DNA of 64,000 bases. Source: an uncultured Bacilli bacterium (lineage in GTDB: Bacteria > Bacillota_I > Bacilli_A > RF39 > UBA660). The translations under genes were made by a program, and so were the position numbers. The DNA is taken from NCBI GenBank assembly GCA_934167875.1, contig CAKPMC010000004.1:21214-85213 (forward strand), written 5' to 3'. Below, in pieces: positions 1 through 64,000 of this stretch (within the stretch, counting starts at the first letter, position 1; every line of letters starts with the position of its first letter). The notes beneath the pieces were generated by a model, which worked only from the letters and a program-made list of their open reading frames with translations, had not been told where the DNA came from and searched no databases.

Positions 1-175
1 GCAAAATAACTTCAATAATACTAATAATTTGATTAGTTATATTACTACTAGTAAAAATAGTATAAAACATATTAGTAACAGTAGAAACTAAAGCTAAAGC
101 TAAACAAAAGTAAATAAATATTTGTAAAAATCTCTCTTTTTTGGTATTACCAATTCCATCAAAATTATTATTCAT
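1..175 (-). CDS. hypothetical membrane protein, N-terminal part (gene continues beyond window start)
   Basis: Reverse-complement ORF starts with ATG near 175, preceded by a GAGGGA RBS. It translates to MNNNFDGIGNTKKERFLQIFIYFCLALALV..., which is hydrophobic and open to the window edge. Confidence 0.45.
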   Translation of the reverse strand, partial: MNNNFDGIGNTKKERFLQIFIYFCLALALVSTVTNMFYTIFTSSNITNQIISIIEVIL

Positions 176-321
176 AACATCCCTCTATTCTATAAATATT
201 ATATAATAATTATTTAATTCTAACAAGTTAATAAAAAGTTGAATTATGGTAAAAAATGAAAATTTAGTGAAATGTTTTATTACTAATAGAAATTGTGATA
301 TAATAACTACATTAGAAATGA

Positions 322-2229
322 GTGTTGTATATGAAAAAAGTAAAACAGTTATTAAATAATGTAGTAGTTAGAAATTTATTTATTATAGCTGGAATGTTTA
401 TGTCATTTTATATTTTAGATGTAGCATTAAGAATATTTTCTAATCAATATGTTGGATTTTATCGCTGGATTCATTATTCACCAAATCTATTTACATTTAG
501 TTGGATATTTTTATTTATAGGAGTTTTATATCTCTTACCTAAAAAGGCCAAAATGATTACTTATAGTATTTTAGTAATAATAAGTAATATACTAGTTTAT
601 GCTGAGTATTTACATTATAGTATTTTGAAACGCTTTTTTACTTTCAGTGATATTTTACTAACCAAAGAGGGTAGCGATTACTTTTTATATGCTATCAGTA
701 AAACAAGTTTTAAAATTATTTTAATAATTATTATTTCCTTATTATGCATGGTAATTACTTTATATTTAATTAAGAAAACAGAAGAAATAAGTAAAAATAA
801 ATATTATTATTTAAGTATGATATTGTTAACTATCGCTTTAGTAAGTGGTACTAGAATGTTAGCTATACATAAACTAGGAAAAGCTTCTGATCCACTAACA
901 TGGGAAGCATCATATAAACCTAAAAACGTTTATTTAGACTTTAATAATCAAAATAAGAGTTTAGAAACAAGTGGTATATACGAATTAATATTTAGAAGTA
1001 CATATTTATATTTTAAAGATAATGTTTTATTAAATAAAAATAAAATGATTGATGAAATTAATGACGAAATTAACACTAATAAAAAGTTATCTTCACTTGT
1101 CATGAGTAATGTTGATGATGATAATTATTATGGTATTTTAAAAGGTAAAAACGTTATTTATGTTTTGATGGAATCAATAGACTCTTGGTTAGTAACTAAA
1201 GATGTAATGCCAACTTTATATAATTTGGAGCAGACAGGTCTTAATTTTACTAATCGATACTCACCATCATTTGGTGGCGGTCAAACTATAAATTCAGAAT
1301 TTGCCATGAACACTGGTTTATATGCTGTAGAAAATAGTAAAGCTATATATAATTATGATAAAAATGACTTTTCAGCATCACTAGCTAATAAGCTTAAAGA
1401 AAATAATTATAGTGCCATATCTATTCATACTAATACAGGAAGTTTTTATAATCGAACTTATTTTCATCAAGCACTAGGTTATGATAAACATTATGCTCTA
1501 GCAGATATGGGAAATATTAATCATACAGACTATAATTATTATAATGATAGTAGTTTAGTTAAAAATGATGAAGTTTATAATTTAATAGTAAGGGAAGAAC
1601 CATTCTTCAGTTTTATAATATCATACTCAGCTCATGTACCATATGATGATACTAATGATAGATGTATAAGTAACCCTTATAATCTAAATGTAGAAGGTAA
1701 TAAAGAATTATCATGTATTCGTAATTTAGCTCACGAAACTGATGAAATGTTAAGAATACTAATTGAAAGACTTAAAAAAGATAATTTATTAGATAATACT
1801 GTTTTAGTTTTAGCTACTGATCATTATGCTTATGGTTATGGTGATCAAGCTTCTATAAAAAAATATAAAAATACTAATAATGATTATCTACTACAGAAAG
1901 TACCATTAGTAATATGGAGTCCTAATTTAAAACATAATAATATTGATACATTAATGGATACAGCTGATATCCTACCAACCTTACTATATATGATGGGAAT
2001 AGATTATAATGAAAATTATTATATAGGAACCAATGTATTTAGTAGTAATCATGATAATTTTGTTTACTTCTCAAGTGACACTTTCTATGATGGAAAAACA
2101 TTATATGATAGTAATACCAAAAATATTAATAATGTTAATATTGATGAGACTATAAAAACTATTAGGAAGAAAATAGATTTAAATAATAAGTTTATTATTA
2201 GTGATTACTTTAAGTCAGTACGCGATTAA
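322..2229 (+). CDS. LTA synthase (LtaS)-family protein / sulfatase-domain phosphoglycerol transferase; N-terminal multi-TM domain plus extracytoplasmic sulfatase domain
   Basis: 635 aa with 5 N-terminal TM helices. The C-terminal domain carries sulfatase/LtaS-like motifs (YVLMESIDSW, SPSFGGGQTINSEFAMNTGLY, LATDHYAYG). The exact start is uncertain (alternative start; internal ATG at 331). Confidence 0.7.
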   Translation: MLYMKKVKQLLNNVVVRNLFIIAGMFMSFYILDVALRIFSNQYVGFYRWIHYSPNLFTFSWIFLFIGVLYLLPKKAKMITYSILVIISNILVYAEYLHYSILKRFFTFSDILLTKEGSDYFLYAISKTSFKIILIIIISLLCMVITLYLIKKTEEISKNKYYYLSMILLTIALVSGTRMLAIHKLGKASDPLTWEASYKPKNVYLDFNNQNKSLETSGIYELIFRSTYLYFKDNVLLNKNKMIDEINDEINTNKKLSSLVMSNVDDDNYYGILKGKNVIYVLMESIDSWLVTKDVMPTLYNLEQTGLNFTNRYSPSFGGGQTINSEFAMNTGLYAVENSKAIYNYDKNDFSASLANKLKENNYSAISIHTNTGSFYNRTYFHQALGYDKHYALADMGNINHTDYNYYNDSSLVKNDEVYNLIVREEPFFSFIISYSAHVPYDDTNDRCISNPYNLNVEGNKELSCIRNLAHETDEMLRILIERLKKDNLLDNTVLVLATDHYAYGYGDQASIKKYKNTNNDYLLQKVPLVIWSPNLKHNNIDTLMDTADILPTLLYMMGIDYNENYYIGTNVFSSNHDNFVYFSSDTFYDGKTLYDSNTKNINNVNIDETIKTIRKKIDLNNKFIISDYFKSVRD

Positions 2230-2262
2230 AAGTTAATGTCTAAAAAACATTAACTTTTTTTC
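2230..2262 (+). terminator. rho-independent terminator after the LtaS-like gene
   Basis: Hairpin aagttaatgt-ctaaaaa-acattaactt followed by a T-run. Confidence 0.65.
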
Positions 2263-2304
2263 TATATAATGTGATAGAATAAAAATATAGAAAGTAGTGA
2301 TAAC

Positions 2305-3945
2305 ATGAAAAAAGTAAAAGAAACAAGTATTTATCTTTTAATACTAATGAGTACTATTTTAATAGGGACAACTCTATTGTTTATGTGTAAAATAGGTTTA
2401 ACTATGTATCATCTTCCACTATTTATTATTCTAACTACAGTATTTTATTATATATTAAGAAAGAAAGATAGTATTACTGATATTATAAAGGTAGTAATTC
2501 TTTCTCTATTAATAATAATAGTAAGTACTTTAATATCTAGTTTTATGTACGATCGTTCCAGTGATGGTAATACTTATCATAAAGATGCAATAGGAGTACT
2601 AAAAGAAGGATATAATCCTGTTTATGAATCAAGTAAAGATTTTATAGAAAGACGAAATGATCCAAGCAAAGAATTAACTGCATATAGTATTTGGACTGAT
2701 CATTATGCAAAAGCTAATTGGATTATCGCCAGTAATTTTTATAGCTTAACTAATAATATTGAATCAGGTAAAGCTATGAATTTAATTAGTATGTATATCA
2801 TATTTGGTTTTATGTTTACTAGTATTTCTTTAGTCTTAGATAAGAAAAAATCTTTTATCTTGGCATTGATAATAACTATAAATCCCATAACTGCATCACA
2901 AATGTTTACATATTATAATGATCAACTTGTATGTTTATATTTATTTTTATCTATCTTATTTTTAATTAAATTAGACCACAATATAAAAGATAAAGAAACA
3001 TGGCTATTTTATATATTAACATTTATTATTTTAGCTAATATGAAATTTAACGGTTTAGGTTATCTTTTAGTATTTAGTTTTCTATTTGTATGTAGATATT
3101 TATATAAAGCTTATAAGCATAAAGAATTTGCTATCTTATTTAAAAAACTATCAATTATCTATATACCATTATTTATAATATCTCTATTAATAGTAGGTTA
3201 TCCAACATATGTAAAAAATACATTAGATCATAATAATCCCTTTTTTCCTCTATATGATAAAAATGGTGAGGATATCATCACAGCTCAACAACCTCGAAAA
3301 TTTTTAAAAATGAATAATTTAGAAAAACTATTTTATGGTACTTTTTCTAAAGCTAATAATTTAAGAGAAAACGATAATACTGATTTAAAAATACCATTTA
3401 CTATTTATAAAAGTGAATTATCACCTGCATGTTCAAATGATTTAAGAATTAGTGGTTGGGGAATATTCTTTAGTGGTTTACTATTATGTAGCATTATTAT
3501 TTTAATAAAATATTATAAGAATTATAAAAAAGAAAGTTGGATTTTATATACTTTAGCTATAACTAGTATCTTAATGATAGCAATGAGTGAATCATGGTGG
3601 GCTCGTTATACGCCACATTTTTACTTGTTTATTATTTTATCAATTTATATACTATTTAAATATAATAAATGTAAATTTATAAATATAATCTATTTATCTA
3701 TTATCATCATTAATACTTTAATTCCATTAGCTGGAAATAGTTATTATACTTTAAAAAATAGTATTCAAATTACTAAAGATTTAAATAATTTAAGAGGTAA
3801 AGAAATCTTAGTAAATATTAATGGTATGAATGGTATTATCTATAATTTAAAAGATCATGATATTAAATATATATTAAGTAATGAAACTAAATCAAATGAA
3901 TTATATTATCATTATCTAACTTATCAGGAGAAAACTTATGAATAA
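2305..3945 (+). CDS. polytopic integral membrane protein of the polysaccharide locus (function unknown; possibly polymerase/transferase)
   Basis: 546 aa with at least 10 hydrophobic helices. It overlaps the next gene by 8 nt, which suggests translational coupling. Confidence 0.4.
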   Translation: MKKVKETSIYLLILMSTILIGTTLLFMCKIGLTMYHLPLFIILTTVFYYILRKKDSITDIIKVVILSLLIIIVSTLISSFMYDRSSDGNTYHKDAIGVLKEGYNPVYESSKDFIERRNDPSKELTAYSIWTDHYAKANWIIASNFYSLTNNIESGKAMNLISMYIIFGFMFTSISLVLDKKKSFILALIITINPITASQMFTYYNDQLVCLYLFLSILFLIKLDHNIKDKETWLFYILTFIILANMKFNGLGYLLVFSFLFVCRYLYKAYKHKEFAILFKKLSIIYIPLFIISLLIVGYPTYVKNTLDHNNPFFPLYDKNGEDIITAQQPRKFLKMNNLEKLFYGTFSKANNLRENDNTDLKIPFTIYKSELSPACSNDLRISGWGIFFSGLLLCSIIILIKYYKNYKKESWILYTLAITSILMIAMSESWWARYTPHFYLFIILSIYILFKYNKCKFINIIYLSIIIINTLIPLAGNSYYTLKNSIQITKDLNNLRGKEILVNINGMNGIIYNLKDHDIKYILSNETKSNELYYHYLTYQEKTYE

Positions 3946-5086
3946 AAAACTAAATTTATTAGTTATCATTTTCTTATTATTAAATCCTATATTAGATGTA
4001 ACTAGTTTTTTAAACTTACCATTTAGTATTATCATAAGAAGTTTGTTTTTAGTTAGTATAGTATTATATTTATTTATAAATAAAAAGGAATTAAAACTAT
4101 TAATACCATTATTAATATTTAGTATTATTAGTTTTATCTACCAATATTTCTATTTGAAATTTGGTTTAACTGAAACAGTATCATCAATTTTTAAATTTTT
4201 ATATTTACCAGTTTCAATATTATTTTTTAAAAACTATTCATTAGCTGCTGAAAAAAGTAAAATTGAAACTATTATTTTAATTACTTATTTAGGAATCTAT
4301 TTATTTTCATATCTTTTTAAAATAGGGGCTAATGCTTATTTACCTACCGATGGTAAAAGTGGTTTTAAAGGTTTATTTTCATCAATCAATGAATTTAGTG
4401 CTATCATAGTATGCTTACTTCCTATTGCGGTTAATTATTTGAGATCAAAGAAAAACTATAAAGTATTAATTATAATTCTTATTTGCAGTTCAATAGCTAG
4501 TCTATTAATAGGAACAAAGGTATTAATGGGTGGCATTATTTTTACTATCTTATATTTAATATGGAATGAAAAAAATTTTTTTCTAAGACAAAGTAAAAAA
4601 ATCAAAATAATGGTTATTTCCTTATTTGTTATTTTAATAACGATTAGTGGCTTTTTATTTACTAAAACTAGAACTTATAAAAATATGCAAGTTCAACAAG
4701 ATTTCTTTAAAGTAGATAATATTTTTTCTCTTGAATTTATTAATAGGGTAATTTATAACGACAGATTAACATTTTTAGATGATAATTATACTTACTATAA
4801 AAATCAAAATATAGATAAAAAATTATTAGGTATATCTATTAATAATAACGATATTAAAATGGTTGAAATAGATATCTTTGATATTTTATTTAGATATGGT
4901 ATAGTAGGTATTATATTATTTGTTAGCAGTATTATAACTATTAACTTTAAAGAAATAAAAGTTTATGATAAGATTTCAATGATACTACTAGTTATTATTT
5001 CACTAACTTCTGGTCATGTTTTAATATATCCAGCTGTTAGTATCTATTTTTCACTAGCTGTAGCTAAAGATAAAGAAGGTGATTGA
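3938..5086 (+). CDS. O-antigen polymerase/ligase (Wzy/WaaL)-like membrane protein
   Basis: 382 aa, multi-TM with a larger periplasmic-type loop near the C-terminus. Its position between a membrane protein and a GT2 gene fits a polymerase. Confidence 0.4.
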   Translation: MNKKLNLLVIIFLLLNPILDVTSFLNLPFSIIIRSLFLVSIVLYLFINKKELKLLIPLLIFSIISFIYQYFYLKFGLTETVSSIFKFLYLPVSILFFKNYSLAAEKSKIETIILITYLGIYLFSYLFKIGANAYLPTDGKSGFKGLFSSINEFSAIIVCLLPIAVNYLRSKKNYKVLIIILICSSIASLLIGTKVLMGGIIFTILYLIWNEKNFFLRQSKKIKIMVISLFVILITISGFLFTKTRTYKNMQVQQDFFKVDNIFSLEFINRVIYNDRLTFLDDNYTYYKNQNIDKKLLGISINNNDIKMVEIDIFDILFRYGIVGIILFVSSIITINFKEIKVYDKISMILLVIISLTSGHVLIYPAVSIYFSLAVAKDKEGD

Positions 5087-5960
5087 CTTGAAAACAGGTT
5101 TAATAATTATTCATTATAATGACTATGAATCAGTAAAAAAACTAATAGATAATGTAAAAGATTATAAGGTATTGGATAAAATTATTATTTATGATAATCA
5201 CTCTAAAGAGGATATTATAAAAAAATTAAAGAAACTATCTTCTGGTAAAATAGAAGTAGTTGTTAATGATGAAAATAAAGGTTATGCTTATGCTATCAAT
5301 GATGCCAGTAAATATTTAATTAATAAATTAGGAAAATGTAATATTATCATTTCAAATAGTGATATTATTATAGATAAAGAAGAAGATATAAAGGATTTGA
5401 TTAAATTATTAAATAAAAAAGATGTTGGTTTAGTAGCACCAACTATTTTAGAAAAAGGTCATTTGAATAGAGGATGGAAAAATCCTGGGCCTATATTAGA
5501 TAGTATGATGAATTTAATTTATGTACATCGCTTCTTTAGAAAAAAATATGTTTTTTATAAAGAAGAACACTATACTGGTGATACAAGCTATATCGATGTG
5601 GCCAGTGGTTGTTTCTTTTTAATGAAATCAGATATTTTAGAAAGTATTAACTATTTAGATGAAAATACTTTTCTATATTATGAAGAAAATATTCTAGCTA
5701 AAAAATTATTAAAAATTAATAAAAAAGAGCTACTAGCAAATAATATTATCGTTATTCATAATCATTCAGTATCTATTGACAAAAATATCAATAAAATAAA
5801 AAAATTAAAACTACAAAAGAAAAGTCAGTATTATTTTCAAAAAACATATAACCATGCCAATTTATTTGAAAGATGTTTATTAAAAGCTAGTGCTTTTATT
5901 AGCAGAATAATTTTAGCAGTAGTTTATTTTATAAAAGATTTGATTAAAAGGTCACATTAA
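5079..5960 (+). CDS. glycosyltransferase family 2
   Basis: N-terminal GT2 signature (IIIHYNDYES...IIYDNHSKED). GTG start overlaps the upstream stop. Confidence 0.65.
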   Translation: MIDLKTGLIIIHYNDYESVKKLIDNVKDYKVLDKIIIYDNHSKEDIIKKLKKLSSGKIEVVVNDENKGYAYAINDASKYLINKLGKCNIIISNSDIIIDKEEDIKDLIKLLNKKDVGLVAPTILEKGHLNRGWKNPGPILDSMMNLIYVHRFFRKKYVFYKEEHYTGDTSYIDVASGCFFLMKSDILESINYLDENTFLYYEENILAKKLLKINKKELLANNIIVIHNHSVSIDKNINKIKKLKLQKKSQYYFQKTYNHANLFERCLLKASAFISRIILAVVYFIKDLIKRSH

Positions 5961-6004
5961 GAATTAAAATTTATATATTTTTATAAATTGAATAATATTT
6001 ATAG

Positions 6005-6054
6005 AACCAATTTTAAATTTCCATTAGATAGATTTTTAAAATTGGTTTTTGTTT
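6005..6054 (+). terminator. 13-bp perfect inverted repeat hairpin followed by a T-run (terminator or regulatory hairpin)
   Basis: aaccaattttaaa...(16-nt loop)...tttaaaattggtt followed by tttgtttt. Confidence 0.45.
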
Positions 6055-6058
6055 TGAA

Positions 6059-6350
6059 TTCAATATGGAGAAAATCAAGAATTATTGGTACAATTCAGAT
6101 AGAAAAAAGGTTAATGAATATAAGCATTTAATTATGCTTGATTTAGATCAAGATAACCTAGATAAAATATCGATAGGGGATGATAAAGAAGATAGCTTAT
6201 GAAGATGGACTTGAACAAGGCACTGAACAAAGAAATATAGAAATAGCCAAAAATCTTATAAGTTTAGGTACAATTACATTAGAAGATATATCTAAAACTA
6301 CAGGATTAAGTGTAGAAAAATTAACTAATTTAAGTAGCGCAAAATAAAAT
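6059..6350 (+). pseudogene. remnant of an Rpn/YhgA-family (putative transposase / PD-(D/E)XK nuclease) gene; C-terminal tail only
   Basis: A short ORF ends ...EDGLEQGTEQRNIEIAKNLISLGTITLEDISKTTGLSVEKLTNLSSAK*. This matches the C-terminal motif of the intact Rpn-like gene at 52555 (EGIAEGKKKQQHEIAKKMINKGMDLSSIFELTGLSIEEIKKL). The upstream part is interrupted by stop codons. Confidence 0.5.
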
Positions 6351-6353
6351 TAT

Positions 6354-6382
6354 TCGACAAATTCTAATTTTTATCATATAAT
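6354..6382 (+). promoter_or_regulatory. sigma-A type promoter for glmS leader (TCGACA - 17 nt - TATAAT)
   Basis: Near-consensus -35 and -10 hexamers with a 17-nt spacer, located just upstream of the ribozyme. Confidence 0.55.
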
Positions 6383-6404
6383 GTAGTAAAGCTTTATCAT
6401 AGAA

Positions 6405-6560
6405 AGGATAAGATAAAGTTAGCGCCAGGTCCTAAGTGATGACGAGGATAGTAATTATCGAAATACTCGGCGGATGTTACTACGTAATAATGGAAACGTT
6501 AGAATTATTGAAAAAACAAAATCAATATTGTAACAAATAATAATTCTCCATATTTTTTTG
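6405..6560 (+). ncRNA. glmS ribozyme (GlcN6P-responsive self-cleaving riboswitch) in the glmS 5' leader
   Basis: Conserved core AGCGCCAGGUCCUAAGUGAUGACGAGGAUAGUAAUUAUCGAAAUACUCGGCGGAUG. It matches glmS ribozyme consensus elements (AGCGCCAG...GACGAGG...UUAUCGAA...UCGGCGGAUG) and lies directly upstream of glmS. Confidence 0.75.
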
Positions 6561-6576
6561 TATGGAGGATTTTTAT

Positions 6577-8355
6577 ATGTGTGGAATTATTGGATACATA
6601 GGAAAAGATAAATGTATTCCTAATATTATTAGTGGTTTAGAGTCTCTTGAATATAGAGGCTATGACAGTAGTGGTATTGCCTATATGTTAAATGATAAGA
6701 TAAAAATAGAAAAAGAAGTAGGCAAAATAGAAAATTTAAAAAAGATAATTAATATTGATGAAGAAAGCTATCTAGGAATTGGTCATACTAGATGGGCTAC
6801 TCATGGAAAACCATGTAAAGTAAATAGTCATCCACATCAAAGTGGTAAAGTAACACTTGTCCATAATGGTATTATTGAAAATTATGAAGAATTAAAAAAG
6901 AAATTAAAAGATTATAATTATATTAGTGAAACCGATAGCGAAGTTGTTGCAGCCTTAATTGATTATCTTTATAAACAAGAAAAAGATATGATAAAGGTAT
7001 TAAATAACTTGAAAGATTATTTAATAGGTAGTTATGCTTTAGGTATATTAATAGAAAATGATGATAAATTATATGCTATTCGTAAAAATAGTCCTTTAAT
7101 TATAGGTGTAAGTGAAAATGGTAATTTTATAGCTAGTGATGTACCTGCTATATTAAAATATACTAATAAGTATTATTTATTAGATAACGATGAATATGTT
7201 ATTTTAGAAAAGGATAAAGTAACTATCTATAATAATGGTAAGATAGTAAAAAAAGAATTACTTACTTTTGAAGGCAGCATGGACAGTGCTATGAAAAATG
7301 GCTATGACCACTTTATGTTAAAAGAAATTTATGAGCAAAAGGAAGTAATTACAAAAACAATAAAAAAATATTTAGATATTAATAACTTAAATGAGTTATT
7401 AAACGGTCTAGAAGATTATACTGGTATTGATATTATAGGTTGTGGTAGTAGTTATCATGTTGGTTTAGCTAGTAAAAGTTTAATTACTAAATATGGAAAA
7501 ATACCAGTAAATGTAGAAATAGCATCAGAATATCGCTATACAGAACATTTTTATACTAAAAATCATTTAGTTATTTTAATCAGTCAATCTGGTGAGACAG
7601 CTGATAGTTTAGCTGTTTTAAGACAAGTAAAAGAGAAGAATATTGCTACTTTAGCTATCGTAAATGTAGTGGGTTCATCTATTGCTAGAGAATCAGATAA
7701 AGTAATATATACCAAAGCTGGTCCAGAAATATCAGTAGCTACAACTAAAGCTTACTCTTGTCAATTTATTATTTTATCTTTAATAGCCTTCTACTTAGGT
7801 CTAAAAAACAATTTACTAAAAGAAGAAGATATAAAAGTATATTATGATTTAGAAAAAGAAATAGCTAAGATTTTAGAAGTTACTAGCGACACCGAAGAAG
7901 TAGCTAACATGATTCATGATAAAAAAGATATTTTCTATTTAGGAAGAAAAATTGATTATAGTTTGTGTATGGAAGCATCTCTTAAATTAAAAGAAATAAG
8001 TTATTTGCATAGTGAAGCTTATGCTGCTGGTGAATTAAAACATGGTACTATTAGTTTAATTGAAGAAAATACACCAGTAATTAGTATTATTACCGATGAC
8101 TCTATTGCTTTAAAAACACTTAGTAATGTAAAAGAAGTATGTGCTAGGGGTGCTATGAGTATTATTATTAGTAATCAAAAAATAGAAGATAAAAATGTTT
8201 ATCAAAAATTAATATTAGTATCTAAAGTATCAGAATTTATTGAACCACTTTTAGTAATAATTAAGTGTCAATTAATTGCTTACTATGTAGCTAAAATGAA
8301 TGGTTGTGATATTGATAAACCAAGAAACTTAGCTAAAAGTGTAACTGTTGAATAA
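6577..8355 (+). CDS. glmS: glutamine--fructose-6-phosphate aminotransferase (isomerizing)
   Basis: Starts MCGIIGYIG (N-terminal Cys of class-II glutamine amidotransferases). Two SIS domains follow, and the C-terminal ...KSVTVE is typical of GlmS. The track ORF begins 15 nt upstream; the real start is taken as the ATG of MCGIIG. Confidence 0.92.
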   Translation: MCGIIGYIGKDKCIPNIISGLESLEYRGYDSSGIAYMLNDKIKIEKEVGKIENLKKIINIDEESYLGIGHTRWATHGKPCKVNSHPHQSGKVTLVHNGIIENYEELKKKLKDYNYISETDSEVVAALIDYLYKQEKDMIKVLNNLKDYLIGSYALGILIENDDKLYAIRKNSPLIIGVSENGNFIASDVPAILKYTNKYYLLDNDEYVILEKDKVTIYNNGKIVKKELLTFEGSMDSAMKNGYDHFMLKEIYEQKEVITKTIKKYLDINNLNELLNGLEDYTGIDIIGCGSSYHVGLASKSLITKYGKIPVNVEIASEYRYTEHFYTKNHLVILISQSGETADSLAVLRQVKEKNIATLAIVNVVGSSIARESDKVIYTKAGPEISVATTKAYSCQFIILSLIAFYLGLKNNLLKEEDIKVYYDLEKEIAKILEVTSDTEEVANMIHDKKDIFYLGRKIDYSLCMEASLKLKEISYLHSEAYAAGELKHGTISLIEENTPVISIITDDSIALKTLSNVKEVCARGAMSIIISNQKIEDKNVYQKLILVSKVSEFIEPLLVIIKCQLIAYYVAKMNGCDIDKPRNLAKSVTVE

Positions 8356-8547
8356 AATTTATAGAATCAATAACCATATATATATTATTATATTATTAAT
8401 AATAAAAATTAGATTAAAACAGCCATGATTAGATGACATAAAAAGAGTGTATGATAAAGTAAATAATCTAAATATTTGATAACCATTTTAAAATTTTATG
8501 AATTGTTAATAAATAAAAAACAATTAAATACTATAGAAGTAGGTAAA

Positions 8548-8585
8548 AAAACGTCATATTTCTTGAGATATGTCGTTTTTTGTTT
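8548..8585 (+). terminator. rho-independent terminator (probable glmS 3' end or attenuator before the ABC transporter genes)
   Basis: aacgtcatat-ttcttgag-atatgtcgtt followed by TTTTTTGTTTT. Confidence 0.5.
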
Positions 8586-8636
8586 TATACTTATTATAGC
8601 TATTCATTAGAAGTAAAAAATAGAAAGAGTGATAAT

Positions 8637-9389
8637 ATGAGTAAAAAAAGTAAGCAAACATCTACTATTGCAATTAAAGTAGAACATGTGTCTAAACAAT
8701 TTAAATTGTTTTATGATAAACACTATACACTAAAAGAAAAACTTGTTTTTTGGAAAAGTAAAAAATCTGAATTACATAAAGTATTAAATGATATTAACTT
8801 AGAAATAGAAAAAGGTGAGTCTGTCGCTTTAATAGGCGTTAATGGTAGTGGAAAAAGTACACTCTTAAAATTAATGACTAAAATTATATATCCAACATCA
8901 GGAGAAATTCAAATAAATGGTAAATTAACATCACTGTTAGAACTAGGAGCCGGTTTTCATCCTGATTTTACAGGTAGAGAAAATATTTATTTTAATGCCT
9001 CTATTTTTGGATTAACTGCCAAAGATATAGATTCAAGAATTAGAGAAATAATAGATTTTTCAGAATTAGGTGATTTAATAGATAGTCCTGTTAGAACATA
9101 TTCATCCGGCCAATATATGAGGCTTGCATTTTCAGTAGCAATTAATGTTGATGCTGAAATACTATTAATAGATGAAATTTTAGCCGTTGGCGATCAACAC
9201 TTCCAAGATAAATGCTTTAATAAACTAATGGAGTTAAAGAATAGTGGAAAAACTATAGTCATAGTAAGCCATAGCCTAGGATCAATTCAAAGATTTTGTG
9301 ATAGGGCAGTATGGTTGAATAATGGTAGAGTTCAAATGGATGGAGAAATAGATAAAGTAATTTCAGAATATTTAAAGGTGTGTGGATAG
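8637..9389 (+). CDS. ABC transporter ATP-binding protein, polysaccharide/teichoic acid export type (TagH/Wzt-like)
   Basis: Walker A GVNGSGKST, signature YSSGQYMRLAF and Walker B ILLIDE. Start chosen at MSKKSKQ (track ORF starts 57 nt earlier, inside the terminator). Confidence 0.8.
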   Translation: MSKKSKQTSTIAIKVEHVSKQFKLFYDKHYTLKEKLVFWKSKKSELHKVLNDINLEIEKGESVALIGVNGSGKSTLLKLMTKIIYPTSGEIQINGKLTSLLELGAGFHPDFTGRENIYFNASIFGLTAKDIDSRIREIIDFSELGDLIDSPVRTYSSGQYMRLAFSVAINVDAEILLIDEILAVGDQHFQDKCFNKLMELKNSGKTIVIVSHSLGSIQRFCDRAVWLNNGRVQMDGEIDKVISEYLKVCG

Positions 9390-10170
9390 TATGAAAAATT
9401 TAATAAATAATTTATATAATTATCGCCAATTATTAAAAAGTAATGTAAAAAAAGAAATAAGAGGTAAGTACAAAGGATCATTTCTTGGAGTTTTATGGTC
9501 ATTTGTAAACCCATTGCTGACAACCTTAGTTTATGCAATTGTATTTCCAATAATATTGAAAAATCCAGAACCACATTACGTTACTTTTATTGTAATTGGT
9601 ATTCTTCCATGGACATATTTTACAACAGTAATTATGCAAGGAACAACAACGGTATTAATGAATGCAGGAATCATAAAAAAAGTGTATTTTCCAAGGGAAA
9701 TATTACCAATCTCGATAAATTTTAGTGGATTAGTAAATTTCTTGATTTCATGTTTAATAATATTTATATTTTTAATTTGCAGTGGTATAGGATTTAGCTG
9801 GTATATATTATTTTTACCACTAATAGTAATAACACAATTCATTCTACAACAAGGAATAATTTTTATTACAAGTGCTATTAATGTATATATTAGGGATGCA
9901 GAATATATTATAAATTTCATAATTAGTATGTTATTTTATGCAACACCAATTTTATACTCATCAGAATTATTTATTAATAGTTCATTAGAGTGGATAATGT
10001 ATTTAAACCCAATGGCTACAATTATTAACTGCTATAGAGATATCCTATTTTATCAATCAATACCACATATAAAGTCACTATTAGTAGTATTAATAGGAAG
10101 TTGTATTCTATGTTTCATTGGACTAAAAGTATTTAAAAAATTAGAAAAAGGTTTTGCAGAAGAAGTATAG
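9382..10170 (+). CDS. ABC-2 type transporter permease (TagG/Wzm-like)
   Basis: 262 aa with 6 TM helices. It overlaps the ATPase gene by 8 nt. Family assignment rests on TM topology and the 8-nt coupling to the upstream TagH-like ATPase; no ABC-2 motif was read. Confidence 0.75.
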   Translation: MDSMKNLINNLYNYRQLLKSNVKKEIRGKYKGSFLGVLWSFVNPLLTTLVYAIVFPIILKNPEPHYVTFIVIGILPWTYFTTVIMQGTTTVLMNAGIIKKVYFPREILPISINFSGLVNFLISCLIIFIFLICSGIGFSWYILFLPLIVITQFILQQGIIFITSAINVYIRDAEYIINFIISMLFYATPILYSSELFINSSLEWIMYLNPMATIINCYRDILFYQSIPHIKSLLVVLIGSCILCFIGLKVFKKLEKGFAEEV

Positions 10171-10185
10171 AAAGCAGGTGTTTGA

Positions 10186-11025
10186 ATGTTATGCTTTATT
10201 ATTTTACATTATAAGAACATAAGTGAAACGATAGAATGCTTAAAAATGTTAAAAAAAATTATTAATAATAATGAAGCATCTATTGTAGTTGTTGATAATA
10301 ACACATTAAATGCAGAAGAAGTTTTGAAAATAAAAAAATACACAAATGATATTTTAATACTCGATAAAAATTATGGATTTGCAAAAGGAAATAATAAAGG
10401 AATAGAGTATGCTAGGAAAAAATATAATCCTAATTTTTACTGCGTTATTAATAATGATGTATTTATTGAACAAAAAGACTTCATTGACAAAGTTAAAAAG
10501 ATTTATGAAAAATATAAATTTGATATGTTAGGGCCAAAAATAGATTCTCCAACTGGCGAATCAGTCAATCCGTTCCCTGTATTCAAAGATAAGAAAACAA
10601 TAGAATCGGAAATAAAAAAATGTAGAAAACTAATTAAAATTTATAATTCTTCGGTATTAACTAGTTTACTAAATTTATACATGAAAATAAAAAGAATATT
10701 TAAAAGAAATATAATCAAGCCTAAAAATGGTGATAAAACATTACAAAATGTTGCTTTACATGGATGCGCTATAATTTTTTCAAAAAAGTATATTGAAAAA
10801 TATGATGAGGGATTTTATAATGAAACGTTTTTATTTCATGAAGAAGAATTTTTGTATCAACGAATATTAAAAGATAATTTAATTAGCATCTATGAGCCAA
10901 CATTGCATGTCTTTCATAAAGAGGGTTCAAGTATTAAAAATAATTATAAAAAAATTAGAAAAAGTAAATTTTTTAGAGAAAAAGAAAGACTAAAATCTTT
11001 ATTATTATTATCAAAACAGATGTAG
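10186..11025 (+). CDS. glycosyltransferase family 2
   Basis: N-terminal IILHYKN...VVVDNNT plus a DxD-type region. Confidence 0.6.
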   Translation: MLCFIILHYKNISETIECLKMLKKIINNNEASIVVVDNNTLNAEEVLKIKKYTNDILILDKNYGFAKGNNKGIEYARKKYNPNFYCVINNDVFIEQKDFIDKVKKIYEKYKFDMLGPKIDSPTGESVNPFPVFKDKKTIESEIKKCRKLIKIYNSSVLTSLLNLYMKIKRIFKRNIIKPKNGDKTLQNVALHGCAIIFSKKYIEKYDEGFYNETFLFHEEEFLYQRILKDNLISIYEPTLHVFHKEGSSIKNNYKKIRKSKFFREKERLKSLLLLSKQM

Positions 11026-11036
11026 GGGGAAAATAT

Positions 11037-14000
11037 ATGGAAAAAATAATTGTTAAGAAAATAGAAGTAGAAAAAAATGACATAAGAATAGACTACAAAG
11101 TAACAGAAGGATTAAAAAAATATTTTAATTTAGAAAATAAATTTCACGTTCATTACTATGAAGATATATCAGCTGTTCCAGAAGAAGTTGCTGTAATTCC
11201 ATTTGTATCTAATGTATTACCAATAATATGGTTAACAAATTCAGAATTAGTAATAGATAGTCTAGAGGAAAAGTATGCAAATTCTCTAGATAAAACAAGA
11301 ATAGCATTTAACAAAATGTATAAAACAGATATTTTTAAAGGCAAAGTGACGGTTAAAAAGAAAAAAAGAATAAAACCATTAGATACAGAAGAAAATATTT
11401 CTGTATTTTATAGTGGAGGTGTAGATTCAACATCATCTTTAGTAAGTTGCCTAGAAAATAAGAAAAGACCATTGCTAATTACAATTTGGGGTACTGATGT
11501 ATGGGATAATAACATAGAGGGATTTGAGTCTTTAAAGAAGAATGCAGAGGATTGTGGAAAAAAATATAATTTAAAAAATATGTTTATAAAAACCAATTTT
11601 AGAAAATTTATTTATGAACATGAGTTAACAAAGGATCTTTTAACAGGAAAAATTAATGATAGTTGGTGGCGTGGAATCCAACACGGTATTGGTTTAATAG
11701 GACATGTTGCACCATATGCATATACAAAAAATATAAAACTCCACTATATTCCAGCAACATTAAATAGTAAGAATATTGGTTCAACTTGTGGTTCATTTCC
11801 AACAATAGATGAAAGTGTAAAATATATGAATTGTTCTATATGCCACGAAGGATATGAGTTGGACAGATTAGATAAAGTAAATCATATAACTAGCTATTTT
11901 GAAAAGCAAAATGAAACTTTTCCACTAAGAGTTTGTTACATGGATAAAGGAAGTAAACTTAATTGTTGTCAATGTGAAAAATGTTATCTGACAATTATGG
12001 AATTAATTTCATTAAAAAAAGATCCAAATAAATGGGGATTTACAGTAAATAAAGAAACAATGAATGATATTCCAAAATATTTATATGAAAAAGCCTCAGA
12101 TAGTCCAATAAATGTAGAAATATGGAATAGAATAAAACAAGAAATGGATAAAAACAAAAAAGTATTAGGAAAACACAAAGAATTAGATTGGATATACAAG
12201 TACACACCGGAGCAGGCTTATATAATTAGATTGCCAAAATTATCAGTAATAGTTCCAGTTTATAATACTGGCAAATATTTGGAAAAGTGCTTAGATTCAT
12301 TGCTTTCACAAGATTATCAAAATTTAGAAATTATCGTTGTAGAAGATTGCTCAACAGATAATAGTAGAGAGGTATTAAAAAAATATAATAAAGAAAATAA
12401 GATAAAAATATTCTATAACGCAAAAAATAGTGGCTTATCTTTCACAAGAAATACAGGATTAAAATATGCTACAGGTAAGTACATAGGTTATATTGATTCA
12501 GACGATTATGTTGACAATAACTATTACAGCACTATGATGTCAAAGGTAATAAACGATAATGCCGATGTAGTAGTCTGTGATATGAAAACAGTCTATGAAA
12601 ATGAAAATAATAGAGAAGTTATTAACAGATGCTATGACATTGAACAAGACAAACTAGGATTTGTAAACACTGGTCTAGCAGCGTCAGCATGTAACAAAGT
12701 TTTTAAAAGAGAGTTGATAGAAAAATACGAATTTTCTGTTGGAAAAGTTAATGAGGATTTGGCTGTGGTTTTACCAGCAATTATAAATGCGAATAGAGTA
12801 TCATATGCAGATGGTATTTACTATTATTATATTCAAAGAAATAATTCAATTCAAAATTCAAGGTTTTCAGATAAAAAATTTGATATATTCTATGGAGTCG
12901 ATTTAACTTTAAAGAGAATAGAAAACTGTGAAAACTATGATAAGATATCACAAGCTATAATTTATAATCAAATTATTGTTTTACTTATTTATATAATTCC
13001 TAAAGAAAAAAATATATCTAGAAGATATCATATCTTAAAGAAATTTAATAAATTATCACAAAAATATGAAATTAGAAGAAATATATATTTATGGAGATTC
13101 TTAGAGCAATGTGGTAAAAAACACAGAATCTATTATAAAGCATTATTTAAATTAAATTGTCAAAAATTATATTTATTTTCGAATTTACTTATTTCAAATT
13201 ATGATTTAGCTAAAAATATAAAATCAAAAAAAACTGTAATTAAAGATGTTAACAAAAATGATTTAATAAAAATGGCTAAAAAACAAAATAAACTTAAGGT
13301 ACAAGATATAAAAATATCAGTTGTAATTCCTAATTACAACTATGAAAGATTTCTATATCAAAGACTATATTCTATCTTGTATCAAAAGGTAAAGATTCAT
13401 GAAATTATTATCTTAGATGATTGTTCTAAAGATAATAGTAGGAATTTAATTGATGATATAGTTGATACATTATCACCTTATATAAACATAAAGAAAATCT
13501 ATAATGATACGAATTCTGGATCTGCTTTTAAACAATGGCATAAAGGTTTTAATATTACGGAAGGTGATTATGTATGGATTGCTGAAGCTGATGATTATTG
13601 TACAAATAAATTTTTAAAGACAGTAATTATGCCAATTAAAAGCAATAATAATATAGCAATTAGCTATAGTGATACCGCTTTTATTAACGCAGAAGGAAAT
13701 ATAATTTTAAAAAGCATCAAGCCAGAAATAGACATACAAAAAACAGGGCATTGGGATAAATCATACATTAATAGTGGTATAGATGAAATAAAAAATTATT
13801 CTTATTTAAATTGTACAATTGCAAATGTATCATCATGTCTAATAAAAAAAGGCGATTATAGCAAATTTTTAAAAGAATCTGGTAATTATAAACAAGCAGG
13901 AGATTGGCTATTTTATATTAATGTTATTAAAAATGGTAATATAGCGTATAGTAATAAAGTATACAATTATTATAGAGTTCATGGTAATAATGTTAGCTCA

Positions 14001-14150
14001 ACAATGAATCGTAAAAAACATATAGATGAAATAAATAAAATCTACCAATATGTAAATAATGAATTTAAGTTAACAAAAAAACATGAAAAGAAAATGAAAG
14101 AAAGAATAAAATTTTTAACTAATGTCTGGGGGATAAATAATGAAAAATAG
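11037..14150 (+). CDS. multidomain protein: N-terminal PP-loop (SGGxDS) N-acetyl-sugar-amidotransferase-like domain fused to two tandem GT2 glycosyltransferase domains
   Basis: FYSGGVDSTSS PP-loop near residue 125 and a Cys cluster CCQCEKCY. GT2 domains begin LSVIVPVYNTGKYLEKCLDSLLSQDYQNLEIIVVEDCSTDNS and ISVVIPNYNYERFLYQRL...IIILDDCSKDNS. Confidence 0.6.
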   Translation: MEKIIVKKIEVEKNDIRIDYKVTEGLKKYFNLENKFHVHYYEDISAVPEEVAVIPFVSNVLPIIWLTNSELVIDSLEEKYANSLDKTRIAFNKMYKTDIFKGKVTVKKKKRIKPLDTEENISVFYSGGVDSTSSLVSCLENKKRPLLITIWGTDVWDNNIEGFESLKKNAEDCGKKYNLKNMFIKTNFRKFIYEHELTKDLLTGKINDSWWRGIQHGIGLIGHVAPYAYTKNIKLHYIPATLNSKNIGSTCGSFPTIDESVKYMNCSICHEGYELDRLDKVNHITSYFEKQNETFPLRVCYMDKGSKLNCCQCEKCYLTIMELISLKKDPNKWGFTVNKETMNDIPKYLYEKASDSPINVEIWNRIKQEMDKNKKVLGKHKELDWIYKYTPEQAYIIRLPKLSVIVPVYNTGKYLEKCLDSLLSQDYQNLEIIVVEDCSTDNSREVLKKYNKENKIKIFYNAKNSGLSFTRNTGLKYATGKYIGYIDSDDYVDNNYYSTMMSKVINDNADVVVCDMKTVYENENNREVINRCYDIEQDKLGFVNTGLAASACNKVFKRELIEKYEFSVGKVNEDLAVVLPAIINANRVSYADGIYYYYIQRNNSIQNSRFSDKKFDIFYGVDLTLKRIENCENYDKISQAIIYNQIIVLLIYIIPKEKNISRRYHILKKFNKLSQKYEIRRNIYLWRFLEQCGKKHRIYYKALFKLNCQKLYLFSNLLISNYDLAKNIKSKKTVIKDVNKNDLIKMAKKQNKLKVQDIKISVVIPNYNYERFLYQRLYSILYQKVKIHEIIILDDCSKDNSRNLIDDIVDTLSPYINIKKIYNDTNSGSAFKQWHKGFNITEGDYVWIAEADDYCTNKFLKTVIMPIKSNNNIAISYSDTAFINAEGNIILKSIKPEIDIQKTGHWDKSYINSGIDEIKNYSYLNCTIANVSSCLIKKGDYSKFLKESGNYKQAGDWLFYINVIKNGNIAYSNKVYNYYRVHGNNVSSTMNRKKHIDEINKIYQYVNNEFKLTKKHEKKMKERIKFLTNVWGINNEK

Positions 14151-15447
14151 AAAATATGGATTAGTTGTCTTTGATAAAACTCAAAATTTGGGCGATGATA
14201 TTCAGAGCTATGCTGCTATACAATATTTGCCACAAATTGATTATTATATTGAAAGAGAATGTTTGAATGAATTTACATCACAAAATGGTGAAATAGTAAA
14301 CGTTATAATGAATGGCTGGTATATGCATGATATAACTTCAATGCCACCATCACCATTTATTAATCCCCTATTTATTTCAATCCATTTTACTGATCATTTG
14401 TATAATGAGTGTCCTGAATATTTAAGTGGATACTTTCTAGATTATCTAAAAAAACATGAACCTATAGGGTGCCGTGACGAAGTTGTTAGAAAATATTTAA
14501 CAGATAATAATATTAAAAATTATTGGTCTGGTTGCTTAACATTAACTATTAAAAAGTTTCCTAATGTAGAAAAAGGAAATTACATTTGTGCTGTAGATTT
14601 AGATGATGAGGAATTATCGCATTTAAGAAAGCTTACAAATAAAGAAATTAGAATAATTACACATAAATTAGATGATAGTGTAAATTCAAAGATTTCATAT
14701 GAAGAGCGTATGCATAATGTTGAAGAAACATTGAAAGTATATCAAGGGGCATCATTGGTAGTAACAACAAGATTACACTGTGCGCTGCCTTCATTAGCAC
14801 TAGAAACACCTGTAATAATGATACATGATAGTAATAATATAGACAAAGTTAATAGAATTGGTGTATTTTTAGAATTGATTAATCACACATCAAAAAACAA
14901 TTTTATATTAGGAAAATTTGATGACTTAATTAAAAATCCAAAAGATAATTCAAATGATTATTTAGAAATAAGAAAAAAAATTAAGTCAATTGTCAGTGAA
15001 TTTATAGACAACGGATGTAAGGATTATTCAGAGAATCAACAAAATGTTAAGTTATATAAAAAATATTTTGTTGAGCAAAAAAAATATATTGTTAATCTTT
15101 TAAGGTTATCTTTTGAAAAAACATTAAGTTTAAGTAAGCAAGATTATATGAATTGGATTGATAATATAAATATAGAAAAAGAACAAACTATTAGTAAAAT
15201 AGATAAAGATAATCAAAAAAGGGAATATGAATTAAATAGGCAATTAAATAAATACATGTTGCGTGATGAAACTGTAAATAAAGAGCTGGAAGTAGCGATA
15301 AATAATTACTTAAAAATAGTTAATAAAAAGCAACAAGAGATAGATAAATTATACCAACAACTAAATACGATAACTACATCGAAGGGGTATAGATATTTAG
15401 AAAAATTTAGAAAGATAAAAGGAAGATTATTAAGAAGAGGTAGGTAG
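14140..15447 (+). CDS. polysaccharide pyruvyl transferase (CsaB-like) family protein with C-terminal coiled coil
   Basis: N-terminal ...QNLGDDIQSYAAIQYL resembles the PS_pyruv_trans NLGD motif. ~300-aa catalytic-size region followed by a K/E-rich helical tail. Confidence 0.45.
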   Translation: MKNRKYGLVVFDKTQNLGDDIQSYAAIQYLPQIDYYIERECLNEFTSQNGEIVNVIMNGWYMHDITSMPPSPFINPLFISIHFTDHLYNECPEYLSGYFLDYLKKHEPIGCRDEVVRKYLTDNNIKNYWSGCLTLTIKKFPNVEKGNYICAVDLDDEELSHLRKLTNKEIRIITHKLDDSVNSKISYEERMHNVEETLKVYQGASLVVTTRLHCALPSLALETPVIMIHDSNNIDKVNRIGVFLELINHTSKNNFILGKFDDLIKNPKDNSNDYLEIRKKIKSIVSEFIDNGCKDYSENQQNVKLYKKYFVEQKKYIVNLLRLSFEKTLSLSKQDYMNWIDNINIEKEQTISKIDKDNQKREYELNRQLNKYMLRDETVNKELEVAINNYLKIVNKKQQEIDKLYQQLNTITTSKGYRYLEKFRKIKGRLLRRGR

Positions 15448-15448
15448 T

Positions 15449-16474
15449 ATGAAAGAGAAGAAAAAAATAGCTTTAGTAGTAGATGCTGATAATTGGGCAT
15501 TTGCCAATATTGCAAAAAACATTACTAAAAATTTATCTGAACAATATGATTTCAAAATCATACCAATTATTAACCTAGATAATAATCTAGCAAAGGTATA
15601 TATTGCTGCCGACGATTGTGATTTAATTCATTTCTTTTGGCGAGGAAATATTATAGGTGAATTTGATGAAGGATTTAAGTGGTATGTTGAACACCTTGGC
15701 TTTACTTTAAGTGAGTTTAAACAAAAATATATGAATAAAATAATAACTACAGCTGTTTATGATCACTTATTTTTAGATGATGAAATAAATATTACTGAAC
15801 AAATATTTTCCAATTGTAATAAATATTATGTTTCTTCAAATATTCTAAAAAAAATTTATAAAAAACTTGATATTAAATATTATCCAAAATGTGTTATTAC
15901 AGATGGTGTTGACTTAGATAAATTTTTTCCTCAAAGATTAGAAAGATTTTTAAATTTAGAAAATAGAAAAATAAAAATCGGATGGGTAGGAAATAGTGCA
16001 TGGGCCAGTGATAAAGAAGATTTTAAAGGTGCAAATACTATTTTAAAACCAGTATTAAAAGAATTGATAGAAGAAGGGTATCCAATTGAAGAATATTTTG
16101 CAGATAGACAAGTAAGAATGATTCCACATGATCAAATGGTTGACTACTATTCTGACATCGATATATTGATATGCACATCTAAGTGTGAAGGAACACCAAA
16201 TCCAGTATTGGAAGCAATGGCATGTGGAGTACCTGTTATTTCTACTAGGGTTGGAATTGTTCCTGACGCATTAGGAAATAAACAAAAACAATTTATCTTA
16301 AAAGAAAGAACTAAAGAATGTTTGAAAGAAAAAATTATATATTTATTAAATCACAAAAAAATTTTTCAGGAATTAAGTGAAGAAAATCAACAAGAAATAA
16401 AAGATTGGACTTGGCAGAAAATTTCAAAAAAATTTCAAGATTTTTTTGATGAATATTTAAATAATAAAGAATAG
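15449..16474 (+). CDS. glycosyltransferase family 1 (GT4-type)
   Basis: C-terminal EGTPNPVLEAMACGVPVISTRVG motif (E-x7-E GT1 signature). Confidence 0.7.
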   Translation: MKEKKKIALVVDADNWAFANIAKNITKNLSEQYDFKIIPIINLDNNLAKVYIAADDCDLIHFFWRGNIIGEFDEGFKWYVEHLGFTLSEFKQKYMNKIITTAVYDHLFLDDEINITEQIFSNCNKYYVSSNILKKIYKKLDIKYYPKCVITDGVDLDKFFPQRLERFLNLENRKIKIGWVGNSAWASDKEDFKGANTILKPVLKELIEEGYPIEEYFADRQVRMIPHDQMVDYYSDIDILICTSKCEGTPNPVLEAMACGVPVISTRVGIVPDALGNKQKQFILKERTKECLKEKIIYLLNHKKIFQELSEENQQEIKDWTWQKISKKFQDFFDEYLNNKE

Positions 16475-16487
16475 GAAAAGTTTTGAT

Positions 16488-18071
16488 ATGAAAAAAAGCA
16501 AAAAAAATTCTAAGAAGATGGTCAGTAATCCAATTAAAAAAATTAATATATTAATCTCATCACTACAAAAAATAGATTTAAAAAAAATATGGAGTTTAAT
16601 GTTTTTTTGTTGCTTATGTTGGTTCTTTTTAATATGTATATTAGACGCTGGTTATACATTCAATCCATTATTAATAATTTTAGGTATAACTACCGCGGTA
16701 ATATTATTAACCAAAATATATAAAACAATTCAAAAAAAATTTAAAAATTTAAGTGATAAAAAGGCCTGGATTTTTTATACAATTGTTGTTTGTTTAATGA
16801 TAACTATACAAGCAGTAATAGGATATTTAGTTAGGACAAACCCAAGTTGGGATCTAGGTATAGTCATAAAATCAGCACAAGAAATTGTAAAATACGGTCA
16901 TTCAACTGATATGGCTGGCTATTACATTCAAGCACCAAATAATATATTGATAACACTATTGATTGCATTAACAATTAAAGTATTTTCTTTTATTGGAATT
17001 GTAAACATAAATATAATAACTTTGATTGTGAACATTATTTTCATTCAATTATCAATCTTTCTTTTATTTAAACTTACAAAAAAAATCTATGACAACTATA
17101 CAGCTTGTTTTGTATTAATTTTGATGTTTATGTTTTTACCTATTTATCCATATTCGACGATTATGTATACAGATACAATGAGTATGTTTTTACCAATTGG
17201 ATTTTTATATTTATTTCAAAAATTAGATGATGTAGACATAAATAAAAAATTTATAATAATTTCTATAATTATTGGTTTTTTCAGTTTTATTTCATTAAAT
17301 TTAAAGGTTACAGCTTTAATAGTAGTAATGGCTACTGTTATAAATGAAATAATAAATAAGAAATTCAAAAAGATAGTCTGTGTCTGCCTAATAGCAATAT
17401 GTAGTTTTACATTATTCGAAACGGTATTTACGACAATTGTAAAAAAAACAAATGTTATGGGTCTTGATTACAAATTAACAAAATCAATACCTTATACTCA
17501 TTTCATAATGATGGGAATGTATAATATGGGTGCCTTTGATTCTGGAGAGTGGCAATTTACTCTAAATCTTCCTGATTATAATACTAGAAAGAAAGAAAAT
17601 ATAAAAGTTATAAAATCGAGACTTAGTCAGTACAAAACACAAGGCTATATAAAATTTCTAAACTATAAAGTAAAACAGCAAACTTGGGGATCAGGAACAT
17701 ATGATTTTGAAAATATCTTATCTTCATATCAGGTCGATAATAACATTGCTCATCAGTTTTTATTATCAAATGGTAGATATTATAATGCTGTTTACTATTA
17801 TTGCCAAATATTTCATTTTACGATGTTATTTTGTATATTAGCATCTATTTTATATAGCATAAAAATTAGAGAAAAAATTGAAACTTTAAACATTGCAAGA
17901 CTAAGTATGTTTGGATTATTATTATTTTTACTAATTTGGGAAACAAGATCAAGATATATGTTAAACTATATTCCAGTATATCTATTAATAACGGTTAGTG
18001 GAGTAATATCTTTATCAAATAATTCAAAAAAAATAAAAAAAATATTATTTTTAAAAAATGAGGAGAAATAA
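16488..18071 (+). CDS. polytopic membrane protein, putative GT-C-fold glycosyltransferase
   Basis: 527 aa with more than 10 TM helices. Periplasmic-loop motifs sit near the N-terminus. Located within the glycosyltransferase operon. Confidence 0.35.
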   Translation: MKKSKKNSKKMVSNPIKKINILISSLQKIDLKKIWSLMFFCCLCWFFLICILDAGYTFNPLLIILGITTAVILLTKIYKTIQKKFKNLSDKKAWIFYTIVVCLMITIQAVIGYLVRTNPSWDLGIVIKSAQEIVKYGHSTDMAGYYIQAPNNILITLLIALTIKVFSFIGIVNINIITLIVNIIFIQLSIFLLFKLTKKIYDNYTACFVLILMFMFLPIYPYSTIMYTDTMSMFLPIGFLYLFQKLDDVDINKKFIIISIIIGFFSFISLNLKVTALIVVMATVINEIINKKFKKIVCVCLIAICSFTLFETVFTTIVKKTNVMGLDYKLTKSIPYTHFIMMGMYNMGAFDSGEWQFTLNLPDYNTRKKENIKVIKSRLSQYKTQGYIKFLNYKVKQQTWGSGTYDFENILSSYQVDNNIAHQFLLSNGRYYNAVYYYCQIFHFTMLFCILASILYSIKIREKIETLNIARLSMFGLLLFLLIWETRSRYMLNYIPVYLLITVSGVISLSNNSKKIKKILFLKNEEK

Positions 18072-18072
18072 A

Positions 18073-19077
18073 ATGAAAGTATTAGTTACAGGCGGTATGG
18101 GATACATTGGTAGTCATACTGTTGTTGAATTATTAGAAAATAATTATGAAGTAATAATTGTTGATAATTTAGTAAATTCTAAAATAGATGTTTTAGATAA
18201 AATAGAAAAAATAACTGGCAAGAGACCAAAATTTTATCAATATGATCTATGTAATTATGAAAATTTAGAAAGCATATTTAAAGAAAATAAAATCGATGTA
18301 GTAATTCATTTTGCTGGTTTAAAAGCAGTAGGTGAAAGTTGTGAAAAACCTTTACTTTACTATCAAAATAATTTAGTATCAACTATGAATCTATTAGAGA
18401 TAATGAGTAAATATAATTGTAAAAGAATTGTTTTCTCATCTAGTGCTACAGTGTATGGTAGTCCTAAATCATTACCAATTAAAGAAGATTTTCCTTTATC
18501 AACAACCAATCCATATGGTTCAACAAAGTTATTTATTGAATATATTTTAAAAGATTTATATAAATCAGATCCAACTTGGAGTATAGCTATACTAAGATAC
18601 TTCAACCCAATTGGTGCTCATGAATCATATTTACTTGGTGAAAATCCAAATGGTATTCCTAATAATTTAATGCCATATATAATGAAAGTTGCTACCAAAG
18701 AACTAGATCATTTGAATATTTTTGGTGATGACTATAATACTAAAGATGGTACTGGAGTTAGGGATTATATCCATGTAGTGGATTTAGCTAAAGGTCATAT
18801 TAAAGCAGTAGAAAAAGTTTTAAGTGAAAATAAAATAGATTGTTACAATTTAGGAACAGGTACAGGATATAGTGTACTAGAAATGGTAAATTTATTTAAA
18901 AAAGTTAATGATGTTGATGTACCATACCAAATAGTAGAAAGACGTAGTGGTGATATTGCTGAATGTTATGCTGACCCAACTTATGCTAAAAAAGAATTAG
19001 GATTTATAGCAGAAAAATCTTTAGAAGATATGGTAAGAGATAGTTATCAATATATATTGCACTGCAAATCTGAATAA
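18073..19077 (+). CDS. galE: UDP-glucose 4-epimerase
   Basis: MKVLVTGGMGYIGSH Rossmann motif and YxxxK (YGSTK). AGGAG RBS before the ATG at 18073. Confidence 0.9.
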   Translation: MKVLVTGGMGYIGSHTVVELLENNYEVIIVDNLVNSKIDVLDKIEKITGKRPKFYQYDLCNYENLESIFKENKIDVVIHFAGLKAVGESCEKPLLYYQNNLVSTMNLLEIMSKYNCKRIVFSSSATVYGSPKSLPIKEDFPLSTTNPYGSTKLFIEYILKDLYKSDPTWSIAILRYFNPIGAHESYLLGENPNGIPNNLMPYIMKVATKELDHLNIFGDDYNTKDGTGVRDYIHVVDLAKGHIKAVEKVLSENKIDCYNLGTGTGYSVLEMVNLFKKVNDVDVPYQIVERRSGDIAECYADPTYAKKELGFIAEKSLEDMVRDSYQYILHCKSE

Positions 19078-19098
19078 TTATTTAAAAAGGAGATAATT

Positions 19099-20226
19099 TT
19101 GAAAAGTAGTAGAATTGACTGGGTTGATATATATAAAGGAATATTAATATTTTTGATGGTATTAGGACACAGCTGTAACATTTTTTTATTACCATGGATA
19201 TATGGATTTCATATGGCAGGCTTTTTTTTCATATCAGGTTATACCACAAATTATGATAAATATGATTTTGTAACCTATATTAAGAAAAAAACAAAGAGTT
19301 TGTTAGTCCCGTTTATTGGAATAAATGTCTTTTCATTTATTATCCAATTGCTTTTAAATTTAACAGGATTATATAATGTATACTATAATAATCAATTTTC
19401 TTTCACAAGTTTAATCAATTTTTTTAAATATTTTTCAACATTTGATTTAGCAGGTGCTAGTTGGTTTTTATTTGTTTTATACATAGCAAGTATATTATCA
19501 AAATTACTTTATGATATTATAAAAGGTTATAATGTAAAAGATAATATATCAATACATTTAATTATTTGTTTTATTATTTTTATTATTTTTTATTGCCTAT
19601 TTTATAGAACAGGAGAAAAAATATCATATTTTTTAGATTTAATACCAATATCAACTTTCTTTTTATCACTTGGTACTTTTGCTTTTAATAAAAACATGCT
19701 AATTAAAAATAAATATAATAATATTATAAAAATATTGTTATGCTGTTTTTATATCACAAATATTAGTTTTTATAATCAACCAACTGATTGGGCTGGAAGA
19801 ATTTTTCCCCCATTATATATATTATTATTCAATTCACTTGGTGGAATATTATTGTTAATAGGAATAAGTAAAATTATTGTTTTTCTAAAGAATAAGATAA
19901 AATTAATTTATATATTTTTAAATTATTTAGGTAAAAACACTTTAGAAATACTAAAATATCATTTTTTGAGTTTTAGAGTAATCTTTACTATATTATATGT
20001 ATTTAAATATTTAGATATTTCAAAATTAAAATGCCTAGTTCCCCCGTATTATGGATTTATTGAAACATTATTAACTGCAGTTATTGCGGTAATTTTTTCA
20101 TTACTTTTTTCAATTTGTATAAATTATATTTATAAGATCATGAAAAAAGTAATAAACAATTTTATCAATAAGATACCAGAAAAATATAATTTTATAGCAT
20201 TAATTAAAAACATTAAAATACAATAA
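19099..20226 (+). CDS. acyltransferase family 3 (OatA/O-acetyltransferase-like) membrane protein
   Basis: N-terminal RIDWVDIYKGILIFLMVLGHS motif and about 10 TM helices. TTG start. Confidence 0.7.
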   Translation: MKSSRIDWVDIYKGILIFLMVLGHSCNIFLLPWIYGFHMAGFFFISGYTTNYDKYDFVTYIKKKTKSLLVPFIGINVFSFIIQLLLNLTGLYNVYYNNQFSFTSLINFFKYFSTFDLAGASWFLFVLYIASILSKLLYDIIKGYNVKDNISIHLIICFIIFIIFYCLFYRTGEKISYFLDLIPISTFFLSLGTFAFNKNMLIKNKYNNIIKILLCCFYITNISFYNQPTDWAGRIFPPLYILLFNSLGGILLLIGISKIIVFLKNKIKLIYIFLNYLGKNTLEILKYHFLSFRVIFTILYVFKYLDISKLKCLVPPYYGFIETLLTAVIAVIFSLLFSICINYIYKIMKKVINNFINKIPEKYNFIALIKNIKIQ

Positions 20227-20332
20227 TTAATAATAAAAAAAAGAAAAAACTAAAAAATTTTTCTTTTTTTTAGATATTTTAAAAAAAACTTAAATAATAC
20301 TATTAGAACCAATTAATGAGAGGGGGATAATT

Positions 20333-22450
20333 ATGAAAAAAACATTAATGGTTTTAATAGTATTGTTTTCTTTATTTATAGTACCAAACTTTAAAGTAAA
20401 TGCCTTAACCGATAGTTTTTATGTGAAAGAATACTTAAACAGTGAATATATTGTAAAAATAAAAGGTCAAACAGGTAAGTATGAACAGATGAGAGCATTC
20501 AGGAGAAAAAGTGATAATAGAATTGCTTATTGTTTAGAATTATGGGAAGGAATAAATGAAAATAAAACTTTAACTGGTTATGATGACGAACAGTATAATC
20601 ATGCTAACATAGATTATTCAAGTTGGGAAAAAGTAATGTTAATATCTTATTATGGATATGGTTACCAAAATCATACTGAACAAAAATGGATTGCGATAAC
20701 TCAATTTATGATTTGGAAAACTTTATCGCCAGATAGTACTTTATATTTTACTGATACCTTAAATGGTAAAAAAATAAATAAATATGAACAAGAAATGGCA
20801 GAAATAAATAACCTGATTAAAAATCATGCAACTATACCATCATTTGATAATCAAACTTTTAATACACGATATAAAGAAGATTATCAAATAATAGATGCCA
20901 ATAACATTTTAGATAAATATGATATAACTGGTTATAATACTAATAAAGTTAGTAAAGTAAATAATACCTTAACTGTAGCTACTACTGAAATAGGTGAGAA
21001 TATCGTTATCTTAGCTAACTCCGGTAAAAATTATAATAATAATCCAACAGTTTATATTGATCCTGCTGGTCAAGATTTATTAATATCAGGTAATTACATT
21101 CCTATTTATTCAGTAGTAAGATTTAACCTACCTGAAGGAAACATTACTGTTACTAAATTAGATAAAGATACTAATACTAAACTACCTCAAGGTAATGCCA
21201 GTCTTAATAATAGTAAATTTATTTTAATGGATAAAGATAATATGATAGTTTCAACTAAAACAATCACTAATAACAGCGAATTAACATTTGAACATCTAGG
21301 ATATGGTACTTATTATCTCAAAGAAATAGAATCAGGAAAGGGTTATCTTTTAAATGATAACGTTATTAAAATAGAAGTAAATAATAATTATGAAAATATT
21401 AATTTTTATAATCAGGTTATTAAAGAAAAAATCATCATAAAAAAATATATAAGAAATACTATAACTAATCAAATAGCCATAGAGGAGGGAGCCATTTTTT
21501 CTATCTATAATTCTAATAATGAAAAAATAACTACCTTTAAAACAGATGAAAATGGAGTATATGAATTAACTTTACCATATGGAGATTATTTACTAAAACA
21601 AGATTATGGTATGATAAATCATTCTTATATAAAAGATATTTTAATATCTATAAATAATAATGGTAATACACAATATCTTAATCTTTATAATGATGAACTA
21701 ACTGCTAAAGTAAAGGTAATTAATACAGATAGTGATTCTAATCTACCTATATTAGAAAGTGGTGCTTCTTTTAAAATAAAAAAATTAGATGGTGATATAG
21801 AAACTTTAATAACCAATGGTAATGGCTTTACCAATGAATTATTACTATCAAGTGGTAAATATCAATTAGAACAGATTTCTTCTGTTGATGGTTATGATAT
21901 TAATAAAAACATATTTGAATTTGAAATAACTGCAGATACTAATTTCATTAATGATAATGGTAATAACCTAATTGAATTAACTGTTCCTAATGATAAGTTA
22001 AAAGGTAAAATAAAAGTTATTAAAAAAACAGAATATTATTTAAATGATATTTTAACAGATACCAAAATAGAAGAATTAAATGATATAACTATTTATGCAA
22101 ATGATGATATTTATTCTAAAGATGAAATTAAACTATATGAAAAAAATAATATAGTTACTTCAAATTTATATTTTGGTACATATTATTTAATTAATCCAGT
22201 AACAAATGCTAAAATAGAATTAATTATCGATACTCCAAGTACCAGAAAAGTAGAAATTATTGAAAAAATATATGAATATGAAACTAAAGATAAAGAGGAA
22301 TCTGATCCAATAAAATCAGACTATGAAGAAATAATAACTAATGTACCTAACACTTACCAAAAGGAAACTATTTCTTATCTTAGTTCTTTACTAATACTTA
22401 CTGGTTTTATTTTAAATAAAATGGAGAAAAAACATGAAACTCATAAATAA
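20333..22450 (+). CDS. sortase-anchored surface adhesin with Cna-B-type (Y-x-L-x-E...G-Y) repeat domains; possible thioester-like N-terminal domain
   Basis: Signal peptide present. Three to four Y.L.E....GY motifs (GTYYLKEIESGKGY, GDYLLKQDYGM, GKYQLEQISSVDGY). The C-terminal sorting signal is NVPNTY followed by a hydrophobic stretch and a KKHETHK tail. The protein has a single Cys in YCLE and a TQFMIW motif. Confidence 0.65.
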   Translation: MKKTLMVLIVLFSLFIVPNFKVNALTDSFYVKEYLNSEYIVKIKGQTGKYEQMRAFRRKSDNRIAYCLELWEGINENKTLTGYDDEQYNHANIDYSSWEKVMLISYYGYGYQNHTEQKWIAITQFMIWKTLSPDSTLYFTDTLNGKKINKYEQEMAEINNLIKNHATIPSFDNQTFNTRYKEDYQIIDANNILDKYDITGYNTNKVSKVNNTLTVATTEIGENIVILANSGKNYNNNPTVYIDPAGQDLLISGNYIPIYSVVRFNLPEGNITVTKLDKDTNTKLPQGNASLNNSKFILMDKDNMIVSTKTITNNSELTFEHLGYGTYYLKEIESGKGYLLNDNVIKIEVNNNYENINFYNQVIKEKIIIKKYIRNTITNQIAIEEGAIFSIYNSNNEKITTFKTDENGVYELTLPYGDYLLKQDYGMINHSYIKDILISINNNGNTQYLNLYNDELTAKVKVINTDSDSNLPILESGASFKIKKLDGDIETLITNGNGFTNELLLSSGKYQLEQISSVDGYDINKNIFEFEITADTNFINDNGNNLIELTVPNDKLKGKIKVIKKTEYYLNDILTDTKIEELNDITIYANDDIYSKDEIKLYEKNNIVTSNLYFGTYYLINPVTNAKIELIIDTPSTRKVEIIEKIYEYETKDKEESDPIKSDYEEIITNVPNTYQKETISYLSSLLILTGFILNKMEKKHETHK

Positions 22451-22994
22451 GGGATTAATTATTTCCTTACTTGGAGTATTTCTATTTAGTTATCAAAATA
22501 TTACTAATCATAAAAAAATAGAAAAAGAAGAAAACAAGATATTTCAAACTTTAGCTAAAGAAACTGGTTATAATTATAAAGATAACGATACATATGATGG
22601 AATCATCGAAATACCACAAATAAATCTGCAAAAGGGTTTCTACCAAAAAAATGATAAAAGAAATAATATCAATGAAAATATAACTATCCATAATATGTCA
22701 ACTTATCCAAACGAAGATAATTCCAATCTTATTCTAATGGCACATTCTGGAAATGGTGAAAAAGCTTACTTTAATGATTTACCAAAGTTAAATACTGATA
22801 GTTTAATAAAAATATATTATCAAAATATTAAATATACTTATAAAATAGATAAGTATTATGAAGTACCTAAAACTGGTGATGTTTCTATAAAAAGAAATAT
22901 AAATAAAAAAACAATAACTCTAATTACTTGTAGTCAACAAGATAAGACTAAGCAATTAGTATACATAGGATACTTAATAGATGAAACAAAATAG
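22434..22994 (+). CDS. sortase (small class-B-like)
   Basis: N-terminal TM, a His motif LILMAHSG and the catalytic Cys motif TLITC. Confidence 0.7.
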   Translation: MKLINKGLIISLLGVFLFSYQNITNHKKIEKEENKIFQTLAKETGYNYKDNDTYDGIIEIPQINLQKGFYQKNDKRNNINENITIHNMSTYPNEDNSNLILMAHSGNGEKAYFNDLPKLNTDSLIKIYYQNIKYTYKIDKYYEVPKTGDVSIKRNINKKTITLITCSQQDKTKQLVYIGYLIDETK

Positions 22995-23008
22995 GAATAG
23001 CTATCAGG

Positions 23009-23422
23009 CTATTCCTTTATAAATCCATTAGTTTTAAATTTAGAAACAATTCTATCTTTAGAAACACTACCATTTATTCTAGATGATACAGTTTCTTCAA
23101 CTCCATCTTTATAGAAGATAACAGTAGGAGTACCAGTAATACCAGTCTCACTAAATAAACTATTTTCTTCTTCTTCAGTTATATGATCAGTATTAATAAA
23201 TTTAACTTCAACTTTATAACTATTAGCTACATCAGTTATTTTAGGTTTAAAGTTTATACAAGCACTACAATCAGTTCTCATAATTTCTAAAATAAACGTT
23301 TCTTTATTATCAAGTAATTCTTTATATTCCTTATAACTAATTTCCTTCATATAATCTTTTCCACAACCAGTCATTAGTAATAAACAAACTACTAATACAC
23401 AAAATTTAACTATTCTCTTCAT
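23009..23422 (-). CDS. thioredoxin-fold lipoprotein (CxxC thiol-disulfide oxidoreductase)
   Basis: Lipobox LLMTGC, the active site DCSACINF (CxxC) and a cis-Pro region GTPTVIFY. This is the only minus-strand gene in the island. Confidence 0.7.
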   Translation of the reverse strand: MKRIVKFCVLVVCLLLMTGCGKDYMKEISYKEYKELLDNKETFILEIMRTDCSACINFKPKITDVANSYKVEVKFINTDHITEEEENSLFSETGITGTPTVIFYKDGVEETVSSRINGSVSKDRIVSKFKTNGFIKE

Positions 23423-23527
23423 AATGCACCTCTCATAAAGTATAACACAAATCTATAAGTTTTACCTCTTTTTTTTAATCACAATTAATGCTATAATATA
23501 GCTAGAATAAAAATAGGAGGCTATACT

Positions 23528-25093
23528 ATGATACTTAGAAAACCGTATGCTTTTTTAATAAAGTATTTTCAAAAGATTAATATTCTACTACTCATCCTAG
23601 TTAGCTATGTCTTTTATAAGAACTTAAAAATATACCAATTTGCTAAAACATACTTAGCTACCGGTATTTATAATTCAAGTATTGATCCTATTAGTAACTA
23701 CGCTAATACTTATGTTTATTTAGCCTTTATATTTATCATTGTAATTAGTTTTATCCTAATTTATTTATTAAGACATAAGGATAAACCATATGCTAGTTAT
23801 GTTTTTGTTTTAGTATCTAATGTTATTGCCTTTGCTTTTTTCTTATATACTAGCCATTATTTTACTTATACAGTAACAGAAGGATATAATTTAGTAGCAA
23901 TTAGAGTAGTAAGAGATTTACTATTTATATCAACATTACCTTACTATCCAATGATATTTATTCTATTAATTCGTTCTATTGGTATTGATCTTAAAAACTT
24001 TGGTTTCCAAGAAGATAAAGAATTTGCTGAAATAAATGAATCAGATAGAGAAGAAGTAGAAGTACAAGTTGCTTTTAATAAAGATAGACTTATTCGTAAA
24101 ATAAAAAATAAGCTTCGCTATTTAAAATACTTCTTTTTAGAACACAAGTTTTCTCTTACGATAGTATTTGTTTTAATATTATTTATATTTGGTTATAACT
24201 TTTATAATTATTTTTATGTTGAAAATAAAGTTTATTCTATGAATGAATCATTTAATAGTAATTATTATCGTATTACTGTTAAAAACACTTACTTAACTGA
24301 TAAAGATTATGCTGGTAATATTGTATCAGAGACCGGTAAATTTTTTATAATTGCTCAAGTTCAAATTCAAAATTTATTAAGTTCTTCCAGAGATTTTGAT
24401 ATTGAAAAAATGTTATTGTTTATAGACCAAGATTATTATGTTCCAACTACTAAATATAATGTTCATTTTAGTGATATGGGTAATACTTATGAAAATAAAA
24501 GTATTAAACCTAAAGAAACAGTTACTTATTCCTTAATATATGAAGTAAAAAAGCCTAATTCAAAAGCTAACTTTTTACTAAAATATCAAGATGTTTTAGC
24601 TAAAGATGGTAAATTAATTGGTGTTAAGATGAAAGTATTAGATATTAGTACATTTAAAACTAAAGGTAATTTTACTTATCCAGAACAAGCAACTATTCCA
24701 ATTAATGAAGAAACTAGCATGACTTTTAGTTTTGATAAAATGGATATAACAGAAAGTAGTACTTATCGTTATCAATCATGTTTACCAGATTCATGCCCAA
24801 TTTATGAAAAAACTATAACAGCTCCATCTGGATATAAAATATTATATTTGAGAGGAAATTTTGGTAGTAATACCACTCAAGAATATTTGGATTTTCTAAA
24901 AAAATATGGTAAAATTCGCTATTCTAAAGATGGTAAGACTTACCAAAGTAATATTAAATTTGCTGTTACTGGAGCATATCAAGGTAGACATATTTATATT
25001 TCCATCCCGGATAGCATAGCTGATGCTGATTCCATATCATTTGTTTTTACTATTCGTACTTACCAATACTTCTATAAGTTAAAAGGAGAATAA
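23528..25093 (+). CDS. membrane protein with C-terminal extracytoplasmic DUF4352-like (Ig-like) domain
   Basis: 4-5 N-terminal TMs. The segment KFFIIAQVQIQN...DQDYYVPTT...ETVTYSLIYEV resembles the DUF4352 fold pattern. Confidence 0.4.
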   Translation: MILRKPYAFLIKYFQKINILLLILVSYVFYKNLKIYQFAKTYLATGIYNSSIDPISNYANTYVYLAFIFIIVISFILIYLLRHKDKPYASYVFVLVSNVIAFAFFLYTSHYFTYTVTEGYNLVAIRVVRDLLFISTLPYYPMIFILLIRSIGIDLKNFGFQEDKEFAEINESDREEVEVQVAFNKDRLIRKIKNKLRYLKYFFLEHKFSLTIVFVLILFIFGYNFYNYFYVENKVYSMNESFNSNYYRITVKNTYLTDKDYAGNIVSETGKFFIIAQVQIQNLLSSSRDFDIEKMLLFIDQDYYVPTTKYNVHFSDMGNTYENKSIKPKETVTYSLIYEVKKPNSKANFLLKYQDVLAKDGKLIGVKMKVLDISTFKTKGNFTYPEQATIPINEETSMTFSFDKMDITESSTYRYQSCLPDSCPIYEKTITAPSGYKILYLRGNFGSNTTQEYLDFLKKYGKIRYSKDGKTYQSNIKFAVTGAYQGRHIYISIPDSIADADSISFVFTIRTYQYFYKLKGE

Positions 25094-25094
25094 T

Positions 25095-26903
25095 ATGAAA
25101 AAAAAGAAAAGAATTATTAAATTCATTATATTAGTATTAATAAGCTTACTTTTAATATTAAGTGGTATTATCTCTTGGAATGTTTATTTTTCCAAACAAA
25201 AGTTATTTGTTGATCAAGAAAAGTTATTTCTAAATGAAGTAAAACACTATTATGATTTAAATAAACAATATTTACCTAAAAAGGGTGAAACTAGAGAAAT
25301 GACTCTTCAAAATTTATATGATATTAATTATATTGATGGTCTCTATATACCTAAAACTAAAACTTTATGTGATAGTAATAGTTGGGTAAGAGTATACCAT
25401 AATGATAATGATGAATATGAATATACTACATATTTAAAATGTGGTAAATATGAAACAAAAGTAGATCATATTGGACCTAAAATAACTTTAAATGGTGATA
25501 TGCAATTAGTAATAGCACTAGGTAGTACTTATGAAGAATTAGGTGTAGCTAGTGTAGAAGATAATATTGATGGTAAAATTGATACTTCTAAAGTAATAAT
25601 AGAATCAAATGTAGATACTTCTAAGCTAGGTAGTTATGAAGTAACTTATACTATAAGAGATAAAAATTATAATAAAACAGTTGTAACTAGAACAGTAATA
25701 GTAGCTAATAATTTAACTGAAGTAGTAAAAAAGAATACTGATGCTACAGGTTATTATAAAGGATTGAATCAAAATAATTATTTATTATATTCAGGAATGT
25801 TATTTAGAATAGTTAAAGTTAATGAAGATGGTAGTATTAAATTAATAACAGATGAAGCTATTACTAATTTAAGAGCTGATTATGATAATTATGAAAATTC
25901 AAACGTTGATACTTGGTTAAAAGAAGTATATTTAAAAAGTTTAAATAAAACAGATAAATACTTAGTAGACAGTACATACTGTGTAGGTAATATAAATTCA
26001 ACTACTGATTATACTACTGAATGTAGTAGTACCATTACATCAAAAGTAGGCTTACTAAATATTAGTGATTATTATAATACACTAGCTAATAATAATTCAT
26101 CTATACATACATCACGATATATGTTAGCTAATAAAGTAGATAATAACTATTTATCTGCCCCAATTACAGATAAAGATATAACTGTGACTACAAAAATATT
26201 AGCACCAATTAGACCTGTTATTACATTAAAAGCTAATTTATATCTATTAAGTGGCAATGGAAGTAGTGATAACCCATATAAATTAGATGATTACAGTTAT
26301 GCTAAAGCAAATGACTTATTAAGCAGTAGAATAGTTGGTGAATATGTTCAATATTCTGGTCTATCATTTCGTATTATAGGAATTGATTCTAATAAAAATG
26401 TGAGATTAATTATGGCAGATCCATGGGTCGTTCAACCTAAAAATAAAGCTTTAACATTGAGTATAGAAAATTTAAGTAATACAAGATTTAATTTGACAGA
26501 AGAAAATAATCCAGGATACATTTTAAATAATGATTATTTAGACTATATTGATACAAAATCAATAGTTGATACAGAATATGAAATTCCAACAACAGTTGAT
26601 GAAGTAAATTACAATGACTATCAAACAACACCAATTAAAGCTAAAATTTTATTACCAAAAACTTATGAATTATTTGCTAGTAGCGGCAATAGTAAGGAAA
26701 ATATGATATCGTCATATATGTATATTGATTCAACAGATAATTCTAATACGGTATATGCAATAAATGGTGCAACTGGCAATGTTTTTGAATTTAATACTCA
26801 AGCCTTATCAGAATATAGAATACGTGCTGTACTAACTATAAAAGGTGATTTAAAAATATCAAGTGGCAAAGGAACAATTAATTCCCCATATTTATTAAAG
26901 TAG
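25095..26903 (+). CDS. N-terminally membrane-anchored extracellular protein, unknown function
   Basis: A single N-terminal TM followed by a 570-aa hydrophilic, Asn/Thr/Tyr-rich domain. Confidence 0.4.
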   Translation: MKKKKRIIKFIILVLISLLLILSGIISWNVYFSKQKLFVDQEKLFLNEVKHYYDLNKQYLPKKGETREMTLQNLYDINYIDGLYIPKTKTLCDSNSWVRVYHNDNDEYEYTTYLKCGKYETKVDHIGPKITLNGDMQLVIALGSTYEELGVASVEDNIDGKIDTSKVIIESNVDTSKLGSYEVTYTIRDKNYNKTVVTRTVIVANNLTEVVKKNTDATGYYKGLNQNNYLLYSGMLFRIVKVNEDGSIKLITDEAITNLRADYDNYENSNVDTWLKEVYLKSLNKTDKYLVDSTYCVGNINSTTDYTTECSSTITSKVGLLNISDYYNTLANNNSSIHTSRYMLANKVDNNYLSAPITDKDITVTTKILAPIRPVITLKANLYLLSGNGSSDNPYKLDDYSYAKANDLLSSRIVGEYVQYSGLSFRIIGIDSNKNVRLIMADPWVVQPKNKALTLSIENLSNTRFNLTEENNPGYILNNDYLDYIDTKSIVDTEYEIPTTVDEVNYNDYQTTPIKAKILLPKTYELFASSGNSKENMISSYMYIDSTDNSNTVYAINGATGNVFEFNTQALSEYRIRAVLTIKGDLKISSGKGTINSPYLLK

Positions 26904-26910
26904 GTGTCTT

Positions 26911-27684
26911 ATGAAAAGCAGAAAAAAAATTATAGTAATTTTAGTGATTTTTATAATTGCAATAATTTTCTTAGTTATATCAATAAAAAAAATTACAACA
27001 AAAAAAGCTGATAACCAATTAATGAATTTAAATTTTAAAAGTAGGGTATCAGAACTAGAAAACTTTGATAGCAAGGATTATTCAAAAATAGGTTGGCTAC
27101 AGGTACAAGGTACAACTATTGACTTACCAATTTTAGATTTTAGAAGTGCTACTGATAATAGTATTAATTATTCCTATGCTTGGCTAAATTCCAATTATAA
27201 CACTGGAGAAAATCGCCAAGTAATTAATGGGCATAACATTTTAAATGTGTCATCAACGCCATTAATTAATGATGAGAATTTGACTGATTTTGAACCGTTA
27301 ATGGCATTTACATACGCAAGTTTTGCCAAAGATAATTTATATATTCAATATACAAAAGATAATCAAGATGAAATATATTTAATATATGCTGTTGGATTTT
27401 ATGATTATTTATATGATAGTGATTATAGTTACAATGACAAAGAAAAACTGACTAAATACATAAATGATGTAAGAGAAAATAGTATATACGATTACGAAAT
27501 AGATGTTAATTCAGATGATGATTTAATAGTATTAAAAACATGTACAAGATACTTTGGAGCAACAGAAAAGCAATCTTTTACTATTAACGCAAGAAAATTA
27601 AGAAAAAATGAAGAAATAGTTAAATATAAAGTAACAACGAATAAGTTATTTGATGAACTACTTAATAATAGCAAAAAAGGTTAA
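26911..27684 (+). CDS. sortase (class-B-like)
   Basis: N-terminal TM, GWLQVQGTTIDLPIL, His motif VINGHN, and the catalytic Cys in LIVLKTCTR. Confidence 0.7.
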   Translation: MKSRKKIIVILVIFIIAIIFLVISIKKITTKKADNQLMNLNFKSRVSELENFDSKDYSKIGWLQVQGTTIDLPILDFRSATDNSINYSYAWLNSNYNTGENRQVINGHNILNVSSTPLINDENLTDFEPLMAFTYASFAKDNLYIQYTKDNQDEIYLIYAVGFYDYLYDSDYSYNDKEKLTKYINDVRENSIYDYEIDVNSDDDLIVLKTCTRYFGATEKQSFTINARKLRKNEEIVKYKVTTNKLFDELLNNSKKG

Positions 27685-27741
27685 AAAATATTTAAAAAAC
27701 ATTTGAACTATGATATACTTTATTAAGATATAGAGGTGTTT

Positions 27742-30654
27742 ATGAAAAAAATAACATATATACTAACAATTTTATTTTTATTAATTAGTTTTCCAAATAT
27801 AGCAGAAGCAAAAAAAAATGATTCACAACTTAATGTTTGTCTTAATAATAGGTTGTATTCTGTTCTATATGACTCTACTAAGCCAATTACTAGAAATATG
27901 ATAGGAATTGGTGAAGATGGTAAACCCAGAATTATTAATGACGGCACATTAGATGAATATGAAATAACTTTTACTGAACTTGGTACTAAATGTCGTAACG
28001 ATGGGGATAATATTATCAACTGTCCAGAAGATGGCTCTATCTATACATATAAAAATATAAGAACAGCATATTTAAATGACGATACAGAAACAGAAACAAC
28101 AACTATTAATAGTGATAACATAATTCTTAATTTCAACCAATCAACAGGAAAATTTAATGTCACAATAAAAGATAAATTTAATGATAAAGTTTATATAAGA
28201 TATGTATCAGATGAAAAAAATTTGAATGTTTCAGACGATGATGATATATCTAGATACTTGAATCAATTTTTAAATAGAAGTAATGGCAATTATTACATAA
28301 ACGGTGTTGATGGACAATCTATCGTTTATTTAGAGTTTTATATAAAAGATTCTAATTCTAAATGTAAGGATACCTATATTGGATATATTTCTTTTTCATT
28401 ACCATCAGCTTATGATTATGAACTTGATAATCCAGCACTTTCATCTCCGAGTGACTATGGATGTGATGCCGTTAAAAATTATAAACCAGATGCTATGAAA
28501 ATTGATAGCGATGAATATAAAAACTTATTATCACCCATGAAGGAAAATTATATACATGAATGCTATACAGATAAAAAATTATCGTTTGGTTCGATAGGAA
28601 TAGGTGGATCAACACTAAAAAATACAATAAATAGTAAACTAGAAAAATTAAAAGATCTATTTTCTGATTACCAAATTTCTGAATCAAAAAATGGTAAGAT
28701 ATGTACTGATTTATATTCTACTTCACCTAAAGTAACATATGCAAGTAGTGGAAAGTACTGGGCTATGGTATGTACAGAAAAATATACTGCTACAGGCGAT
28801 GAAGCAAAATTGGTAAAAGCTGGTGAAGGATTTGAATATCAAGCAAATTATACAATAACTAGGCAGTGTAAATTAAGCCAAATTTCAAAACCAACTAAAT
28901 TGCCTAAATGTGAATATGAACTCCACCATTCATGCGATTGGAATATGAGTAATGGTACTAGAAAAGGTTGTAGTGGTGCCGATTGTGACGGTGGACCTAA
29001 TGACGATTTTGATATATGTGTTAAAGAATGTGATAATGGAAAATATTCACAAGAATGTATAAATGCTTGCTACCAATCAGTTTATAGTTCAGATAGAAAA
29101 TTAAGTATTTCAAATTCATCTTTAAAAAAAGATGGCAGAATACAATTTGTATCCCTTCAACACTCACAAACCTTCACACAATCTAATACAAATATTTCAT
29201 GTACAACAGCATATGGAAGAGCTGGATACTTAATTTATTACCAATGGCCAGCAAGTGGAACACCAAAGGTAAGTGGTACAGCCTGCTTTAGTACTAATTT
29301 CTGTGCTGGAAAAGGTGCTGGTGCCTGTACATTTAATACTTATAAAACACCTGATAATTGTGTGGAAGATCCAGAAACAACATATAAAAACGCATTGGCA
29401 GCATCAAAATCTGAATATGAAGCATATATAAATTATCAACAAAGTTCAGTTCCTTCTGGAACATATACTTATCAAATTACGGACTCATTTTTAAAAACTG
29501 GTAAAAAAACAGGAAATGAGGATAATAGTACCCCATATGTATTTGAAGTAAAAAGTAATGATAATTTTGACCCAAAAGTTAAAGTTGATAAATCAGAATC
29601 TAAGACAGGATCTGACTACAAAACTGAAACATTAGGCAATAGTGGCGGTGAATCAGTAAGTTATTATGAAAACTATACTGTCAAAGCAGATATTAAAACA
29701 AGTCTACCTTTATCATATGTTAATAAAATAACAGGTGGAACGGTTTATAAATCTGATGAAACAACTAAAAATAATGCATATGAAATTTATCAGAACGAAT
29801 CTGGTACTCGTAAATTGAGAAAAGTTCAGCAAGAAGGGACATCACCAACATCTGAATCTCATCCAATTACTGAGTTTATCGCATCACGCTATTATCATCA
29901 AGATAACGAGAGAAAATACTACACAAGCATTTGGAGCCAGAATACTAATGTTTTAATTCTTGAAAATAGAGTTTATCTAAAACCTAGAAATGATGTTAAT
30001 ACTAATTATAATATCAAGGTAATAAGTTCTAGTGTGGGTGCTGGAAATTTTGGATCTACTATAGATTGCTACTATGGTGTATACAACAGTTATTACTGTG
30101 ATAATAAAGACGATTGTCCAGTACCAGAATGTAAAGAAAATTGTCCTGATCCAACAGGAATTCAATATATATATCGTGTTATTGATTTAACTGATGTTTT
30201 CCCAAATGATAGAAATCCTAGATGGAATTGGACAAGCAGTGCTGCTAGAAAAGCAAGTGAAACTCGTATAGGATACAATATTGATCCAATTGCTAAAACT
30301 AAAGATATTGAGTCAAAAGGAGAATCAATTTATACTGATCAAAGCGAAACTGACTATGAATTCTATTTAACTAGAGAGAATATAAGAAATATACGTGACT
30401 ATAATAAGCATGTTAAAGACTATAATAATGATGGTTCCAACAATTATTTAGATTATAATATGAGCTGTTATATAGATGCTAAAGGCAGACAAATCTGTAC
30501 TAGCAGATTTTTAGATAATATAAATGGAAATAGTGGTTCAGAAGAATCTTCTAATTATATTACTTATGGATCACAATTCACAATTGACAGTAGAAAAGCT
30601 CTAGCTGGATGCAATGATGCTATAGGTCAATCATGTAATGATAAATACAATTAG
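27742..30654 (+). CDS. large secreted cysteine-rich protein (about 40 Cys), unknown function
   Basis: Signal peptide ...FPNIAEA/KKND. Paired Cys occur throughout (CPEDG, CDGGPNDDFDICVKECDNG, CPVPECKENCPDP). No sorting signal is present. Confidence 0.5.
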   Translation: MKKITYILTILFLLISFPNIAEAKKNDSQLNVCLNNRLYSVLYDSTKPITRNMIGIGEDGKPRIINDGTLDEYEITFTELGTKCRNDGDNIINCPEDGSIYTYKNIRTAYLNDDTETETTTINSDNIILNFNQSTGKFNVTIKDKFNDKVYIRYVSDEKNLNVSDDDDISRYLNQFLNRSNGNYYINGVDGQSIVYLEFYIKDSNSKCKDTYIGYISFSLPSAYDYELDNPALSSPSDYGCDAVKNYKPDAMKIDSDEYKNLLSPMKENYIHECYTDKKLSFGSIGIGGSTLKNTINSKLEKLKDLFSDYQISESKNGKICTDLYSTSPKVTYASSGKYWAMVCTEKYTATGDEAKLVKAGEGFEYQANYTITRQCKLSQISKPTKLPKCEYELHHSCDWNMSNGTRKGCSGADCDGGPNDDFDICVKECDNGKYSQECINACYQSVYSSDRKLSISNSSLKKDGRIQFVSLQHSQTFTQSNTNISCTTAYGRAGYLIYYQWPASGTPKVSGTACFSTNFCAGKGAGACTFNTYKTPDNCVEDPETTYKNALAASKSEYEAYINYQQSSVPSGTYTYQITDSFLKTGKKTGNEDNSTPYVFEVKSNDNFDPKVKVDKSESKTGSDYKTETLGNSGGESVSYYENYTVKADIKTSLPLSYVNKITGGTVYKSDETTKNNAYEIYQNESGTRKLRKVQQEGTSPTSESHPITEFIASRYYHQDNERKYYTSIWSQNTNVLILENRVYLKPRNDVNTNYNIKVISSSVGAGNFGSTIDCYYGVYNSYYCDNKDDCPVPECKENCPDPTGIQYIYRVIDLTDVFPNDRNPRWNWTSSAARKASETRIGYNIDPIAKTKDIESKGESIYTDQSETDYEFYLTRENIRNIRDYNKHVKDYNNDGSNNYLDYNMSCYIDAKGRQICTSRFLDNINGNSGSEESSNYITYGSQFTIDSRKALAGCNDAIGQSCNDKYN

Positions 30655-30664
30655 GAGGTAAACC

Positions 30665-31099
30665 ATGAGTAAAGGAATGACTATTGTAGGAATTATAATT
30701 ATTGGTGTATTAACACTATTTGTTGTTAATATCGTTCAAAACTATCAAAATGGTAGTGAACTTGATTTCTATTTGCTACAAGAAACAACAGAAGCAGCAA
30801 TGCTTGATGCTGTTGACTTAGGATACTATCGTTCTAGTGGTGGTATCCTAAGAGTAGATAGAGAAAAATTTCTAGAAAGCTTTGTTAGAAGATTTGCTGA
30901 AAGCGTAAATCAAGATAGAAATTATAAAATAAAAGTTATCGACTTCAATGAAACACCACCCAAAGTAAGTATCCAAGTTGGTTCAAGTACTGTTGCTACT
31001 TTTGCAGGTGACAGTTTTGATATAGTTACAAAAGTAGATGGAATATTAGAAACAAAATATTATGAAGACAGACTACTTAAAGATGTCGTAGAAGAATAA
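30665..31099 (+). CDS. pilin/pseudopilin-like small membrane-anchored protein (TadE/TadF-like candidate)
   Basis: 144 aa. A short polar N-terminus is followed by a single hydrophobic helix (MSKGMTIVGIIIIGVLTLFVVNIV) and then a hydrophilic domain. First gene of the Tad-like cluster. Confidence 0.35.
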   Translation: MSKGMTIVGIIIIGVLTLFVVNIVQNYQNGSELDFYLLQETTEAAMLDAVDLGYYRSSGGILRVDREKFLESFVRRFAESVNQDRNYKIKVIDFNETPPKVSIQVGSSTVATFAGDSFDIVTKVDGILETKYYEDRLLKDVVEE

Positions 31100-31115
31100 G
31101 AAAGGGGAAAATAAT

Positions 31116-31976
31116 ATGAAAGGTAATTTTTCAATGACTATTAAAAAGTTCTTAACTAATAAGAACACTGTTACTATTGTTGGGGTACTATTAGCAATAG
31201 TAATTCTATATGTTGGATATAACTACCGTGTTAAATCAGCAATTAATCCAATTAAAGTACCATATGCAAAACAAACTATAAATCCTAAAACTAAAATAAC
31301 TAGTGATATGATAGGAAGTATTGAGGTACCACCATCAATGCTAAAAGGTAAAGCTATTACCGATGTATCAAAAATAGTTGGTAAGTATGTTAGTGCTGAT
31401 ACTATCATACCAGAAGGAAGCTTATTTTATAGCGCAGCTGTTAAATCAGCTAGCGAAATGCCAGATTCAATTATCTATAATTATCCAGATGGTTGGGTAT
31501 TAGTTAATATGAGTGTTAACACTACTAATACTTATGGTAATAAAATCTTCCCAGGTAATTACATTGATATATATGTAAAAGCCGTAAATAAAATAGATGA
31601 AGATAATATGACTAGTGAAACCAAAGATAAAATCATGGTTGGTAAATTATTAGAAAATGTTAAAGTAATCGATGTAGTAGATGCAAATGGTGATAGTGTA
31701 TTCGAAAATCTTGAAGATATTAAAACACCATCTCAAATCATCTTTGCTGTACCAGAAGAATATCATATCTTACTTCGTAAAGCTATGTATTTAAGAACAT
31801 ATGAAGTAACATTAATTCCAGTACCAACTGCTGAATCATTAAAAGAAAATCCTGGTGAAGTAACTATTTCTAATGAAGCTTTAAAGAATTTCATTAATAA
31901 AGTAACTGTTTGGGATATAAATGTAACAGAAGATAATAATGGAAACATTAATATAGATTTAAATGGAAATCAATAA
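31116..31976 (+). CDS. cpaB: Flp pilus assembly protein CpaB/RcpC-like (SAF-domain protein)
   Basis: N-terminal TM followed by a beta-rich SAF-like domain and a C-terminal domain. The 286-aa size and position upstream of the CpaF ATPase fit CpaB. Confidence 0.55.
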   Translation: MKGNFSMTIKKFLTNKNTVTIVGVLLAIVILYVGYNYRVKSAINPIKVPYAKQTINPKTKITSDMIGSIEVPPSMLKGKAITDVSKIVGKYVSADTIIPEGSLFYSAAVKSASEMPDSIIYNYPDGWVLVNMSVNTTNTYGNKIFPGNYIDIYVKAVNKIDEDNMTSETKDKIMVGKLLENVKVIDVVDANGDSVFENLEDIKTPSQIIFAVPEEYHILLRKAMYLRTYEVTLIPVPTAESLKENPGEVTISNEALKNFINKVTVWDINVTEDNNGNINIDLNGNQ

Positions 31977-32003
31977 TAAAAAGAATAAAAAGGGGAAAAT
32001 ATT

Positions 32004-33521
32004 ATGAAAGAGAATATGTTTGAGCAACTCGATTTTGGGGCTTTTAAAGAGTATATTGATAATGATGATATTACCGATATATCATATACAAATAATGGTC
32101 AAATTTGGCTACGTTCTTTGGAAAAAGGTTCTTATCGAGTAGAAAATCCCAATATAACTAATGCAGCTGTTGAAAAGTTAGCATTCCAATGTTCCAATGT
32201 TATGGGAACTACTTTCAATAATGCTAATCCCTTTTTGGATGCAGAAAGTCCTGAACTTCGTATGAACTTCGTTCACGAATCAATAGCTACTAATGGTATT
32301 GCTTTAGTTATTCGTAAAACTCCAGCTAAGATTCGTTTAAAAGAAGAAAACTTATTAAAAGAAGATTACGTAACTAAAGATATTCATGACTTTCTAATCC
32401 AATGTGTATTAGGACATTGTAATATAATTGTTTGTGGAGAAACTGGTAGTGGTAAAACTGAGTTTGTTAAATACTTAGCTAGCCATACTAAAGAAAATGA
32501 AAAAATAATAACCATCGAGGATACACTAGAACTTCACTTAGATAAAATATATCCACATCGTGATATAGTAGCTATGAAGACAAATAATATTGCTTCATAT
32601 TCTGATGTATTAGTTACCTGTATGAGACAAAATCCTAAATGGATACTATTATCAGAAGTACGTAGTGCTGAAGCCGTTAGTGCAGTTCGTAACTCAATAT
32701 CATCAGGACATAATATTTTATCAACAATCCACTCAGATAAAGCTAGTGCAATACCACATCGTATGTATTCACTTATGGAAACAGATATAGATGTAGAACA
32801 ATTCTTAAATACAATCTATCGTTATGTTCAACTTGGTGTACATATCAAAGCATATTATAGTCAGAAATATGGTAAGTTTCATCGTGAAATAGATGAAATA
32901 ACAGAATTTTATATTGATGAAGAAACTAATAAACCAATTTATAATACTATTTATCAAAAAACAATGACTGGTAAAGTAGTTAAGAAAAATCCAAGTAAAC
33001 ATTTACTTGACTATTTATTAGGACAAAATATTGATGTTAGTAATACTGCTTTTGGTGATGATGTAGGTAAGGAAAAAGATGGCGAAATTAACATGGATAA
33101 AATAGTAGAAGCTGAAAATAGTAACAGCGTTGAAACTAAACAGCCAGAAAATAAACCTATGCCAGTAGATACTAATGATAATCAAGCACCAGTTGAAGAA
33201 GGTAACAAACCAGTTATAAATAGTAGTAATAATTATGAAGTAAAAACACCAGTAATTAGTCCTGAAGTAAAACCTACAACTACTGAAATAAAACCACAAC
33301 CTTCAACTATACCAGTAACTAATACATTAGCTACAAATGATGTAGTACCACCTGTTATTCCTAACGTAGTATCAACACCAGACATAAAACCATCAGGTCC
33401 AATTAGACCTACACCAGATCAGGTAGTACAAATACCAAATCAAAATAATAATTCAAATATTAGTCAATTTTCAATAAATGACATCTTAGCAAATTCAGGA
33501 GATCATAGTAATAATCAGTAA
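32004..33521 (+). CDS. cpaF: Tad/Flp pilus assembly ATPase CpaF/TadA (VirB11/GspE superfamily) with ~140-aa Pro/Thr/Val-rich disordered C-terminal extension
   Basis: Walker A GETGSGKTEF, IEDTLEL (Asp box), Walker B ILLSEVR and a His box STIHS. The C-terminal 140 aa (PVEEGNKPVIN...KPTTTEIKPQPSTIPV...) is low complexity. Confidence 0.8.
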   Translation: MKENMFEQLDFGAFKEYIDNDDITDISYTNNGQIWLRSLEKGSYRVENPNITNAAVEKLAFQCSNVMGTTFNNANPFLDAESPELRMNFVHESIATNGIALVIRKTPAKIRLKEENLLKEDYVTKDIHDFLIQCVLGHCNIIVCGETGSGKTEFVKYLASHTKENEKIITIEDTLELHLDKIYPHRDIVAMKTNNIASYSDVLVTCMRQNPKWILLSEVRSAEAVSAVRNSISSGHNILSTIHSDKASAIPHRMYSLMETDIDVEQFLNTIYRYVQLGVHIKAYYSQKYGKFHREIDEITEFYIDEETNKPIYNTIYQKTMTGKVVKKNPSKHLLDYLLGQNIDVSNTAFGDDVGKEKDGEINMDKIVEAENSNSVETKQPENKPMPVDTNDNQAPVEEGNKPVINSSNNYEVKTPVISPEVKPTTTEIKPQPSTIPVTNTLATNDVVPPVIPNVVSTPDIKPSGPIRPTPDQVVQIPNQNNNSNISQFSINDILANSGDHSNNQ

Positions 33522-33532
33522 GGAGGGTAACT

Positions 33533-34426
33533 ATGGAACTACTTATTTTATTAGCCATTGCCTTATTTGTAATGTTATATAGACAATATCGTGGGCAAAA
33601 CGTATATAAATTCATAACAGAACAAGCAGGAATGGTATATGATAAATTTGCTCCTTATTCTTTTAAGGTAGTAAGAGAGAAAACTAAAGAATTAGGTCAG
33701 GAATATACACCAAAACAGTATATTCTTCAGAGTGTAGTATTTACTATATTTGCAGCGGTTATTTCTTATTTATATTTTTATAATATTTTTATATCCCTTA
33801 TATATGTAATAATAGCCAATGCATGTATTCCATACTTAGCTTACTTAAGATGTAAAAGAGTATATAGTGAATTTATATTTGAACAAATCCAAGTATATAC
33901 TACTAATACTATTATGGAATTTGCTACTACTCAAAGTTTTGTTAAATCACTAGAAGGAGTAGCAGCCAGTGGAGTATTAGAAGATCCAGTACTAACTGAT
34001 GTTAATATGATGATTTCTATGGCATATGAAAATGGTTCTATTGATGAATCAGTAGAATATATGAGTTCTAAATATCCATATTATATAGTTAAAAATATGC
34101 ATCAATTATTCTTACAGATTACTAAAGAAGGAGCTAAAGATTCAGGAGAATCACTTGAAAATATGCAACTTGATATCGATATGCTTGTTGAAAGTGTATA
34201 TCGTGATCGTATTGATAGAGCTAACTTCCATAAATCATTCTTAAAATATGGTGTTATGTTGTACTTAATGGTAATGCTAGTTCAATATCTGTTAGGAAAA
34301 GAAACCTATATAGCTATTTTAAGTAATCCACTTATGATATGTATTCTTCATGGTATTTTAATAATCAACAGTTATTTTCTTCTAAAAGGAGAAAAATATT
34401 ATAACGAGAATGTAGGTGGAGAATAA
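33533..34426 (+). CDS. tadB: Tad pilus assembly inner-membrane protein TadB-like (T2SS-F family)
   Basis: 297 aa. One N-terminal TM, a cytoplasmic helical domain, then 2-3 C-terminal TMs. Directly follows cpaF. Confidence 0.6.
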   Translation: MELLILLAIALFVMLYRQYRGQNVYKFITEQAGMVYDKFAPYSFKVVREKTKELGQEYTPKQYILQSVVFTIFAAVISYLYFYNIFISLIYVIIANACIPYLAYLRCKRVYSEFIFEQIQVYTTNTIMEFATTQSFVKSLEGVAASGVLEDPVLTDVNMMISMAYENGSIDESVEYMSSKYPYYIVKNMHQLFLQITKEGAKDSGESLENMQLDIDMLVESVYRDRIDRANFHKSFLKYGVMLYLMVMLVQYLLGKETYIAILSNPLMICILHGILIINSYFLLKGEKYYNENVGGE

Positions 34427-35211
34427 TGGAAGTAATTATTTGTGGAGCTCTTATCTTAGGAGTATTACTTTATAATAAAACAGTAGATGGTAAAAAGTTT
34501 GTTCAAGATAATCAAGATATTTTCTACTTACTAAAAGAAAGTGATTATGACTTCTTAGTAGCTGCCAAATATGGTGAAAAAGTTGATCCTAATGTTTTAT
34601 TTAATAAAAGATTAAAAATGGCTTTTATTACTATGGTAATATTTCTATTTATATTTTTAACAGAATTATCAGTTCTTAATGTTGTTTTATCATTATTTGT
34701 TGGTTATATTGTTTTTAAATCTAATTATACATCTTTAAAAAAGTATTATAAGAAACATTTACATGATATAGATGTAATGTTGCCATACTATTTAAAGGGT
34801 CTAGAAATTTTAATTCAACATTATACTGTACCAGTAGCATTAGCTAAATCAATAGATGATGCACCAGAAATATTTAAACCTGGACTAAGAAATCTAATTG
34901 CTAAAATTGATGCAGGTGATTATAGTATTGATCCATATATGGAATTTGCTAATGAGTATCCTGTTAGAGATTCAATGCGTATGATGAGATTACTATACCG
35001 TTTAGGTTTAGGTAAACAAGAAGATAAACAAGAAAGATTATTAATGTTTTCAAGAACAGTTTCTAACTTACAAGCTAAGGCAAGAGAAACCAAGTATAAA
35101 GAAAGATTAAATCATATGGAAAGTCAAACTATGATAATGCTAGTAGCAACAGGTGCTGGTGTTATGGTACTTATCCTAATATCTATGCTTTATATGTTCC
35201 AGAATATTTAG
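34426..35211 (+). CDS. tadC: Tad pilus assembly inner-membrane protein TadC-like (T2SS-F family)
   Basis: 261 aa with the same topology as the preceding gene. Its start abuts the tadB stop. Confidence 0.6.
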   Translation: MEVIICGALILGVLLYNKTVDGKKFVQDNQDIFYLLKESDYDFLVAAKYGEKVDPNVLFNKRLKMAFITMVIFLFIFLTELSVLNVVLSLFVGYIVFKSNYTSLKKYYKKHLHDIDVMLPYYLKGLEILIQHYTVPVALAKSIDDAPEIFKPGLRNLIAKIDAGDYSIDPYMEFANEYPVRDSMRMMRLLYRLGLGKQEDKQERLLMFSRTVSNLQAKARETKYKERLNHMESQTMIMLVATGAGVMVLILISMLYMFQNI

Positions 35212-35218
35212 TATAATA

Positions 35219-35246
35219 AAAGTCAGAGTAATAGCTCTGACTTTTG
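35219..35246 (+). terminator. rho-independent terminator after tadC-like gene
   Basis: agtcagag-taatag-ctctgact followed by TTTT. Confidence 0.6.
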
Positions 35247-35276
35247 GATATAATTATGCATTAAAAGGAGTAGTAC

Positions 35277-36590
35277 ATGAACAAAAAAAATATATTGATA
35301 TATTTAACTTTTGTAATACTATTAATCATTGTCTCATGTTTATCTCAAACGGAATTAGATGGAGTTTGGGGTTATGGTTTTAGTTACAACATAGCTAGTG
35401 GACTTATTCCATATAGAGACTTTAATATGGTAGTAGGTCCATTATATAGTATTATTTTTTCAATATTTATAAAAATATTTGGGAATTATTTTTTAGTATT
35501 TTCTATACAAAGTGCACTTATATATGGATTAATTATGTTACCAATATATAAAAAGATAGGTTGGAAATCCATTTATATAATATTACTACTGGGATGTTGT
35601 TTAACAACTTTTGGTTATAATACTTTTTGTGCCATGTTAGTATTACTAATAATGTGTATAGAAGATAGTGATTATAAGTATAAAACAATGCTAACAGGAA
35701 TATTAATTGGTACAATAATAATGACAAAACACAATATTGGTATTTGCTTATTATTAGTATTTTTATTAATTAATTATAAAAAGAAACTACAAGTTTTAAG
35801 TGTTTTAATTCCAATAATTCCAACAATTATTTATTTAATTGTCAACAATACCTTTTATTCATATATTGATTTTTGTTATCTTGGACTTGGTAAATTTTTA
35901 GATAATTTATATATAGATATTTTCACAATTCCTATAATAATTTATGTCATATATTTTATAATAAAAAATTATAGAATAAATAAAGATAAAATAATTCTTT
36001 ATTTATTAGCATTTCAAGTAATGGTATTTCCAATATTTGATCAGGGGCATATTTTACCAGCATTGATTCCATTTACATACTATATATTTGCTAAAAACGA
36101 ATATCCAAAAGTAAAATTTTATTTAAGCTATTTTATTATAATAGGAATATCAGTTAATACTATTTCCAACTTAGTATTAACAAAAGTATATATGAATAAT
36201 GATTATTTATTTTTACAAAGAGTAAAAACTGAAACCATAACATATCTTGATAATTACTCAAAATACCTAGAGAAAAACAAAGATAAAAAAATATATTTAT
36301 TACTAGATAATGCATATTTAATAAAAATATATCGCAATGAAAATCCAACTTTTTATGATTTAATAAATATGGGAAATTTAGGTAGTAATGAGCAAAAGTA
36401 TATAGACAATATGTCAAAGGAATGTGCTAATAAGAAGTGTATGTTTATTTTAGATAAAAGATACTTTGTAAAAAAATTATATGGTGAACAAAGATCAGAA
36501 ACATTTAAAAAATATACCATAAATAATGCTAATTATTTAGAAACATTACCATCTGGAGATAGAGTATATGTTAATTATGTAAATGAATAA
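35277..36590 (+). CDS. polytopic membrane protein (about 11 TM) with C-terminal soluble domain; possible GT-C-like glycosyltransferase within the Tad cluster
   Basis: 437 aa. The first extracytoplasmic loop has ELDGVWGYGFSYN...PYRDF. Extremely AT-rich. Confidence 0.3.
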   Translation: MNKKNILIYLTFVILLIIVSCLSQTELDGVWGYGFSYNIASGLIPYRDFNMVVGPLYSIIFSIFIKIFGNYFLVFSIQSALIYGLIMLPIYKKIGWKSIYIILLLGCCLTTFGYNTFCAMLVLLIMCIEDSDYKYKTMLTGILIGTIIMTKHNIGICLLLVFLLINYKKKLQVLSVLIPIIPTIIYLIVNNTFYSYIDFCYLGLGKFLDNLYIDIFTIPIIIYVIYFIIKNYRINKDKIILYLLAFQVMVFPIFDQGHILPALIPFTYYIFAKNEYPKVKFYLSYFIIIGISVNTISNLVLTKVYMNNDYLFLQRVKTETITYLDNYSKYLEKNKDKKIYLLLDNAYLIKIYRNENPTFYDLINMGNLGSNEQKYIDNMSKECANKKCMFILDKRYFVKKLYGEQRSETFKKYTINNANYLETLPSGDRVYVNYVNE

Positions 36591-36672
36591 TATAAAAAAA
36601 ATTAAAAAATATAGTAAAGTTTAAAAAATATGATATAATAAAAATGTATATATAATAAAGGAGGAGTTATTA

Positions 36673-36858
36673 ATGAAAGAAGCAACTGGAGAATTAAATA
36701 TGACAGTAGTTACTATTATAGCTATAGGTGCAGTAATTGCATTCTTCTGGTTCATGTGGCCACAAATAAGAAATACTATTCAAGGAACTTGGAATGGTAT
36801 AGATTCAGGAAAAGATTGCATTAAAAATCCAGATAGTTGTAATACAAAAGCTGAATAA
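36673..36858 (+). CDS. Flp-type pilin candidate (61 aa, single TM, C-terminal Cys pair)
   Basis: MKEATGELNMTVVTIIAIGAVIAFFWFMW... is a short polar leader ending in Gly, followed by a hydrophobic helix. Strong AAGGAGGAG RBS. Confidence 0.4.
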   Translation: MKEATGELNMTVVTIIAIGAVIAFFWFMWPQIRNTIQGTWNGIDSGKDCIKNPDSCNTKAE

Positions 36859-36893
36859 TATAAAGATTTAATTGTTAGAAAAGCGGTGATAGT

Positions 36894-37415
36894 GTGAAAG
36901 ATGCTATAAGTGGTGCATTGACACTACAAATAATTTTAATATTTATGATTATTATTAATTGTTACTTAGCTTTTAGTGTTAATTACACTAAAGCTTTTCG
37001 TATTAAGAATGAAATACGTAACATTATTGAAAAGAACGAAGGATTAACCTGTTCAGCAGTAAATCAAATAAATGATTTAATGTTGAAGGTTAATTATGGC
37101 GTTCAAAGCGGTGAAAGAAAATGCCCTGAAGATTATGAAACAGCAGCACTAAATAATGGATTATTCTGTTATAAATACCAAAAAGTAGATGTAACAGGTA
37201 CATCAAATCAAGGTTCAACATATAAAGGAGCTTATTATACGGTACTAACATTTGTTGATGTAGATATACCAATATTTAATAAAATATTTCCTGAAATAGC
37301 TCTTTTAAATGAAACTTTCACAAGTAAAGGTGAAACATCATTGATTTACTCTTCAGGAGAAATTGGTAGTGGATTACCAGATGATTGTTCAAAAAGTTCC
37401 ACTGCTAGCGAATAG
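36894..37415 (+). CDS. TadE-like pseudopilin candidate
   Basis: MKDAISG/ALTLQIILIFMIIINCYLAFSV N-terminus of prepilin-like topology, followed by a 140-aa hydrophilic domain. GTG start. Confidence 0.4.
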   Translation: MKDAISGALTLQIILIFMIIINCYLAFSVNYTKAFRIKNEIRNIIEKNEGLTCSAVNQINDLMLKVNYGVQSGERKCPEDYETAALNNGLFCYKYQKVDVTGTSNQGSTYKGAYYTVLTFVDVDIPIFNKIFPEIALLNETFTSKGETSLIYSSGEIGSGLPDDCSKSSTASE

Positions 37416-37429
37416 AAAAAGGTGAAATT

Positions 37430-38404
37430 ATGAATGTAATTATATCTAATGAAAGACAAGCAGAATTAGCAAACCTAGATATTGAAATTATAAAATCTAT
37501 TCATGGCGTATTTGAAGTAGATGAGTTAATTCAAATGTTTTCTAATTTCTTCTTTGGAAGAATGATACTTGATTTAACTGCATTAAAAGACTATAAAGAT
37601 GTACGTAATTTACAGAAATTATCAATGTCATTAGATGTTGAAAAAATTATAGTTTTACTTCCAGATACACCAGAGTGTTTAGCACCTAGATTCCTATCTA
37701 GATTAATTTCAATGGGAATCTATAACTTCACCACTAATATAGATGGCGTTAATTATCTATTAACTAATCCAAATACATATCGTGATGTTGCTCATCTACA
37801 TCAAATTGATGAACAACCAGAACCACAAGTTATAAACAATGTTGGAGTAGCTATGGGTGGTAACAGTAGTACAATTTTATCTACTGGTGGAAATTATATT
37901 TTAGGAATTAAAAATGTAACCGAACATTCAGGTGCTACTATGTTAACATATATGCTTAAAAATGTTATTAAGGATATGGGAAGAAGTTCATTAGCAATAG
38001 AAGTTGATAAACGAGATTTTGTTTACTTCAATGATAAAGATATGATATCTATAGATAATGCTAATCTAGCTAATGAAGTTTTAAAGCATAGAGATACCAA
38101 TGTAATTATAATTGATTTAAATAAAGAAGGCAGTGAAGATGTATGTAATGAAGTACTATACTTAATTGAACCTTCTACTATTAAATTAAATAAATTAATG
38201 AGAAGAGATCGTAAAGCTTTTGAAAAATTAGCAGGCAAAAAAGTAATCCTTTCTCAAAGTATCTTATCAGATAGTGATATCAAAGAATTTGAATATGAAG
38301 CAAATATAAAAGTTTTCTTTGTTATGCCACCATTAGATGAGAGAAGCAAAAATACCGAAGTTTTACAAGATTTACTAGCTAGACTTGGAATAAGCAACTA
38401 CTAG
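37430..38404 (+). CDS. TadZ/CpaE-like protein: N-terminal receiver-like domain plus ParA/MinD-fold domain with degenerate Walker A
   Basis: The N-terminus has a CheY-like alternating pattern (KIIVLLPDTPE). The GVAMGGNSST segment replaces the KGGxGKT P-loop, and VIIIDLNKEGS is a Walker-B-like hhhhD segment. Confidence 0.4.
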   Translation: MNVIISNERQAELANLDIEIIKSIHGVFEVDELIQMFSNFFFGRMILDLTALKDYKDVRNLQKLSMSLDVEKIIVLLPDTPECLAPRFLSRLISMGIYNFTTNIDGVNYLLTNPNTYRDVAHLHQIDEQPEPQVINNVGVAMGGNSSTILSTGGNYILGIKNVTEHSGATMLTYMLKNVIKDMGRSSLAIEVDKRDFVYFNDKDMISIDNANLANEVLKHRDTNVIIIDLNKEGSEDVCNEVLYLIEPSTIKLNKLMRRDRKAFEKLAGKKVILSQSILSDSDIKEFEYEANIKVFFVMPPLDERSKNTEVLQDLLARLGISNY

Positions 38405-38407
38405 TAA

Positions 38408-38436
38408 TTGTCAAAAAATGTAAATAATTTTATAAT
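38408..38436 (+). promoter_or_regulatory. sigma-A promoter (TTGTCA - 17 nt - TATAAT), with a second TTGACT-17-TATTAT just downstream
   Basis: Near-consensus hexamers immediately upstream of the VirB2-like gene. Confidence 0.5.
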
Positions 38437-38496
38437 ATATTGACTAATAAAGCCAATTATTATATTATTTAATTAGTATTAAGGAGGGAATTTGTT

Positions 38497-38826
38497 ATGA
38501 ATTTAGTACAAATAATGTCTTGTCCTAGTGACTTAGTTCCTATTTTTAAATTTTTAAAGAATGGAATTTATCCTATTATCCAAATAGGTATCCCAATCAT
38601 TTTAATTATTATGGGAAGTATTGATTTAGGAAAAGCTGTAATGTCTAGTGATGATAAAGAAATCAAAGGAGCAACAAGCAAGTTAATCAAACGTGCAATT
38701 GCTGCTGTAGCTGTATTCTTTGTTACAACAATCGTTTCATTATTAATGAATTTGTTTGCTTCATCTGGTTCTGATATTGATACAGGTTCAACAAACTGGG
38801 CAGATTGCTGGACAAAATTAGATTAA
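38497..38826 (+). CDS. small two-TM protein, VirB2/TrbC-pilin-like T4SS subunit candidate
   Basis: 109 aa with two hydrophobic helices separated by a charged loop (GSIDLGKAVMSSDDKEIKGATSKLIKR). Flanked by a strong promoter and terminator. Paralogous to the C-terminus of the next gene. Confidence 0.45.
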   Translation: MNLVQIMSCPSDLVPIFKFLKNGIYPIIQIGIPIILIIMGSIDLGKAVMSSDDKEIKGATSKLIKRAIAAVAVFFVTTIVSLLMNLFASSGSDIDTGSTNWADCWTKLD

Positions 38827-38842
38827 TAAATTGAATTAAAAT

Positions 38843-38875
38843 AATAGTAAAATCATTTTACTATTATTTTTTTTA
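38843..38875 (+). terminator. rho-independent terminator after the VirB2-like gene
   Basis: aatagtaaaa-tca-ttttactatt followed by ATTTTTTTT. Confidence 0.7.
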
Positions 38876-38921
38876 TGATATAATTACCTTGGTATATTAT
38901 AATTTCAAGGAGTGTAACTTT

Positions 38922-40259
38922 ATGAAAAAACTTAACAAAATCATATTTTATTCAATATTTTTAACTTTTTTAATAATCACAAATGGTGATAACGTATATG
39001 CAGATGTAGCTTGGCCAGGAGTAGATAGCAGCCAAATACCAAGTAATTATAAAGGCATGGAGTATTGTGTTTATACAACCCAGAATGTTTATTTAGATAC
39101 TTCTGGATTTGAAAAACTTAGTAAATGGTATTCAAATAAAAGTTACATTTTAATTCATGATAGTAAAAATAATGAAATTAAATTTTTAGACAGAAAAGGT
39201 ACAGTAGTAACTACAGCAAGTGAATATGCCTGGGCAACTGGTGGAATTAATCAAAATATATATTTTTCACAAAATTTATATAACTATTTAGTACCAAATG
39301 GGGAATTACAGTGTAAGAAACTATATTTTTATGAACGAAAAAAAGGTTCAAATTTATTTTCAAATTCAGGTTCACTCGAAATATTAACAGATGTCAGTGA
39401 ATATTTTGGAGCAAATTATAATAGTGAGGATTATGGAGTTCAAATTCTACAGCAAACTGGTGTTGAGGGAACAAGATACGGTGAAAATTGGTGTAAAGTT
39501 AATTATGAAAAATTAAAAGCTATTACTGAACCATATTATAGTCAAATTGATTCAATTAATAATGCATACTATCAAATGTCAGAACAAAAAGAATATCAAA
39601 TTGGTGATGCCAAAAAAGGAAAAGAGTATTTAGCATCTGCTAAAGCTCTAAATGAAAATGCACGAAATGCTATTGCTGATTTGCACTTAAATGATCAAAA
39701 TAGTGATGTTAATGTTTCTAATTGTGATGCCACTTTTAATAATGAATATCAAAAAATAATTCAAAACTTAGAGTCTGCTTTGAAACAATTTAGTACATAC
39801 CAAAGAACTATAAATAGTAAACTAACCTCAGCTAAAAATAGCGGTAAGATTACGGAAGAGGAATATAAAAAAGAAAAAGAAGAAATGGATGGTCTAAAAA
39901 CAGAAACAGATACAGCATTAGAAGAGTGGGAAGAATATCGAAAAAATATTAATTTTGGTAAAAAGATAGAAGATGCTGGTTGCGAAGGGTTGCTTGGAAA
40001 AGATCTATTAGATGACATTTCTCAAGTATTAACGTGGGTAAGAATTGCAGTACCTATTTTAGTTATCTTACTTGGAAGTACTGATTTCGCAAGAGCAGTA
40101 TTATCAGATGATCAGCAAGAGTTAAAAAAGGCAACTAGCAGATTTGCTAAACGTTGTATTATTGCTGTAGCTATTTTCTTCATACCATCTATAATAATGT
40201 ATTTATTAAGTTTCATAGATAAAATATATGATGTCTCTTGTGACATAAGGTTATGGTGA
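38922..40259 (+). CDS. secreted coiled-coil protein fused to a C-terminal VirB2-like two-TM domain
   Basis: Signal peptide, a central E/K-rich coiled coil, and a C-terminus LGSTDFARAVLSDDQQELKKATSRFAKRCIIAVAIFFIPSII that is paralogous to the 109-aa protein (MGSIDLGKAVMSSDDKEIKGATSKLIKRAIAAVAVFFVTTIV). Start placed at MKKLNK after an AAGGAG RBS. Confidence 0.5.
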   Translation: MKKLNKIIFYSIFLTFLIITNGDNVYADVAWPGVDSSQIPSNYKGMEYCVYTTQNVYLDTSGFEKLSKWYSNKSYILIHDSKNNEIKFLDRKGTVVTTASEYAWATGGINQNIYFSQNLYNYLVPNGELQCKKLYFYERKKGSNLFSNSGSLEILTDVSEYFGANYNSEDYGVQILQQTGVEGTRYGENWCKVNYEKLKAITEPYYSQIDSINNAYYQMSEQKEYQIGDAKKGKEYLASAKALNENARNAIADLHLNDQNSDVNVSNCDATFNNEYQKIIQNLESALKQFSTYQRTINSKLTSAKNSGKITEEEYKKEKEEMDGLKTETDTALEEWEEYRKNINFGKKIEDAGCEGLLGKDLLDDISQVLTWVRIAVPILVILLGSTDFARAVLSDDQQELKKATSRFAKRCIIAVAIFFIPSIIMYLLSFIDKIYDVSCDIRLW

Positions 40260-42379
40260 TGTTAATGAACAATTTAATTTTTACAATGGCTAGTCGTGGT
40301 TGGGCATGGAATATTATCCGTTCACTATTTGGATGGTTAGATTCAGTTGCATACTTTTTATTTTCATCAGTAATGCAATTAATTTTTGATATTATATCTG
40401 TCACATCTGATCCAGCCTTTAATAATTTTTACAATGGTATACACTCAAGAATATATGCAATAATTGCCATATATATGTTATTTAAAATAACAATTTCATT
40501 GTTAACCTATTTAGTTAATCCTGATTCAATGAATGACAAAGAACGTGGCGTTGGTAAAATGGCAACTAGAGTTATAGTAGCGCTAGTAATGCTAATTGCC
40601 TTTCCTAATGCATTTTCATTTATTAATAAAATTCAACCTCATATTATAGAAGCAATTCCACGTGTTATTCTCGGAACAGAAACTACATCTTCTAGTGATA
40701 GCAGTGGTAGTGATTTAAGCAGTCAAATGGGGGATGTTGGAAAACAAATAGCTTTTGATACCTACAATGGTGTTTGGTTTAACGATAATTGTGCAGACAG
40801 TAATAATACAGATGCAGGCAAGTGTTTTGCTTATACAGATGATAGTGGAAAAGCTACAGTAGCAGTTGCTGTTGACCATATCAATGATGCAGCTGATGGT
40901 GATTCAGGTCAGTATAGATACAATTATTATCCATTAGTTGGATTTGTCACAGCTTTAATCATGACTATTATTTTACTTGGATATTGTGTTGATATATCCA
41001 TTCGTGTATTCAAATTAATAATTTTACAAATTATAGCGCCAATTCCAATCATTAGCTATATAGATCCAAAATCATCAAAAGATGGTGCATTTTCTAAGTG
41101 GTTAAAGATGGTTGGAAGTGTTTATTTAGATGTATTTATAAAACTAGCAATTATTTACTTTATTTTATTAGTTATATCTGAGTTAATAACAAGTGGTACG
41201 ATTGCTAATTTGACATTAAGTTTGTTTGGCAAACAAGGTACTTTCCGTTCAGGAATGGTAATGGTAGCTCTAGTTATGGGATTGTTCTTTTTTGCAAAAG
41301 AAGCACCAAAATTTATTGCCGATGCACTTGGAGTTAAAATGAGTGAAAATAGTCACTTATTTGGTGGACTTAGTAAGATAGCAGCCGCAGCAACTTTAGG
41401 GGCAGGTGCTATTGGTTCAGGAATTGCATCAGGTAGATCAAGCTTTATGGCTGATGAAGCTAATGGAAAAAATCATAATGTTGGACGTATATTTAAAAAT
41501 GTTGGTGCAGGCCTAGTTGGTGCAGCATCAGGACTTGGAACAGGTGCAAACGCAGCCTTGAATGCCAAAGATCATCATGCTAAAGCAGCTATGGATGCTA
41601 TGATAAAGCGTAACGCTAAAGTAAGTGCAATAGGAGCAGAGGGTGGTACTACTCTTGGAGGAGCAGCATCACTTATGGAAACTATGTTTACAGGTCAGAC
41701 ACCAATCGAGAGAATGGAAGCTGATTGGAAAAAACAAGAAGAAGCAATTAAATACGATAAGCAAAAAAATGCTGAACGTAAAGCCATCATGGATAGGGCA
41801 TCATCTAAAGGCTTGGAAAGTTATAAAACATCAGGAAATATAAGTAATTTTCAAGGAGCAAGTGGAAAAATATATAATTTGGACAATGCAAATGCCGCAA
41901 GTTATAATTCAGTTCTTGAAGCTGCAATGTCTGGTAATGGTATTTATCATACTTATTCTAATGGATATGGTGCCACATTTACACAGGAACAATATAATGC
42001 ACTAAGTGATGATCAAAAAGCTAATTGGACAGAAAGTGGTTCATTCTTTGATTTCAATGGTCAGTCTATTGATATAAGAGATGCAAAAATGTTGCAACAT
42101 GAAATTAACGATGCCAATATAGCTGATTATGCTGAACAAGCTTTAGCAGGTACAATAGATGATGCTGTTATTACTGGAGCAGACGAAAGATTTGCAGCTG
42201 CTAATAATGGTGTCGGTGTAGAAAGAACCTTCGGTGGTGCTGATGGTCTAAAAGCTACATTTGGAAGAGTTAATAATAACATTACTAGTCGTGAATTAGA
42301 AATTGCTAATCAGAAAAATGATCAAAATGTTAAGCGCCAACAAGCTAACAATAAAGTATTTAATAAGAATGGCAATTAG
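40253..42379 (+). CDS. VirB6/TrbL-like polytopic T4SS membrane protein with Gly/Ala-rich C-terminal domain (Tn916 Orf15 / TcpH-like)
   Basis: At least 7 TM helices in the first 370 aa, then a 330-aa hydrophilic G/A/N-rich domain. Positioned before the VirB3/VirB4 genes. Confidence 0.55.
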   Translation: MVMLMNNLIFTMASRGWAWNIIRSLFGWLDSVAYFLFSSVMQLIFDIISVTSDPAFNNFYNGIHSRIYAIIAIYMLFKITISLLTYLVNPDSMNDKERGVGKMATRVIVALVMLIAFPNAFSFINKIQPHIIEAIPRVILGTETTSSSDSSGSDLSSQMGDVGKQIAFDTYNGVWFNDNCADSNNTDAGKCFAYTDDSGKATVAVAVDHINDAADGDSGQYRYNYYPLVGFVTALIMTIILLGYCVDISIRVFKLIILQIIAPIPIISYIDPKSSKDGAFSKWLKMVGSVYLDVFIKLAIIYFILLVISELITSGTIANLTLSLFGKQGTFRSGMVMVALVMGLFFFAKEAPKFIADALGVKMSENSHLFGGLSKIAAAATLGAGAIGSGIASGRSSFMADEANGKNHNVGRIFKNVGAGLVGAASGLGTGANAALNAKDHHAKAAMDAMIKRNAKVSAIGAEGGTTLGGAASLMETMFTGQTPIERMEADWKKQEEAIKYDKQKNAERKAIMDRASSKGLESYKTSGNISNFQGASGKIYNLDNANAASYNSVLEAAMSGNGIYHTYSNGYGATFTQEQYNALSDDQKANWTESGSFFDFNGQSIDIRDAKMLQHEINDANIADYAEQALAGTIDDAVITGADERFAAANNGVGVERTFGGADGLKATFGRVNNNITSRELEIANQKNDQNVKRQQANNKVFNKNGN

Positions 42380-42399
42380 AAAGGAATGTGTGATATAAA

Positions 42400-42723
42400 G
42401 TGAATGATAATTATTTGATTCCTGCTAATACGAAAAGAGGACAATTAATATTAGGATTGTTTACTCCAATTGACTTAATAATCTTTTTAGGTGGATTGGC
42501 AGTAACCTTCCTTCTAATATCGATTTTACCAATGGATATTACTTGGGTAGCAATACTTTCAGTAGCACCGGGTATAATTTGTTCATTATTAGTTGCTCCA
42601 GTTGCCTACTACCATAACGTTAGGCAGCTAATTATTGAAATATATAAGTATTTTTCAGGAAGAAATCGTTTTGTATGGAAGGGTTGGTGTTTTCTAGATG
42701 AATCAGAAGATAAATCAAAGTAA
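42400..42723 (+). CDS. VirB3-like / PrgI-family small T4SS membrane protein
   Basis: 107 aa with two TM helices (LILGLFTPIDLIIFLGGLAVTFLLISIL...VAILSVAPGIICSLLVAPVAYY). Immediately upstream of, and overlapping, the VirB4 gene. Confidence 0.55.
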   Translation: MNDNYLIPANTKRGQLILGLFTPIDLIIFLGGLAVTFLLISILPMDITWVAILSVAPGIICSLLVAPVAYYHNVRQLIIEIYKYFSGRNRFVWKGWCFLDESEDKSK

Positions 42724-43249
42724 ATGGACTGAAGATTGGATAAATATTCAATCAATTACCAATGGTATGATTGTTTTACCAAATCAAGAAAAAGTATCAG
42801 GAGTAAAAATAACTCCACGTAATATCTTTATCCTAGATGAAGAATCACAAACAAGTGTATTAATAGCACTTAAGAATTTTTATAATACAATAGATTATGA
42901 GTTTTGGTTAGTTGTTGCCGATAGACCAGTTGATATATCAGTATATCTATCACAATTGCAACTTCAATACCAAAATCAAACTAATCAACAAGTAAGAAAA
43001 TTAATTAGTCAAGATATTCAAAAAGGTAATTACTTCATGAATAATAATGTTGTTGATACCGAATATTTCATCTTATTCAAAGAAAAAAATGTTGAACTTA
43101 TGCAAAAGAAGATTCGTTCTCTTATAAGCGGACTTTCAACAGCAGGTCTAATAGCTAGTCAAACTAGTAATGAAGATCTAAGAATAATACTAGATAATTT
43201 CTTAAACGGTGGTTCAACCACTACATTTGGGACGGTGATGCCTCTATGA
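42698..43249 (+). CDS. VirB4-family T4SS ATPase, N-terminal fragment (split gene)
   Basis: Typical N-terminal region of Gram-positive VirB4 proteins (IVLPNQEKVSGVKITPRNIFILDEESQ). Ends at a TGA that overlaps the ATG of the next ORF. Confidence 0.55.
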   Translation: MNQKINQSKWTEDWINIQSITNGMIVLPNQEKVSGVKITPRNIFILDEESQTSVLIALKNFYNTIDYEFWLVVADRPVDISVYLSQLQLQYQNQTNQQVRKLISQDIQKGNYFMNNNVVDTEYFILFKEKNVELMQKKIRSLISGLSTAGLIASQTSNEDLRIILDNFLNGGSTTTFGTVMPL

Positions 43250-45033
43250 GTATTTTCAAATCTGAAGTTGCTCCAAAAGGACTACAATTTAATCCAGGAG
43301 ATTTCGTTGTTAGCGGTAAATATGCTACTATCTTAACAGTAGTATCTTACCCTAAATACATTTATCCAGGATATTTATCATCACTAACAAGTATGTCTGG
43401 TATAAAGGTAGTTGCAAAACATATACCAGTACCTTTTTCAACAATGTCTAAAATGTTAAATAAACAAATTGCTGACTTAAAAACTAGATATCAAGATGAA
43501 AGAGATAATACTATTCGTGAAAGAATTAGACTTGATTATGAATCATTAGAACAATTCATAACTATGTTAGCTGGAAGTCAAGCTAAAATATTTGATTATC
43601 AAATGCATATCATGATTACAGCTGATAGCAGAGAAGATCTTGAATTAAAGAAAATAAATGTTAAAAACTACTTAGATGCTATGGAAATGAAAGGTGTTTC
43701 ACTTCGATTTGAACAGGAAAAGGTTCTTAAATCAATAGTACCAATTTTTCCTAAACAAGATGTAGAAAATCGTATTGGTACACCAATACCATCACCAACC
43801 ATTGCAGCAATGTATCCGTTTATCTTTGATAGTATAAAAGATCCAGGATTATCTACTTTATTAGGTGTTGATTTTTCTGGAGGTGTTATCTTATTTAATC
43901 AATTCTTATATCAAATTAAAAAAGAAAACAACCGTAATAATGCTAACCTTATAATTTTAGGTACTTCAGGATCAGGTAAATCAACAGCAGCTAAACTAAT
44001 GTTAAGAAGCCATATTCGTAATGGCTACCAGATAGTAGCAATTGATCCAGAAAATGAATTATATGAAATGGCTACAAACTTTGGTGGTGAATCAATCGAC
44101 CTTGGTAAAGGTGGGGAATATGGAATGGTTAACCCACTTCAAATCGTAATTGATGCTGATGAAGATGAAATTAAACAAGGATTAGGTTATACCGTTTTAA
44201 CTAGAACACTTCAATTCCTAAAAGGATTTATGAGATATTATGATCCATCTATTGAAGAAGATGTCCTAACTATGTTTAGTGAAGTAGTTCAAGATACATA
44301 TCGTCGTTTTGGTATCGATTTCAATAGTGATTTCTATAATTATCAAGCAAGTGATTATCCAACATTCTCAGATGTTTATGCAACTATTAAAGGCAGATTA
44401 TTATCTATGACAGATCAAACTCAGGAACGTACTATTATGGAAAAACTTGAATTAAAAGTAAGACCACTAACTCAAGAGTTAAAATATTATTTTGATGGTC
44501 ATACTACGGTTAATCCTAATACTGATTTTATTGTCTTTAATATAAAAGAATTAATGAATTCTGCTGATAATATTCGTAATGCTTTATTCTTTAACATTTT
44601 AAAATATGCTTGGGGCTTATGTCTTGATAAAAGCATAAATACATGTTTAATGGTAGATGAAGCCCACGTATTATTATCAGGAAGTAATGCTCTAGGAGCT
44701 GAATTCTTATCTCAAGTTCAACGTCGTGCTCGTAAATATAATACAGGTTCAATTATCATTACTCAACAACCTAGTGATTTCGCAGCACCTAGCGTTATTA
44801 TGCATGGTAAAGCTATATTCGATAATGCATCTTATTATTTAGTAATGGGCTTAAAGAAACAAGCAGTTGATGACTTAGGCAAATTAATTGATTTAAATGA
44901 AAATGAAAAAGAAAGTATAAAACGTTATTCACAAGGGGAAGCATTATTTGTTTGTGGAAATCGTCGTATGCGTATTAACGTTATTTTAACTCCAGAAGAA
45001 CTAGAATCATTTGGTTCAGGTGGAGGTTTATAG
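43246..45033 (+). CDS. VirB4-family T4SS ATPase, C-terminal ATPase part (Tn916 Orf16 / TcpF / PrgJ-like)
   Basis: Walker A LGTSGSGKST and Walker B LMVDEAHVLL. Combined with the upstream ORF the length is about 778 aa, typical of VirB4. The frame stays open upstream of the ATG. Confidence 0.8.
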   Translation: MSIFKSEVAPKGLQFNPGDFVVSGKYATILTVVSYPKYIYPGYLSSLTSMSGIKVVAKHIPVPFSTMSKMLNKQIADLKTRYQDERDNTIRERIRLDYESLEQFITMLAGSQAKIFDYQMHIMITADSREDLELKKINVKNYLDAMEMKGVSLRFEQEKVLKSIVPIFPKQDVENRIGTPIPSPTIAAMYPFIFDSIKDPGLSTLLGVDFSGGVILFNQFLYQIKKENNRNNANLIILGTSGSGKSTAAKLMLRSHIRNGYQIVAIDPENELYEMATNFGGESIDLGKGGEYGMVNPLQIVIDADEDEIKQGLGYTVLTRTLQFLKGFMRYYDPSIEEDVLTMFSEVVQDTYRRFGIDFNSDFYNYQASDYPTFSDVYATIKGRLLSMTDQTQERTIMEKLELKVRPLTQELKYYFDGHTTVNPNTDFIVFNIKELMNSADNIRNALFFNILKYAWGLCLDKSINTCLMVDEAHVLLSGSNALGAEFLSQVQRRARKYNTGSIIITQQPSDFAAPSVIMHGKAIFDNASYYLVMGLKKQAVDDLGKLIDLNENEKESIKRYSQGEALFVCGNRRMRINVILTPEELESFGSGGGL

Positions 45034-45059
45034 AAAAGTAGTAAAGGCAGGTGAGCTGT

Positions 45060-47804
45060 ATGGATGAAGAACAAGAAAATTTAGAAAAGCAAAAGCAAGC
45101 TGATAATAATCAAAAGACAGCTCACGTTGCTGGTAAAGCAGCAGCAACTTACTATGGAGGAGCTGCTGGTGGTCAACTATATGATGCAGCAAGTAAAACT
45201 AAAGTAGGGCAAGCAATAGAAAAGAATGCAGCTAAAAATATCAGTAACAATCCTGCTTTAAATAGAGCCAGTCAAAAGTTAAATGATGTTGGCGCTATGG
45301 ATGCCGCTGACAAGGGAATTGATTTAGCTGGTGGCAGTATGGGCAAGGGGGCACCTAATCCATCAGGTGGTGGCATGAACAAGCCAGGACTATCACCATC
45401 TACAGGTAGTGAAGGTGGTAAACCAGGTTTAGATCAAGGTAATAAAACTTCTAATTCTGGAGAGTCATCAAATTCAAATACAAATACCTCAGGTGGTAAA
45501 AAGAAATTAAACAATCTTTTCGGAAGTGGCGAAGGTAATGCCGATAGCTCAGATAGTTCAACTGAAAATGAAAGTTATGCTAGCAAAATATTTAAATTTA
45601 TAAAAAGTCATCCTAAACCATTCATCTCTATGGGTGGTGGTTTTCTACTAATATTAGTACTAATCATAGCAGTTATTTCGATAGCTGATTCGGTAGTGGG
45701 TGGCGTTATTGATTTTTTCAACAACGTAAAAGACACACTAATAGGTTTCTTCACAAAAGATGAAGAAGAATTAATGAATGATTATTATGATACATTAAAA
45801 AATACTCAAATAGATATCAATGAAGATTATAGTGTTTGTATTGATGTAAATTTAATAACAGCTGCTCTTACAGTTAATGTAGCTGCTGATGATTTTGTTA
45901 ACGATGGTGAACAGATTGATCCATCTGGAGACGGCGACACTACAACTAATGAAGATGGTACTCAATCTACTAAACCATATAAAAAAATGACAAAGCAAGT
46001 AAAACTTTTAGCATATATGCAACTTATGACTAGTAAATATGGTTTAGATAAAAGTTATAAAGAAACTAATGGTAGTTATTGTAGTAGTGACAATAAAACG
46101 CCAGTGTTAGTAGATAGTAGCAAAGTAAATGATTATGAAGGTGAAAAAACACCTTGGGTAAGTATAGATAGTTCAAATTTTGATTTAATATCTAGACATG
46201 ATTTGGGTGAAAATCTTAACTTTAAATTATTAAAAACAACGTCAGAAAAAAATTATGCCTATTATTTATATTATCCTAAATATAATTCTGATGGTAGTTG
46301 TGATGATTCATATGCTAAAGGTGCATTACCAGAAGAGAAAAAAGAGTTAAGTATAGGTGATTTAAAGACAAAAGAAGATTCTGTTTTCTACTGGAATTTA
46401 ATTAACTCATTTATACCAGATTATTATAAAGACTATTTACCAGATAAAGATGCTGCTAATTATGATGAAGCTGTAAAGAAAATAGCTGATGATATATATC
46501 TATTATATGCTGAAACAGGACCTAGCCAAACATGTGCTAGTAGTTATCAAGGACCATCTAGTCTATGTCCAAATGGTATAACCGTAGTTGGTAAAGATGG
46601 TAATGCTAGTACAATCGATTTTGAAGAATACATAGCTGGAGTTGTTTCAAATGAAGCTTATAGTAGTGAAGGAATGGAAGCACTAAAGGCACAAGCAGTA
46701 GCAGCTCGTACCTATGCTATTAATTTAACTAATTATTGTGAAAAAACTATTTCTAATAGTACCAATGCTCAAACATTTACCAAAGATATTAATGATAGAG
46801 CACGAGAAGCAGCAACCTCAACCGCTGGTGAAATACTAGTGGATTCAAATGGTAAAATCTTTGGAGCTCAGTATGATTCTTTCTGTTATGATGATAAAGA
46901 CTGTCCAGATGCTAAGAAAAATGCTGATGGAACATATTCAGTTACTTATACCAAAGTTCCTAATGGAGAAAAACATGTAATTACTTTAAGTGATCCTAAA
47001 CAATATGGAAGAATAACGCATGGTAAAGGACATGCTCATGGTATGAGTCAGTTATTATCATATCAAATGGCAAAAGAAGGAAAAACTTATCAAGAAATAT
47101 TATCTTATTTCTATTCAGATGGTGTAACAATTAATTTAGTATTATCACCAACTACTACTGAAGGTGGTACGATTATTAATAAACCAATTGAACACTATTT
47201 AAGTGCCGTTGGAACCAACATTAATAATATGAATCAAACTATCTATAGCCAAGTAAGAAAAGCAGGAGTTGGAACTAGAGAAGGTGTTGTGGCAGCTGCC
47301 GTAACCTTAATTAATAACTTCTATTCACAAACAGGATATCTTCTTCCATATGAGTTATATCCTAGTGGTAAATATTCAGGATATGGAATGGATCCAAGTT
47401 GGGGTACTAACACAGGAAGATCCGATTATCCTTCAAATGGTTTAGATTGTAGTGGCTTTGTTTCATGGGCTATTCATAATGGTGGCTTCAAGTACGAAGT
47501 AAAAAGTGCTAAAGGATGGGGCGATTCCAGCGCAAGAAGACCTTGGACTAAAGGAATGACTGATACCTCAGCTAAACCAGGTGATTTAATCTATAACGCA
47601 CCTCAAAGTGCTAATGGTACTACAGGTCATATTAGAATGATAGTTGAAGTTACCAAAGAAGGTTATGTTGTAGCTGAAGCAAGTTCTAGAAAAAATGGTG
47701 TTAGAATCAAAACCATTTCCTTTACAAGTACAGGTAATTATTATTTAGTTAATATGGATAACTATTATGCCAGTGCTACAAAAGTAACAGATTACCCACA
47801 ATAG
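45060..47804 (+). CDS. T4SS-associated cell-wall hydrolase: N-terminal G/S-rich region, TM, SpoIID/LytB-like domain and C-terminal NlpC/P60 peptidase (CwlT/TcpG/Orf14 analogue)
   Basis: SpoIID-like EYIAGVVSNEAYSSEGMEALKAQAVAARTYAIN and NlpC/P60 Cys-His region GLDCSGFVSWAIHNGG...TGHIRMIV. One TM near residue 200. Confidence 0.7.
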   Translation: MDEEQENLEKQKQADNNQKTAHVAGKAAATYYGGAAGGQLYDAASKTKVGQAIEKNAAKNISNNPALNRASQKLNDVGAMDAADKGIDLAGGSMGKGAPNPSGGGMNKPGLSPSTGSEGGKPGLDQGNKTSNSGESSNSNTNTSGGKKKLNNLFGSGEGNADSSDSSTENESYASKIFKFIKSHPKPFISMGGGFLLILVLIIAVISIADSVVGGVIDFFNNVKDTLIGFFTKDEEELMNDYYDTLKNTQIDINEDYSVCIDVNLITAALTVNVAADDFVNDGEQIDPSGDGDTTTNEDGTQSTKPYKKMTKQVKLLAYMQLMTSKYGLDKSYKETNGSYCSSDNKTPVLVDSSKVNDYEGEKTPWVSIDSSNFDLISRHDLGENLNFKLLKTTSEKNYAYYLYYPKYNSDGSCDDSYAKGALPEEKKELSIGDLKTKEDSVFYWNLINSFIPDYYKDYLPDKDAANYDEAVKKIADDIYLLYAETGPSQTCASSYQGPSSLCPNGITVVGKDGNASTIDFEEYIAGVVSNEAYSSEGMEALKAQAVAARTYAINLTNYCEKTISNSTNAQTFTKDINDRAREAATSTAGEILVDSNGKIFGAQYDSFCYDDKDCPDAKKNADGTYSVTYTKVPNGEKHVITLSDPKQYGRITHGKGHAHGMSQLLSYQMAKEGKTYQEILSYFYSDGVTINLVLSPTTTEGGTIINKPIEHYLSAVGTNINNMNQTIYSQVRKAGVGTREGVVAAAVTLINNFYSQTGYLLPYELYPSGKYSGYGMDPSWGTNTGRSDYPSNGLDCSGFVSWAIHNGGFKYEVKSAKGWGDSSARRPWTKGMTDTSAKPGDLIYNAPQSANGTTGHIRMIVEVTKEGYVVAEASSRKNGVRIKTISFTSTGNYYLVNMDNYYASATKVTDYPQ

Positions 47805-47813
47805 GAGGATATA

Positions 47814-48551
47814 ATGAAAAAGAAAATATTTATATTAACATTTTTACTCCTTTGTGTAACAGGTTGTAATGCTAATTACGATATAGAAATATATAATAAT
47901 CAAGTAAAAGAGGATATGCAATTTGTTGAATTAGATTCATCAGTTTGGGATAGTGAGGTACAATATGGCCTTAGTTACCGTAACTTATTAGAAGCTTCAA
48001 TTGATTATCCATATCCTGCTTTTAATGATGCTGTAGTAGATGAAGATGATACCATTAAATTAGAAGGTGTTGAATATTATGATAATACTTTAATATCAGA
48101 TAATCTTAAATTAGGACAAAGATTAAAATATAATAAATTTACTTTAAATGATTTCAGTAAGTCATCAATAGTTAGAAAATGTTATCAATATTTTACTGTT
48201 AAAGAAGAGGAAGATAATATAATAATTTCTACATCACTAGAAAACCTATGCTTTAGTGAATATCCAATCTTAGACAGAATAACTATAAATCTAAAAACAA
48301 ATCATAAAGTAGTTAGTAGTAATGCAACCAAGGTAAAAGGATATCACTATACATGGGATATTACTAGAGATAATAGTAGTGATAGTGCTATTTCAATTAC
48401 TCTTAAAAAAGATGATTATATTTTCAATTATGAAAATGAATTCATTAAAAAAATTATTTACATTGTTCTAATAGTTGGTATAATACTAAGTGTTAGTAGT
48501 ATATGTTACTTTTACTTTAAAAATAAGAATAAACGATTAAATGAAATCTAG
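47814..48551 (+). CDS. lipoprotein with C-terminal TM anchor, unknown function
   Basis: Lipobox LLCVTGC. Hydrophobic helix IIYIVLIVGIILSVSSICYF near the C-terminus. Confidence 0.45.
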   Translation: MKKKIFILTFLLLCVTGCNANYDIEIYNNQVKEDMQFVELDSSVWDSEVQYGLSYRNLLEASIDYPYPAFNDAVVDEDDTIKLEGVEYYDNTLISDNLKLGQRLKYNKFTLNDFSKSSIVRKCYQYFTVKEEEDNIIISTSLENLCFSEYPILDRITINLKTNHKVVSSNATKVKGYHYTWDITRDNSSDSAISITLKKDDYIFNYENEFIKKIIYIVLIVGIILSVSSICYFYFKNKNKRLNEI

Positions 48552-48561
48552 GAGGTAGTAT

Positions 48562-50835
48562 ATGAAATTAAAGTTTAAAGCAGATGCAACTGATGTATTA
48601 ATATTTGTAATATTTGCTATATTTTTATTCTATATAGTTTGCTTAGGAGTACTTAATTTTCCTGAGTTAGCACTAAATGGACATTTTTATGGACTAAATC
48701 CATTTCCTGCTTTAGCACCTGACAGGATTGTTACAACTTTAGTTTTTTATCTTATCTTCCTAGCTGCTATTTTTGCATCTGTATCATCATATTTCTTTGA
48801 AAGAGAAAGTGGTTTTGGTTTCTCAACAGAAAAATCTTCAAAAGGTTACAGTCATTGGGCCAAAGAAAAAGAAATTAAAAGTGATAACGGTGTTGAAATG
48901 GTAAAACCAACAGCTGATAAGTCAGAATATGCTGGTATACCACTAATTATAAAAAAAGATGAAGTATGGGTAGATAACGGTGAGTATCACTCATTAGTAA
49001 TAGGAGCTACCGGATCAGGTAAAACTCAAACTGTTATTTTTCCTACTGTAGAAGTTTTAGCTAAGAAAAGAGAATCAATGATTATCACTGACCCTAAAGG
49101 TGAAATCTATGAAAAAACTTCAAATATGCTACGTGACAAAGGTTATGATGTCTTAGTACTTAACTTCCGTGATCCACAAAATGGTAGTGCTTGGAACCCA
49201 TTATCTCTTCCATATCGTATGTATAAATCAGGAAATCAAGATAAAGCTATTGAGTTATTAGATGACCTAGCTGCTAATATTCTTTATGAAGAAAAAAGTG
49301 GTAATGCTGATCCATTCTGGGAAAAAACATCAGCTGATTATTTTGCAGGACTTGCTCTTGGTATGTTTGAAGATACCACAGAAGATAAAGTAAATATTAA
49401 TAGTATTAGTTTAATGACAACTGTTGGTGAAGAAAAATTTGGCGGTTCTACATACATTAAAGAATATTTCAATACTAAAGATCCTAGTAGTCCAGCATAT
49501 ACAAATGCCAGTGGTACTATAATGGCACCTAGTGAAACTAAAGGAAGTATCATTTCTGTATTTAAACAAAAAATAAAATTATTTGCATCTCGTGAAAATT
49601 TATCAGAAATGTTAAGTCATAGTGATATAGATCTTGAAACTATTGGTGAAAAACCTACAGCCTTATTCATTATCATTCAAGATGAAAAGAAAACTTACCA
49701 TCCATTAGTTACAATTTTATTAAAACAATGTTATGAAACATTAATAGCTACAGCTCAAAAACATGGTGGAAAATTACCAGTTAGAACTAATTTCTTACTA
49801 GATGAGTTTGCTAATATGCCACCACTTAAGGATATAACTACAATGATTACAGCAGCCCGTAGCCGTCAAATTCGTTTTACAATGATAATTCAAAACTTTG
49901 CTCAATTAGATCAAGTGTATGGTAAAGAAAATGCAGAAACTATCAAAGGTAACTGTGGAAATATTATTTACTTAATAACAACCGAATTAAAAGCTCTAGA
50001 AGAAATCAGTAAAATGTGTGGTGAAGTAAAATCTAAGAAAGATGATAAAACAGCTTCAACACCACTTGTTACTATAAGTGATTTGCAACGTATGAAACAG
50101 TTTGAAGTAATTATTATGCGTATGCGTAAGAACCCTTTCAAAACTAAATTTGTTCCATATTATCAAATGGATTTTGGTAAAAAATATGCTAAAGCTGAAT
50201 ATCCAGAGCGTACTAAGGAAGAAGTTCATACTTTTGACTTAAGAGAATATGTAAAAGAAAAGAAAAAAGAAAAATTAATGCAAATGATGAATGATCCTCA
50301 ATCAGCTCCAATGGGTGGTATGCCAAACGGTATGCCTGGTGGTTTTGGAATGCCAAATATGAATTCATTCCCTCAAGGCGGTATGTTTGGACCTCGATCA
50401 ACACCTATGCCAGATAATAGACCAAATTCTATGAGTTCCAATAGTGAAATGGGAAATGGTGCTGGAATTAATGTAGATGATATTATTAAGAAAATTGATG
50501 CTAAAATCGCTGAAATTGAAAAAGAGGAACAACAGAAAAAACAACAGAATAATATTACTGAAGAGCCAAAATCAACAATTGAACCTAAATTAGAAGTCAA
50601 GGAAGAAAAAGTCCCTGATACCACTCCTAAAGAAAAATTAACAATTGATGATCTATTAAAACCATCTTCAAATCAAGAAATTATTCCAAAAGAAGAAAAT
50701 TTAAAAGAAGACAAAAAGTTAGAGGAAATGGTACCAGTTAATGAACCTAAACCAATAATTCATGAAGAAAAAATACCACCTAAAGAAGATAATATTAGTG
50801 ATGATCAATTCTTTGATGATTTCTTTGATGATTAA
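48562..50835 (+). CDS. type IV coupling protein (VirD4/TraG family) with long disordered Met/Gly/Pro- and Glu/Lys/Pro-rich C-terminal tail
   Basis: Two N-terminal TMs, Walker A VIGATGSGKTQ and Walker B FLLDEFANMPP. The C-terminal tail contains PMGGMPNGMPGGFGMPNMNSFPQGGMFGP repeats. Confidence 0.8.
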   Translation: MKLKFKADATDVLIFVIFAIFLFYIVCLGVLNFPELALNGHFYGLNPFPALAPDRIVTTLVFYLIFLAAIFASVSSYFFERESGFGFSTEKSSKGYSHWAKEKEIKSDNGVEMVKPTADKSEYAGIPLIIKKDEVWVDNGEYHSLVIGATGSGKTQTVIFPTVEVLAKKRESMIITDPKGEIYEKTSNMLRDKGYDVLVLNFRDPQNGSAWNPLSLPYRMYKSGNQDKAIELLDDLAANILYEEKSGNADPFWEKTSADYFAGLALGMFEDTTEDKVNINSISLMTTVGEEKFGGSTYIKEYFNTKDPSSPAYTNASGTIMAPSETKGSIISVFKQKIKLFASRENLSEMLSHSDIDLETIGEKPTALFIIIQDEKKTYHPLVTILLKQCYETLIATAQKHGGKLPVRTNFLLDEFANMPPLKDITTMITAARSRQIRFTMIIQNFAQLDQVYGKENAETIKGNCGNIIYLITTELKALEEISKMCGEVKSKKDDKTASTPLVTISDLQRMKQFEVIIMRMRKNPFKTKFVPYYQMDFGKKYAKAEYPERTKEEVHTFDLREYVKEKKKEKLMQMMNDPQSAPMGGMPNGMPGGFGMPNMNSFPQGGMFGPRSTPMPDNRPNSMSSNSEMGNGAGINVDDIIKKIDAKIAEIEKEEQQKKQQNNITEEPKSTIEPKLEVKEEKVPDTTPKEKLTIDDLLKPSSNQEIIPKEENLKEDKKLEEMVPVNEPKPIIHEEKIPPKEDNISDDQFFDDFFDD

Positions 50836-50842
50836 TAATTAT

Positions 50843-50874
50843 AAGAATAGCTATTTTACTAGCTATTCTTTTTA
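50843..50874 (+). terminator. rho-independent terminator after T4CP gene
   Basis: aagaatagcta-ttttac-tagctattctt followed by TTT. Confidence 0.65.
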
Positions 50875-50921
50875 AGTATTAGAATTAGATTTTCAGCATA
50901 TAATATATTGGAGTTGATTAT

Positions 50922-51239
50922 ATGTATGATTCTATTGACATTAATGGAATAGATCAAATTCATATTACTACTACCAATACACAACAATCTAATTCTAGAA
51001 TATTAATAGATATTAGAGACAAATATGAATATATTTTAGGAAATATTAGTAATTCAGTTAATATTCCATATAATTATTTAGCCCTTTTACCAGAAAATTA
51101 TTTAAATAAAACCTCAATTTATTACATCTATTGCGATTGTGGTAAAAAAAGTAGAAAACTTTGCTTATTTCTAAATCAATTAGGTTATAAAACTATAGAT
51201 TTAACTGGTGGTTATAAAAATTATCATAAACATGACTAA
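50922..51239 (+). CDS. single-domain rhodanese-like protein
   Basis: 105 aa. Motif LIDIRDKYEY and the active-site loop YCDCGKKSRK. Confidence 0.55.
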   Translation: MYDSIDINGIDQIHITTTNTQQSNSRILIDIRDKYEYILGNISNSVNIPYNYLALLPENYLNKTSIYYIYCDCGKKSRKLCLFLNQLGYKTIDLTGGYKNYHKHD

Positions 51240-51295
51240 ATTGTAACGAAAATTACTGCATTAATATTATATAATATTGGTGTGGTGATTTTTAT

Positions 51296-52405
51296 ATGAG
51301 TGAATATTTAGAAATAATTAAAACATCTTTTATTTTTTTTCCAGTTATAGCCTTTATATTTACTATTCCTTATATATTAATTCAATATCATAAATATGGT
51401 TCCATTTATTATTTAAGGGTAATAATTGTTTACTCATTTATCCTATACTTATTAACGGCCTATTTCTTAGTTGTTTTACCATTGCCAAGCATTGAAACAG
51501 TAAGTAAATTAACTACTCCAACAACGCAGTTAATACCATTTAAGTTTGTTCAGGATTTTATTAATGAAACTTCATTATCAATCACTAACATTCATACATA
51601 CATTAAAGCATTATTAGAGCCTTGTTTCTATGTAGTAATATATAATATACTATTATGTCTACCATTTGGAATATACATGCACTATTACTTTAAAAAGAGT
51701 CTAAAGAAAACAGTTCTGTGTACATTTTTATTAAGTTTATTTTTTGAATTAACACAATTAACAGGTTTATATTTTATCTATCCTAGAGGTTATCGTTTAT
51801 TCGATGTTGATGATCTAATTTTAAATACCTTTGGAGGTTTACTTGGCTATTATATTGGAAAATTATTTATAAAAATTTTACCAAATAGGGATAGAATAGA
51901 TGAAAAGTCATATCAGTTAGGTCATAAAGTATCTTTTTTAAGAAAATTAGTAGCCCTTAACATAGATCTGTTCCTATTAGCAGCAACTATTTCTATTTTA
52001 TCTATCTTTACCGCAAACCGTTATTTATATTATTTTTTGATTATTGTATATTATATATTAATTCCAATAATTACTAATGGTAAAACACTATCGTATATAT
52101 TTTTGAACTTAAAAATAGATGGTAATGATATTAAATCTAAAAAATATCAAATATTAGTAAGACAAATATTATGGCTATTAGAAATGGTACTTCCTATGTT
52201 ATTAATTGAAATAATAGATAAATATATATCTAATTTATCAATTACTTATATACTTCTAATAACACTAATTATATTTAATTATTATTTAATAATATTAATA
52301 AAAGTATTTCTGAAAAAAACATTAATTTATGAAAAACTAAGTAAAACTCACATAGTTAGTACTATAAATGAAAAACTTGAAAAAGATAAAAAAATAACTG
52401 ACTAA
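51296..52405 (+). CDS. VanZ-family / RDD-family membrane protein
   Basis: VanZ-like motif FELTQLTGLYFIYPRGYRLFDVDDLILNTFGGLLGY. The C-terminal half has RDD-like TM helices. Confidence 0.5.
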   Translation: MSEYLEIIKTSFIFFPVIAFIFTIPYILIQYHKYGSIYYLRVIIVYSFILYLLTAYFLVVLPLPSIETVSKLTTPTTQLIPFKFVQDFINETSLSITNIHTYIKALLEPCFYVVIYNILLCLPFGIYMHYYFKKSLKKTVLCTFLLSLFFELTQLTGLYFIYPRGYRLFDVDDLILNTFGGLLGYYIGKLFIKILPNRDRIDEKSYQLGHKVSFLRKLVALNIDLFLLAATISILSIFTANRYLYYFLIIVYYILIPIITNGKTLSYIFLNLKIDGNDIKSKKYQILVRQILWLLEMVLPMLLIEIIDKYISNLSITYILLITLIIFNYYLIILIKVFLKKTLIYEKLSKTHIVSTINEKLEKDKKITD

Positions 52406-52554
52406 ATATATTATAAGAAGCAAATTATTTAAGAATTTGTTTCTTTTTTTTTAACTTTTTTAATAATTTCTTAGATATTTATAAAAAAATAGAAATAATA
52501 CTATTGTGAGTAAAGACGTCTTACTTCAAAAAATATAAATAAAAGAGGAATGAT

Positions 52555-53379
52555 ATGTTAAAAGATGAAATAAGAAACATGAAAATAGATGTAATGAATG
52601 ATGCATTAGCTAAAGCTCTTTTAAGAAGCGAAGAAGCAAGAGAAGTAGTAGCAACATTTATAAGTAAAGTAGCAGGAATAGATAAAGAATTATTAATTAA
52701 TGCGAAATATGTAGGAGGAGAAATACCAAAGAAAAAGATATATGAAAAAAATAAAGAATCAGATGTGATGGTTTTAATAGATGAGAATCATAGGATAATA
52801 GTAGAAATAAATAGAAATAGTACTAATTATATATTTGATAAGAATTCATCATATGCTATGGCAAGTATTATAGAGATGACTAGGCCAAGAAATACTAGAT
52901 TTCCAACAGTAATATTAATAAACTTAGATAATTTTAATAAGTATCATACTAAGTTACCAGTATTAACATTTGTACCAAGAGATGAAGAAGGAAATATAGA
53001 GACAAATTTATATAAATCAATACATATAATACTTGAAAATATAGTTAACCAAGAGTATACTATAGATAACGAAATAGTTAAGTTTGCGAAACTATTGAGA
53101 GCTAAAAGTATAGAAGAGTTAGAAAAAGAATTCAAGGAAGATGATAATTATATGAAAGCGGTAAATAAGATAGAAGAGTTATTAATGGATCCTAATTTTG
53201 CTGGAGCATATGATGTAGAAGAAAGAAGAGCTTTTGATATGGAAGATATGCGTCTTACTGGTAAAAAGGAGAAACAGCTTGAAATAGCTAAAAAGATGTT
53301 AAAGGATATAACAGATTATAATTTGATTGCTAAATACACAGGCTTATCAATAGAAGAAATAAAAGAATTAAAAGTTTAG
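52555..53379 (+). CDS. Rpn/YhgA-family recombination-promoting nuclease / putative transposase (PD-(D/E)XK)
   Basis: 274 aa with DVMVLIDENHRIIVEIN (D...E.N core). The C-terminal tail LEIAKKMLKDITDYNLIAKYTGLSIEEIKELKV is typical of this family. Confidence 0.5.
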   Translation: MLKDEIRNMKIDVMNDALAKALLRSEEAREVVATFISKVAGIDKELLINAKYVGGEIPKKKIYEKNKESDVMVLIDENHRIIVEINRNSTNYIFDKNSSYAMASIIEMTRPRNTRFPTVILINLDNFNKYHTKLPVLTFVPRDEEGNIETNLYKSIHIILENIVNQEYTIDNEIVKFAKLLRAKSIEELEKEFKEDDNYMKAVNKIEELLMDPNFAGAYDVEERRAFDMEDMRLTGKKEKQLEIAKKMLKDITDYNLIAKYTGLSIEEIKELKV

Positions 53380-53393
53380 TAAAGCTTAATCTA

Positions 53394-53731
53394 CTATAGA
53401 TAACGAAATAGTTAAGTTTGCGAAACTATTGAGAGCTAAAAGTATAGAAGAGTTAGAAAAAGAATTCAAGGAAGATGATAATTATATGAAAGCAGTAAAT
53501 AAGATAGAAGAATTATTAATGGATCCTAATTTTGCTGGAGCATATGATGTAGAAGAAAGAAGAGCTTTTGATATGGAAGATATGCGTCTTACTGGAAAGG
53601 ATGAAGGGATAGCAGAAGGTAAAAAGAAGCAGCAGCATGAGATAGCTAAAAAGATGATTAATAAGGGTATGGATCTTTCTTCTATTTTTGAATTAACAGG
53701 CTTATCAATAGAAGAAATAAAAAAATTATAG
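53394..53731 (+). pseudogene. tandemly duplicated 3' segment of the Rpn-family gene carrying an alternative, more canonical C-terminal tail
   Basis: About 205 bp at 53061-53268 is repeated at 53394-53601 with about 3 mismatches. The copy then continues ...GKDEGIAEGKKKQQHEIAKKMINKGMDLSSIFELTGLSIEEIKKL*. It has no start codon or RBS of its own. Confidence 0.55.
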
Positions 53732-53754
53732 ACTAGCCTAAAATACTGTTAAGT

Positions 53755-53796
53755 AACACCGATATGTAGTAATTTAACTATTATCGGTGTTTATTT
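53755..53796 (+). terminator. hairpin plus T-run terminator
   Basis: aacaccgata...tatcggtgtt followed by TATTTTGG. Confidence 0.45.
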
Positions 53797-53820
53797 TGGT
53801 AAAAAAATAGCAAAAAAATC

Positions 53821-53849
53821 TTTATTTCTTACTGATTCTATGCTATAAT
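53821..53849 (+). promoter_or_regulatory. extended -10 promoter for typA (TGcTATAAT)
   Basis: tgctataat with a weak TTTATT -35 located 17 nt upstream. Confidence 0.4.
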
Positions 53850-53880
53850 CATCAAGAAACTTATGTAGGAAGTGAAATTT

Positions 53881-55695
53881 ATGAAAAAAAGAAATATAGC
53901 TATAATTGCCCATGTTGACCATGGAAAGACTACTTTAGTAGATCAAATTTTAAAGTCAAGTGGAACTTTTAGAGAAAATGAAGATGTTTCTCAAATATCA
54001 ATGGATTCTAACCAACTTGAAAAAGAGCGTGGAATAACTATTCTAGCTAAAACAACAGCTATCAATTATAAGGATTATCGTATCAATATCATGGATACCC
54101 CAGGACATGCTGATTTTGGTGGCGAAGTAGAACGTATTATGAATATGGTAGACGGCGTTTTATTAGTTGTTGATGCTTATGAGGGAACAATGCCACAAAC
54201 TAGATTCGTTTTAAAAAAGGCATTAGAGGCTGGAGTAAAACCACTTGTAGTTATCAACAAGGTAGATAAACCTAGTGCTAGAGTAAAACAAGTAGTAGAT
54301 GAAGTATTAGACTTATTCATTGAATTAGGTGCTGATGATGATCAATTAGATTTCAAAGTTGTATATGCTAGTGCTATTAATGGTACATGTAGCTTAGACC
54401 CAGATATTAATACTCAAACTCCAGGATTTAATGAATTATTAGATTTAATTATTGATGAAATACCAGCCCCATCTGGTAGTGCTGATGAACAATTACAATT
54501 TCAACCAGCATTACTAGACTATAATGAATTTGTAGGAAGAATTGGTATTGGTAGAGTTCATAATGGAAAAATTAAAGTAGGACAAATGGTATCATGTATA
54601 CGTTTAGATGGTAGTGTTAAAAACTTTAGAATTCAAAAATTATTTGGTTTCTTAGGAATGAAAAGATTAGAAATAGAAGAAGCAGAAGCAGGAGATATCA
54701 TAGCTGTAGCAGGTCTTGCTGATATATCAGTAGGAGAAACAATTTGTAATCAAGGTGAACATTTACCACTTCCTAAACTTCATATTGATGAACCAACATT
54801 ACAAATGACATTTGCTACAAATAGTTCACCATTTGTTGGTAAAGAAGGTAAATTCTTAACAGCACGTCAAATTGAAGATAGACTAAACAAAGAACTTCAA
54901 AGAGATGTAAGTTTAAGAGTTGAACAATTAGATGGTGAAAGCTTCTTAGTATCAGGTCGTGGAGAACTTCATTTATCTATCCTAATTGAAAACATGCGTC
55001 GTGAAGGATTTGAATTACAGGTATCTAAACCACAGGTTATTGTAAAAGAAGTAGATGGCGTTAAAATGGAACCATTTGAAGATTTACAAATCGAAGTACC
55101 AGAAGATTGTGTTGGACCAGTAATTGAACAATTAGGTACTCGTGGTGGTATTATGGAAAATATGGCTAACTATGAAAATCAAGTTAGATTAACTTATATT
55201 ATTCCATCACGTGGTTTAATTGGATTTACTACTGACTTTATGACTATGACTAAAGGTTATGGTATAATAAATCATACATTTAGAGAATATATGAAACAAG
55301 AAAGCGTAAACATTGGTGAAAGAAAACTTGGTGTTTTAGTTTCAACTGAACAAGGTAAATCATCAGCTTATGCGTTAGGACAATTAGAAGATCGTGGTAT
55401 CATGTTTATTGAACCTGGTGTTGAAGTATATGAAGGTATGATAGTTGGTGAATGTAACCGTGACAATGATCTAGCAGTTAACGTTGTTAAAGGAAAACAA
55501 TTAACTAATACTCGTGCAGCTAGTGCTGATAAGACAGTCGTATTAAAAAGACCACGTCCTATTACTCTAGAAGGAGCATTAGATTATATCAATAGTGATG
55601 AATTAGTAGAAGTTACACCAGTTAGTATCCGCCTACGTAAGAGAATCTTAGATACAGAACAAAGAAAGAAATTTGATGCTAGAAAAGCTTCTTAA
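53881..55695 (+). CDS. typA: translational GTPase TypA/BipA
   Basis: [18 protein letters not shown]1 motif and DTPGHADF, with EF-G-like domains through to the C-terminus. AGGAAGTGA RBS before the ATG. Confidence 0.92.
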
Positions 55696-55706
55696 TAAAT
55701 AAAAAT

Positions 55707-55733
55707 AAGGTTGATTTTATCAACCTTTTATTG
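55707..55733 (+). terminator. rho-independent terminator after typA
   Basis: aaggttgat-ttt-atcaacctt followed by TTATT. Confidence 0.6.
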
Positions 55734-55810
55734 TGTCTCAATTTAAAAATAAAATATACATCTACCATGATATATGATATAATACATTTATAATAAAAGG
55801 GGCGATAAAT

Positions 55811-56569
55811 ATGAATCAAAATGAACCACAAAATAACATTCAAAATAATAATCAAATCAATAATGTAGTTGAAAACAATACTTTAACTGAACCAAGTAAT
55901 GTAGAAAATCCTAATCCAACTCCAATAGCTGAAGTTAAAGTAGAACAACCTAACATGGAACCAAAAACACCAAATAAAAGCAATAAAGTATCAACTATAT
56001 TACTAATACTACTATTTATTTTCTTCTTTGCTTTAGTAATGGGTATGCCATATATTAATAATTTTATTAATAACTTAAATAAAGATAAAGGTATATCTGA
56101 AATAGAACAAAAAGCTAAACAAGAAGAAGAAAAACAAAAACAAGCAGAAAAAAACAATCAACCAACCACTAATCTAGAAGAAAAGTTAACTACTTTAACA
56201 TGTACTATATCAACCTCAACCAACCCTAATTATAAATTAACTCAGACTCAAAAGTTCGACTATAATAAAGATAATCAAATAATAACTAGTTCTAATATTT
56301 ATGATTATACCTTTACATCATTAGATGAAACATATCAAAGCCTAAAAAAGAAATGCGATGAAGATAGCTTAAAGTATATTAATAATGAGGGTTATACTAT
56401 GTCTTGTAACTACAGCGATAATAGTATTGAAATAAGTGATACTTTTGAACTAGAAACATTTAAAACCATAACTGATGGTACAACCGTAATAGAAGCCAAT
56501 ACTAGTTATAAACAAGATATAAATACTGTAAAAAGTAATCTTATTAATCAAGGATATACTTGTAAGTAG
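55811..56569 (+). CDS. membrane-anchored protein with N-terminal Asn/Gln-rich low-complexity region
   Basis: MNQNEPQNNIQNNNQINNVVENN..., a TM at about residue 60 (ILLILLFIFFFALVMG), a K/E-rich helix and a C-terminal domain with 4 Cys. Confidence 0.45.
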   Translation: MNQNEPQNNIQNNNQINNVVENNTLTEPSNVENPNPTPIAEVKVEQPNMEPKTPNKSNKVSTILLILLFIFFFALVMGMPYINNFINNLNKDKGISEIEQKAKQEEEKQKQAEKNNQPTTNLEEKLTTLTCTISTSTNPNYKLTQTQKFDYNKDNQIITSSNIYDYTFTSLDETYQSLKKKCDEDSLKYINNEGYTMSCNYSDNSIEISDTFELETFKTITDGTTVIEANTSYKQDINTVKSNLINQGYTCK

Positions 56570-56636
56570 ACGTTCATAAACGTCTTTTCTTTTTCCTAAA
56601 ATATGCTATAATATTTAAGACGAATAGGAGATTACC

Positions 56637-57113
56637 ATGAAAAAGAAAATACTACTTATTAGTTTTATTATTCTAATAATAGATCAATTTATTAAACATC
56701 TAGTTATGACATCATTAATCTATAGGAAAACATATTCTATAATTTCTAACTTCTTCTACTTAACTTATGTTAAGAATACAGGAGGAGCCTGGAGTATATT
56801 ATCAGATAATATTATTTTTTTATTAATAGTTAGTATTATATGTATAATTGGACTTATTATTTATTTATTCAAAAAGAATAATATTTCTAAACTAGAATGT
56901 ATTTATTATAGTTTATTATTTGGTGGCATAATAGGTAATTTGATAGATCGTATTTTCTATAAAGGCGTAATTGATTATATTGGTTTTATTTTTGGTAATT
57001 ATTATTTTCCAATATTTAATATTGCAGATATATGTATAGTATGTGGAATACTATTATTATTAATAGATGGATGGATAGGTGATGAAAATGGAATTAGAAG
57101 TAACAAAAGATAA
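56637..57113 (+). CDS. lspA: lipoprotein signal peptidase II
   Basis: VKNTGGAWSIL and FPIFNIADICIVCG motifs. Four TM helices. Confidence 0.85.
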   Translation: MKKKILLISFIILIIDQFIKHLVMTSLIYRKTYSIISNFFYLTYVKNTGGAWSILSDNIIFLLIVSIICIIGLIIYLFKKNNISKLECIYYSLLFGGIIGNLIDRIFYKGVIDYIGFIFGNYYFPIFNIADICIVCGILLLLIDGWIGDENGIRSNKR

Positions 57114-57978
57114 TGTTAGAATTGATCAGTATCTTGCTGATAATTTAGATATTAGTCGTAGTAAAATTCAAAAATTAATTAAACAGGGTAAAATACTAGT
57201 AGATGGTAAAGAAACATCAAGTAGCTATCAAGTTAAAACAGGAAATATTATAGAAGTAAATGATGAATTAGATTTTACCATTTCTATAACAGGTGAAAAT
57301 ATTCCTTTAGATATCATCTATGAAGATCAGTATTTATTAGTAATTAATAAACCATCTGGTATGGTAGTTCATCCAGCACCAGGTAATTATACAGGTACTT
57401 TAGTAAATGCCTTAATTTATCACTTCAATTTTGATAATACTAATATCCGTCCTGGAATAGTTCATAGAATTGATAAAGATACAAGCGGTTTATTAGTAGT
57501 AGCTAAAGATGAAAAAACACATGAATTACTAAGCAACATGATAAAGAATAAAAAAGTAGAACGTACTTATTGGGCATTAGTAGATGGAATTATACCTCAT
57601 GAAACAGGAACCATTGATGCACCAATAGGTAGAGATATAGACAATCGTCAAAAAATGAAAGTTACAGATATTAATGCCAAAGATGCTATTACTCATTTTA
57701 GAGTTTTAAAACGCTTTCCAAAAGCTAATCAAACTTTGATTGAATGCAAACTAGAAACAGGAAGAACTCATCAAATACGTGTTCACATGGCCTTTATTGG
57801 TTATCCAATATATAACGATCCCGTTTATGGTAAAAGAAAAAATACTACCGCTTTTGGTCAATTTCTTCATTCTAAAAAAATATCTTTTATTCATCCAATC
57901 ACTAATGAATTAATAGAAAAAGAAGTTGATTTACCAAAAGAATTTCAAGAATATTTGGATGAAATTAATGTACAATAA
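57079..57978 (+). CDS. rluD: RluA-family 23S rRNA pseudouridine synthase (RluD-like) with S4 domain
   Basis: S4 domain RIDQYLADNL..SRSKIQKLIKQG and catalytic HRIDKDTSGLLVVAKD. The exact start is ambiguous (several in-frame Met codons). Confidence 0.8.
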   Translation: MMKMELEVTKDNVRIDQYLADNLDISRSKIQKLIKQGKILVDGKETSSSYQVKTGNIIEVNDELDFTISITGENIPLDIIYEDQYLLVINKPSGMVVHPAPGNYTGTLVNALIYHFNFDNTNIRPGIVHRIDKDTSGLLVVAKDEKTHELLSNMIKNKKVERTYWALVDGIIPHETGTIDAPIGRDIDNRQKMKVTDINAKDAITHFRVLKRFPKANQTLIECKLETGRTHQIRVHMAFIGYPIYNDPVYGKRKNTTAFGQFLHSKKISFIHPITNELIEKEVDLPKEFQEYLDEINVQ

Positions 57979-58022
57979 AACATATTTATTATATACTATC
58001 TAATAGGAAGTGAGGTAAAGTA

Positions 58023-59165
58023 ATGAACGAAACTATAAATAGAAAAGACTTAATAGTGATGAAATTACTTCATTATTTTATAACAGAAAGAAATTATAGT
58101 CCCATTATTCTTCAAGGTGCTGAAGATGAAATATGGTTAGAAAATTTAAATGATGATAAATACCAAATAGTTCGTGTTGTTTCTAACTATATTCATAATG
58201 ATGAACAATTAGATTTTGACTTATATAAAACTAAACGTATTGTATCAAAAATAAAGAAGAAAACTTTCTCATTTAGTATGAATGTTTTAACACTATATAC
58301 GGATCTTGGTGATAATGTTAATTTAGATAAAATTACTAACATGGATTGTGCTTACATCTATGATGAAAATGATATTGAAAAGTATAAATTTATTACAGAA
58401 CATTATAAAAAAATAAAAGAGAAATTAATTTTTACTGAAGAAGGACTACAATTATTTATAAAAATCACTAATGATATAAATCAAAAAAATAAATTAGAAG
58501 CTGAAAAAGCAGAAGAAGTATTTAAAAAGAAAAAACCAATTATTACTTATACCTTAATTACTTTAAATGTTTTAATCTATTTATTATCTATATTATTTGG
58601 TAATTATAATGAAATATTAAATAAGTTTTGTTTATATGGACCAAGTATTAGAAACTATGGAGAATATTATCGTTTAATTACTAGTGGTTTTCTACATGGT
58701 AATATCATTCATTTAGTATTTAACTGTTATGCTTTATATATTATTGGTAGTCAAATAGAAAGTACCATGGGTAAAACAAAATTTACTATTATCTATTTTT
58801 TCTCATTACTTATGGGAAACTTAACTTCAATTACTTTTAATAATTATCCAAGTATTGGTGCTAGTGGAGCTATCTTTGGTTTAATGGGAAGCTTATTATA
58901 TTTCGGTTATCATTATCGTATATATTTAGGTAGTACATTAAAAAGTCAAATTGTTCCTCTAATTTTAATCAATTTATTATATGGAGCATTAGATAGTAAT
59001 ATTGATAATTTTGCCCATATAGGTGGATTAATTGGTGGATTTATAATAACTATGGCCTTAGGAGTAAAATTTAAGAGCCAAAAAAGTGAAAAAATTAATG
59101 GTACAATAGTTTCCATAATCATTACTTGCTTTATGATATACATGGCTTTATTTATAGAGAGATAG
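58023..59165 (+). CDS. rhomboid-family intramembrane serine protease with ~180-aa N-terminal cytoplasmic extension
   Basis: GASGAIFGLMG (GxSG) and AHIGGLIGG (His) in TM helices. Confidence 0.8.
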   Translation: MNETINRKDLIVMKLLHYFITERNYSPIILQGAEDEIWLENLNDDKYQIVRVVSNYIHNDEQLDFDLYKTKRIVSKIKKKTFSFSMNVLTLYTDLGDNVNLDKITNMDCAYIYDENDIEKYKFITEHYKKIKEKLIFTEEGLQLFIKITNDINQKNKLEAEKAEEVFKKKKPIITYTLITLNVLIYLLSILFGNYNEILNKFCLYGPSIRNYGEYYRLITSGFLHGNIIHLVFNCYALYIIGSQIESTMGKTKFTIIYFFSLLMGNLTSITFNNYPSIGASGAIFGLMGSLLYFGYHYRIYLGSTLKSQIVPLILINLLYGALDSNIDNFAHIGGLIGGFIITMALGVKFKSQKSEKINGTIVSIIITCFMIYMALFIER

Positions 59166-59180
59166 TTCTCTCTTTTTCTT
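59156..59180 (+). terminator. rho-independent terminator after rhomboid gene
   Basis: agagaga-tagt-tctctct followed by TTTTCTTT. Confidence 0.55.
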
Positions 59181-59234
59181 TACACTAATATCAAAATGAG
59201 TTAAAATTAAATTAGTAAAATAGGAGGAAGTAAT

Positions 59235-61136
59235 ATGATATGTAAAGCCAGAAAACAAGCATTCACATTAATAGAAATGTTAGTAGTTATAGTAATAATT
59301 GGTATATTATTAGCTATAGTAATTCCATCAGTATCAGCAATTATTAGTAATCGTAGTAAAAAACTATATAAAACCCATATGGAATTAGTCGAAAAAGCAA
59401 CAACATTGTATGCTGATCAATATAAAGGTGAATTATTAGCCGATGATACTAGTTGTTTTCTAATTAATTATACTAATCTTTTAAATGATAATTTAATTAA
59501 AGAAGATGAAATAAAGTGTGAAGGTTATATTGTTTTGGAGAAAAGCGGTAATAATAAAAGTTTAAATTCAAGTTATTACTTAACTTGTGTTGATAAAAGC
59601 AATAATAAATTAAGTAATAGTAACAATGTACCAACAGGATGTAAAGGCTTTAATGGTAAATTTAAAATGGAATATGCTATATATAAAGATAGTAATCATA
59701 CCATTACATATGATGGCACTGAATATGTAAAGGATGCCTATTTAGTATTAAATGCCAAGAGTCCTTATAATGTTCCAATATCATATTATGAATATAATTT
59801 AGGTACTGATGGTAATTGGACTAAAATAGAATCAAATATTAATCTAAGTACAATTGATAATTTAAAAAATTATACTGGTAGTATTCATATAAGGGCAGTA
59901 GATCAAGAAATGAACACTTCTACTGATAAGGTTTTAAATATAAAAATGGATAATGCTGGGCCTAATTTTAATACTAATACAACAGGTTCATATTTAGAAA
60001 AAGAAATGACTATAAATGATGTTAAAGATAATGGAATAGGTTTATTAGCAGATAACCCATATTCATTTGATGGTGGCAATACTTGGGTAAATTATTCAAG
60101 TAATAAATATGTTGAAGATACTACGGTTAATGTTTGTGTAAAAGATAAGTTAAATAATATTAATTGTAAACAAGTAATAATTTCTGGTATAGATAGGGTG
60201 GTTCCAACTATTAATGCTAAAGCAAGTGAAACCAAAATACTTAATACTGATAGTAATAAAGTAACTGATTATTTTAATATAAAATATGGTAATAGTGGTG
60301 GAAACACAGTATGTAAAGTTGGTACTAAAGTAGTTAATAATGTAAATGAACTTACTTTAGGTATTAATACTGTTACTTGTACAGCTACTGGTAATAATGG
60401 CTTGACTAGTTCTGCTACTACTAAATTTATTCATCAGTACTATGCTGATAGTAAATGTAGTCAGGGAAAATTGGATAGTAAGAAAACTACTTGTAGTTAT
60501 TCAGTAAAAACAGGAACTAAAACAACGTATAATTGTAATAGTTATCCGGGGTATACATTAAGTGGAGGTAATTGTGTTAAAACAACTACAGTAACAAATA
60601 CTGATACTAAAGAGGCTACATGTACTTTATATAAATCATGTACATTATATAGTTACAGTGGTTCCGGCGTATGTACAGATGGTGGAACAAAATCAGCTTC
60701 ATATGGTTATAGCTATACTAGTGCGGCACTTGCAAAAAGCTCTTGTGAAAATAAAATTTATGCCTTATGTAATACTAAGGTTAAAAGTACTCATTGTACT
60801 ACAAATTCTAAAACAGGAAGACAATCAGGATGTGGTACTGAATCTGCATCTGGTTCTGCCTGTGCCAATGCTGGTAGTAAGAAGTGTCCAGATGGTTATA
60901 CAATGAGTGGGACTACTTGTACCAAAACTACTACTACAACTCAAACGGATACTAAGCAGGCTACCTCAGTAACAGAAGATGTTTATAATACCACATATTA
61001 TATGCCAACATATTCATGTCCAACAACAGGAACTAATACAAGTACTAATACTACAGTTTCTCCTGAGTTAGGTACTGTTAGCTGTCCTGGTAATAAATGT
61101 AGTTCAGTTCCACTTTGTACTTTTAAGGAGAATTAA
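59235..61136 (+). CDS. large type IV pilin-like protein (prepilin-type N-terminal methylation domain) with Cys/Thr-rich repeated C-terminal modules
   Basis: N-terminus MICKARKQA/FTLIEMLVVIVIIGILLAIVIP is a class-III signal with Glu at +5, but with Ala rather than Gly at -1. The C-terminus contains a repeated motif GYT[LM]SG..C.KTTT.T.TDTK.AT. Confidence 0.65.
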   Translation: MICKARKQAFTLIEMLVVIVIIGILLAIVIPSVSAIISNRSKKLYKTHMELVEKATTLYADQYKGELLADDTSCFLINYTNLLNDNLIKEDEIKCEGYIVLEKSGNNKSLNSSYYLTCVDKSNNKLSNSNNVPTGCKGFNGKFKMEYAIYKDSNHTITYDGTEYVKDAYLVLNAKSPYNVPISYYEYNLGTDGNWTKIESNINLSTIDNLKNYTGSIHIRAVDQEMNTSTDKVLNIKMDNAGPNFNTNTTGSYLEKEMTINDVKDNGIGLLADNPYSFDGGNTWVNYSSNKYVEDTTVNVCVKDKLNNINCKQVIISGIDRVVPTINAKASETKILNTDSNKVTDYFNIKYGNSGGNTVCKVGTKVVNNVNELTLGINTVTCTATGNNGLTSSATTKFIHQYYADSKCSQGKLDSKKTTCSYSVKTGTKTTYNCNSYPGYTLSGGNCVKTTTVTNTDTKEATCTLYKSCTLYSYSGSGVCTDGGTKSASYGYSYTSAALAKSSCENKIYALCNTKVKSTHCTTNSKTGRQSGCGTESASGSACANAGSKKCPDGYTMSGTTCTKTTTTTQTDTKQATSVTEDVYNTTYYMPTYSCPTTGTNTSTNTTVSPELGTVSCPGNKCSSVPLCTFKEN

Positions 61137-61137
61137 T

Positions 61138-61620
61138 ATGAAAAAGAAAACTAAGTTAGTTGCTTTGATTTTAATAGTATTAGCAATTTTATTAATAGTA
61201 TTAGGAATTGTTTTAAATAATAAAAAAACAGATAATTCACCTAGCGATAATAACAAAACTAACGATAATATTACTCCTAAATTAGGAATAGTTGTATGTA
61301 CAAGAAATGCTGATGATAATGATAATTTCACTTATATAGAAGAAGATACTATAAATAGTGATAAAGATGGTAATTTTACTAATGATGTTAGTAAACAGAT
61401 ATATAAGTATAAAGATGAAAATGTTTATCAGCAACTTAAAAATGGCCAAATTGATTTAAATGATGGTACTGAAATATCATATAATGATTCAGAAAAAGCA
61501 ATTATATATACTAAAATAATAACAGATGTTTATAATAGTAAAAATGAAAAAGTTGATATAACGATAAAAGAATATCAAGAGGCATTAGAAAATAATGACT
61601 ATACATGTGTAGAAAAATAA
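61138..61620 (+). CDS. small N-terminally anchored extracytoplasmic protein, unknown function
   Basis: TM MKKKTKLVALILIVLAILLIVLGIVL followed by an Asn/Asp-rich domain. The start is 2 nt after the pilin-like gene stop. Confidence 0.45.
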   Translation: MKKKTKLVALILIVLAILLIVLGIVLNNKKTDNSPSDNNKTNDNITPKLGIVVCTRNADDNDNFTYIEEDTINSDKDGNFTNDVSKQIYKYKDENVYQQLKNGQIDLNDGTEISYNDSEKAIIYTKIITDVYNSKNEKVDITIKEYQEALENNDYTCVEK

Positions 61621-61651
61621 ACCATTAAATGAAATTGATTTAAATAATGAT

Positions 61652-61680
61652 TAACTTGTTAGTGATAACAAGTTTTTATT
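61652..61680 (+). terminator. rho-independent terminator
   Basis: taacttgtta-gtga-taacaagttt followed by TTATT. Confidence 0.6.
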
Positions 61681-61737
61681 ATAATTAAATTGAAAAAAAA
61701 CACTTAACATGTTATCATATTATCATGAGGTGATAAT

Positions 61738-61983
61738 ATGGATTCAAACACAACCCTATATTCGGTAGAAGAGTTTAATAATGCTTCTGTAGAAATTATA
61801 TTAGAAGAAGTTTCTCTAGCATTAAAAGAAAAAGGTTATGATGCTATTAATCAATTAGTTGGTTATTTAATGTCTGGTGATCCTGGTTATATTTCATCTT
61901 ATAAAAATGCTAGAAATAAAATTACTAGTATTGATCGTAGTAAAATTCTTGAATTTTTGCTTCATAAGTCTCTAGGTGAGTAA
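61738..61983 (+). CDS. ireB: IreB-family (UPF0297/DUF965) regulatory protein
   Basis: 81 aa with GYLMSGDPGYISSYKNARNKI. Conserved gene order ireB-ruvX-DUF1292-mltG as in Bacillus yrzL-yrrK-yrzB-yrrL. Confidence 0.8.
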   Translation: MDSNTTLYSVEEFNNASVEIILEEVSLALKEKGYDAINQLVGYLMSGDPGYISSYKNARNKITSIDRSKILEFLLHKSLGE

Positions 61984-61984
61984 T

Positions 61985-62401
61985 ATGAGATACTTAGGGC
62001 TTGATTTAGGTACCAAAACACTTGGCTTAGCATTATCAGATCAGTTAGGAATGATAGCTACTAGCTACAAAATATTAAGACATAACGAAGATTATGATAG
62101 TTTAATTCCTATGCTTAAAGAAGTAGTAGAAGATAACGATGTAAAAGCCTTAGTATTAGGATTACCTAAAAATATGAATAATTCAATAGGTGAAAGAGGC
62201 GAAATAGCTTTAAAATTTAAAGAAAAACTAGAAAGTGCCTTCAATTTACCAGTTTATATGCAAGATGAAAGACTTACTACCAGACAAGCAGAAAATCTAT
62301 TAATTTCAAATGATACAAGTAGAAAAAAGAGAAAAAAGGTAATAGATAGCCTAGCAGCTACGATTATACTTCAAAGTTATTTAGATAGAAGGGAAAAATA
62401 A
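61985..62401 (+). CDS. ruvX: Holliday-junction resolvase-like / pre-16S rRNA nuclease YqgF
   Basis: MRYLGLDLGTKTLGLALSD N-terminus. AGGTGAG RBS. Confidence 0.85.
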   Translation: MRYLGLDLGTKTLGLALSDQLGMIATSYKILRHNEDYDSLIPMLKEVVEDNDVKALVLGLPKNMNNSIGERGEIALKFKEKLESAFNLPVYMQDERLTTRQAENLLISNDTSRKKRKKVIDSLAATIILQSYLDRREK

Positions 62402-62402
62402 T

Positions 62403-62729
62403 ATGAAAGAAAATACTTTTAAAATGATTACTGAAGATGGACAAGAAGTTACTTGTAATGTCTTATTTACTTTTGATAGTGAGGAAACTAAAAAAAGTTA
62501 TATAGCTTATACCGATAATACTTATGAAGCTGATGGTAGTATTAAAGCTTATGCTGCTGTATACCATCCAGAGGATTTAAATAAAGGATTCGAACCAATT
62601 GAAACAGAAAAAGAATGGAAGGTAGTAGAAACAATTCTTCAAACAATTCAAGAAGAAGTTCGTAATAAAATGAATCAAAGTAGTACTGATAATAATACTG
62701 ATAGTGAAGGAACAAGTAGCGAGCAATAA
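62403..62729 (+). CDS. DUF1292 (YrzB-like) protein
   Basis: 108 aa and acidic. Sits at the conserved position between ruvX and mltG. Confidence 0.7.
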   Translation: MKENTFKMITEDGQEVTCNVLFTFDSEETKKSYIAYTDNTYEADGSIKAYAAVYHPEDLNKGFEPIETEKEWKVVETILQTIQEEVRNKMNQSSTDNNTDSEGTSSEQ

Positions 62730-62753
62730 AGCTCGTTATTTGTTGTCAATGCT

Positions 62754-63833
62754 ATGAAAACATTTCGTAATGTTGCCTTAGGTATACTAATTAGTACTAC
62801 TATAATTATTATAGGTTGTTGCCTTTTTTATAATCATCAATTATCAGCAGTAAGTAATTCAACTGAGATTATTGAAATAGAAATTCCTAATAAGACTAGT
62901 ACAAAAGGAATTGCTACAATTTTAAAAGAAAAGAAATTAATTCGTGATGAAAAAATATTTTTAATTTATGTTAAGTTAATGAAAGCAAATAATATGAAAG
63001 CCGGTTATTATGATTTCACACCTAATATGGGCGTAAAAAAAATAGTTGAAGCTCTTCAAAATGGTTCTAAAAAGAATCCAAATGAAATAGAAATTACTTT
63101 CAAAGAGGGTATTACTATGCGTGATATAGCTAAAGTAATATCAACAAATACTAATAATACCTATGATGAAGTTATAGAAAAATCAAACGACACAACATAT
63201 ATTGATTCACTAATAAAAAAATATTGGTTTATTACTGATGATATAAAAAATAATGATATTTATTATAAATTAGAAGGATATTTATTTCCTGATACCTATC
63301 GTTTTAATAATAAAGACGTTAGTGTAGAAGAAATATTTAATAAAATGATTAATGAAATGTCAACGGTATTAGAACCATACAAGAAAGATATAGAAAAAAG
63401 TAATTTGTCAATTCATGAGATATTAACTTTAGCTAGTATGGTAGAAAAAGAAGCGGCTACTGAATCAGTTAGAGGACAGGTAGCAAGTGTATTTATAAAT
63501 CGTATTAAAAGAGGTATGAGTCTAGGTAGTGATGTAACTACTCGTTATGCTTTTAAAATAGATAACCCTAAACAAGTGCTTACAAAAGTTCAATATAATA
63601 CTAGGAATCCATATAATACTAGAATAACGGATGGTAGTATGAATGGTAAATTACCAGTAGGACCTATTTGTGCATTGTCTAAGTCAAGCATTAAAGCTAG
63701 TGTTTACCCAGATAATACTGATTATTTATATTTTATAGCTAATATTAAAACTCTCGAAACCTTCTTCTATAGTAATTCGAGTGGTTTCGAACAAAAGAAA
63801 AATGAGCTTCAAAGTGTAAACGGAGGATTTTAA
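62754..63833 (+). CDS. mltG: endolytic murein transglycosylase MltG (YceG family)
   Basis: N-terminal TM, a LysM-like region, and YceG motifs (LEGYLFPDTYRF, ASMVEKEA). Confidence 0.85.
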   Translation: MKTFRNVALGILISTTIIIIGCCLFYNHQLSAVSNSTEIIEIEIPNKTSTKGIATILKEKKLIRDEKIFLIYVKLMKANNMKAGYYDFTPNMGVKKIVEALQNGSKKNPNEIEITFKEGITMRDIAKVISTNTNNTYDEVIEKSNDTTYIDSLIKKYWFITDDIKNNDIYYKLEGYLFPDTYRFNNKDVSVEEIFNKMINEMSTVLEPYKKDIEKSNLSIHEILTLASMVEKEAATESVRGQVASVFINRIKRGMSLGSDVTTRYAFKIDNPKQVLTKVQYNTRNPYNTRITDGSMNGKLPVGPICALSKSSIKASVYPDNTDYLYFIANIKTLETFFYSNSSGFEQKKNELQSVNGGF

Positions 63834-63835
63834 AA

Positions 63836-64000
63836 TGAATACAACTTATGCAGATATTAGAGAAATAAAAAAATATGCGCTTGATAATAAAGTACCAATT
63901 ATGGTAGATGCAGGAATTGACTATTTAACTACCTTTATTATCAAACATCAAATAAATAGCGTATTAGAAATTGGAACAGCCATTGGTTATTCTGCTATAA
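63836..64000 (+). CDS. SAM-dependent O-methyltransferase (YrrM-like), 5' part; gene continues beyond window
   Basis: MNTTYADIREIKKYALDNKVPIMVDAGIDYLTTFIIKHQINSVLEIGTAIGYSA. Synteny with yrrL(mltG)-yrrM. Confidence 0.6.

Follow-up and report, generated by a model that had tools for sequence, protein, structure and literature searches.

Genes and features at the locus

In the present study, we analysed a window (the whole stretch of DNA examined, 64,000 nucleotides) from an uncultured gut bacterium with a small genome. In this window, two adjoining genes encode related pilin-like membrane hairpins, here called the A-type and the B-type (Table 1). Both open reading frames, together with the peptides quoted for them in an earlier sequence-only reading of the same DNA, were present in the sequence. 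Downstream of the pair follow genes for VirB6-, VirB3-, VirB4-, hydrolase- and VirD4-like proteins of a type IV secretion system (T4SS), and the end of the B-type gene (40259) overlaps the start of the VirB6-like gene (40253). The VirB6-like protein, which is presumed to be the assembly platform, matched the NCBIfam models MMCAP2_0566 (1.9e-12), pLS20_p028 (6e-8) and Mbov_0396 (1.3e-7), every score being under its cutoff, and gave a weak match to TrbL_4 in Pfam; its gene is syntenic in all loci that carry the T4SS. The VirB4_plasma model (NF045975) was covered by two open reading frames, with profile positions 99-276 on the 183-aa frame and 297-893 on the 595-aa frame (E=1.9e-102), and this split of VirB4 is also kept in related loci. 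A CxxC thioredoxin-like lipoprotein is encoded near the pilin pair.

The Tad-like block that lies upstream encodes a DUF5411 protein, an RcpC/CpaB-like protein, a TadA ATPase, two platform-like proteins, a 437-aa membrane protein, a 61-aa Flp-like protein (gene at 36673), a 173-aa TadE-like protein and a 324-aa protein at the TadZ position. The last of these received no TadZ/CpaE assignment from Pfam, NCBIfam or PDB sequence searches. The flanks of the locus are housekeeping genes (GlmS, BipA and LspA), and the locus is syntenic across many species. Among the 53 open reading frames of the window scanned with Pfam, no relaxase or integrase family was found, and hence the system looks chromosomal and was not assigned to an ICE or a conjugative plasmid. 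The only transposase-like gene in the window was a PD-(D/E)XK transposase-like frame at 52555. The tblastn search of PLSDB (72,556 plasmids) with the A-type and VirB6-like proteins returned no match, and VirB4 was at most 28-29% identical to plasmid VirB4s. Our literature search found no description of such a locus, with a T4SS or a Tad system, in RF39 or RFN20.

Table 1. Positions in the window of the genes and features considered in this study
Feature	Position	Strand	Evidence
Two overlapping sigma-70-like promoter candidates 5' of the A-type gene	38408..38468	+	Motif match and comparison
A-type VirB2-like pilin paralog, 109 aa	38497..38826	+	ORF, weak PF18895/NF045849 matches, AF2 hairpin
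A/T-rich 15-bp hairpin then U-run, candidate terminator or attenuator after the A-type gene	38838..38878	+	Folding energy, conserved position
B-type modular VirB2-like pilin, 445 aa	38922..40259	+	ORF, BLASTP paralogy, weak PF18895 match, AF2
B-type predicted extracellular domain, fast-evolving	39003..39956	+	AF2, pairwise identities
B-type C-terminal pilin module, aa 354-445	39981..40256	+	BLASTP, profile match, conserved residues
VirB6-like polytopic membrane protein, 708 aa	40253..42379	+	Sub-cutoff NCBIfam matches, synteny
VirB3-like protein (107 aa) and split VirB4: N-terminal ORF (183 aa), ATPase ORF (595 aa)	42400..45033	+	NF045975
SpoIID/CHAP cell-wall hydrolase (917 aa), 245-aa lipoprotein at VirB8 position, VirD4 coupling protein (757 aa)	45051..50835	+	Gene order
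Tad-like (type IVc) pilus block	30665..38404	+	Pfam, synteny in L001-L168

The promoter candidates upstream of the A-type gene are TTGTCA-17-TATAAT (11/12, 38408-38436) and TTGACT-17-TATTAT (10/12, 38440-38468). A near-consensus promoter of its own had been claimed for this gene. Taken alone, the motifs were not above chance in AT-rich DNA (34 sites found against 38 expected), but the claim gained ground from comparison: a match of at least 10/12 precedes the A-type in 78 of 79 related loci and occurs in 4% of random windows from the same loci. The gene is followed by an almost all-A/T perfect hairpin and U-run (-13.2 kcal/mol, z=-2.3). The strong terminator proposed earlier was borne out across the loci: a hairpin of at least 10 bp with a T-run came after the A-type gene in 52/80 loci versus 5/405 control windows, and the stems varied in sequence between loci with their pairing kept. 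On sequence grounds, these comparisons support the A-type gene as a unit with its own conserved candidate promoter and terminator.

Two paralogs with a common hairpin module

The A-type protein has no leader, and an AAGGAGG ribosome-binding site lies upstream of its gene. Its layout comprises TM1 (helix 1, about aa 24-41), a charged loop (about 42-66) and TM2 (about 67-89), and AF2 predicted a helical hairpin (H11-50/H53-89, pLDDT 76.6) in which residues 8 and 100 are bridged. Cys9 and Cys104 are placed in the outward-facing tails, and the loop motif SSDDKEIK is invariant. The search for homologs of the A-type found 789 (65-99% identity among the 120 listed). The A-type was also considered as a Flp/Tad (type IVc) pilin, and this assignment was rejected: the protein has two TM helices and no prepilin motif, and a separate Flp-like gene exists.

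For the B-type, the length of 456 aa given earlier corresponds to the maximal open reading frame from TTG 38889; the likely start is ATG 38922, with AGGAG 9 nt upstream, which yields 445 aa, the same length as in the homolog P0121. The signal peptide occupies aa 1-27 (...VYA|DV). The AF2 model (mean pLDDT 82.8) contains a beta-rich part at about 48-186, four long helices at 190-342 and a hairpin at 359-435 (H359-394/H398-435). Accordingly divided, the ectodomain consists of a beta domain (aa 28-188) and a helical region (aa 189-345), with pLDDT mostly above 85 and four conserved Cys (49, 131, 191 and 268). Its earlier description as a coiled coil thus suits the helical part and fails for the rest, where the model places a beta-rich domain ahead of the four helices. 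The ectodomain gave no match in Pfam, PDB or BFVD, a Foldseek search with the B-type model gave none either, and no VirB5/TraC fold or sequence match of the kind expected from a VirB5-type tip adhesin was obtained. The module itself is made up of Cys354, a helix with TM1, the loop LSDDQQELKKATSRFAKR, TM2, Cys440 and the terminus ...CDIRLW. The ectodomain (about 330 aa in the window) is joined to the outward-facing N-terminus of this module, and the earlier idea that the long protein is a pilin module bearing an extracellular graft, here on its N-terminal side, was supported. The mean pairwise identity of B-types was 34% in the beta domain, 25% in the helical region and 76% in the pilin module. 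In the single B-type pair close enough for the computation, dN/dS was 0.49 for the ectodomain (not above 1) and 0.17 for the module.

The paralogy of the two proteins was clear in BLASTP with composition-based statistics (26/59 identities, 44%, 75% positives, no gaps, E=7e-18). It had been read as covering 45 aa, and this extent was too short: the module profile aligns with residues 4-107 of the A-type and with 358-456 of the 456-aa frame, that is, 347-445 of the 445-aa protein. Both paralogs have a conserved Cys ahead of helix 1 and a further one behind helix 2. Among Pfam families, the T4SS_pilin family (PF18895) matched the A-type (E=5e-4, profile positions 14-71 of 71) and the B-type (E=9e-3, aa 366-427), with bit scores of 20.5 and 16.6 for the window proteins against a gathering cutoff of 26.6; weak as they are, both matches span almost all of the profile. 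In a deep search, 59/129 relatives matched it at E<=1e-3 (best 1.9e-7), and two relatives carry a precomputed PF18895 annotation. The NCBIfam model NF045849 ('Mbov_0395 pilin-like') matched the A-type over profile positions 10-78 of 80 (E=0.03) with 13.9 bits, below its curated cutoff of 40 bits; 3/129 relatives reached E<=0.01 with this model. The check proposed earlier for a TrbC/VirB2 fold was answered in part. AF2 produced a hairpin for both proteins, but PF04956 (TrbC/VirB2) was matched by neither of them, and the fold search was uninformative because a two-helix hairpin is a generic shape; Foldseek with the A-type model against PDB gave only generic helical matches and none at E<=0.001. 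Two profiles run against the PDB sequences returned nothing meaningful. Alignment of the module profile by hhalign with PrgF (E=0.076) and PrgG of pCF10 was not significant. The first TM hairpin of the VirB6-like protein resembled the module profile weakly (hhalign E=0.006), and 18/129 relatives matched NF045848.

The N-out topology of the B-type is set by its signal peptide and ectodomain, and Lys/Arg residues lie in the loop. By a simple heuristic, a signal-peptide-like N-terminus was present in 61/63 B-types and in 0/81 A-types. Both proteins are predicted alpha-helical membrane hairpins with their ends outside and the conserved charged loop cytoplasmic. Together with the PF18895 matches and the operon position of the genes near and upstream of virB6, virB3 and virB4, this topology supports the VirB2-like character that had been suggested for both proteins.

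Distribution and variation of the pair

The pair was found in gut MAGs of uncultured Bacilli, one genus of which is assigned to the order RF39. Conservation of the pair in homologous loci had been named as a check, and it held: both paralogs occur together in 58/81 pilin-centred and 33/40 VirB4-centred loci. Strict synteny with VirB6/VirB4 was seen in well over a hundred loci. A module gene abuts VirB6 in 36/40 VirB4-centred loci; the B-type always adjoins VirB6, with the two frames overlapping or nearly touching (median gap about 12 nt), and the A-type precedes the VirB6-like gene by one to three genes.

The B-types form a continuum of lengths from 123 to 626 aa with hypervariable ectodomains. 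Those of 123-154 aa consist of the signal peptide and the module alone, and the one of 123 aa has the form of a canonical VirB2-like precursor. Judged by these lengths, the fused architecture is one end of a continuum. The comparative set (thousands of module relatives in metagenomes and more than 160 syntenic loci) shows which residues stay fixed, namely the loop SSDDKEIK/LSDDQQELKK, the Pro of TM1 and the paired Cys.

Candidate roles and relation to known systems

The explanation that we favour, with modest confidence, is that both genes encode VirB2-type pilins of a chromosomal, relaxase-less, MPF-FATA-like T4SS of RF39-type gut Bacilli. With VirB4 as the source of power, the subunits would be pulled out of the membrane and piled up on the VirB6 platform to form a short conduit or pilus across the cell wall, and the loop would line the lumen as in PrgF_B2 and Gram-negative VirB2. 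The A-type would be the bulk subunit, and the B-type may be built in sparsely or first, by which its ectodomain would be displayed as a variable adhesin, either at the tip or on the surface; a VirB5-like role would then be performed by a 'modular pilin'. The Cys before helix 1 and the Cys after helix 2 (Cys9 and Cys104 in the A-type) are probably linked by a disulfide that holds the ends of the hairpin together, as suggested by the model, the conservation of the Cys residues and the nearby CxxC lipoprotein. The adjacent Tad-like pilus would probably give the first contact with the target. The reading of the pair as major and minor pilin, drawn from expression signals and gene position, is plausible but incomplete, and the division into major and tip subunits is complicated because the A-type travels with the Tad-like block and survives without a downstream T4SS.

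This last behaviour is what a division of roles would predict, in which the B-type alone is the T4SS pilin and the A-type has been recruited to the Tad-like pilus or to the TadZ-position partner; in one variant, the A-type might use its invariant cytoplasmic loop to serve as a hub in the membrane, independently of the T4SS. The Tad-like block always precedes the A-type gene, which is always directly 3' of the 324-aa TadZ-position gene. In 11 of 66 informative loci, the A-type is kept and the 6-10 kb downstream contain no T4SS. These 11 loci are dispersed across the tree, which implies at least about six events, and inside one such clade the A-type evolved under purifying selection (dN/dS 0.07-0.24), although such loci may have a T4SS elsewhere in the genome. 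The B-type was present in none of these 11 loci and in 54 of the 55 with a T4SS. The distances of the A-type track TadB (rho 0.49) better than VirB4 (0.27), and those of the B-module correlate better with VirB4C. Yet no known Tad component is a two-TM hairpin, and the A-type shares its 44% identity with the T4SS-linked module and matches the same pilin profiles. In three T4SS blocks (L157, L159 and L161), a B-type is present and the 6-7 kb upstream lack both an A-type and Tad genes; against these stand four to five blocks in which the A-type is the only pilin-like gene beside the T4SS (L041, L110, L134 and L139; L113 possibly has a second module ORF), so that either paralog can be the sole pilin-like gene there. 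Furthermore, L018 and L049 keep the A-type and the TadZ-position gene with the T4SS, and tadA/B/C are not adjacent. With these observations on either side, we regard separate roles as less likely than the pilin explanation.

The module forms the very C-terminal end of hundreds of proteins (200-565 aa) whose N-terminal domains are unrelated, as would also be expected of a non-polymerising anchor or docking tag. The hairpin would then tether variable surface proteins beside or inside the VirB6 platform, no pilus would be made, and the stand-alone A-type, lacking a head, would act as a competitor or a regulator. The literature discussion that a conjugative pilus is so far unseen on any Gram-positive cell is in keeping with an anchor, and the weak likeness between the module and the first TM hairpin of VirB6 could mean lateral packing instead of polymerisation. 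Near-invariant cytoplasmic loops and paired Cys in both families are nevertheless unusual for simple anchors, the shortest B-types would anchor nothing because they have only a signal peptide and the module, and the PF18895 relationship and PrgF-like gene position also speak against an anchor, which we consider unlikely. It is very improbable that the pair are unrelated small membrane proteins (a holin-like hairpin, a bacteriocin-immunity protein or a toxin) placed near a T4SS by chance. Two-TM proteins of small size occur widely, and generic helical matches were all that the fold searches gave, but the N-out/C-out topology, the Sec signal peptide of the B-type, the strict VirB6/VirB4 synteny in well over 100 loci and the pilin-profile matches do not suit such proteins. 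The holin-like hairpin, which the sequence-only reading had itself named as an outcome that would refute it, was rejected because the A-type matched nothing in PHROGs and the B-type matched a tape-measure family there at a sub-significant level, in its coiled-coil region (E=0.0037); there are no phage genes nearby, and the topology and signal peptide are inconsistent with a phage holin.

Returning to the pilin explanation, a close comparison is PrgF_B2 of Enterococcus faecalis pCF10, an experimentally essential VirB2-like protein without a leader, whose loop residues were labelled from outside the cell and whose DD/R loop lines the modelled lumen (bioRxiv 10.64898/2025.12.18.695078). The order prgF-(prgG)-prgH-prgI-prgJ-prgK...pcfC corresponds to pilin-like, VirB6, VirB3, VirB4, hydrolase...VirD4 here. 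Both are small two-TM hairpins with a short cytoplasmic loop rich in Asp and Lys/Arg, and the loops look alike (SNDDPRTLDKG in PrgF_B2, SSDDKEIKGA in the A-type). The differences are that sequence similarity is not significant, the locus here is chromosomal and without a relaxase, and two true paralogs are present, of which one has a Sec leader and, in many cases, a large ectodomain, with the Cys pair conserved. VirB2-like candidates occur on about 95% of Gram-positive plasmid classes, and around half of those plasmids carry more than one (ter Beek et al., bioRxiv 10.64898/2025.12.18.695078). In that study, in which only proteins of 50-150 aa were considered, no VirB5-like tip protein was found (bioRxiv 10.64898/2025.12.18.695078).

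In Patescibacteria, arrays of T4SS_pilin (PF18895) genes adjoin MPF-FATA-like VirB4/VirB6 (PMC12102498; review PMC12857230). PF18895 is also the only Pfam family matched by our pair. Like the present locus, these are chromosomal and mostly relaxase-less T4SSs of reduced-genome uncultured monoderms, with tandem divergent pilin paralogs and a type IV-filament system also present. The host here, however, belongs to another phylum (Bacilli), the scores fall below the Pfam cutoff, there are 2-3 genes as opposed to arrays of up to 11, a hypervariable ectodomain is fused in modular fashion, and the locus is physically fused to the Tad-like block. The Mycoplasma ICE provides the best NCBIfam matches for VirB4 and the VirB6-like protein and the same order of pilin-like (Mbov_0395, NF045849), VirB6-like (Mbov_0396/MMCAP2_0566) and VirB4 (Mbov_0397) genes; it differs in that the pilin-like and other family scores here stay below their cutoffs, neither a DDE transposase nor a relaxase is present, and VirB3/VirB4 are found in three ORFs.

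Gram-negative TrbC/VirB2 resembles the B-type as a signal-peptide hairpin precursor with its ends outside and its loop inside. The ends of TrbC/VirB2 are joined by cyclisation, and those of the present proteins possibly by a disulfide. VirB2 and VirB5 systems, including Bartonella Trw with multiple variable VirB2/VirB5 copies, likewise have a variable surface partner with proposed target binding, but here the adhesin-like domain is covalently on the pilin module and there is no separate VirB5; no genes for an outer-membrane complex, VirB9/10 or VirB11 are present, and PF04956 is unmatched. The design principle of a filament that itself displays an adhesin is shared with the modular type IV pilins PilB/PilC of Streptococcus sanguinis, in which a functional module is grafted on a pilin (PMC8179133). 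Type IV pilins belong to an unrelated superfamily: they have one helix, at the N-terminus, their signal peptide is of class III and the graft sits at the C-terminus, in contrast to the two-TM VirB2-like hairpin and N-terminal graft found here.

An adhesin built on a conduit subunit had been called unusual for Gram-positive T4SSs, a statement which is unsupported or outdated, as VirB2-like proteins of monoderms were already reported in 2025 (PMC12102498; bioRxiv 10.64898/2025.12.18.695078); the part that would be new is the modular pilin. The question of the monoderm T4SS conduit began to find an answer in that year, with PrgF_B2 and the Patescibacteria pilin arrays, and the tip or adhesin subunit is still unfound. 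The natural series from the bare module to the module with a large ectodomain, grafted on the terminus expected to face outward, makes the B-type a candidate for a pilus-displayed adhesin. If true, the adhesin head would act in the tip position of VirB5, where monoderm T4SSs have so far yielded no protein, and the pair may show how the secretion machines of single-membrane bacteria build and decorate a surface conduit. We also put forward, as a tentative proposal that we would not yet call probable, a vertically inherited, relaxase-less 'supercluster' of Tad and T4SS genes in gut Bacilli of the RF39 type, acting as a cell-cell interaction organelle, with a two-paralog conduit, the first 'modular VirB2 pilin', a hypervariable adhesin head in the VirB5 tip role and disulfide-stapled ends; such an organelle would be comparable to the essential T4SS/T4P pair of epibiotic Patescibacteria. 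In an abundant uncultured lineage of the human and animal gut, a T4SS that is chromosomal and apparently non-conjugative is maintained in physical union with a Tad-like pilus, and the retention of both in small genomes hints at a dependence on contact with other cells.

Two paralogous genes and their neighbourhood

Judged by their sequences, the 109-aa and 445-aa proteins of the window are paralogs. BLASTP aligned them without gaps at E=7e-18 (26/59 identities, 75% positives). The paralogy proposed in the sequence-only reading was therefore real, but its extent, quoted as 45 aa, was too narrow, as the module HMM aligns with the short protein from residue 4 to 107 and with the final ~99 residues of the long one. 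The length of 456 aa proposed for the latter was not retained: the TTG start at 38889 gives only the maximal ORF, and the ATG at 38922, with its AGGAG, yields 445 aa. Here, A-type denotes the leaderless gene that consists of the module, a two-helix membrane hairpin, and B-type the leader-bearing gene that carries it at the C-terminus. The window has a G+C content of ~25%, and the + strand carries nearly all genes.

Features of the window around the two module genes
Feature	Position	Strand	Remarks
Sortase-dependent pilus/adhesin cluster	20333-27684		directly 5' of Tad-like block; SpaA/thioester-domain protein, two sortases, Ig-like/DUF6273 and DUF4352 proteins
CxxC thioredoxin-like lipoprotein	23009-23422	-	LLMTGC lipobox, thioredoxin fold, CSAC motif
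Tad-like (type IVc) block	30665-38404	+	RcpC/CpaB-like, TadA, two platform-like, Flp-like 61 aa, TadE-like, 324-aa TadZ-position protein
Polytopic membrane protein, 437 aa	35277-36590		no Pfam match; between platform-like and Flp-like genes
A-type ORF, 109 aa	38497-38826	+	AAGGAGG ribosome-binding site
B-type ORF, 445 aa	38922-40259	+	AGGAG 9 nt 5' of ATG
VirB6-like protein, 708 aa	3' of B-type	+	weak matches MMCAP2_0566, pLS20_p028, Mbov_0396
First TM hairpin of VirB6-like protein, aa 54-130	40253-40650		TM - LVNPDSMNDKERGVGKMATR - TM
VirB3-like (107 aa), VirB4 N-domain (183 aa) and ATPase (595 aa)	42400-45033	+	VirB4 matches NF045975, E=1.9e-102 (595-aa ORF)
SpoIID/CHAP hydrolase, 245-aa lipoprotein, VirD4	after VirB4		
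Rhomboid protease	58023-59165		adjoins 633-aa gene
Very large type IV pilin-like protein, 633 aa	59235-61136		N-terminal prepilin methylation motif (PF07963)

The VirB3-like and two VirB4 ORFs overlap and jointly tile a single mycoplasma VirB4 model (NF045975, 894 aa). The split recurs in virtually every related locus and is therefore a true gene arrangement, not the product of a frameshift error. The T4SS order equals that of pCF10, prgF-prgG-prgH(B6)-prgI(B3)-prgJ(B4)-prgK...pcfC. The 437-aa membrane protein occurs in a minority of related loci (e.g. L005, L015, L028, L042, L048, L059, L071), and about 30 kb of the window holds three different surface-filament systems. The locus is flanked by housekeeping genes, and a scan of 53 window ORFs detected neither a relaxase nor an integrase. 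A relaxase scan that took in a minority of related loci noted a single one, a MobV/Mob_Pre relaxase (Pfam E=5e-31) at L018:675-1922 (Clostridium sp. CAG:710, scaffold HF996843.1), ~8 kb 5' of the TadZ-position/A-type/T4SS block; this is the single locus that lacks tadA/B/C.

Conservation across related loci

The 109-aa protein has 789 homologs; among the 120 matches listed, identities were 65-99% and all were 'hypothetical' proteins of gut MAGs labelled Bacilli or Tenericutes. For the pilin-centred sample, one genome per species was scanned, 134 species were positive and 80 loci were fetched; the sampled species include Ca. Faecenecus (GTDB genus CAG-988, order RF39; PMC8035907). The shared order is Tad-like block, A-type, 0-2 B-type genes, VirB6, VirB3, VirB4N, VirB4C, hydrolase, lipoprotein and VirD4. 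Of the pilin-centred loci, 58/81 have two or more module genes, and of the 40 loci with 7 kb or more of upstream sequence in an independent VirB4-centred metagenome sample, 33 combine a TadZ-position gene and A-type with a module gene that adjoins VirB6, so the pairing is conserved in homologous loci. In most species among L001-L168, the related loci compared, the Tad-like block and the T4SS are physically linked. Four configurations were seen: both blocks adjacent, Tad with A-type only, T4SS with A-type only, and T4SS with B-type only among housekeeping genes. Mean identity was unusually high for VirB4C (83%) against 70% for TadB. Beyond A-type, nine loci (L005, L008, L014, L016, L043, L081, L090, L099, L147) carry two, once three, tandem module genes with differing ectodomains, which form small pilin arrays reminiscent of those of Patescibacteria.

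A-type is extremely conserved, with an invariant loop GSIDLGKAV.SSDDKEIK. Promoter matches of the sigma-70 type, scoring 10/12 or better, lie 5' of the gene in 78/79 loci against 4% of control windows, and a hairpin of at least 10 bp with a T-run lies 3' in 52/80 loci against 5/405 control windows; the stem sequence varies between loci while pairing is preserved. These counts bear out the promoter and terminator earlier ascribed to the stand-alone gene, though the window's own promoter motifs are not above chance in such AT-rich DNA.

A signal-peptide-like N-terminus was found in 61/63 B-type and 0/81 A-type proteins, and B-type ends a median of ~12 nt from the VirB6 ORF. The shortest B-types are signal peptide plus module alone (e.g. 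...DQVFA|ANCNGIL...), which by sequence has the form of a canonical VirB2-like precursor. As lengths range from 123 to 626 aa, the window protein is one point on a continuum, in which the variable ectodomain appears, from the sequences, to be inserted between leader and module. Within its subfamily, mean identity was 76% for the module, 34% for the beta domain and 25% for the helical region; the N-domains of other B-types are unrelated and gave no Pfam match. Often, a protein of ~370-415 aa, anchored by one N-terminal TM and weakly matching DUF6273, lies between A-type and B-type (L013:10420-11532, L018:10435-11553, L110:5741-6988 and many more), though not between the window's two genes. It is typical where B-type is short, persists after A-type where the T4SS is absent, and may be a separately encoded surface partner doing the part of the fused ectodomain.

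Both types have a Cys just before helix 1 and another after helix 2, and the B-type ectodomain has four additional conserved Cys. In the AlphaFold2 model of the 109-aa protein, residue 8 is paired with residue 100, and it is reasonable to infer that a disulfide outside the cell links the two ends of the subunit. The thioredoxin-like lipoprotein gene is the only minus-strand ORF in this region with a domain assignment. In seven related loci, homologs in divergent orientation border the Tad/T4SS block on its 5' side, in L018 directly adjoining the TadZ-position gene, and the gene product is a candidate extracytoplasmic disulfide oxidoreductase for Cys-rich secreted components.

Nature and role of the module

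On balance, we lean towards a chromosomal MPF-FATA-like T4SS of which both proteins are VirB2-type subunits. A-type would supply the abundant bulk subunit, and B-type, Sec-dependent and coupled to VirB6, would be a 'modular pilin' with an outward-facing N-terminal ectodomain that serves as a variable adhesin or tip. Subunits would polymerise on VirB6, with the loop of the hairpin lining the lumen. The paralogy, topology signals, gene order, conservation, expression signals and uneven evolutionary rates were shown directly by the data.

The proposed VirB2 fold was upheld in part. AlphaFold2 predicted a helical hairpin (H11-50 and H53-89, pLDDT 76.6) for the short protein. In the model of the long one (pLDDT 82.8), the signal peptide is followed by a beta-rich domain (~48-186) and this by four long helices (190-342), with a hairpin (359-435) at the C-terminus. 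Sub-threshold, near full-length matches to PF18895 (T4SS_pilin) were obtained for both (E=5e-4 for 109 aa, 9e-3 for 445 aa), and the short protein matched NF045849, 'Mbov_0395 family pilin-like conjugal transfer protein', at E=0.03 over 69/80 profile positions. Neither window protein matched PF04956 (TrbC/VirB2), and fold searches of both models gave nothing significant, nor any recognisable relative of the ectodomain. For any two-helix hairpin, a null fold search is the expected outcome. Searched against 1.84 billion cluster representatives, the module profile found 9,558 proteins at E<=1e-3, of which 4,992 reached E<=1e-10; top matches were mostly 200-565 aa with the module at the extreme C-terminus. 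PF18895 was matched at E<=1e-3 in 59/129 further top matches (best 1.9e-7). We consider it most improbable that the module is an unrelated small membrane protein. That it is a non-polymerising anchor or docking tag is unlikely. The first hairpin of the VirB6-like protein shows a weak likeness to the module (hhalign profile-profile E=0.0058, whole hairpin aligned), and 18/129 module proteins weakly matched the VirB6-like model NF045848; this could reflect hairpin composition, or true kinship or platform-pilin mimicry.

Recruitment of A-type to the Tad-like system is a lesser possibility, although not a negligible one. In 11/66 informative pilin-centred loci, no T4SS follows the Tad-like block and A-type within 6-10 kb downstream, and A-type is usually followed there by a ~370-aa N-anchored DUF6273-like protein. 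Such loci are scattered over the TadB/TadC/TadZ-position tree, implying at least ~six events, and in one clade without the T4SS the dN/dS of A-type (0.07-0.24) still indicates purifying selection. As a T4SS block can sit elsewhere in the genome, these loci may have one at another site. B-type was found in 0/11 of them against 54/55 T4SS-bearing loci. A-type distances correlate with TadB at rho 0.49 versus 0.27 with VirB4C, and those of the B-module with VirB4C at 0.53. A-type is the sole HMM-found module gene near VirB6 in four to five T4SS blocks (L041, L110, L134, L139, perhaps L113, where one analysis detected a second leaderless module ORF of 106 aa). L157, L159 and L161 have T4SS and B-type among housekeeping genes, and their 6-7 kb of upstream sequence holds neither Tad nor A-type genes. 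Thus, either paralog can be the sole pilin-like gene found beside a T4SS. Together with the 11 T4SS-less loci, these single-paralog blocks complicate the model of a major pilin and a tip variant suggested in the sequence-only reading.

Comparison with known systems

VirB2-like proteins were long believed absent from monoderm T4SSs (PMC12857230). Reports followed in 2025 of pilin arrays in Patescibacteria, detected with PF18895 (PMC12102498), and of PrgF_B2 of pCF10 and candidates near virB6 in ~95% of Gram-positive plasmid classes, where no VirB5-like tip was found (bioRxiv 10.64898/2025.12.18.695078). Our literature searches found no description of the present locus. A comparable design is seen in the modular type IV pilins of S. 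sanguinis (PMC8179133), whose filament family is unrelated. The locus belongs with the monoderm VirB2-like systems reported in 2025. Unlike the Patescibacteria and PrgF_B2 systems, it combines a series of covalent fusions between ectodomain and pilin, two paralogs of which one has a leader and one has none, a conserved pair of Cys and linkage to a Tad-like block, in a chromosomal, relaxase-less setting of an RF39-type lineage.

Follow-up and report, generated by a model that had tools for sequence, protein, structure and literature searches.

A TrsD/TrsE-type gene pair in an uncultured Bacilli bacterium, very probably a natural two-gene VirB4

Described relatives of a two-part VirB4

On the Gram-positive conjugative plasmids pSK41/pGO1, a protein of about 200 aa (TrsD) is encoded directly before a VirB4-like ATPase of about 600-670 aa (TrsE) that lacks the first N-terminal part, and the same layout is found in the window (the whole 64-kb stretch of DNA that was analyzed here). 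In pSK41, trsD occupies positions 25886-26569 and the gene of the ATPase (TrsE, 672 aa) positions 26584-28602. These two genes are 14 nt apart, whereas those of the window overlap; furthermore, pSK41 is a relaxase-bearing conjugative plasmid, whereas the window locus is chromosomal and no relaxase was detected in it. TraD and TraE of pIP501 are likened to this pair by family name, since the curated model NF041427 is entitled 'TrsD/TraD family conjugative transfer protein'. TrsD has been described as a remote homolog of the N-terminal part of VirB4; it is widespread beside virB4 among Patescibacteria, and for one of these bacteria it is listed as essential (PMC12102498). The main text of Guglielmini 2014 does not name TrsD, and the statement of its homology comes via PMC12102498, which cites that work. 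As judged from their published description, the T4SS of Patescibacteria (CPR) resemble the window in being monoderm-type and chromosomal, with a stand-alone TrsD-like protein beside virB4. They are mostly relaxase-less and are retained in reduced genomes, but belong to a different phylum and usually have the VirD4-type coupling protein (T4CP) away from virB4 (PMC12102498).

The closest plasmid relative of the larger gene studied here (ORF2) was found on Bacillus thuringiensis pBMB67 (28% identity, residues 1-583, E 1e-72), where the gene order is as in the window: VirB6-like protein, PrgI-like protein, N-domain protein (227 aa), and DUF87 ATPase (630 aa). The matches of the 227-aa protein include the TrsD model as well as VirB4 models, the latter in their N-terminal parts. 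The N-domain and ATPase genes of pBMB67 are 3 nt apart, while those of the window overlap, and, unlike the window, the plasmid has a MobP3 relaxase and a T4CP gene located upstream. In other relatives, VirB4 is a single polypeptide: the VirB4 of the Mycoplasma ICE and the fused metagenomic proteins P0217 (839 aa) and P0244 (868 aa) contain about 35-60 linker residues at the point occupied by a stop and a start in the window, and R388 TrwK/VirB4 is one chain of about 820 aa, as against two ORFs in the window. In the archaeal Ced DNA import system, the VirB4 N-terminal domain is likewise spread over two polypeptides, CedB and CedD, which have been proposed to form a joint VirB4 equivalent; however, each of them has an ATPase domain and they are paralogs, whereas the window encodes an N-domain-only protein and an ATPase (PMC11868833). 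A literature search on 'split VirB4' and on RF39 T4SS retrieved no paper for the lineage of the window.

ORF1 and ORF2 as the probable two parts of VirB4

The features of the pair are as follows:

42698..43249, + strand: ORF1, 183 aa, ATG start, TGA stop; predicted stand-alone VirB4 N-terminal domain protein, TrsD/TraD-like, Pfam PF26593 'TraC-like'
43246..45033, + strand: ORF2, 595 aa, ATG start; predicted rest of VirB4, i.e. second part of the N-terminal domain and RecA-like ATPase domain, TrsE/TraE-like
43246..43249, + strand: ATGA stop/start overlap, four bases common to the ORF2 start (ATG) and the ORF1 stop (TGA)
43960..43983, + strand: Walker A, GTSGSGKS, residues 239-246 of ORF2 and 422-429 of the concatenate of both ORFs
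44644..44661, + strand: Walker B, CLMVDE, residues 467-472 of ORF2 and 650-655 of the concatenate

ORF2 lies in frame -1 (+2) relative to ORF1, and in the window sequence its frame stays open for 16 codons 5' of its own ATG; no other start codon is present among these codons in that frame. A first-pass annotation of this DNA had described two ORFs in different frames with an ATGA overlap and at least 16 open codons before the ORF2 ATG; coordinates, lengths, and frames were confirmed exactly. The ATGA overlap itself is ordinary here, with neighbors sharing 1-35 nt in 11 of the window's 50 adjacent gene pairs; the pairing of two VirB4 halves is more than chance. An alternative code (TGA = Trp) was also considered and rejected: read-through of TGA only lengthens the ORF1 frame by 29 residues and leaves the frames unjoined, the ORF1 stop is TAA or TAG in 18 of the 83 related loci introduced below, and the window is tiled by long ORFs under table 11.

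A search with curated HMMs placed residues 6-170 of ORF1 on positions 99-276 of NF045975 (E 4.9e-13, 47.7 bits), the full-length, 894-position model of the Mbov_0397-family VirB4 of the Mycoplasma ICE, which is the top-scoring curated model for both ORFs and is colinear with both. This bears out the first-pass assignment of the 183-aa ORF to the VirB4 N-terminal region. Homologs of ORF1 number at least 8000 (protein clusters), and the best 120 of them are all stand-alone proteins of 179-204 aa with PF26593 (precomputed Pfam). ORF1 also agrees in size and position with the TrsD/TraD family (about 180-230 aa, before an ATPase of about 600-670 aa). It shares 24% identity with the 227-aa protein of pBMB67 (BLASTP, E 3e-14) and only about 20% with pSK41 TrsD, to which a 21-sequence alignment of the ORF1 family was matched by hhalign with a probability of 96.0% (E 4e-9, 168 columns); a closer set of sequences was used for the locus search. 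Because ORF1 gave no match to the curated TrsD model NF041427 (200-bit cutoff) at E <= 0.01, its link to TrsD depends on profile-profile comparison and on intermediate sequences, namely the 227-aa protein of pBMB67 and the protein P0251, which match NF041427 with 40.2 and 34.1 bits, respectively, under that cutoff. A tblastn search of plasmids with ORF1 returned nothing at E 1e-3, and the plasmid TrsD-like proteins were reached by first searching with ORF2 and then comparing sequences pairwise and as profiles.

The AF2 model of ORF1 (pLDDT 80.3) pointed to the same family. Its 14 best PDB matches in Foldseek were all chains of R388 TrwK/VirB4 (PDB 7O43, 7O41, 8RTD, 8RTB; best E 4.8e-4), the only protein matched significantly, with modest TM-scores of 0.34-0.49 (query length) and an identity of 14-17%; the output gives no target residue ranges on TrwK. 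A phmmer search of PDB sequences with ORF1 yielded nothing meaningful. By its sequence and predicted fold, ORF1 is thus a stand-alone VirB4 N-terminal domain with a likeness to R388 TrwK/VirB4.

ORF2 supplies the remainder. Its residues 6-589 correspond to NF045975 positions 297-893 (E 1.9e-102, 343.6 bits), as compared with positions 265-893 for pSK41 TrsE, and it also matches the CD1110-family VirB4 model (positions 187-731), the Pfam domains P-loop_TraG and AAA_10, and, over residues 201-593, the solved VirB4 C-terminal domain 4AG5 (E 5e-54). The first ~185-215 positions of every full-length VirB4 model are missing from ORF2 alone, and its scores all lie under the curated cutoffs (NF045975, 343.6 bits against 590; CD1110, 169.2 against 325; TIGR00929, 69.4 against 643). 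Since even the summed score of the two ORFs (47.7 + 343.6 bits) is under the 590-bit cutoff, the pair is not a member of the NF045975 family. Nor are the N-terminal and ATPase domains found on one polypeptide of about 780-900 aa: they are encoded by two ORFs, here and in all 83 loci.

Alignment with intact VirB4 homologs, the check suggested earlier for placing the break, showed that ORF1 residues 9-151 align to residues 29-170 of P0217 and ORF2 residues 5-586 to its residues 233-835; the identities with the fused proteins P0217 and P0244 are 27-28% for ORF1 and 30-31% for ORF2. The break falls into a variable linker, the order on NF045975 is colinear, and no conserved block is missing. Walker A at residue 422 of the concatenate fits a single-chain VirB4, in line with the initial view that the Walker motifs are placed as in a protein of about 780 aa. 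A single-sequence AF2 run of the concatenated 778 aa, made without an alignment, had a pLDDT of 32.6, too low for the model to be used.

Conservation of the split and the start of ORF2

Matches to the ORF1 gene were confirmed in at least 579 species-representative genomes. The 80 best of these, together with the metagenome contigs L009 and L010 and the window, make up the set of 83 loci, in which ORF1 identity ranges from 64 to 90%. All 83 have two ORFs in different frames, none is fused, and the ORFs invariably overlap by 1-11 nt. Five junction designs with two different relative frames were found: 65 loci have ATGA, 13 have TAATG, and the remaining 5 overlap by 7, 8, or 11 nt; of these 5, four use the other relative frame. 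Both ORFs are under purifying selection, with a median dN/dS of 0.17 for ORF1 and 0.11 for ORF2 (0.26 and 0.14 for pairs with dS < 1; maximum over all pairs 0.49 and 0.24).

These data bear on the option, raised in the first-pass annotation, that a recent -1 frameshift broke a single virB4 and left a pseudogene in a decaying T4SS. Such an event would account for the colinearity of both ORFs with single-chain VirB4, and it agrees with the absence of relaxase and integrase genes from the scans of the 64-kb window and with a read-through form (P0136) encoded on one 891-nt metagenome contig. However, a recent lesion is hard to reconcile with a split present in 83/83 loci at 64-90% ORF1 identity and in several junction types, with a dN/dS of 0.11-0.17 over both halves, with the conserved Shine-Dalgarno element and ATG of ORF2, with a break at which nothing conserved is lost, and with neighboring T4SS genes that are all intact. 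P0136 is moreover a singleton, rejected here as a fused form, whose nearest relative (73% identity) is a stand-alone protein of 187 aa. We therefore consider the frameshift extremely unlikely. Five further proteins that seemed longer or 'fused' (P0122, P0125, P0131, P0166, and P0230) run on into unrelated sequence and were set aside as uninformative because they look chimeric or truncated.

A sequencing or assembly indel, the second option listed at first, would have split one ORF artificially in the window. One base would suffice to fuse or split the frames, and nothing else speaks specifically for it; against it, the split is seen in 80 different assemblies, and the exact 595-aa protein recurs with an identical junction in many samples and projects whose contigs were assembled independently (38 blocks of the assembly collection have contigs with this protein); in 8 of the 8 loci displayed, the 183-aa gene precedes it. 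The probability of such an error is therefore close to nil. The third option, a VirB4 that is genuinely split and coupled in translation, is the one that the related loci favor, through the check proposed in the first-pass annotation: they share the two-gene arrangement and a conserved sequence context of the ORF2 start, which contains the following element:

43229..43239, + strand: Shine-Dalgarno-like element GGGACGGTGAT for ORF2, inside the last ORF1 codons (Gly-Thr-Val-Met)

Positions -14 to -7 before ORF2 are conserved over the 83 loci. Within the element, the Thr codon is ACG in 79/79 loci and the Val codon GTG in 83/83, although these are rare codons (ACG makes up 9.2% of Thr codons, GTG 7.4% of Val codons), and of 131 conserved degenerate columns all but these two vary synonymously. 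The duplex predicted with the 3' tail of 16S rRNA, for which a generic Firmicutes tail and not that of the host was taken, has an energy of -13.8 kcal/mol, ranking fourth among 51 gene starts of the window, and only 0.1% of random 20-mers pair equally strongly with the same generic tail. The ORF2 start thus lies over the upstream stop, with a predicted Shine-Dalgarno element inside the upstream gene, as in a coupled pair. From this sequence evidence, ORF2 is predicted to have its own strong ribosome-binding site within the end of ORF1.

Alternatively, programmed ribosomal frameshifting or other recoding might yield a fused 778-aa VirB4, beside or instead of two products. The overlap geometry permits a -1 shift, and the 16 open codons before the ORF2 ATG in the window would leave room for it. 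Nevertheless, no slippery heptamer (X_XXY_YYZ) is present in the window or in the 82 related loci, which extends to the whole set what had been noticed for the window; the stretch open in both frames measures 1-26 codons and is at most 2 codons in 5 loci, and four loci use the other relative frame. In addition, the N-terminus of ORF2 varies in length among loci directly after the ATG, as expected of a true N-terminus. Recoding is thus very unlikely.

It could also be argued that ORF1 is an independent accessory factor descended from the VirB4 N-terminal domain, e.g. a regulator or an adaptor to another partner. This is suggested by Gracilibacteria, whose TrsD homologs are not associated with virB4 (PMC12102498), and by the somewhat faster evolution of ORF1 relative to ORF2 (dN/dS 0.17 vs 0.11). 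On the other hand, ORF1 adjoins the ATPase gene with start-stop coupling in 83/83 loci, the same domain is covalently attached in the fused relatives, and ORF2 alone is without the first ~185-215 positions of every full-length VirB4 model; we regard an independent role as improbable, with a minor share of the likelihood.

Taken together, the two ORFs are very probably a natural two-gene VirB4, built like TrsD+TrsE of pSK41/pGO1 and like TraD+TraE of pIP501. The split is ordinary, since all 83 loci keep it and it agrees with the TrsD/TrsE pair already known from Gram-positive conjugative plasmids, and the locus is a further case of this arrangement. Of the initial interpretation, the genuine split has therefore held up, while the frameshift and the indel have fallen away; the known TrsD/TrsE-type arrangement had gone unrecognized.

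In such a two-gene VirB4, the 183-aa ORF1 product would be a polypeptide in its own right that corresponds to the first sub-domain of the VirB4 N-terminal domain, and the 595-aa ORF2 product would comprise the remaining N-terminal domain and the ATPase domain with Walker A and B. Translation of ORF2 would begin at its own start codon, with the strong element GGGACGGTGAT in the last ORF1 codons either recruiting ribosomes or retaining those that terminate on ORF1, and the ATGA overlap would couple translation of the two. The proteins may then join non-covalently into a VirB4-like protomer, in which, by analogy with the N-terminal domain of the single-chain VirB4 of R388, the ORF1 protein might connect the ring of ATPases with the membrane proteins (VirB3/PrgI-like and VirB6-like) whose genes lie just upstream.

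Gene callers and T4SS/ICE finders tend to call a 183+595-aa VirB4 a frameshifted pseudogene and its element decayed. In this very large family, which counts at least 8000 protein clusters and has matches in no fewer than 579 species-representative genomes, the split is native, and annotation of such loci as a TrsD-like + TrsE-like pair is advised. While unsurprising to T4SS specialists familiar with trs/tra operons, it makes a clear comparative case, with relatives both split and fused, for the first sub-domain of the VirB4 N-terminal domain as a separable module, which could inform construct design for structural work on Gram-positive T4SS.

The surrounding secretion genes

The pair is flanked by the following genes:

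40253..42379, + strand: VirB6/TrbL-like polytopic membrane protein, 708 aa; matches the NCBIfam MMCAP2_0566, pLS20_p028, and Mbov_0396 transmembrane families, all below cutoffs
42400..42723, + strand: candidate VirB3/PrgI-like small membrane protein, 107 aa, suggested by position and weak BLASTP
45051..47804, + strand: cell-wall hydrolase, 917 aa, candidate for a VirB1-like role; SpoIID and CHAP/NlpC-P60 domains
48562..50835, + strand: VirD4-type coupling protein (T4CP), 757 aa; Pfam T4SS-DNA_transf (E 2.9e-61), TraG-D_C, TrwB_AAD_bind

The cluster thus offers the context of a VirB4, with a VirB6-like protein, a weak PrgI-like candidate, a hydrolase, and a T4CP. The 107-aa gene follows the VirB6-like gene and overlaps ORF1 by 26 nt, which places it ahead of the VirB4 halves, in the position of PrgI in pBMB67. 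Its product had no Pfam or NCBIfam match and resembles the PrgI-family protein of pBMB67 weakly (40% identity over 43 aa, pairwise BLASTP E 0.001).

The first reading had called T4SS decay consistent with the missing relaxase. The absence itself agrees with the scans of the 64-kb window, which detected neither relaxase nor integrase, but it does not speak for decay, in view of a block that is kept in relatives of about 60% ORF1 identity. Tentatively, and with somewhat less than even likelihood, the T4SS may be a vertically inherited, chromosomal, relaxase-less machine in one block with a Tad-like pilus module, and not a decaying or mobile conjugative element. If so, it would be domesticated, in analogy to the T4SS with TrsD in Patescibacteria, and its role in gut bacteria with reduced genomes could be DNA uptake or exchange, or interaction between cells.

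The secretion genes form part of a chromosomal Tad-plus-T4SS block in which no relaxase was detected; its Tad-like module consists of DUF5411, RcpC/CpaB, CpaF-type ATPase, and TadB/C-like genes, co-oriented with those of the T4SS. The gene order of this relaxase-less block is preserved in three relatives (ORF1 identity about 60%), which belong to divergent uncultured gut Bacilli/'Tenericutes' lineages. In relatives, the protein in the position of the 708-aa VirB6-like gene carries PF19597 TrbL_4, and an ORF of 100-124 aa occupies the position of the 107-aa gene.

Two overlapping ORFs colinear with VirB4

ORF calling placed the VirB4 coding sequence in two ORFs that lie in different frames and share four nucleotides:

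42698-43249, + strand: ORF1 (183 aa), VirB4 N-terminal-domain gene
43246-45033, + strand: ORF2 (595 aa), remainder of VirB4 with the ATPase domain
43246-43249, + strand: ATGA overlap common to ORF1 and ORF2
ORF2 residues 239-246 (concatenate from residue 422): Walker A, GTSGSGKS
ORF2 residues 467-472 (concatenate from residue 650): Walker B, CLMVDE

The ORF2 frame is open for 16 codons upstream of its ATG and contains no other start codon there. Coordinates, overlap, open frame and Walker positions all agree with the first-pass annotation, which had taken the ORFs for halves of one VirB4. Placed against the full-length VirB4 model NF045975, the two ORFs are colinear with it (ORF1 residues 6-170 on positions 99-276, ORF2 residues 6-589 on positions 297-893), and ORF2 residues 201-593 matched the crystallised VirB4 C-terminal domain (4AG5, E 5e-54), so that, with the ORFs, overlap and motifs, the observation is fully confirmed. 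The overlap in itself is unremarkable for this genome, where 11 of 50 neighbouring pairs in the window overlap. An AF2 model of ORF1, built from a 47-sequence alignment (pLDDT 80.3), had R388 TrwK/VirB4 chains in all of its top 14 PDB hits, with a best E of 4.8e-4, probabilities of 0.89-1.00 and TM-scores relative to query length of 0.34-0.49; the hits ranked below them were noise. ORF1 encodes the first sub-domain of the VirB4 N-terminal domain, and ORF2 the remaining part of that domain together with the ATPase.

Conservation of the split and of the ORF2 start

A recent -1 frameshift reflecting T4SS decay, a sequencing indel and a genuinely split, translationally coupled VirB4 had all been proposed. 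At least 8000 ORF1 homologs were found in a collection of 5.8 billion proteins; the best 120 share 80-94% identity, and every one is a stand-alone protein of 179-204 aa with PF26593 ('TraC-like'). The identical 595-aa ORF2 protein occurs on contigs from 38 blocks of an assembly collection, and the 183-aa gene precedes it, with the junction sequence of the window, in each of the eight loci shown. A one-genome-per-species scan for ORF1 gave at least 579 confirmed matches, and we compared the best 80 of these (64-90% identity, 80 assemblies; hosts recorded as uncultured 'Bacilli', 'Tenericutes', 'Mycoplasma sp. CAG:877', 'Clostridium sp. CAG:451/710' and Candidatus Onthousia) alongside the window and two loci from metagenomes. 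In 83/83 loci the two ORFs are separate and occupy different frames, and no locus has a fused gene. The junction reads ATGA in 65 loci and TAATG in 13; the other five have overlaps of 7, 8 or 11 nt, and in four of these ORF2 is in the other relative frame. Since junction types and frames vary in this way across split loci, the junction has been repeatedly remodelled with the two-gene state retained. Median dN/dS (Nei-Gojobori) was 0.17 for ORF1 and 0.11 for ORF2 over all pairs (maximum 0.49 and 0.24), and 0.26 and 0.14 for pairs with dS <1, which marks each ORF as a functional gene under purifying selection.

The position of the break was compared with P0217 (839 aa) and P0244 (868 aa), two relatives from metagenomes that are fused and whose N-domain identity is 27-28%. 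Residues 29-170 of P0217 align with ORF1 residues 9-151, and its residues 233-835 with ORF2 residues 5-586. The stop/start falls in a linker of low conservation, which the fused proteins extend by 35-60 residues, and no conserved block was lost or duplicated at the break. A decaying gene is therefore contradicted by the universal split, the low dN/dS medians and the intact conserved blocks, and a sequencing indel by the recurrence of the same junction beside the exact ORF2 protein and of the split in 80 assemblies. Both the decay and the artefact readings are wrong; on damage versus design, the comparative evidence is one-sided, in favour of design.

ORF2 has its own Shine-Dalgarno site and an ATG that overlaps the ORF1 stop. 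Across the 83 loci, an ACGGTG(A/G)T octamer spanning -14 to -7 of this ATG is almost invariant. The Thr-Val pair of ORF1 that it encodes uses ACG in 79/79 loci and GTG in 83/83, against 9.2% of Thr codons and 7.4% of Val codons in the genes' own usage, and these are the only two of 131 conserved degenerate ORF1 codon columns without synonymous variation. Pairing of the 20 nt 5' of ORF2 with a Firmicutes-type 16S rRNA 3' tail is predicted at -13.8 kcal/mol, which ranks fourth among the window's 51 gene starts; only 0.1% of random 20-mers pair as strongly. This pattern reflects nucleotide-level selection that maintains the Shine-Dalgarno site within ORF1, the signature of independent, coupled initiation of ORF2. 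Programmed frameshifting, which would join ORF1 and ORF2, is not supported: a slippery heptamer (X_XXY_YYZ), already reported missing from the window, was found in none of the 83 loci, and the stretch open in both frames varies from 1 to 26 codons. Given the two-ORF state of every locus, the low dN/dS and the conserved start signal, we regard a genuine two-gene VirB4 with independent coupled initiation as very well supported.

Relatives, plasmid counterparts and a proposed assembly

Stand-alone N-domain proteins of 180-270 aa were found down to 21-26% identity (P0210, P0216, P0249, P0251, P0253, P0257 and P0261-P0266), and these distant proteins stop at the same alignment position. Four of them (P0216, P0249, P0265 and P0266) share sequence motifs with the fused P0217 and P0244, so split and fused states both occur among relatives. 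The only close ORF1 relative that reads through into ATPase-like sequence ('GYPNKVYPGYLSGL') is P0136 (40% identity), a singleton on an 891-nt ENA contig outside the window; its closest relative, at 73% identity, is a stand-alone protein of 187 aa, and P0136 represents either a true local re-fusion or an indel in the assembly.

A plasmid search with ORF2 returned 1916 records, the best being of the Bacillus thuringiensis pBMB67 type, with a DUF87 ATPase aligned from ORF2 residue 1. In pBMB67 a TrbL-like gene is followed, in this order, by genes for a PrgI-family protein (111 aa), a hypothetical protein (227 aa) and the ATPase (630 aa). The 227-aa protein is 24% identical to ORF1 (pairwise E 3e-14) and matches NF041427 (TrsD/TraD family), as well as NF045975 positions 97-259 and TIGR00929 positions 3-136. 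Likewise, trsD of pSK41 (227 aa) lies directly 5' of the gene for the 672-aa TrsE ATPase, and hhalign of the ORF1 family alignment against TrsD gave a probability of 96% (E 4e-9, 168 columns). No function is assigned to TrsD. Among the T4SS components of Patescibacteria it is the most abundant, and for Ca. Southlakia epibionticum it is recorded as essential (PMC12102498). Archaeal CedB/CedD also divide the VirB4 N-terminal domain between two proteins, but differently (PMC11868833), and a 2025 nomenclature review does not discuss pIP501 TraD as part of VirB4 (PMC12857230). The split described here is an ordinary, though new and very populous, case of the known TrsD/TrsE-type arrangement, distinguished only by its ATGA-type coupling (65/83 loci) and its chromosomal setting without a relaxase.

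Two genes lie immediately upstream:

40253-42379: VirB6-like protein gene
42400-42723: 107-aa ORF, candidate PrgI/VirB3-like (weak: 40% identity over 43 aa to pBMB67 PrgI)

The 107-aa ORF overlaps ORF1 by 26 nt and contains a strong Shine-Dalgarno-like match 5' of ORF1 (-13.9 kcal/mol); through these overlaps, the VirB3-like, VirB4 N-domain and VirB4 ATPase genes are chained in a row. TGA stops occur in 3 of the 51 + strand ORFs of at least 90 aa in the window, each within a gene overlap (ATGA at 43246, GTGATTGA at 5079, ATGGTGA at 40253), the others being TAA (28) and TAG (20).

The two products probably rebuild one VirB4-like protomer together. Since the R388 VirB4 N-terminal domain contacts VirB8 and VirB3 (PMC9259494, as summarised in PMC11868833), the ORF1 protein would dock non-covalently on the ORF2 protein and link the ATPase ring to the 107-aa PrgI/VirB3-like protein and the VirB6-like protein, and coupled translation would keep the halves near-equimolar.

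The Tad and T4SS gene block and its surroundings

The T4SS genes follow directly on a Tad-like module (DUF5411, RcpC/CpaB, a T2SSE/CpaF ATPase and two TadB/C-sized proteins):

30665-50835: contiguous, co-oriented Tad+T4SS block, with small pilin-sized ORFs in the Tad-like module

Pfam and NCBIfam scans covering essentially every ORF of at least 90 aa found no relaxase or integrase in the 64-kb window, which looks chromosomal and encodes GlmS, exopolysaccharide glycosyltransferases, a SpaA/thioester pilin with sortases, BipA, LspA, RluD, RuvX and YceG. The missing relaxase had been cited as consistent with decay. Its absence stands, but the Tad+T4SS gene order is kept whole in three more distant relative loci (L093, L094 and L095) at an ORF1 identity of only ~60%, which makes the absence a conserved trait of an intact system rather than decay. 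Genes for rhodanese, VTT/DedA, RmuC and RNase R flank the block in these relatives, and in the window, as in the relatives, the T4CP gene is followed by rhodanese. This T4SS may conjugate via a distant or unrecognised relaxase, or may have been co-opted as proposed for Patescibacteria; the block may be a domesticated T4SS of the latter kind.

Between 28000 and 48000, across the block, G+C is 0.29-0.34 against 0.21-0.26 in most flanking sequence; an ancient foreign origin or constraints on coding may explain this. Just 3' of the VirB4 ATPase gene lies a cell-wall hydrolase gene:

Window 45051-47804: SpoIID + CHAP/NlpC-P60
Metagenome locus L010, 7404-10082: glucosaminidase
L093, 12351-14126: peptidase M23
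L095, 12345-14975: peptidase M23

The surrounding T4SS genes are unchanged between relatives despite these differing domains. Upstream, a 705-aa SpaA-type pilin carrying a thioester domain has a 186-aa sortase after it (20333-22994), and a second sortase-like ORF (257 aa; 26911-27684) lies just 5' of an unknown protein of 972 aa, which in turn lies ahead of the Tad-like module; the pilin and two sortase-type ORFs indicate that a sortase-assembled pilus locus adjoins the block. Just downstream of the T4SS genes, a PD-(D/E)XK 'transposase' family ORF (52555-53379) lies with VanZ between rhodanese and BipA, where relatives carry VTT and RmuC, so gene order breaks locally there. Further on, a 633-aa protein with an N-terminal prepilin methylation motif (PF07963; 59235-61136) is unusually large for a type IV pilin-like protein.
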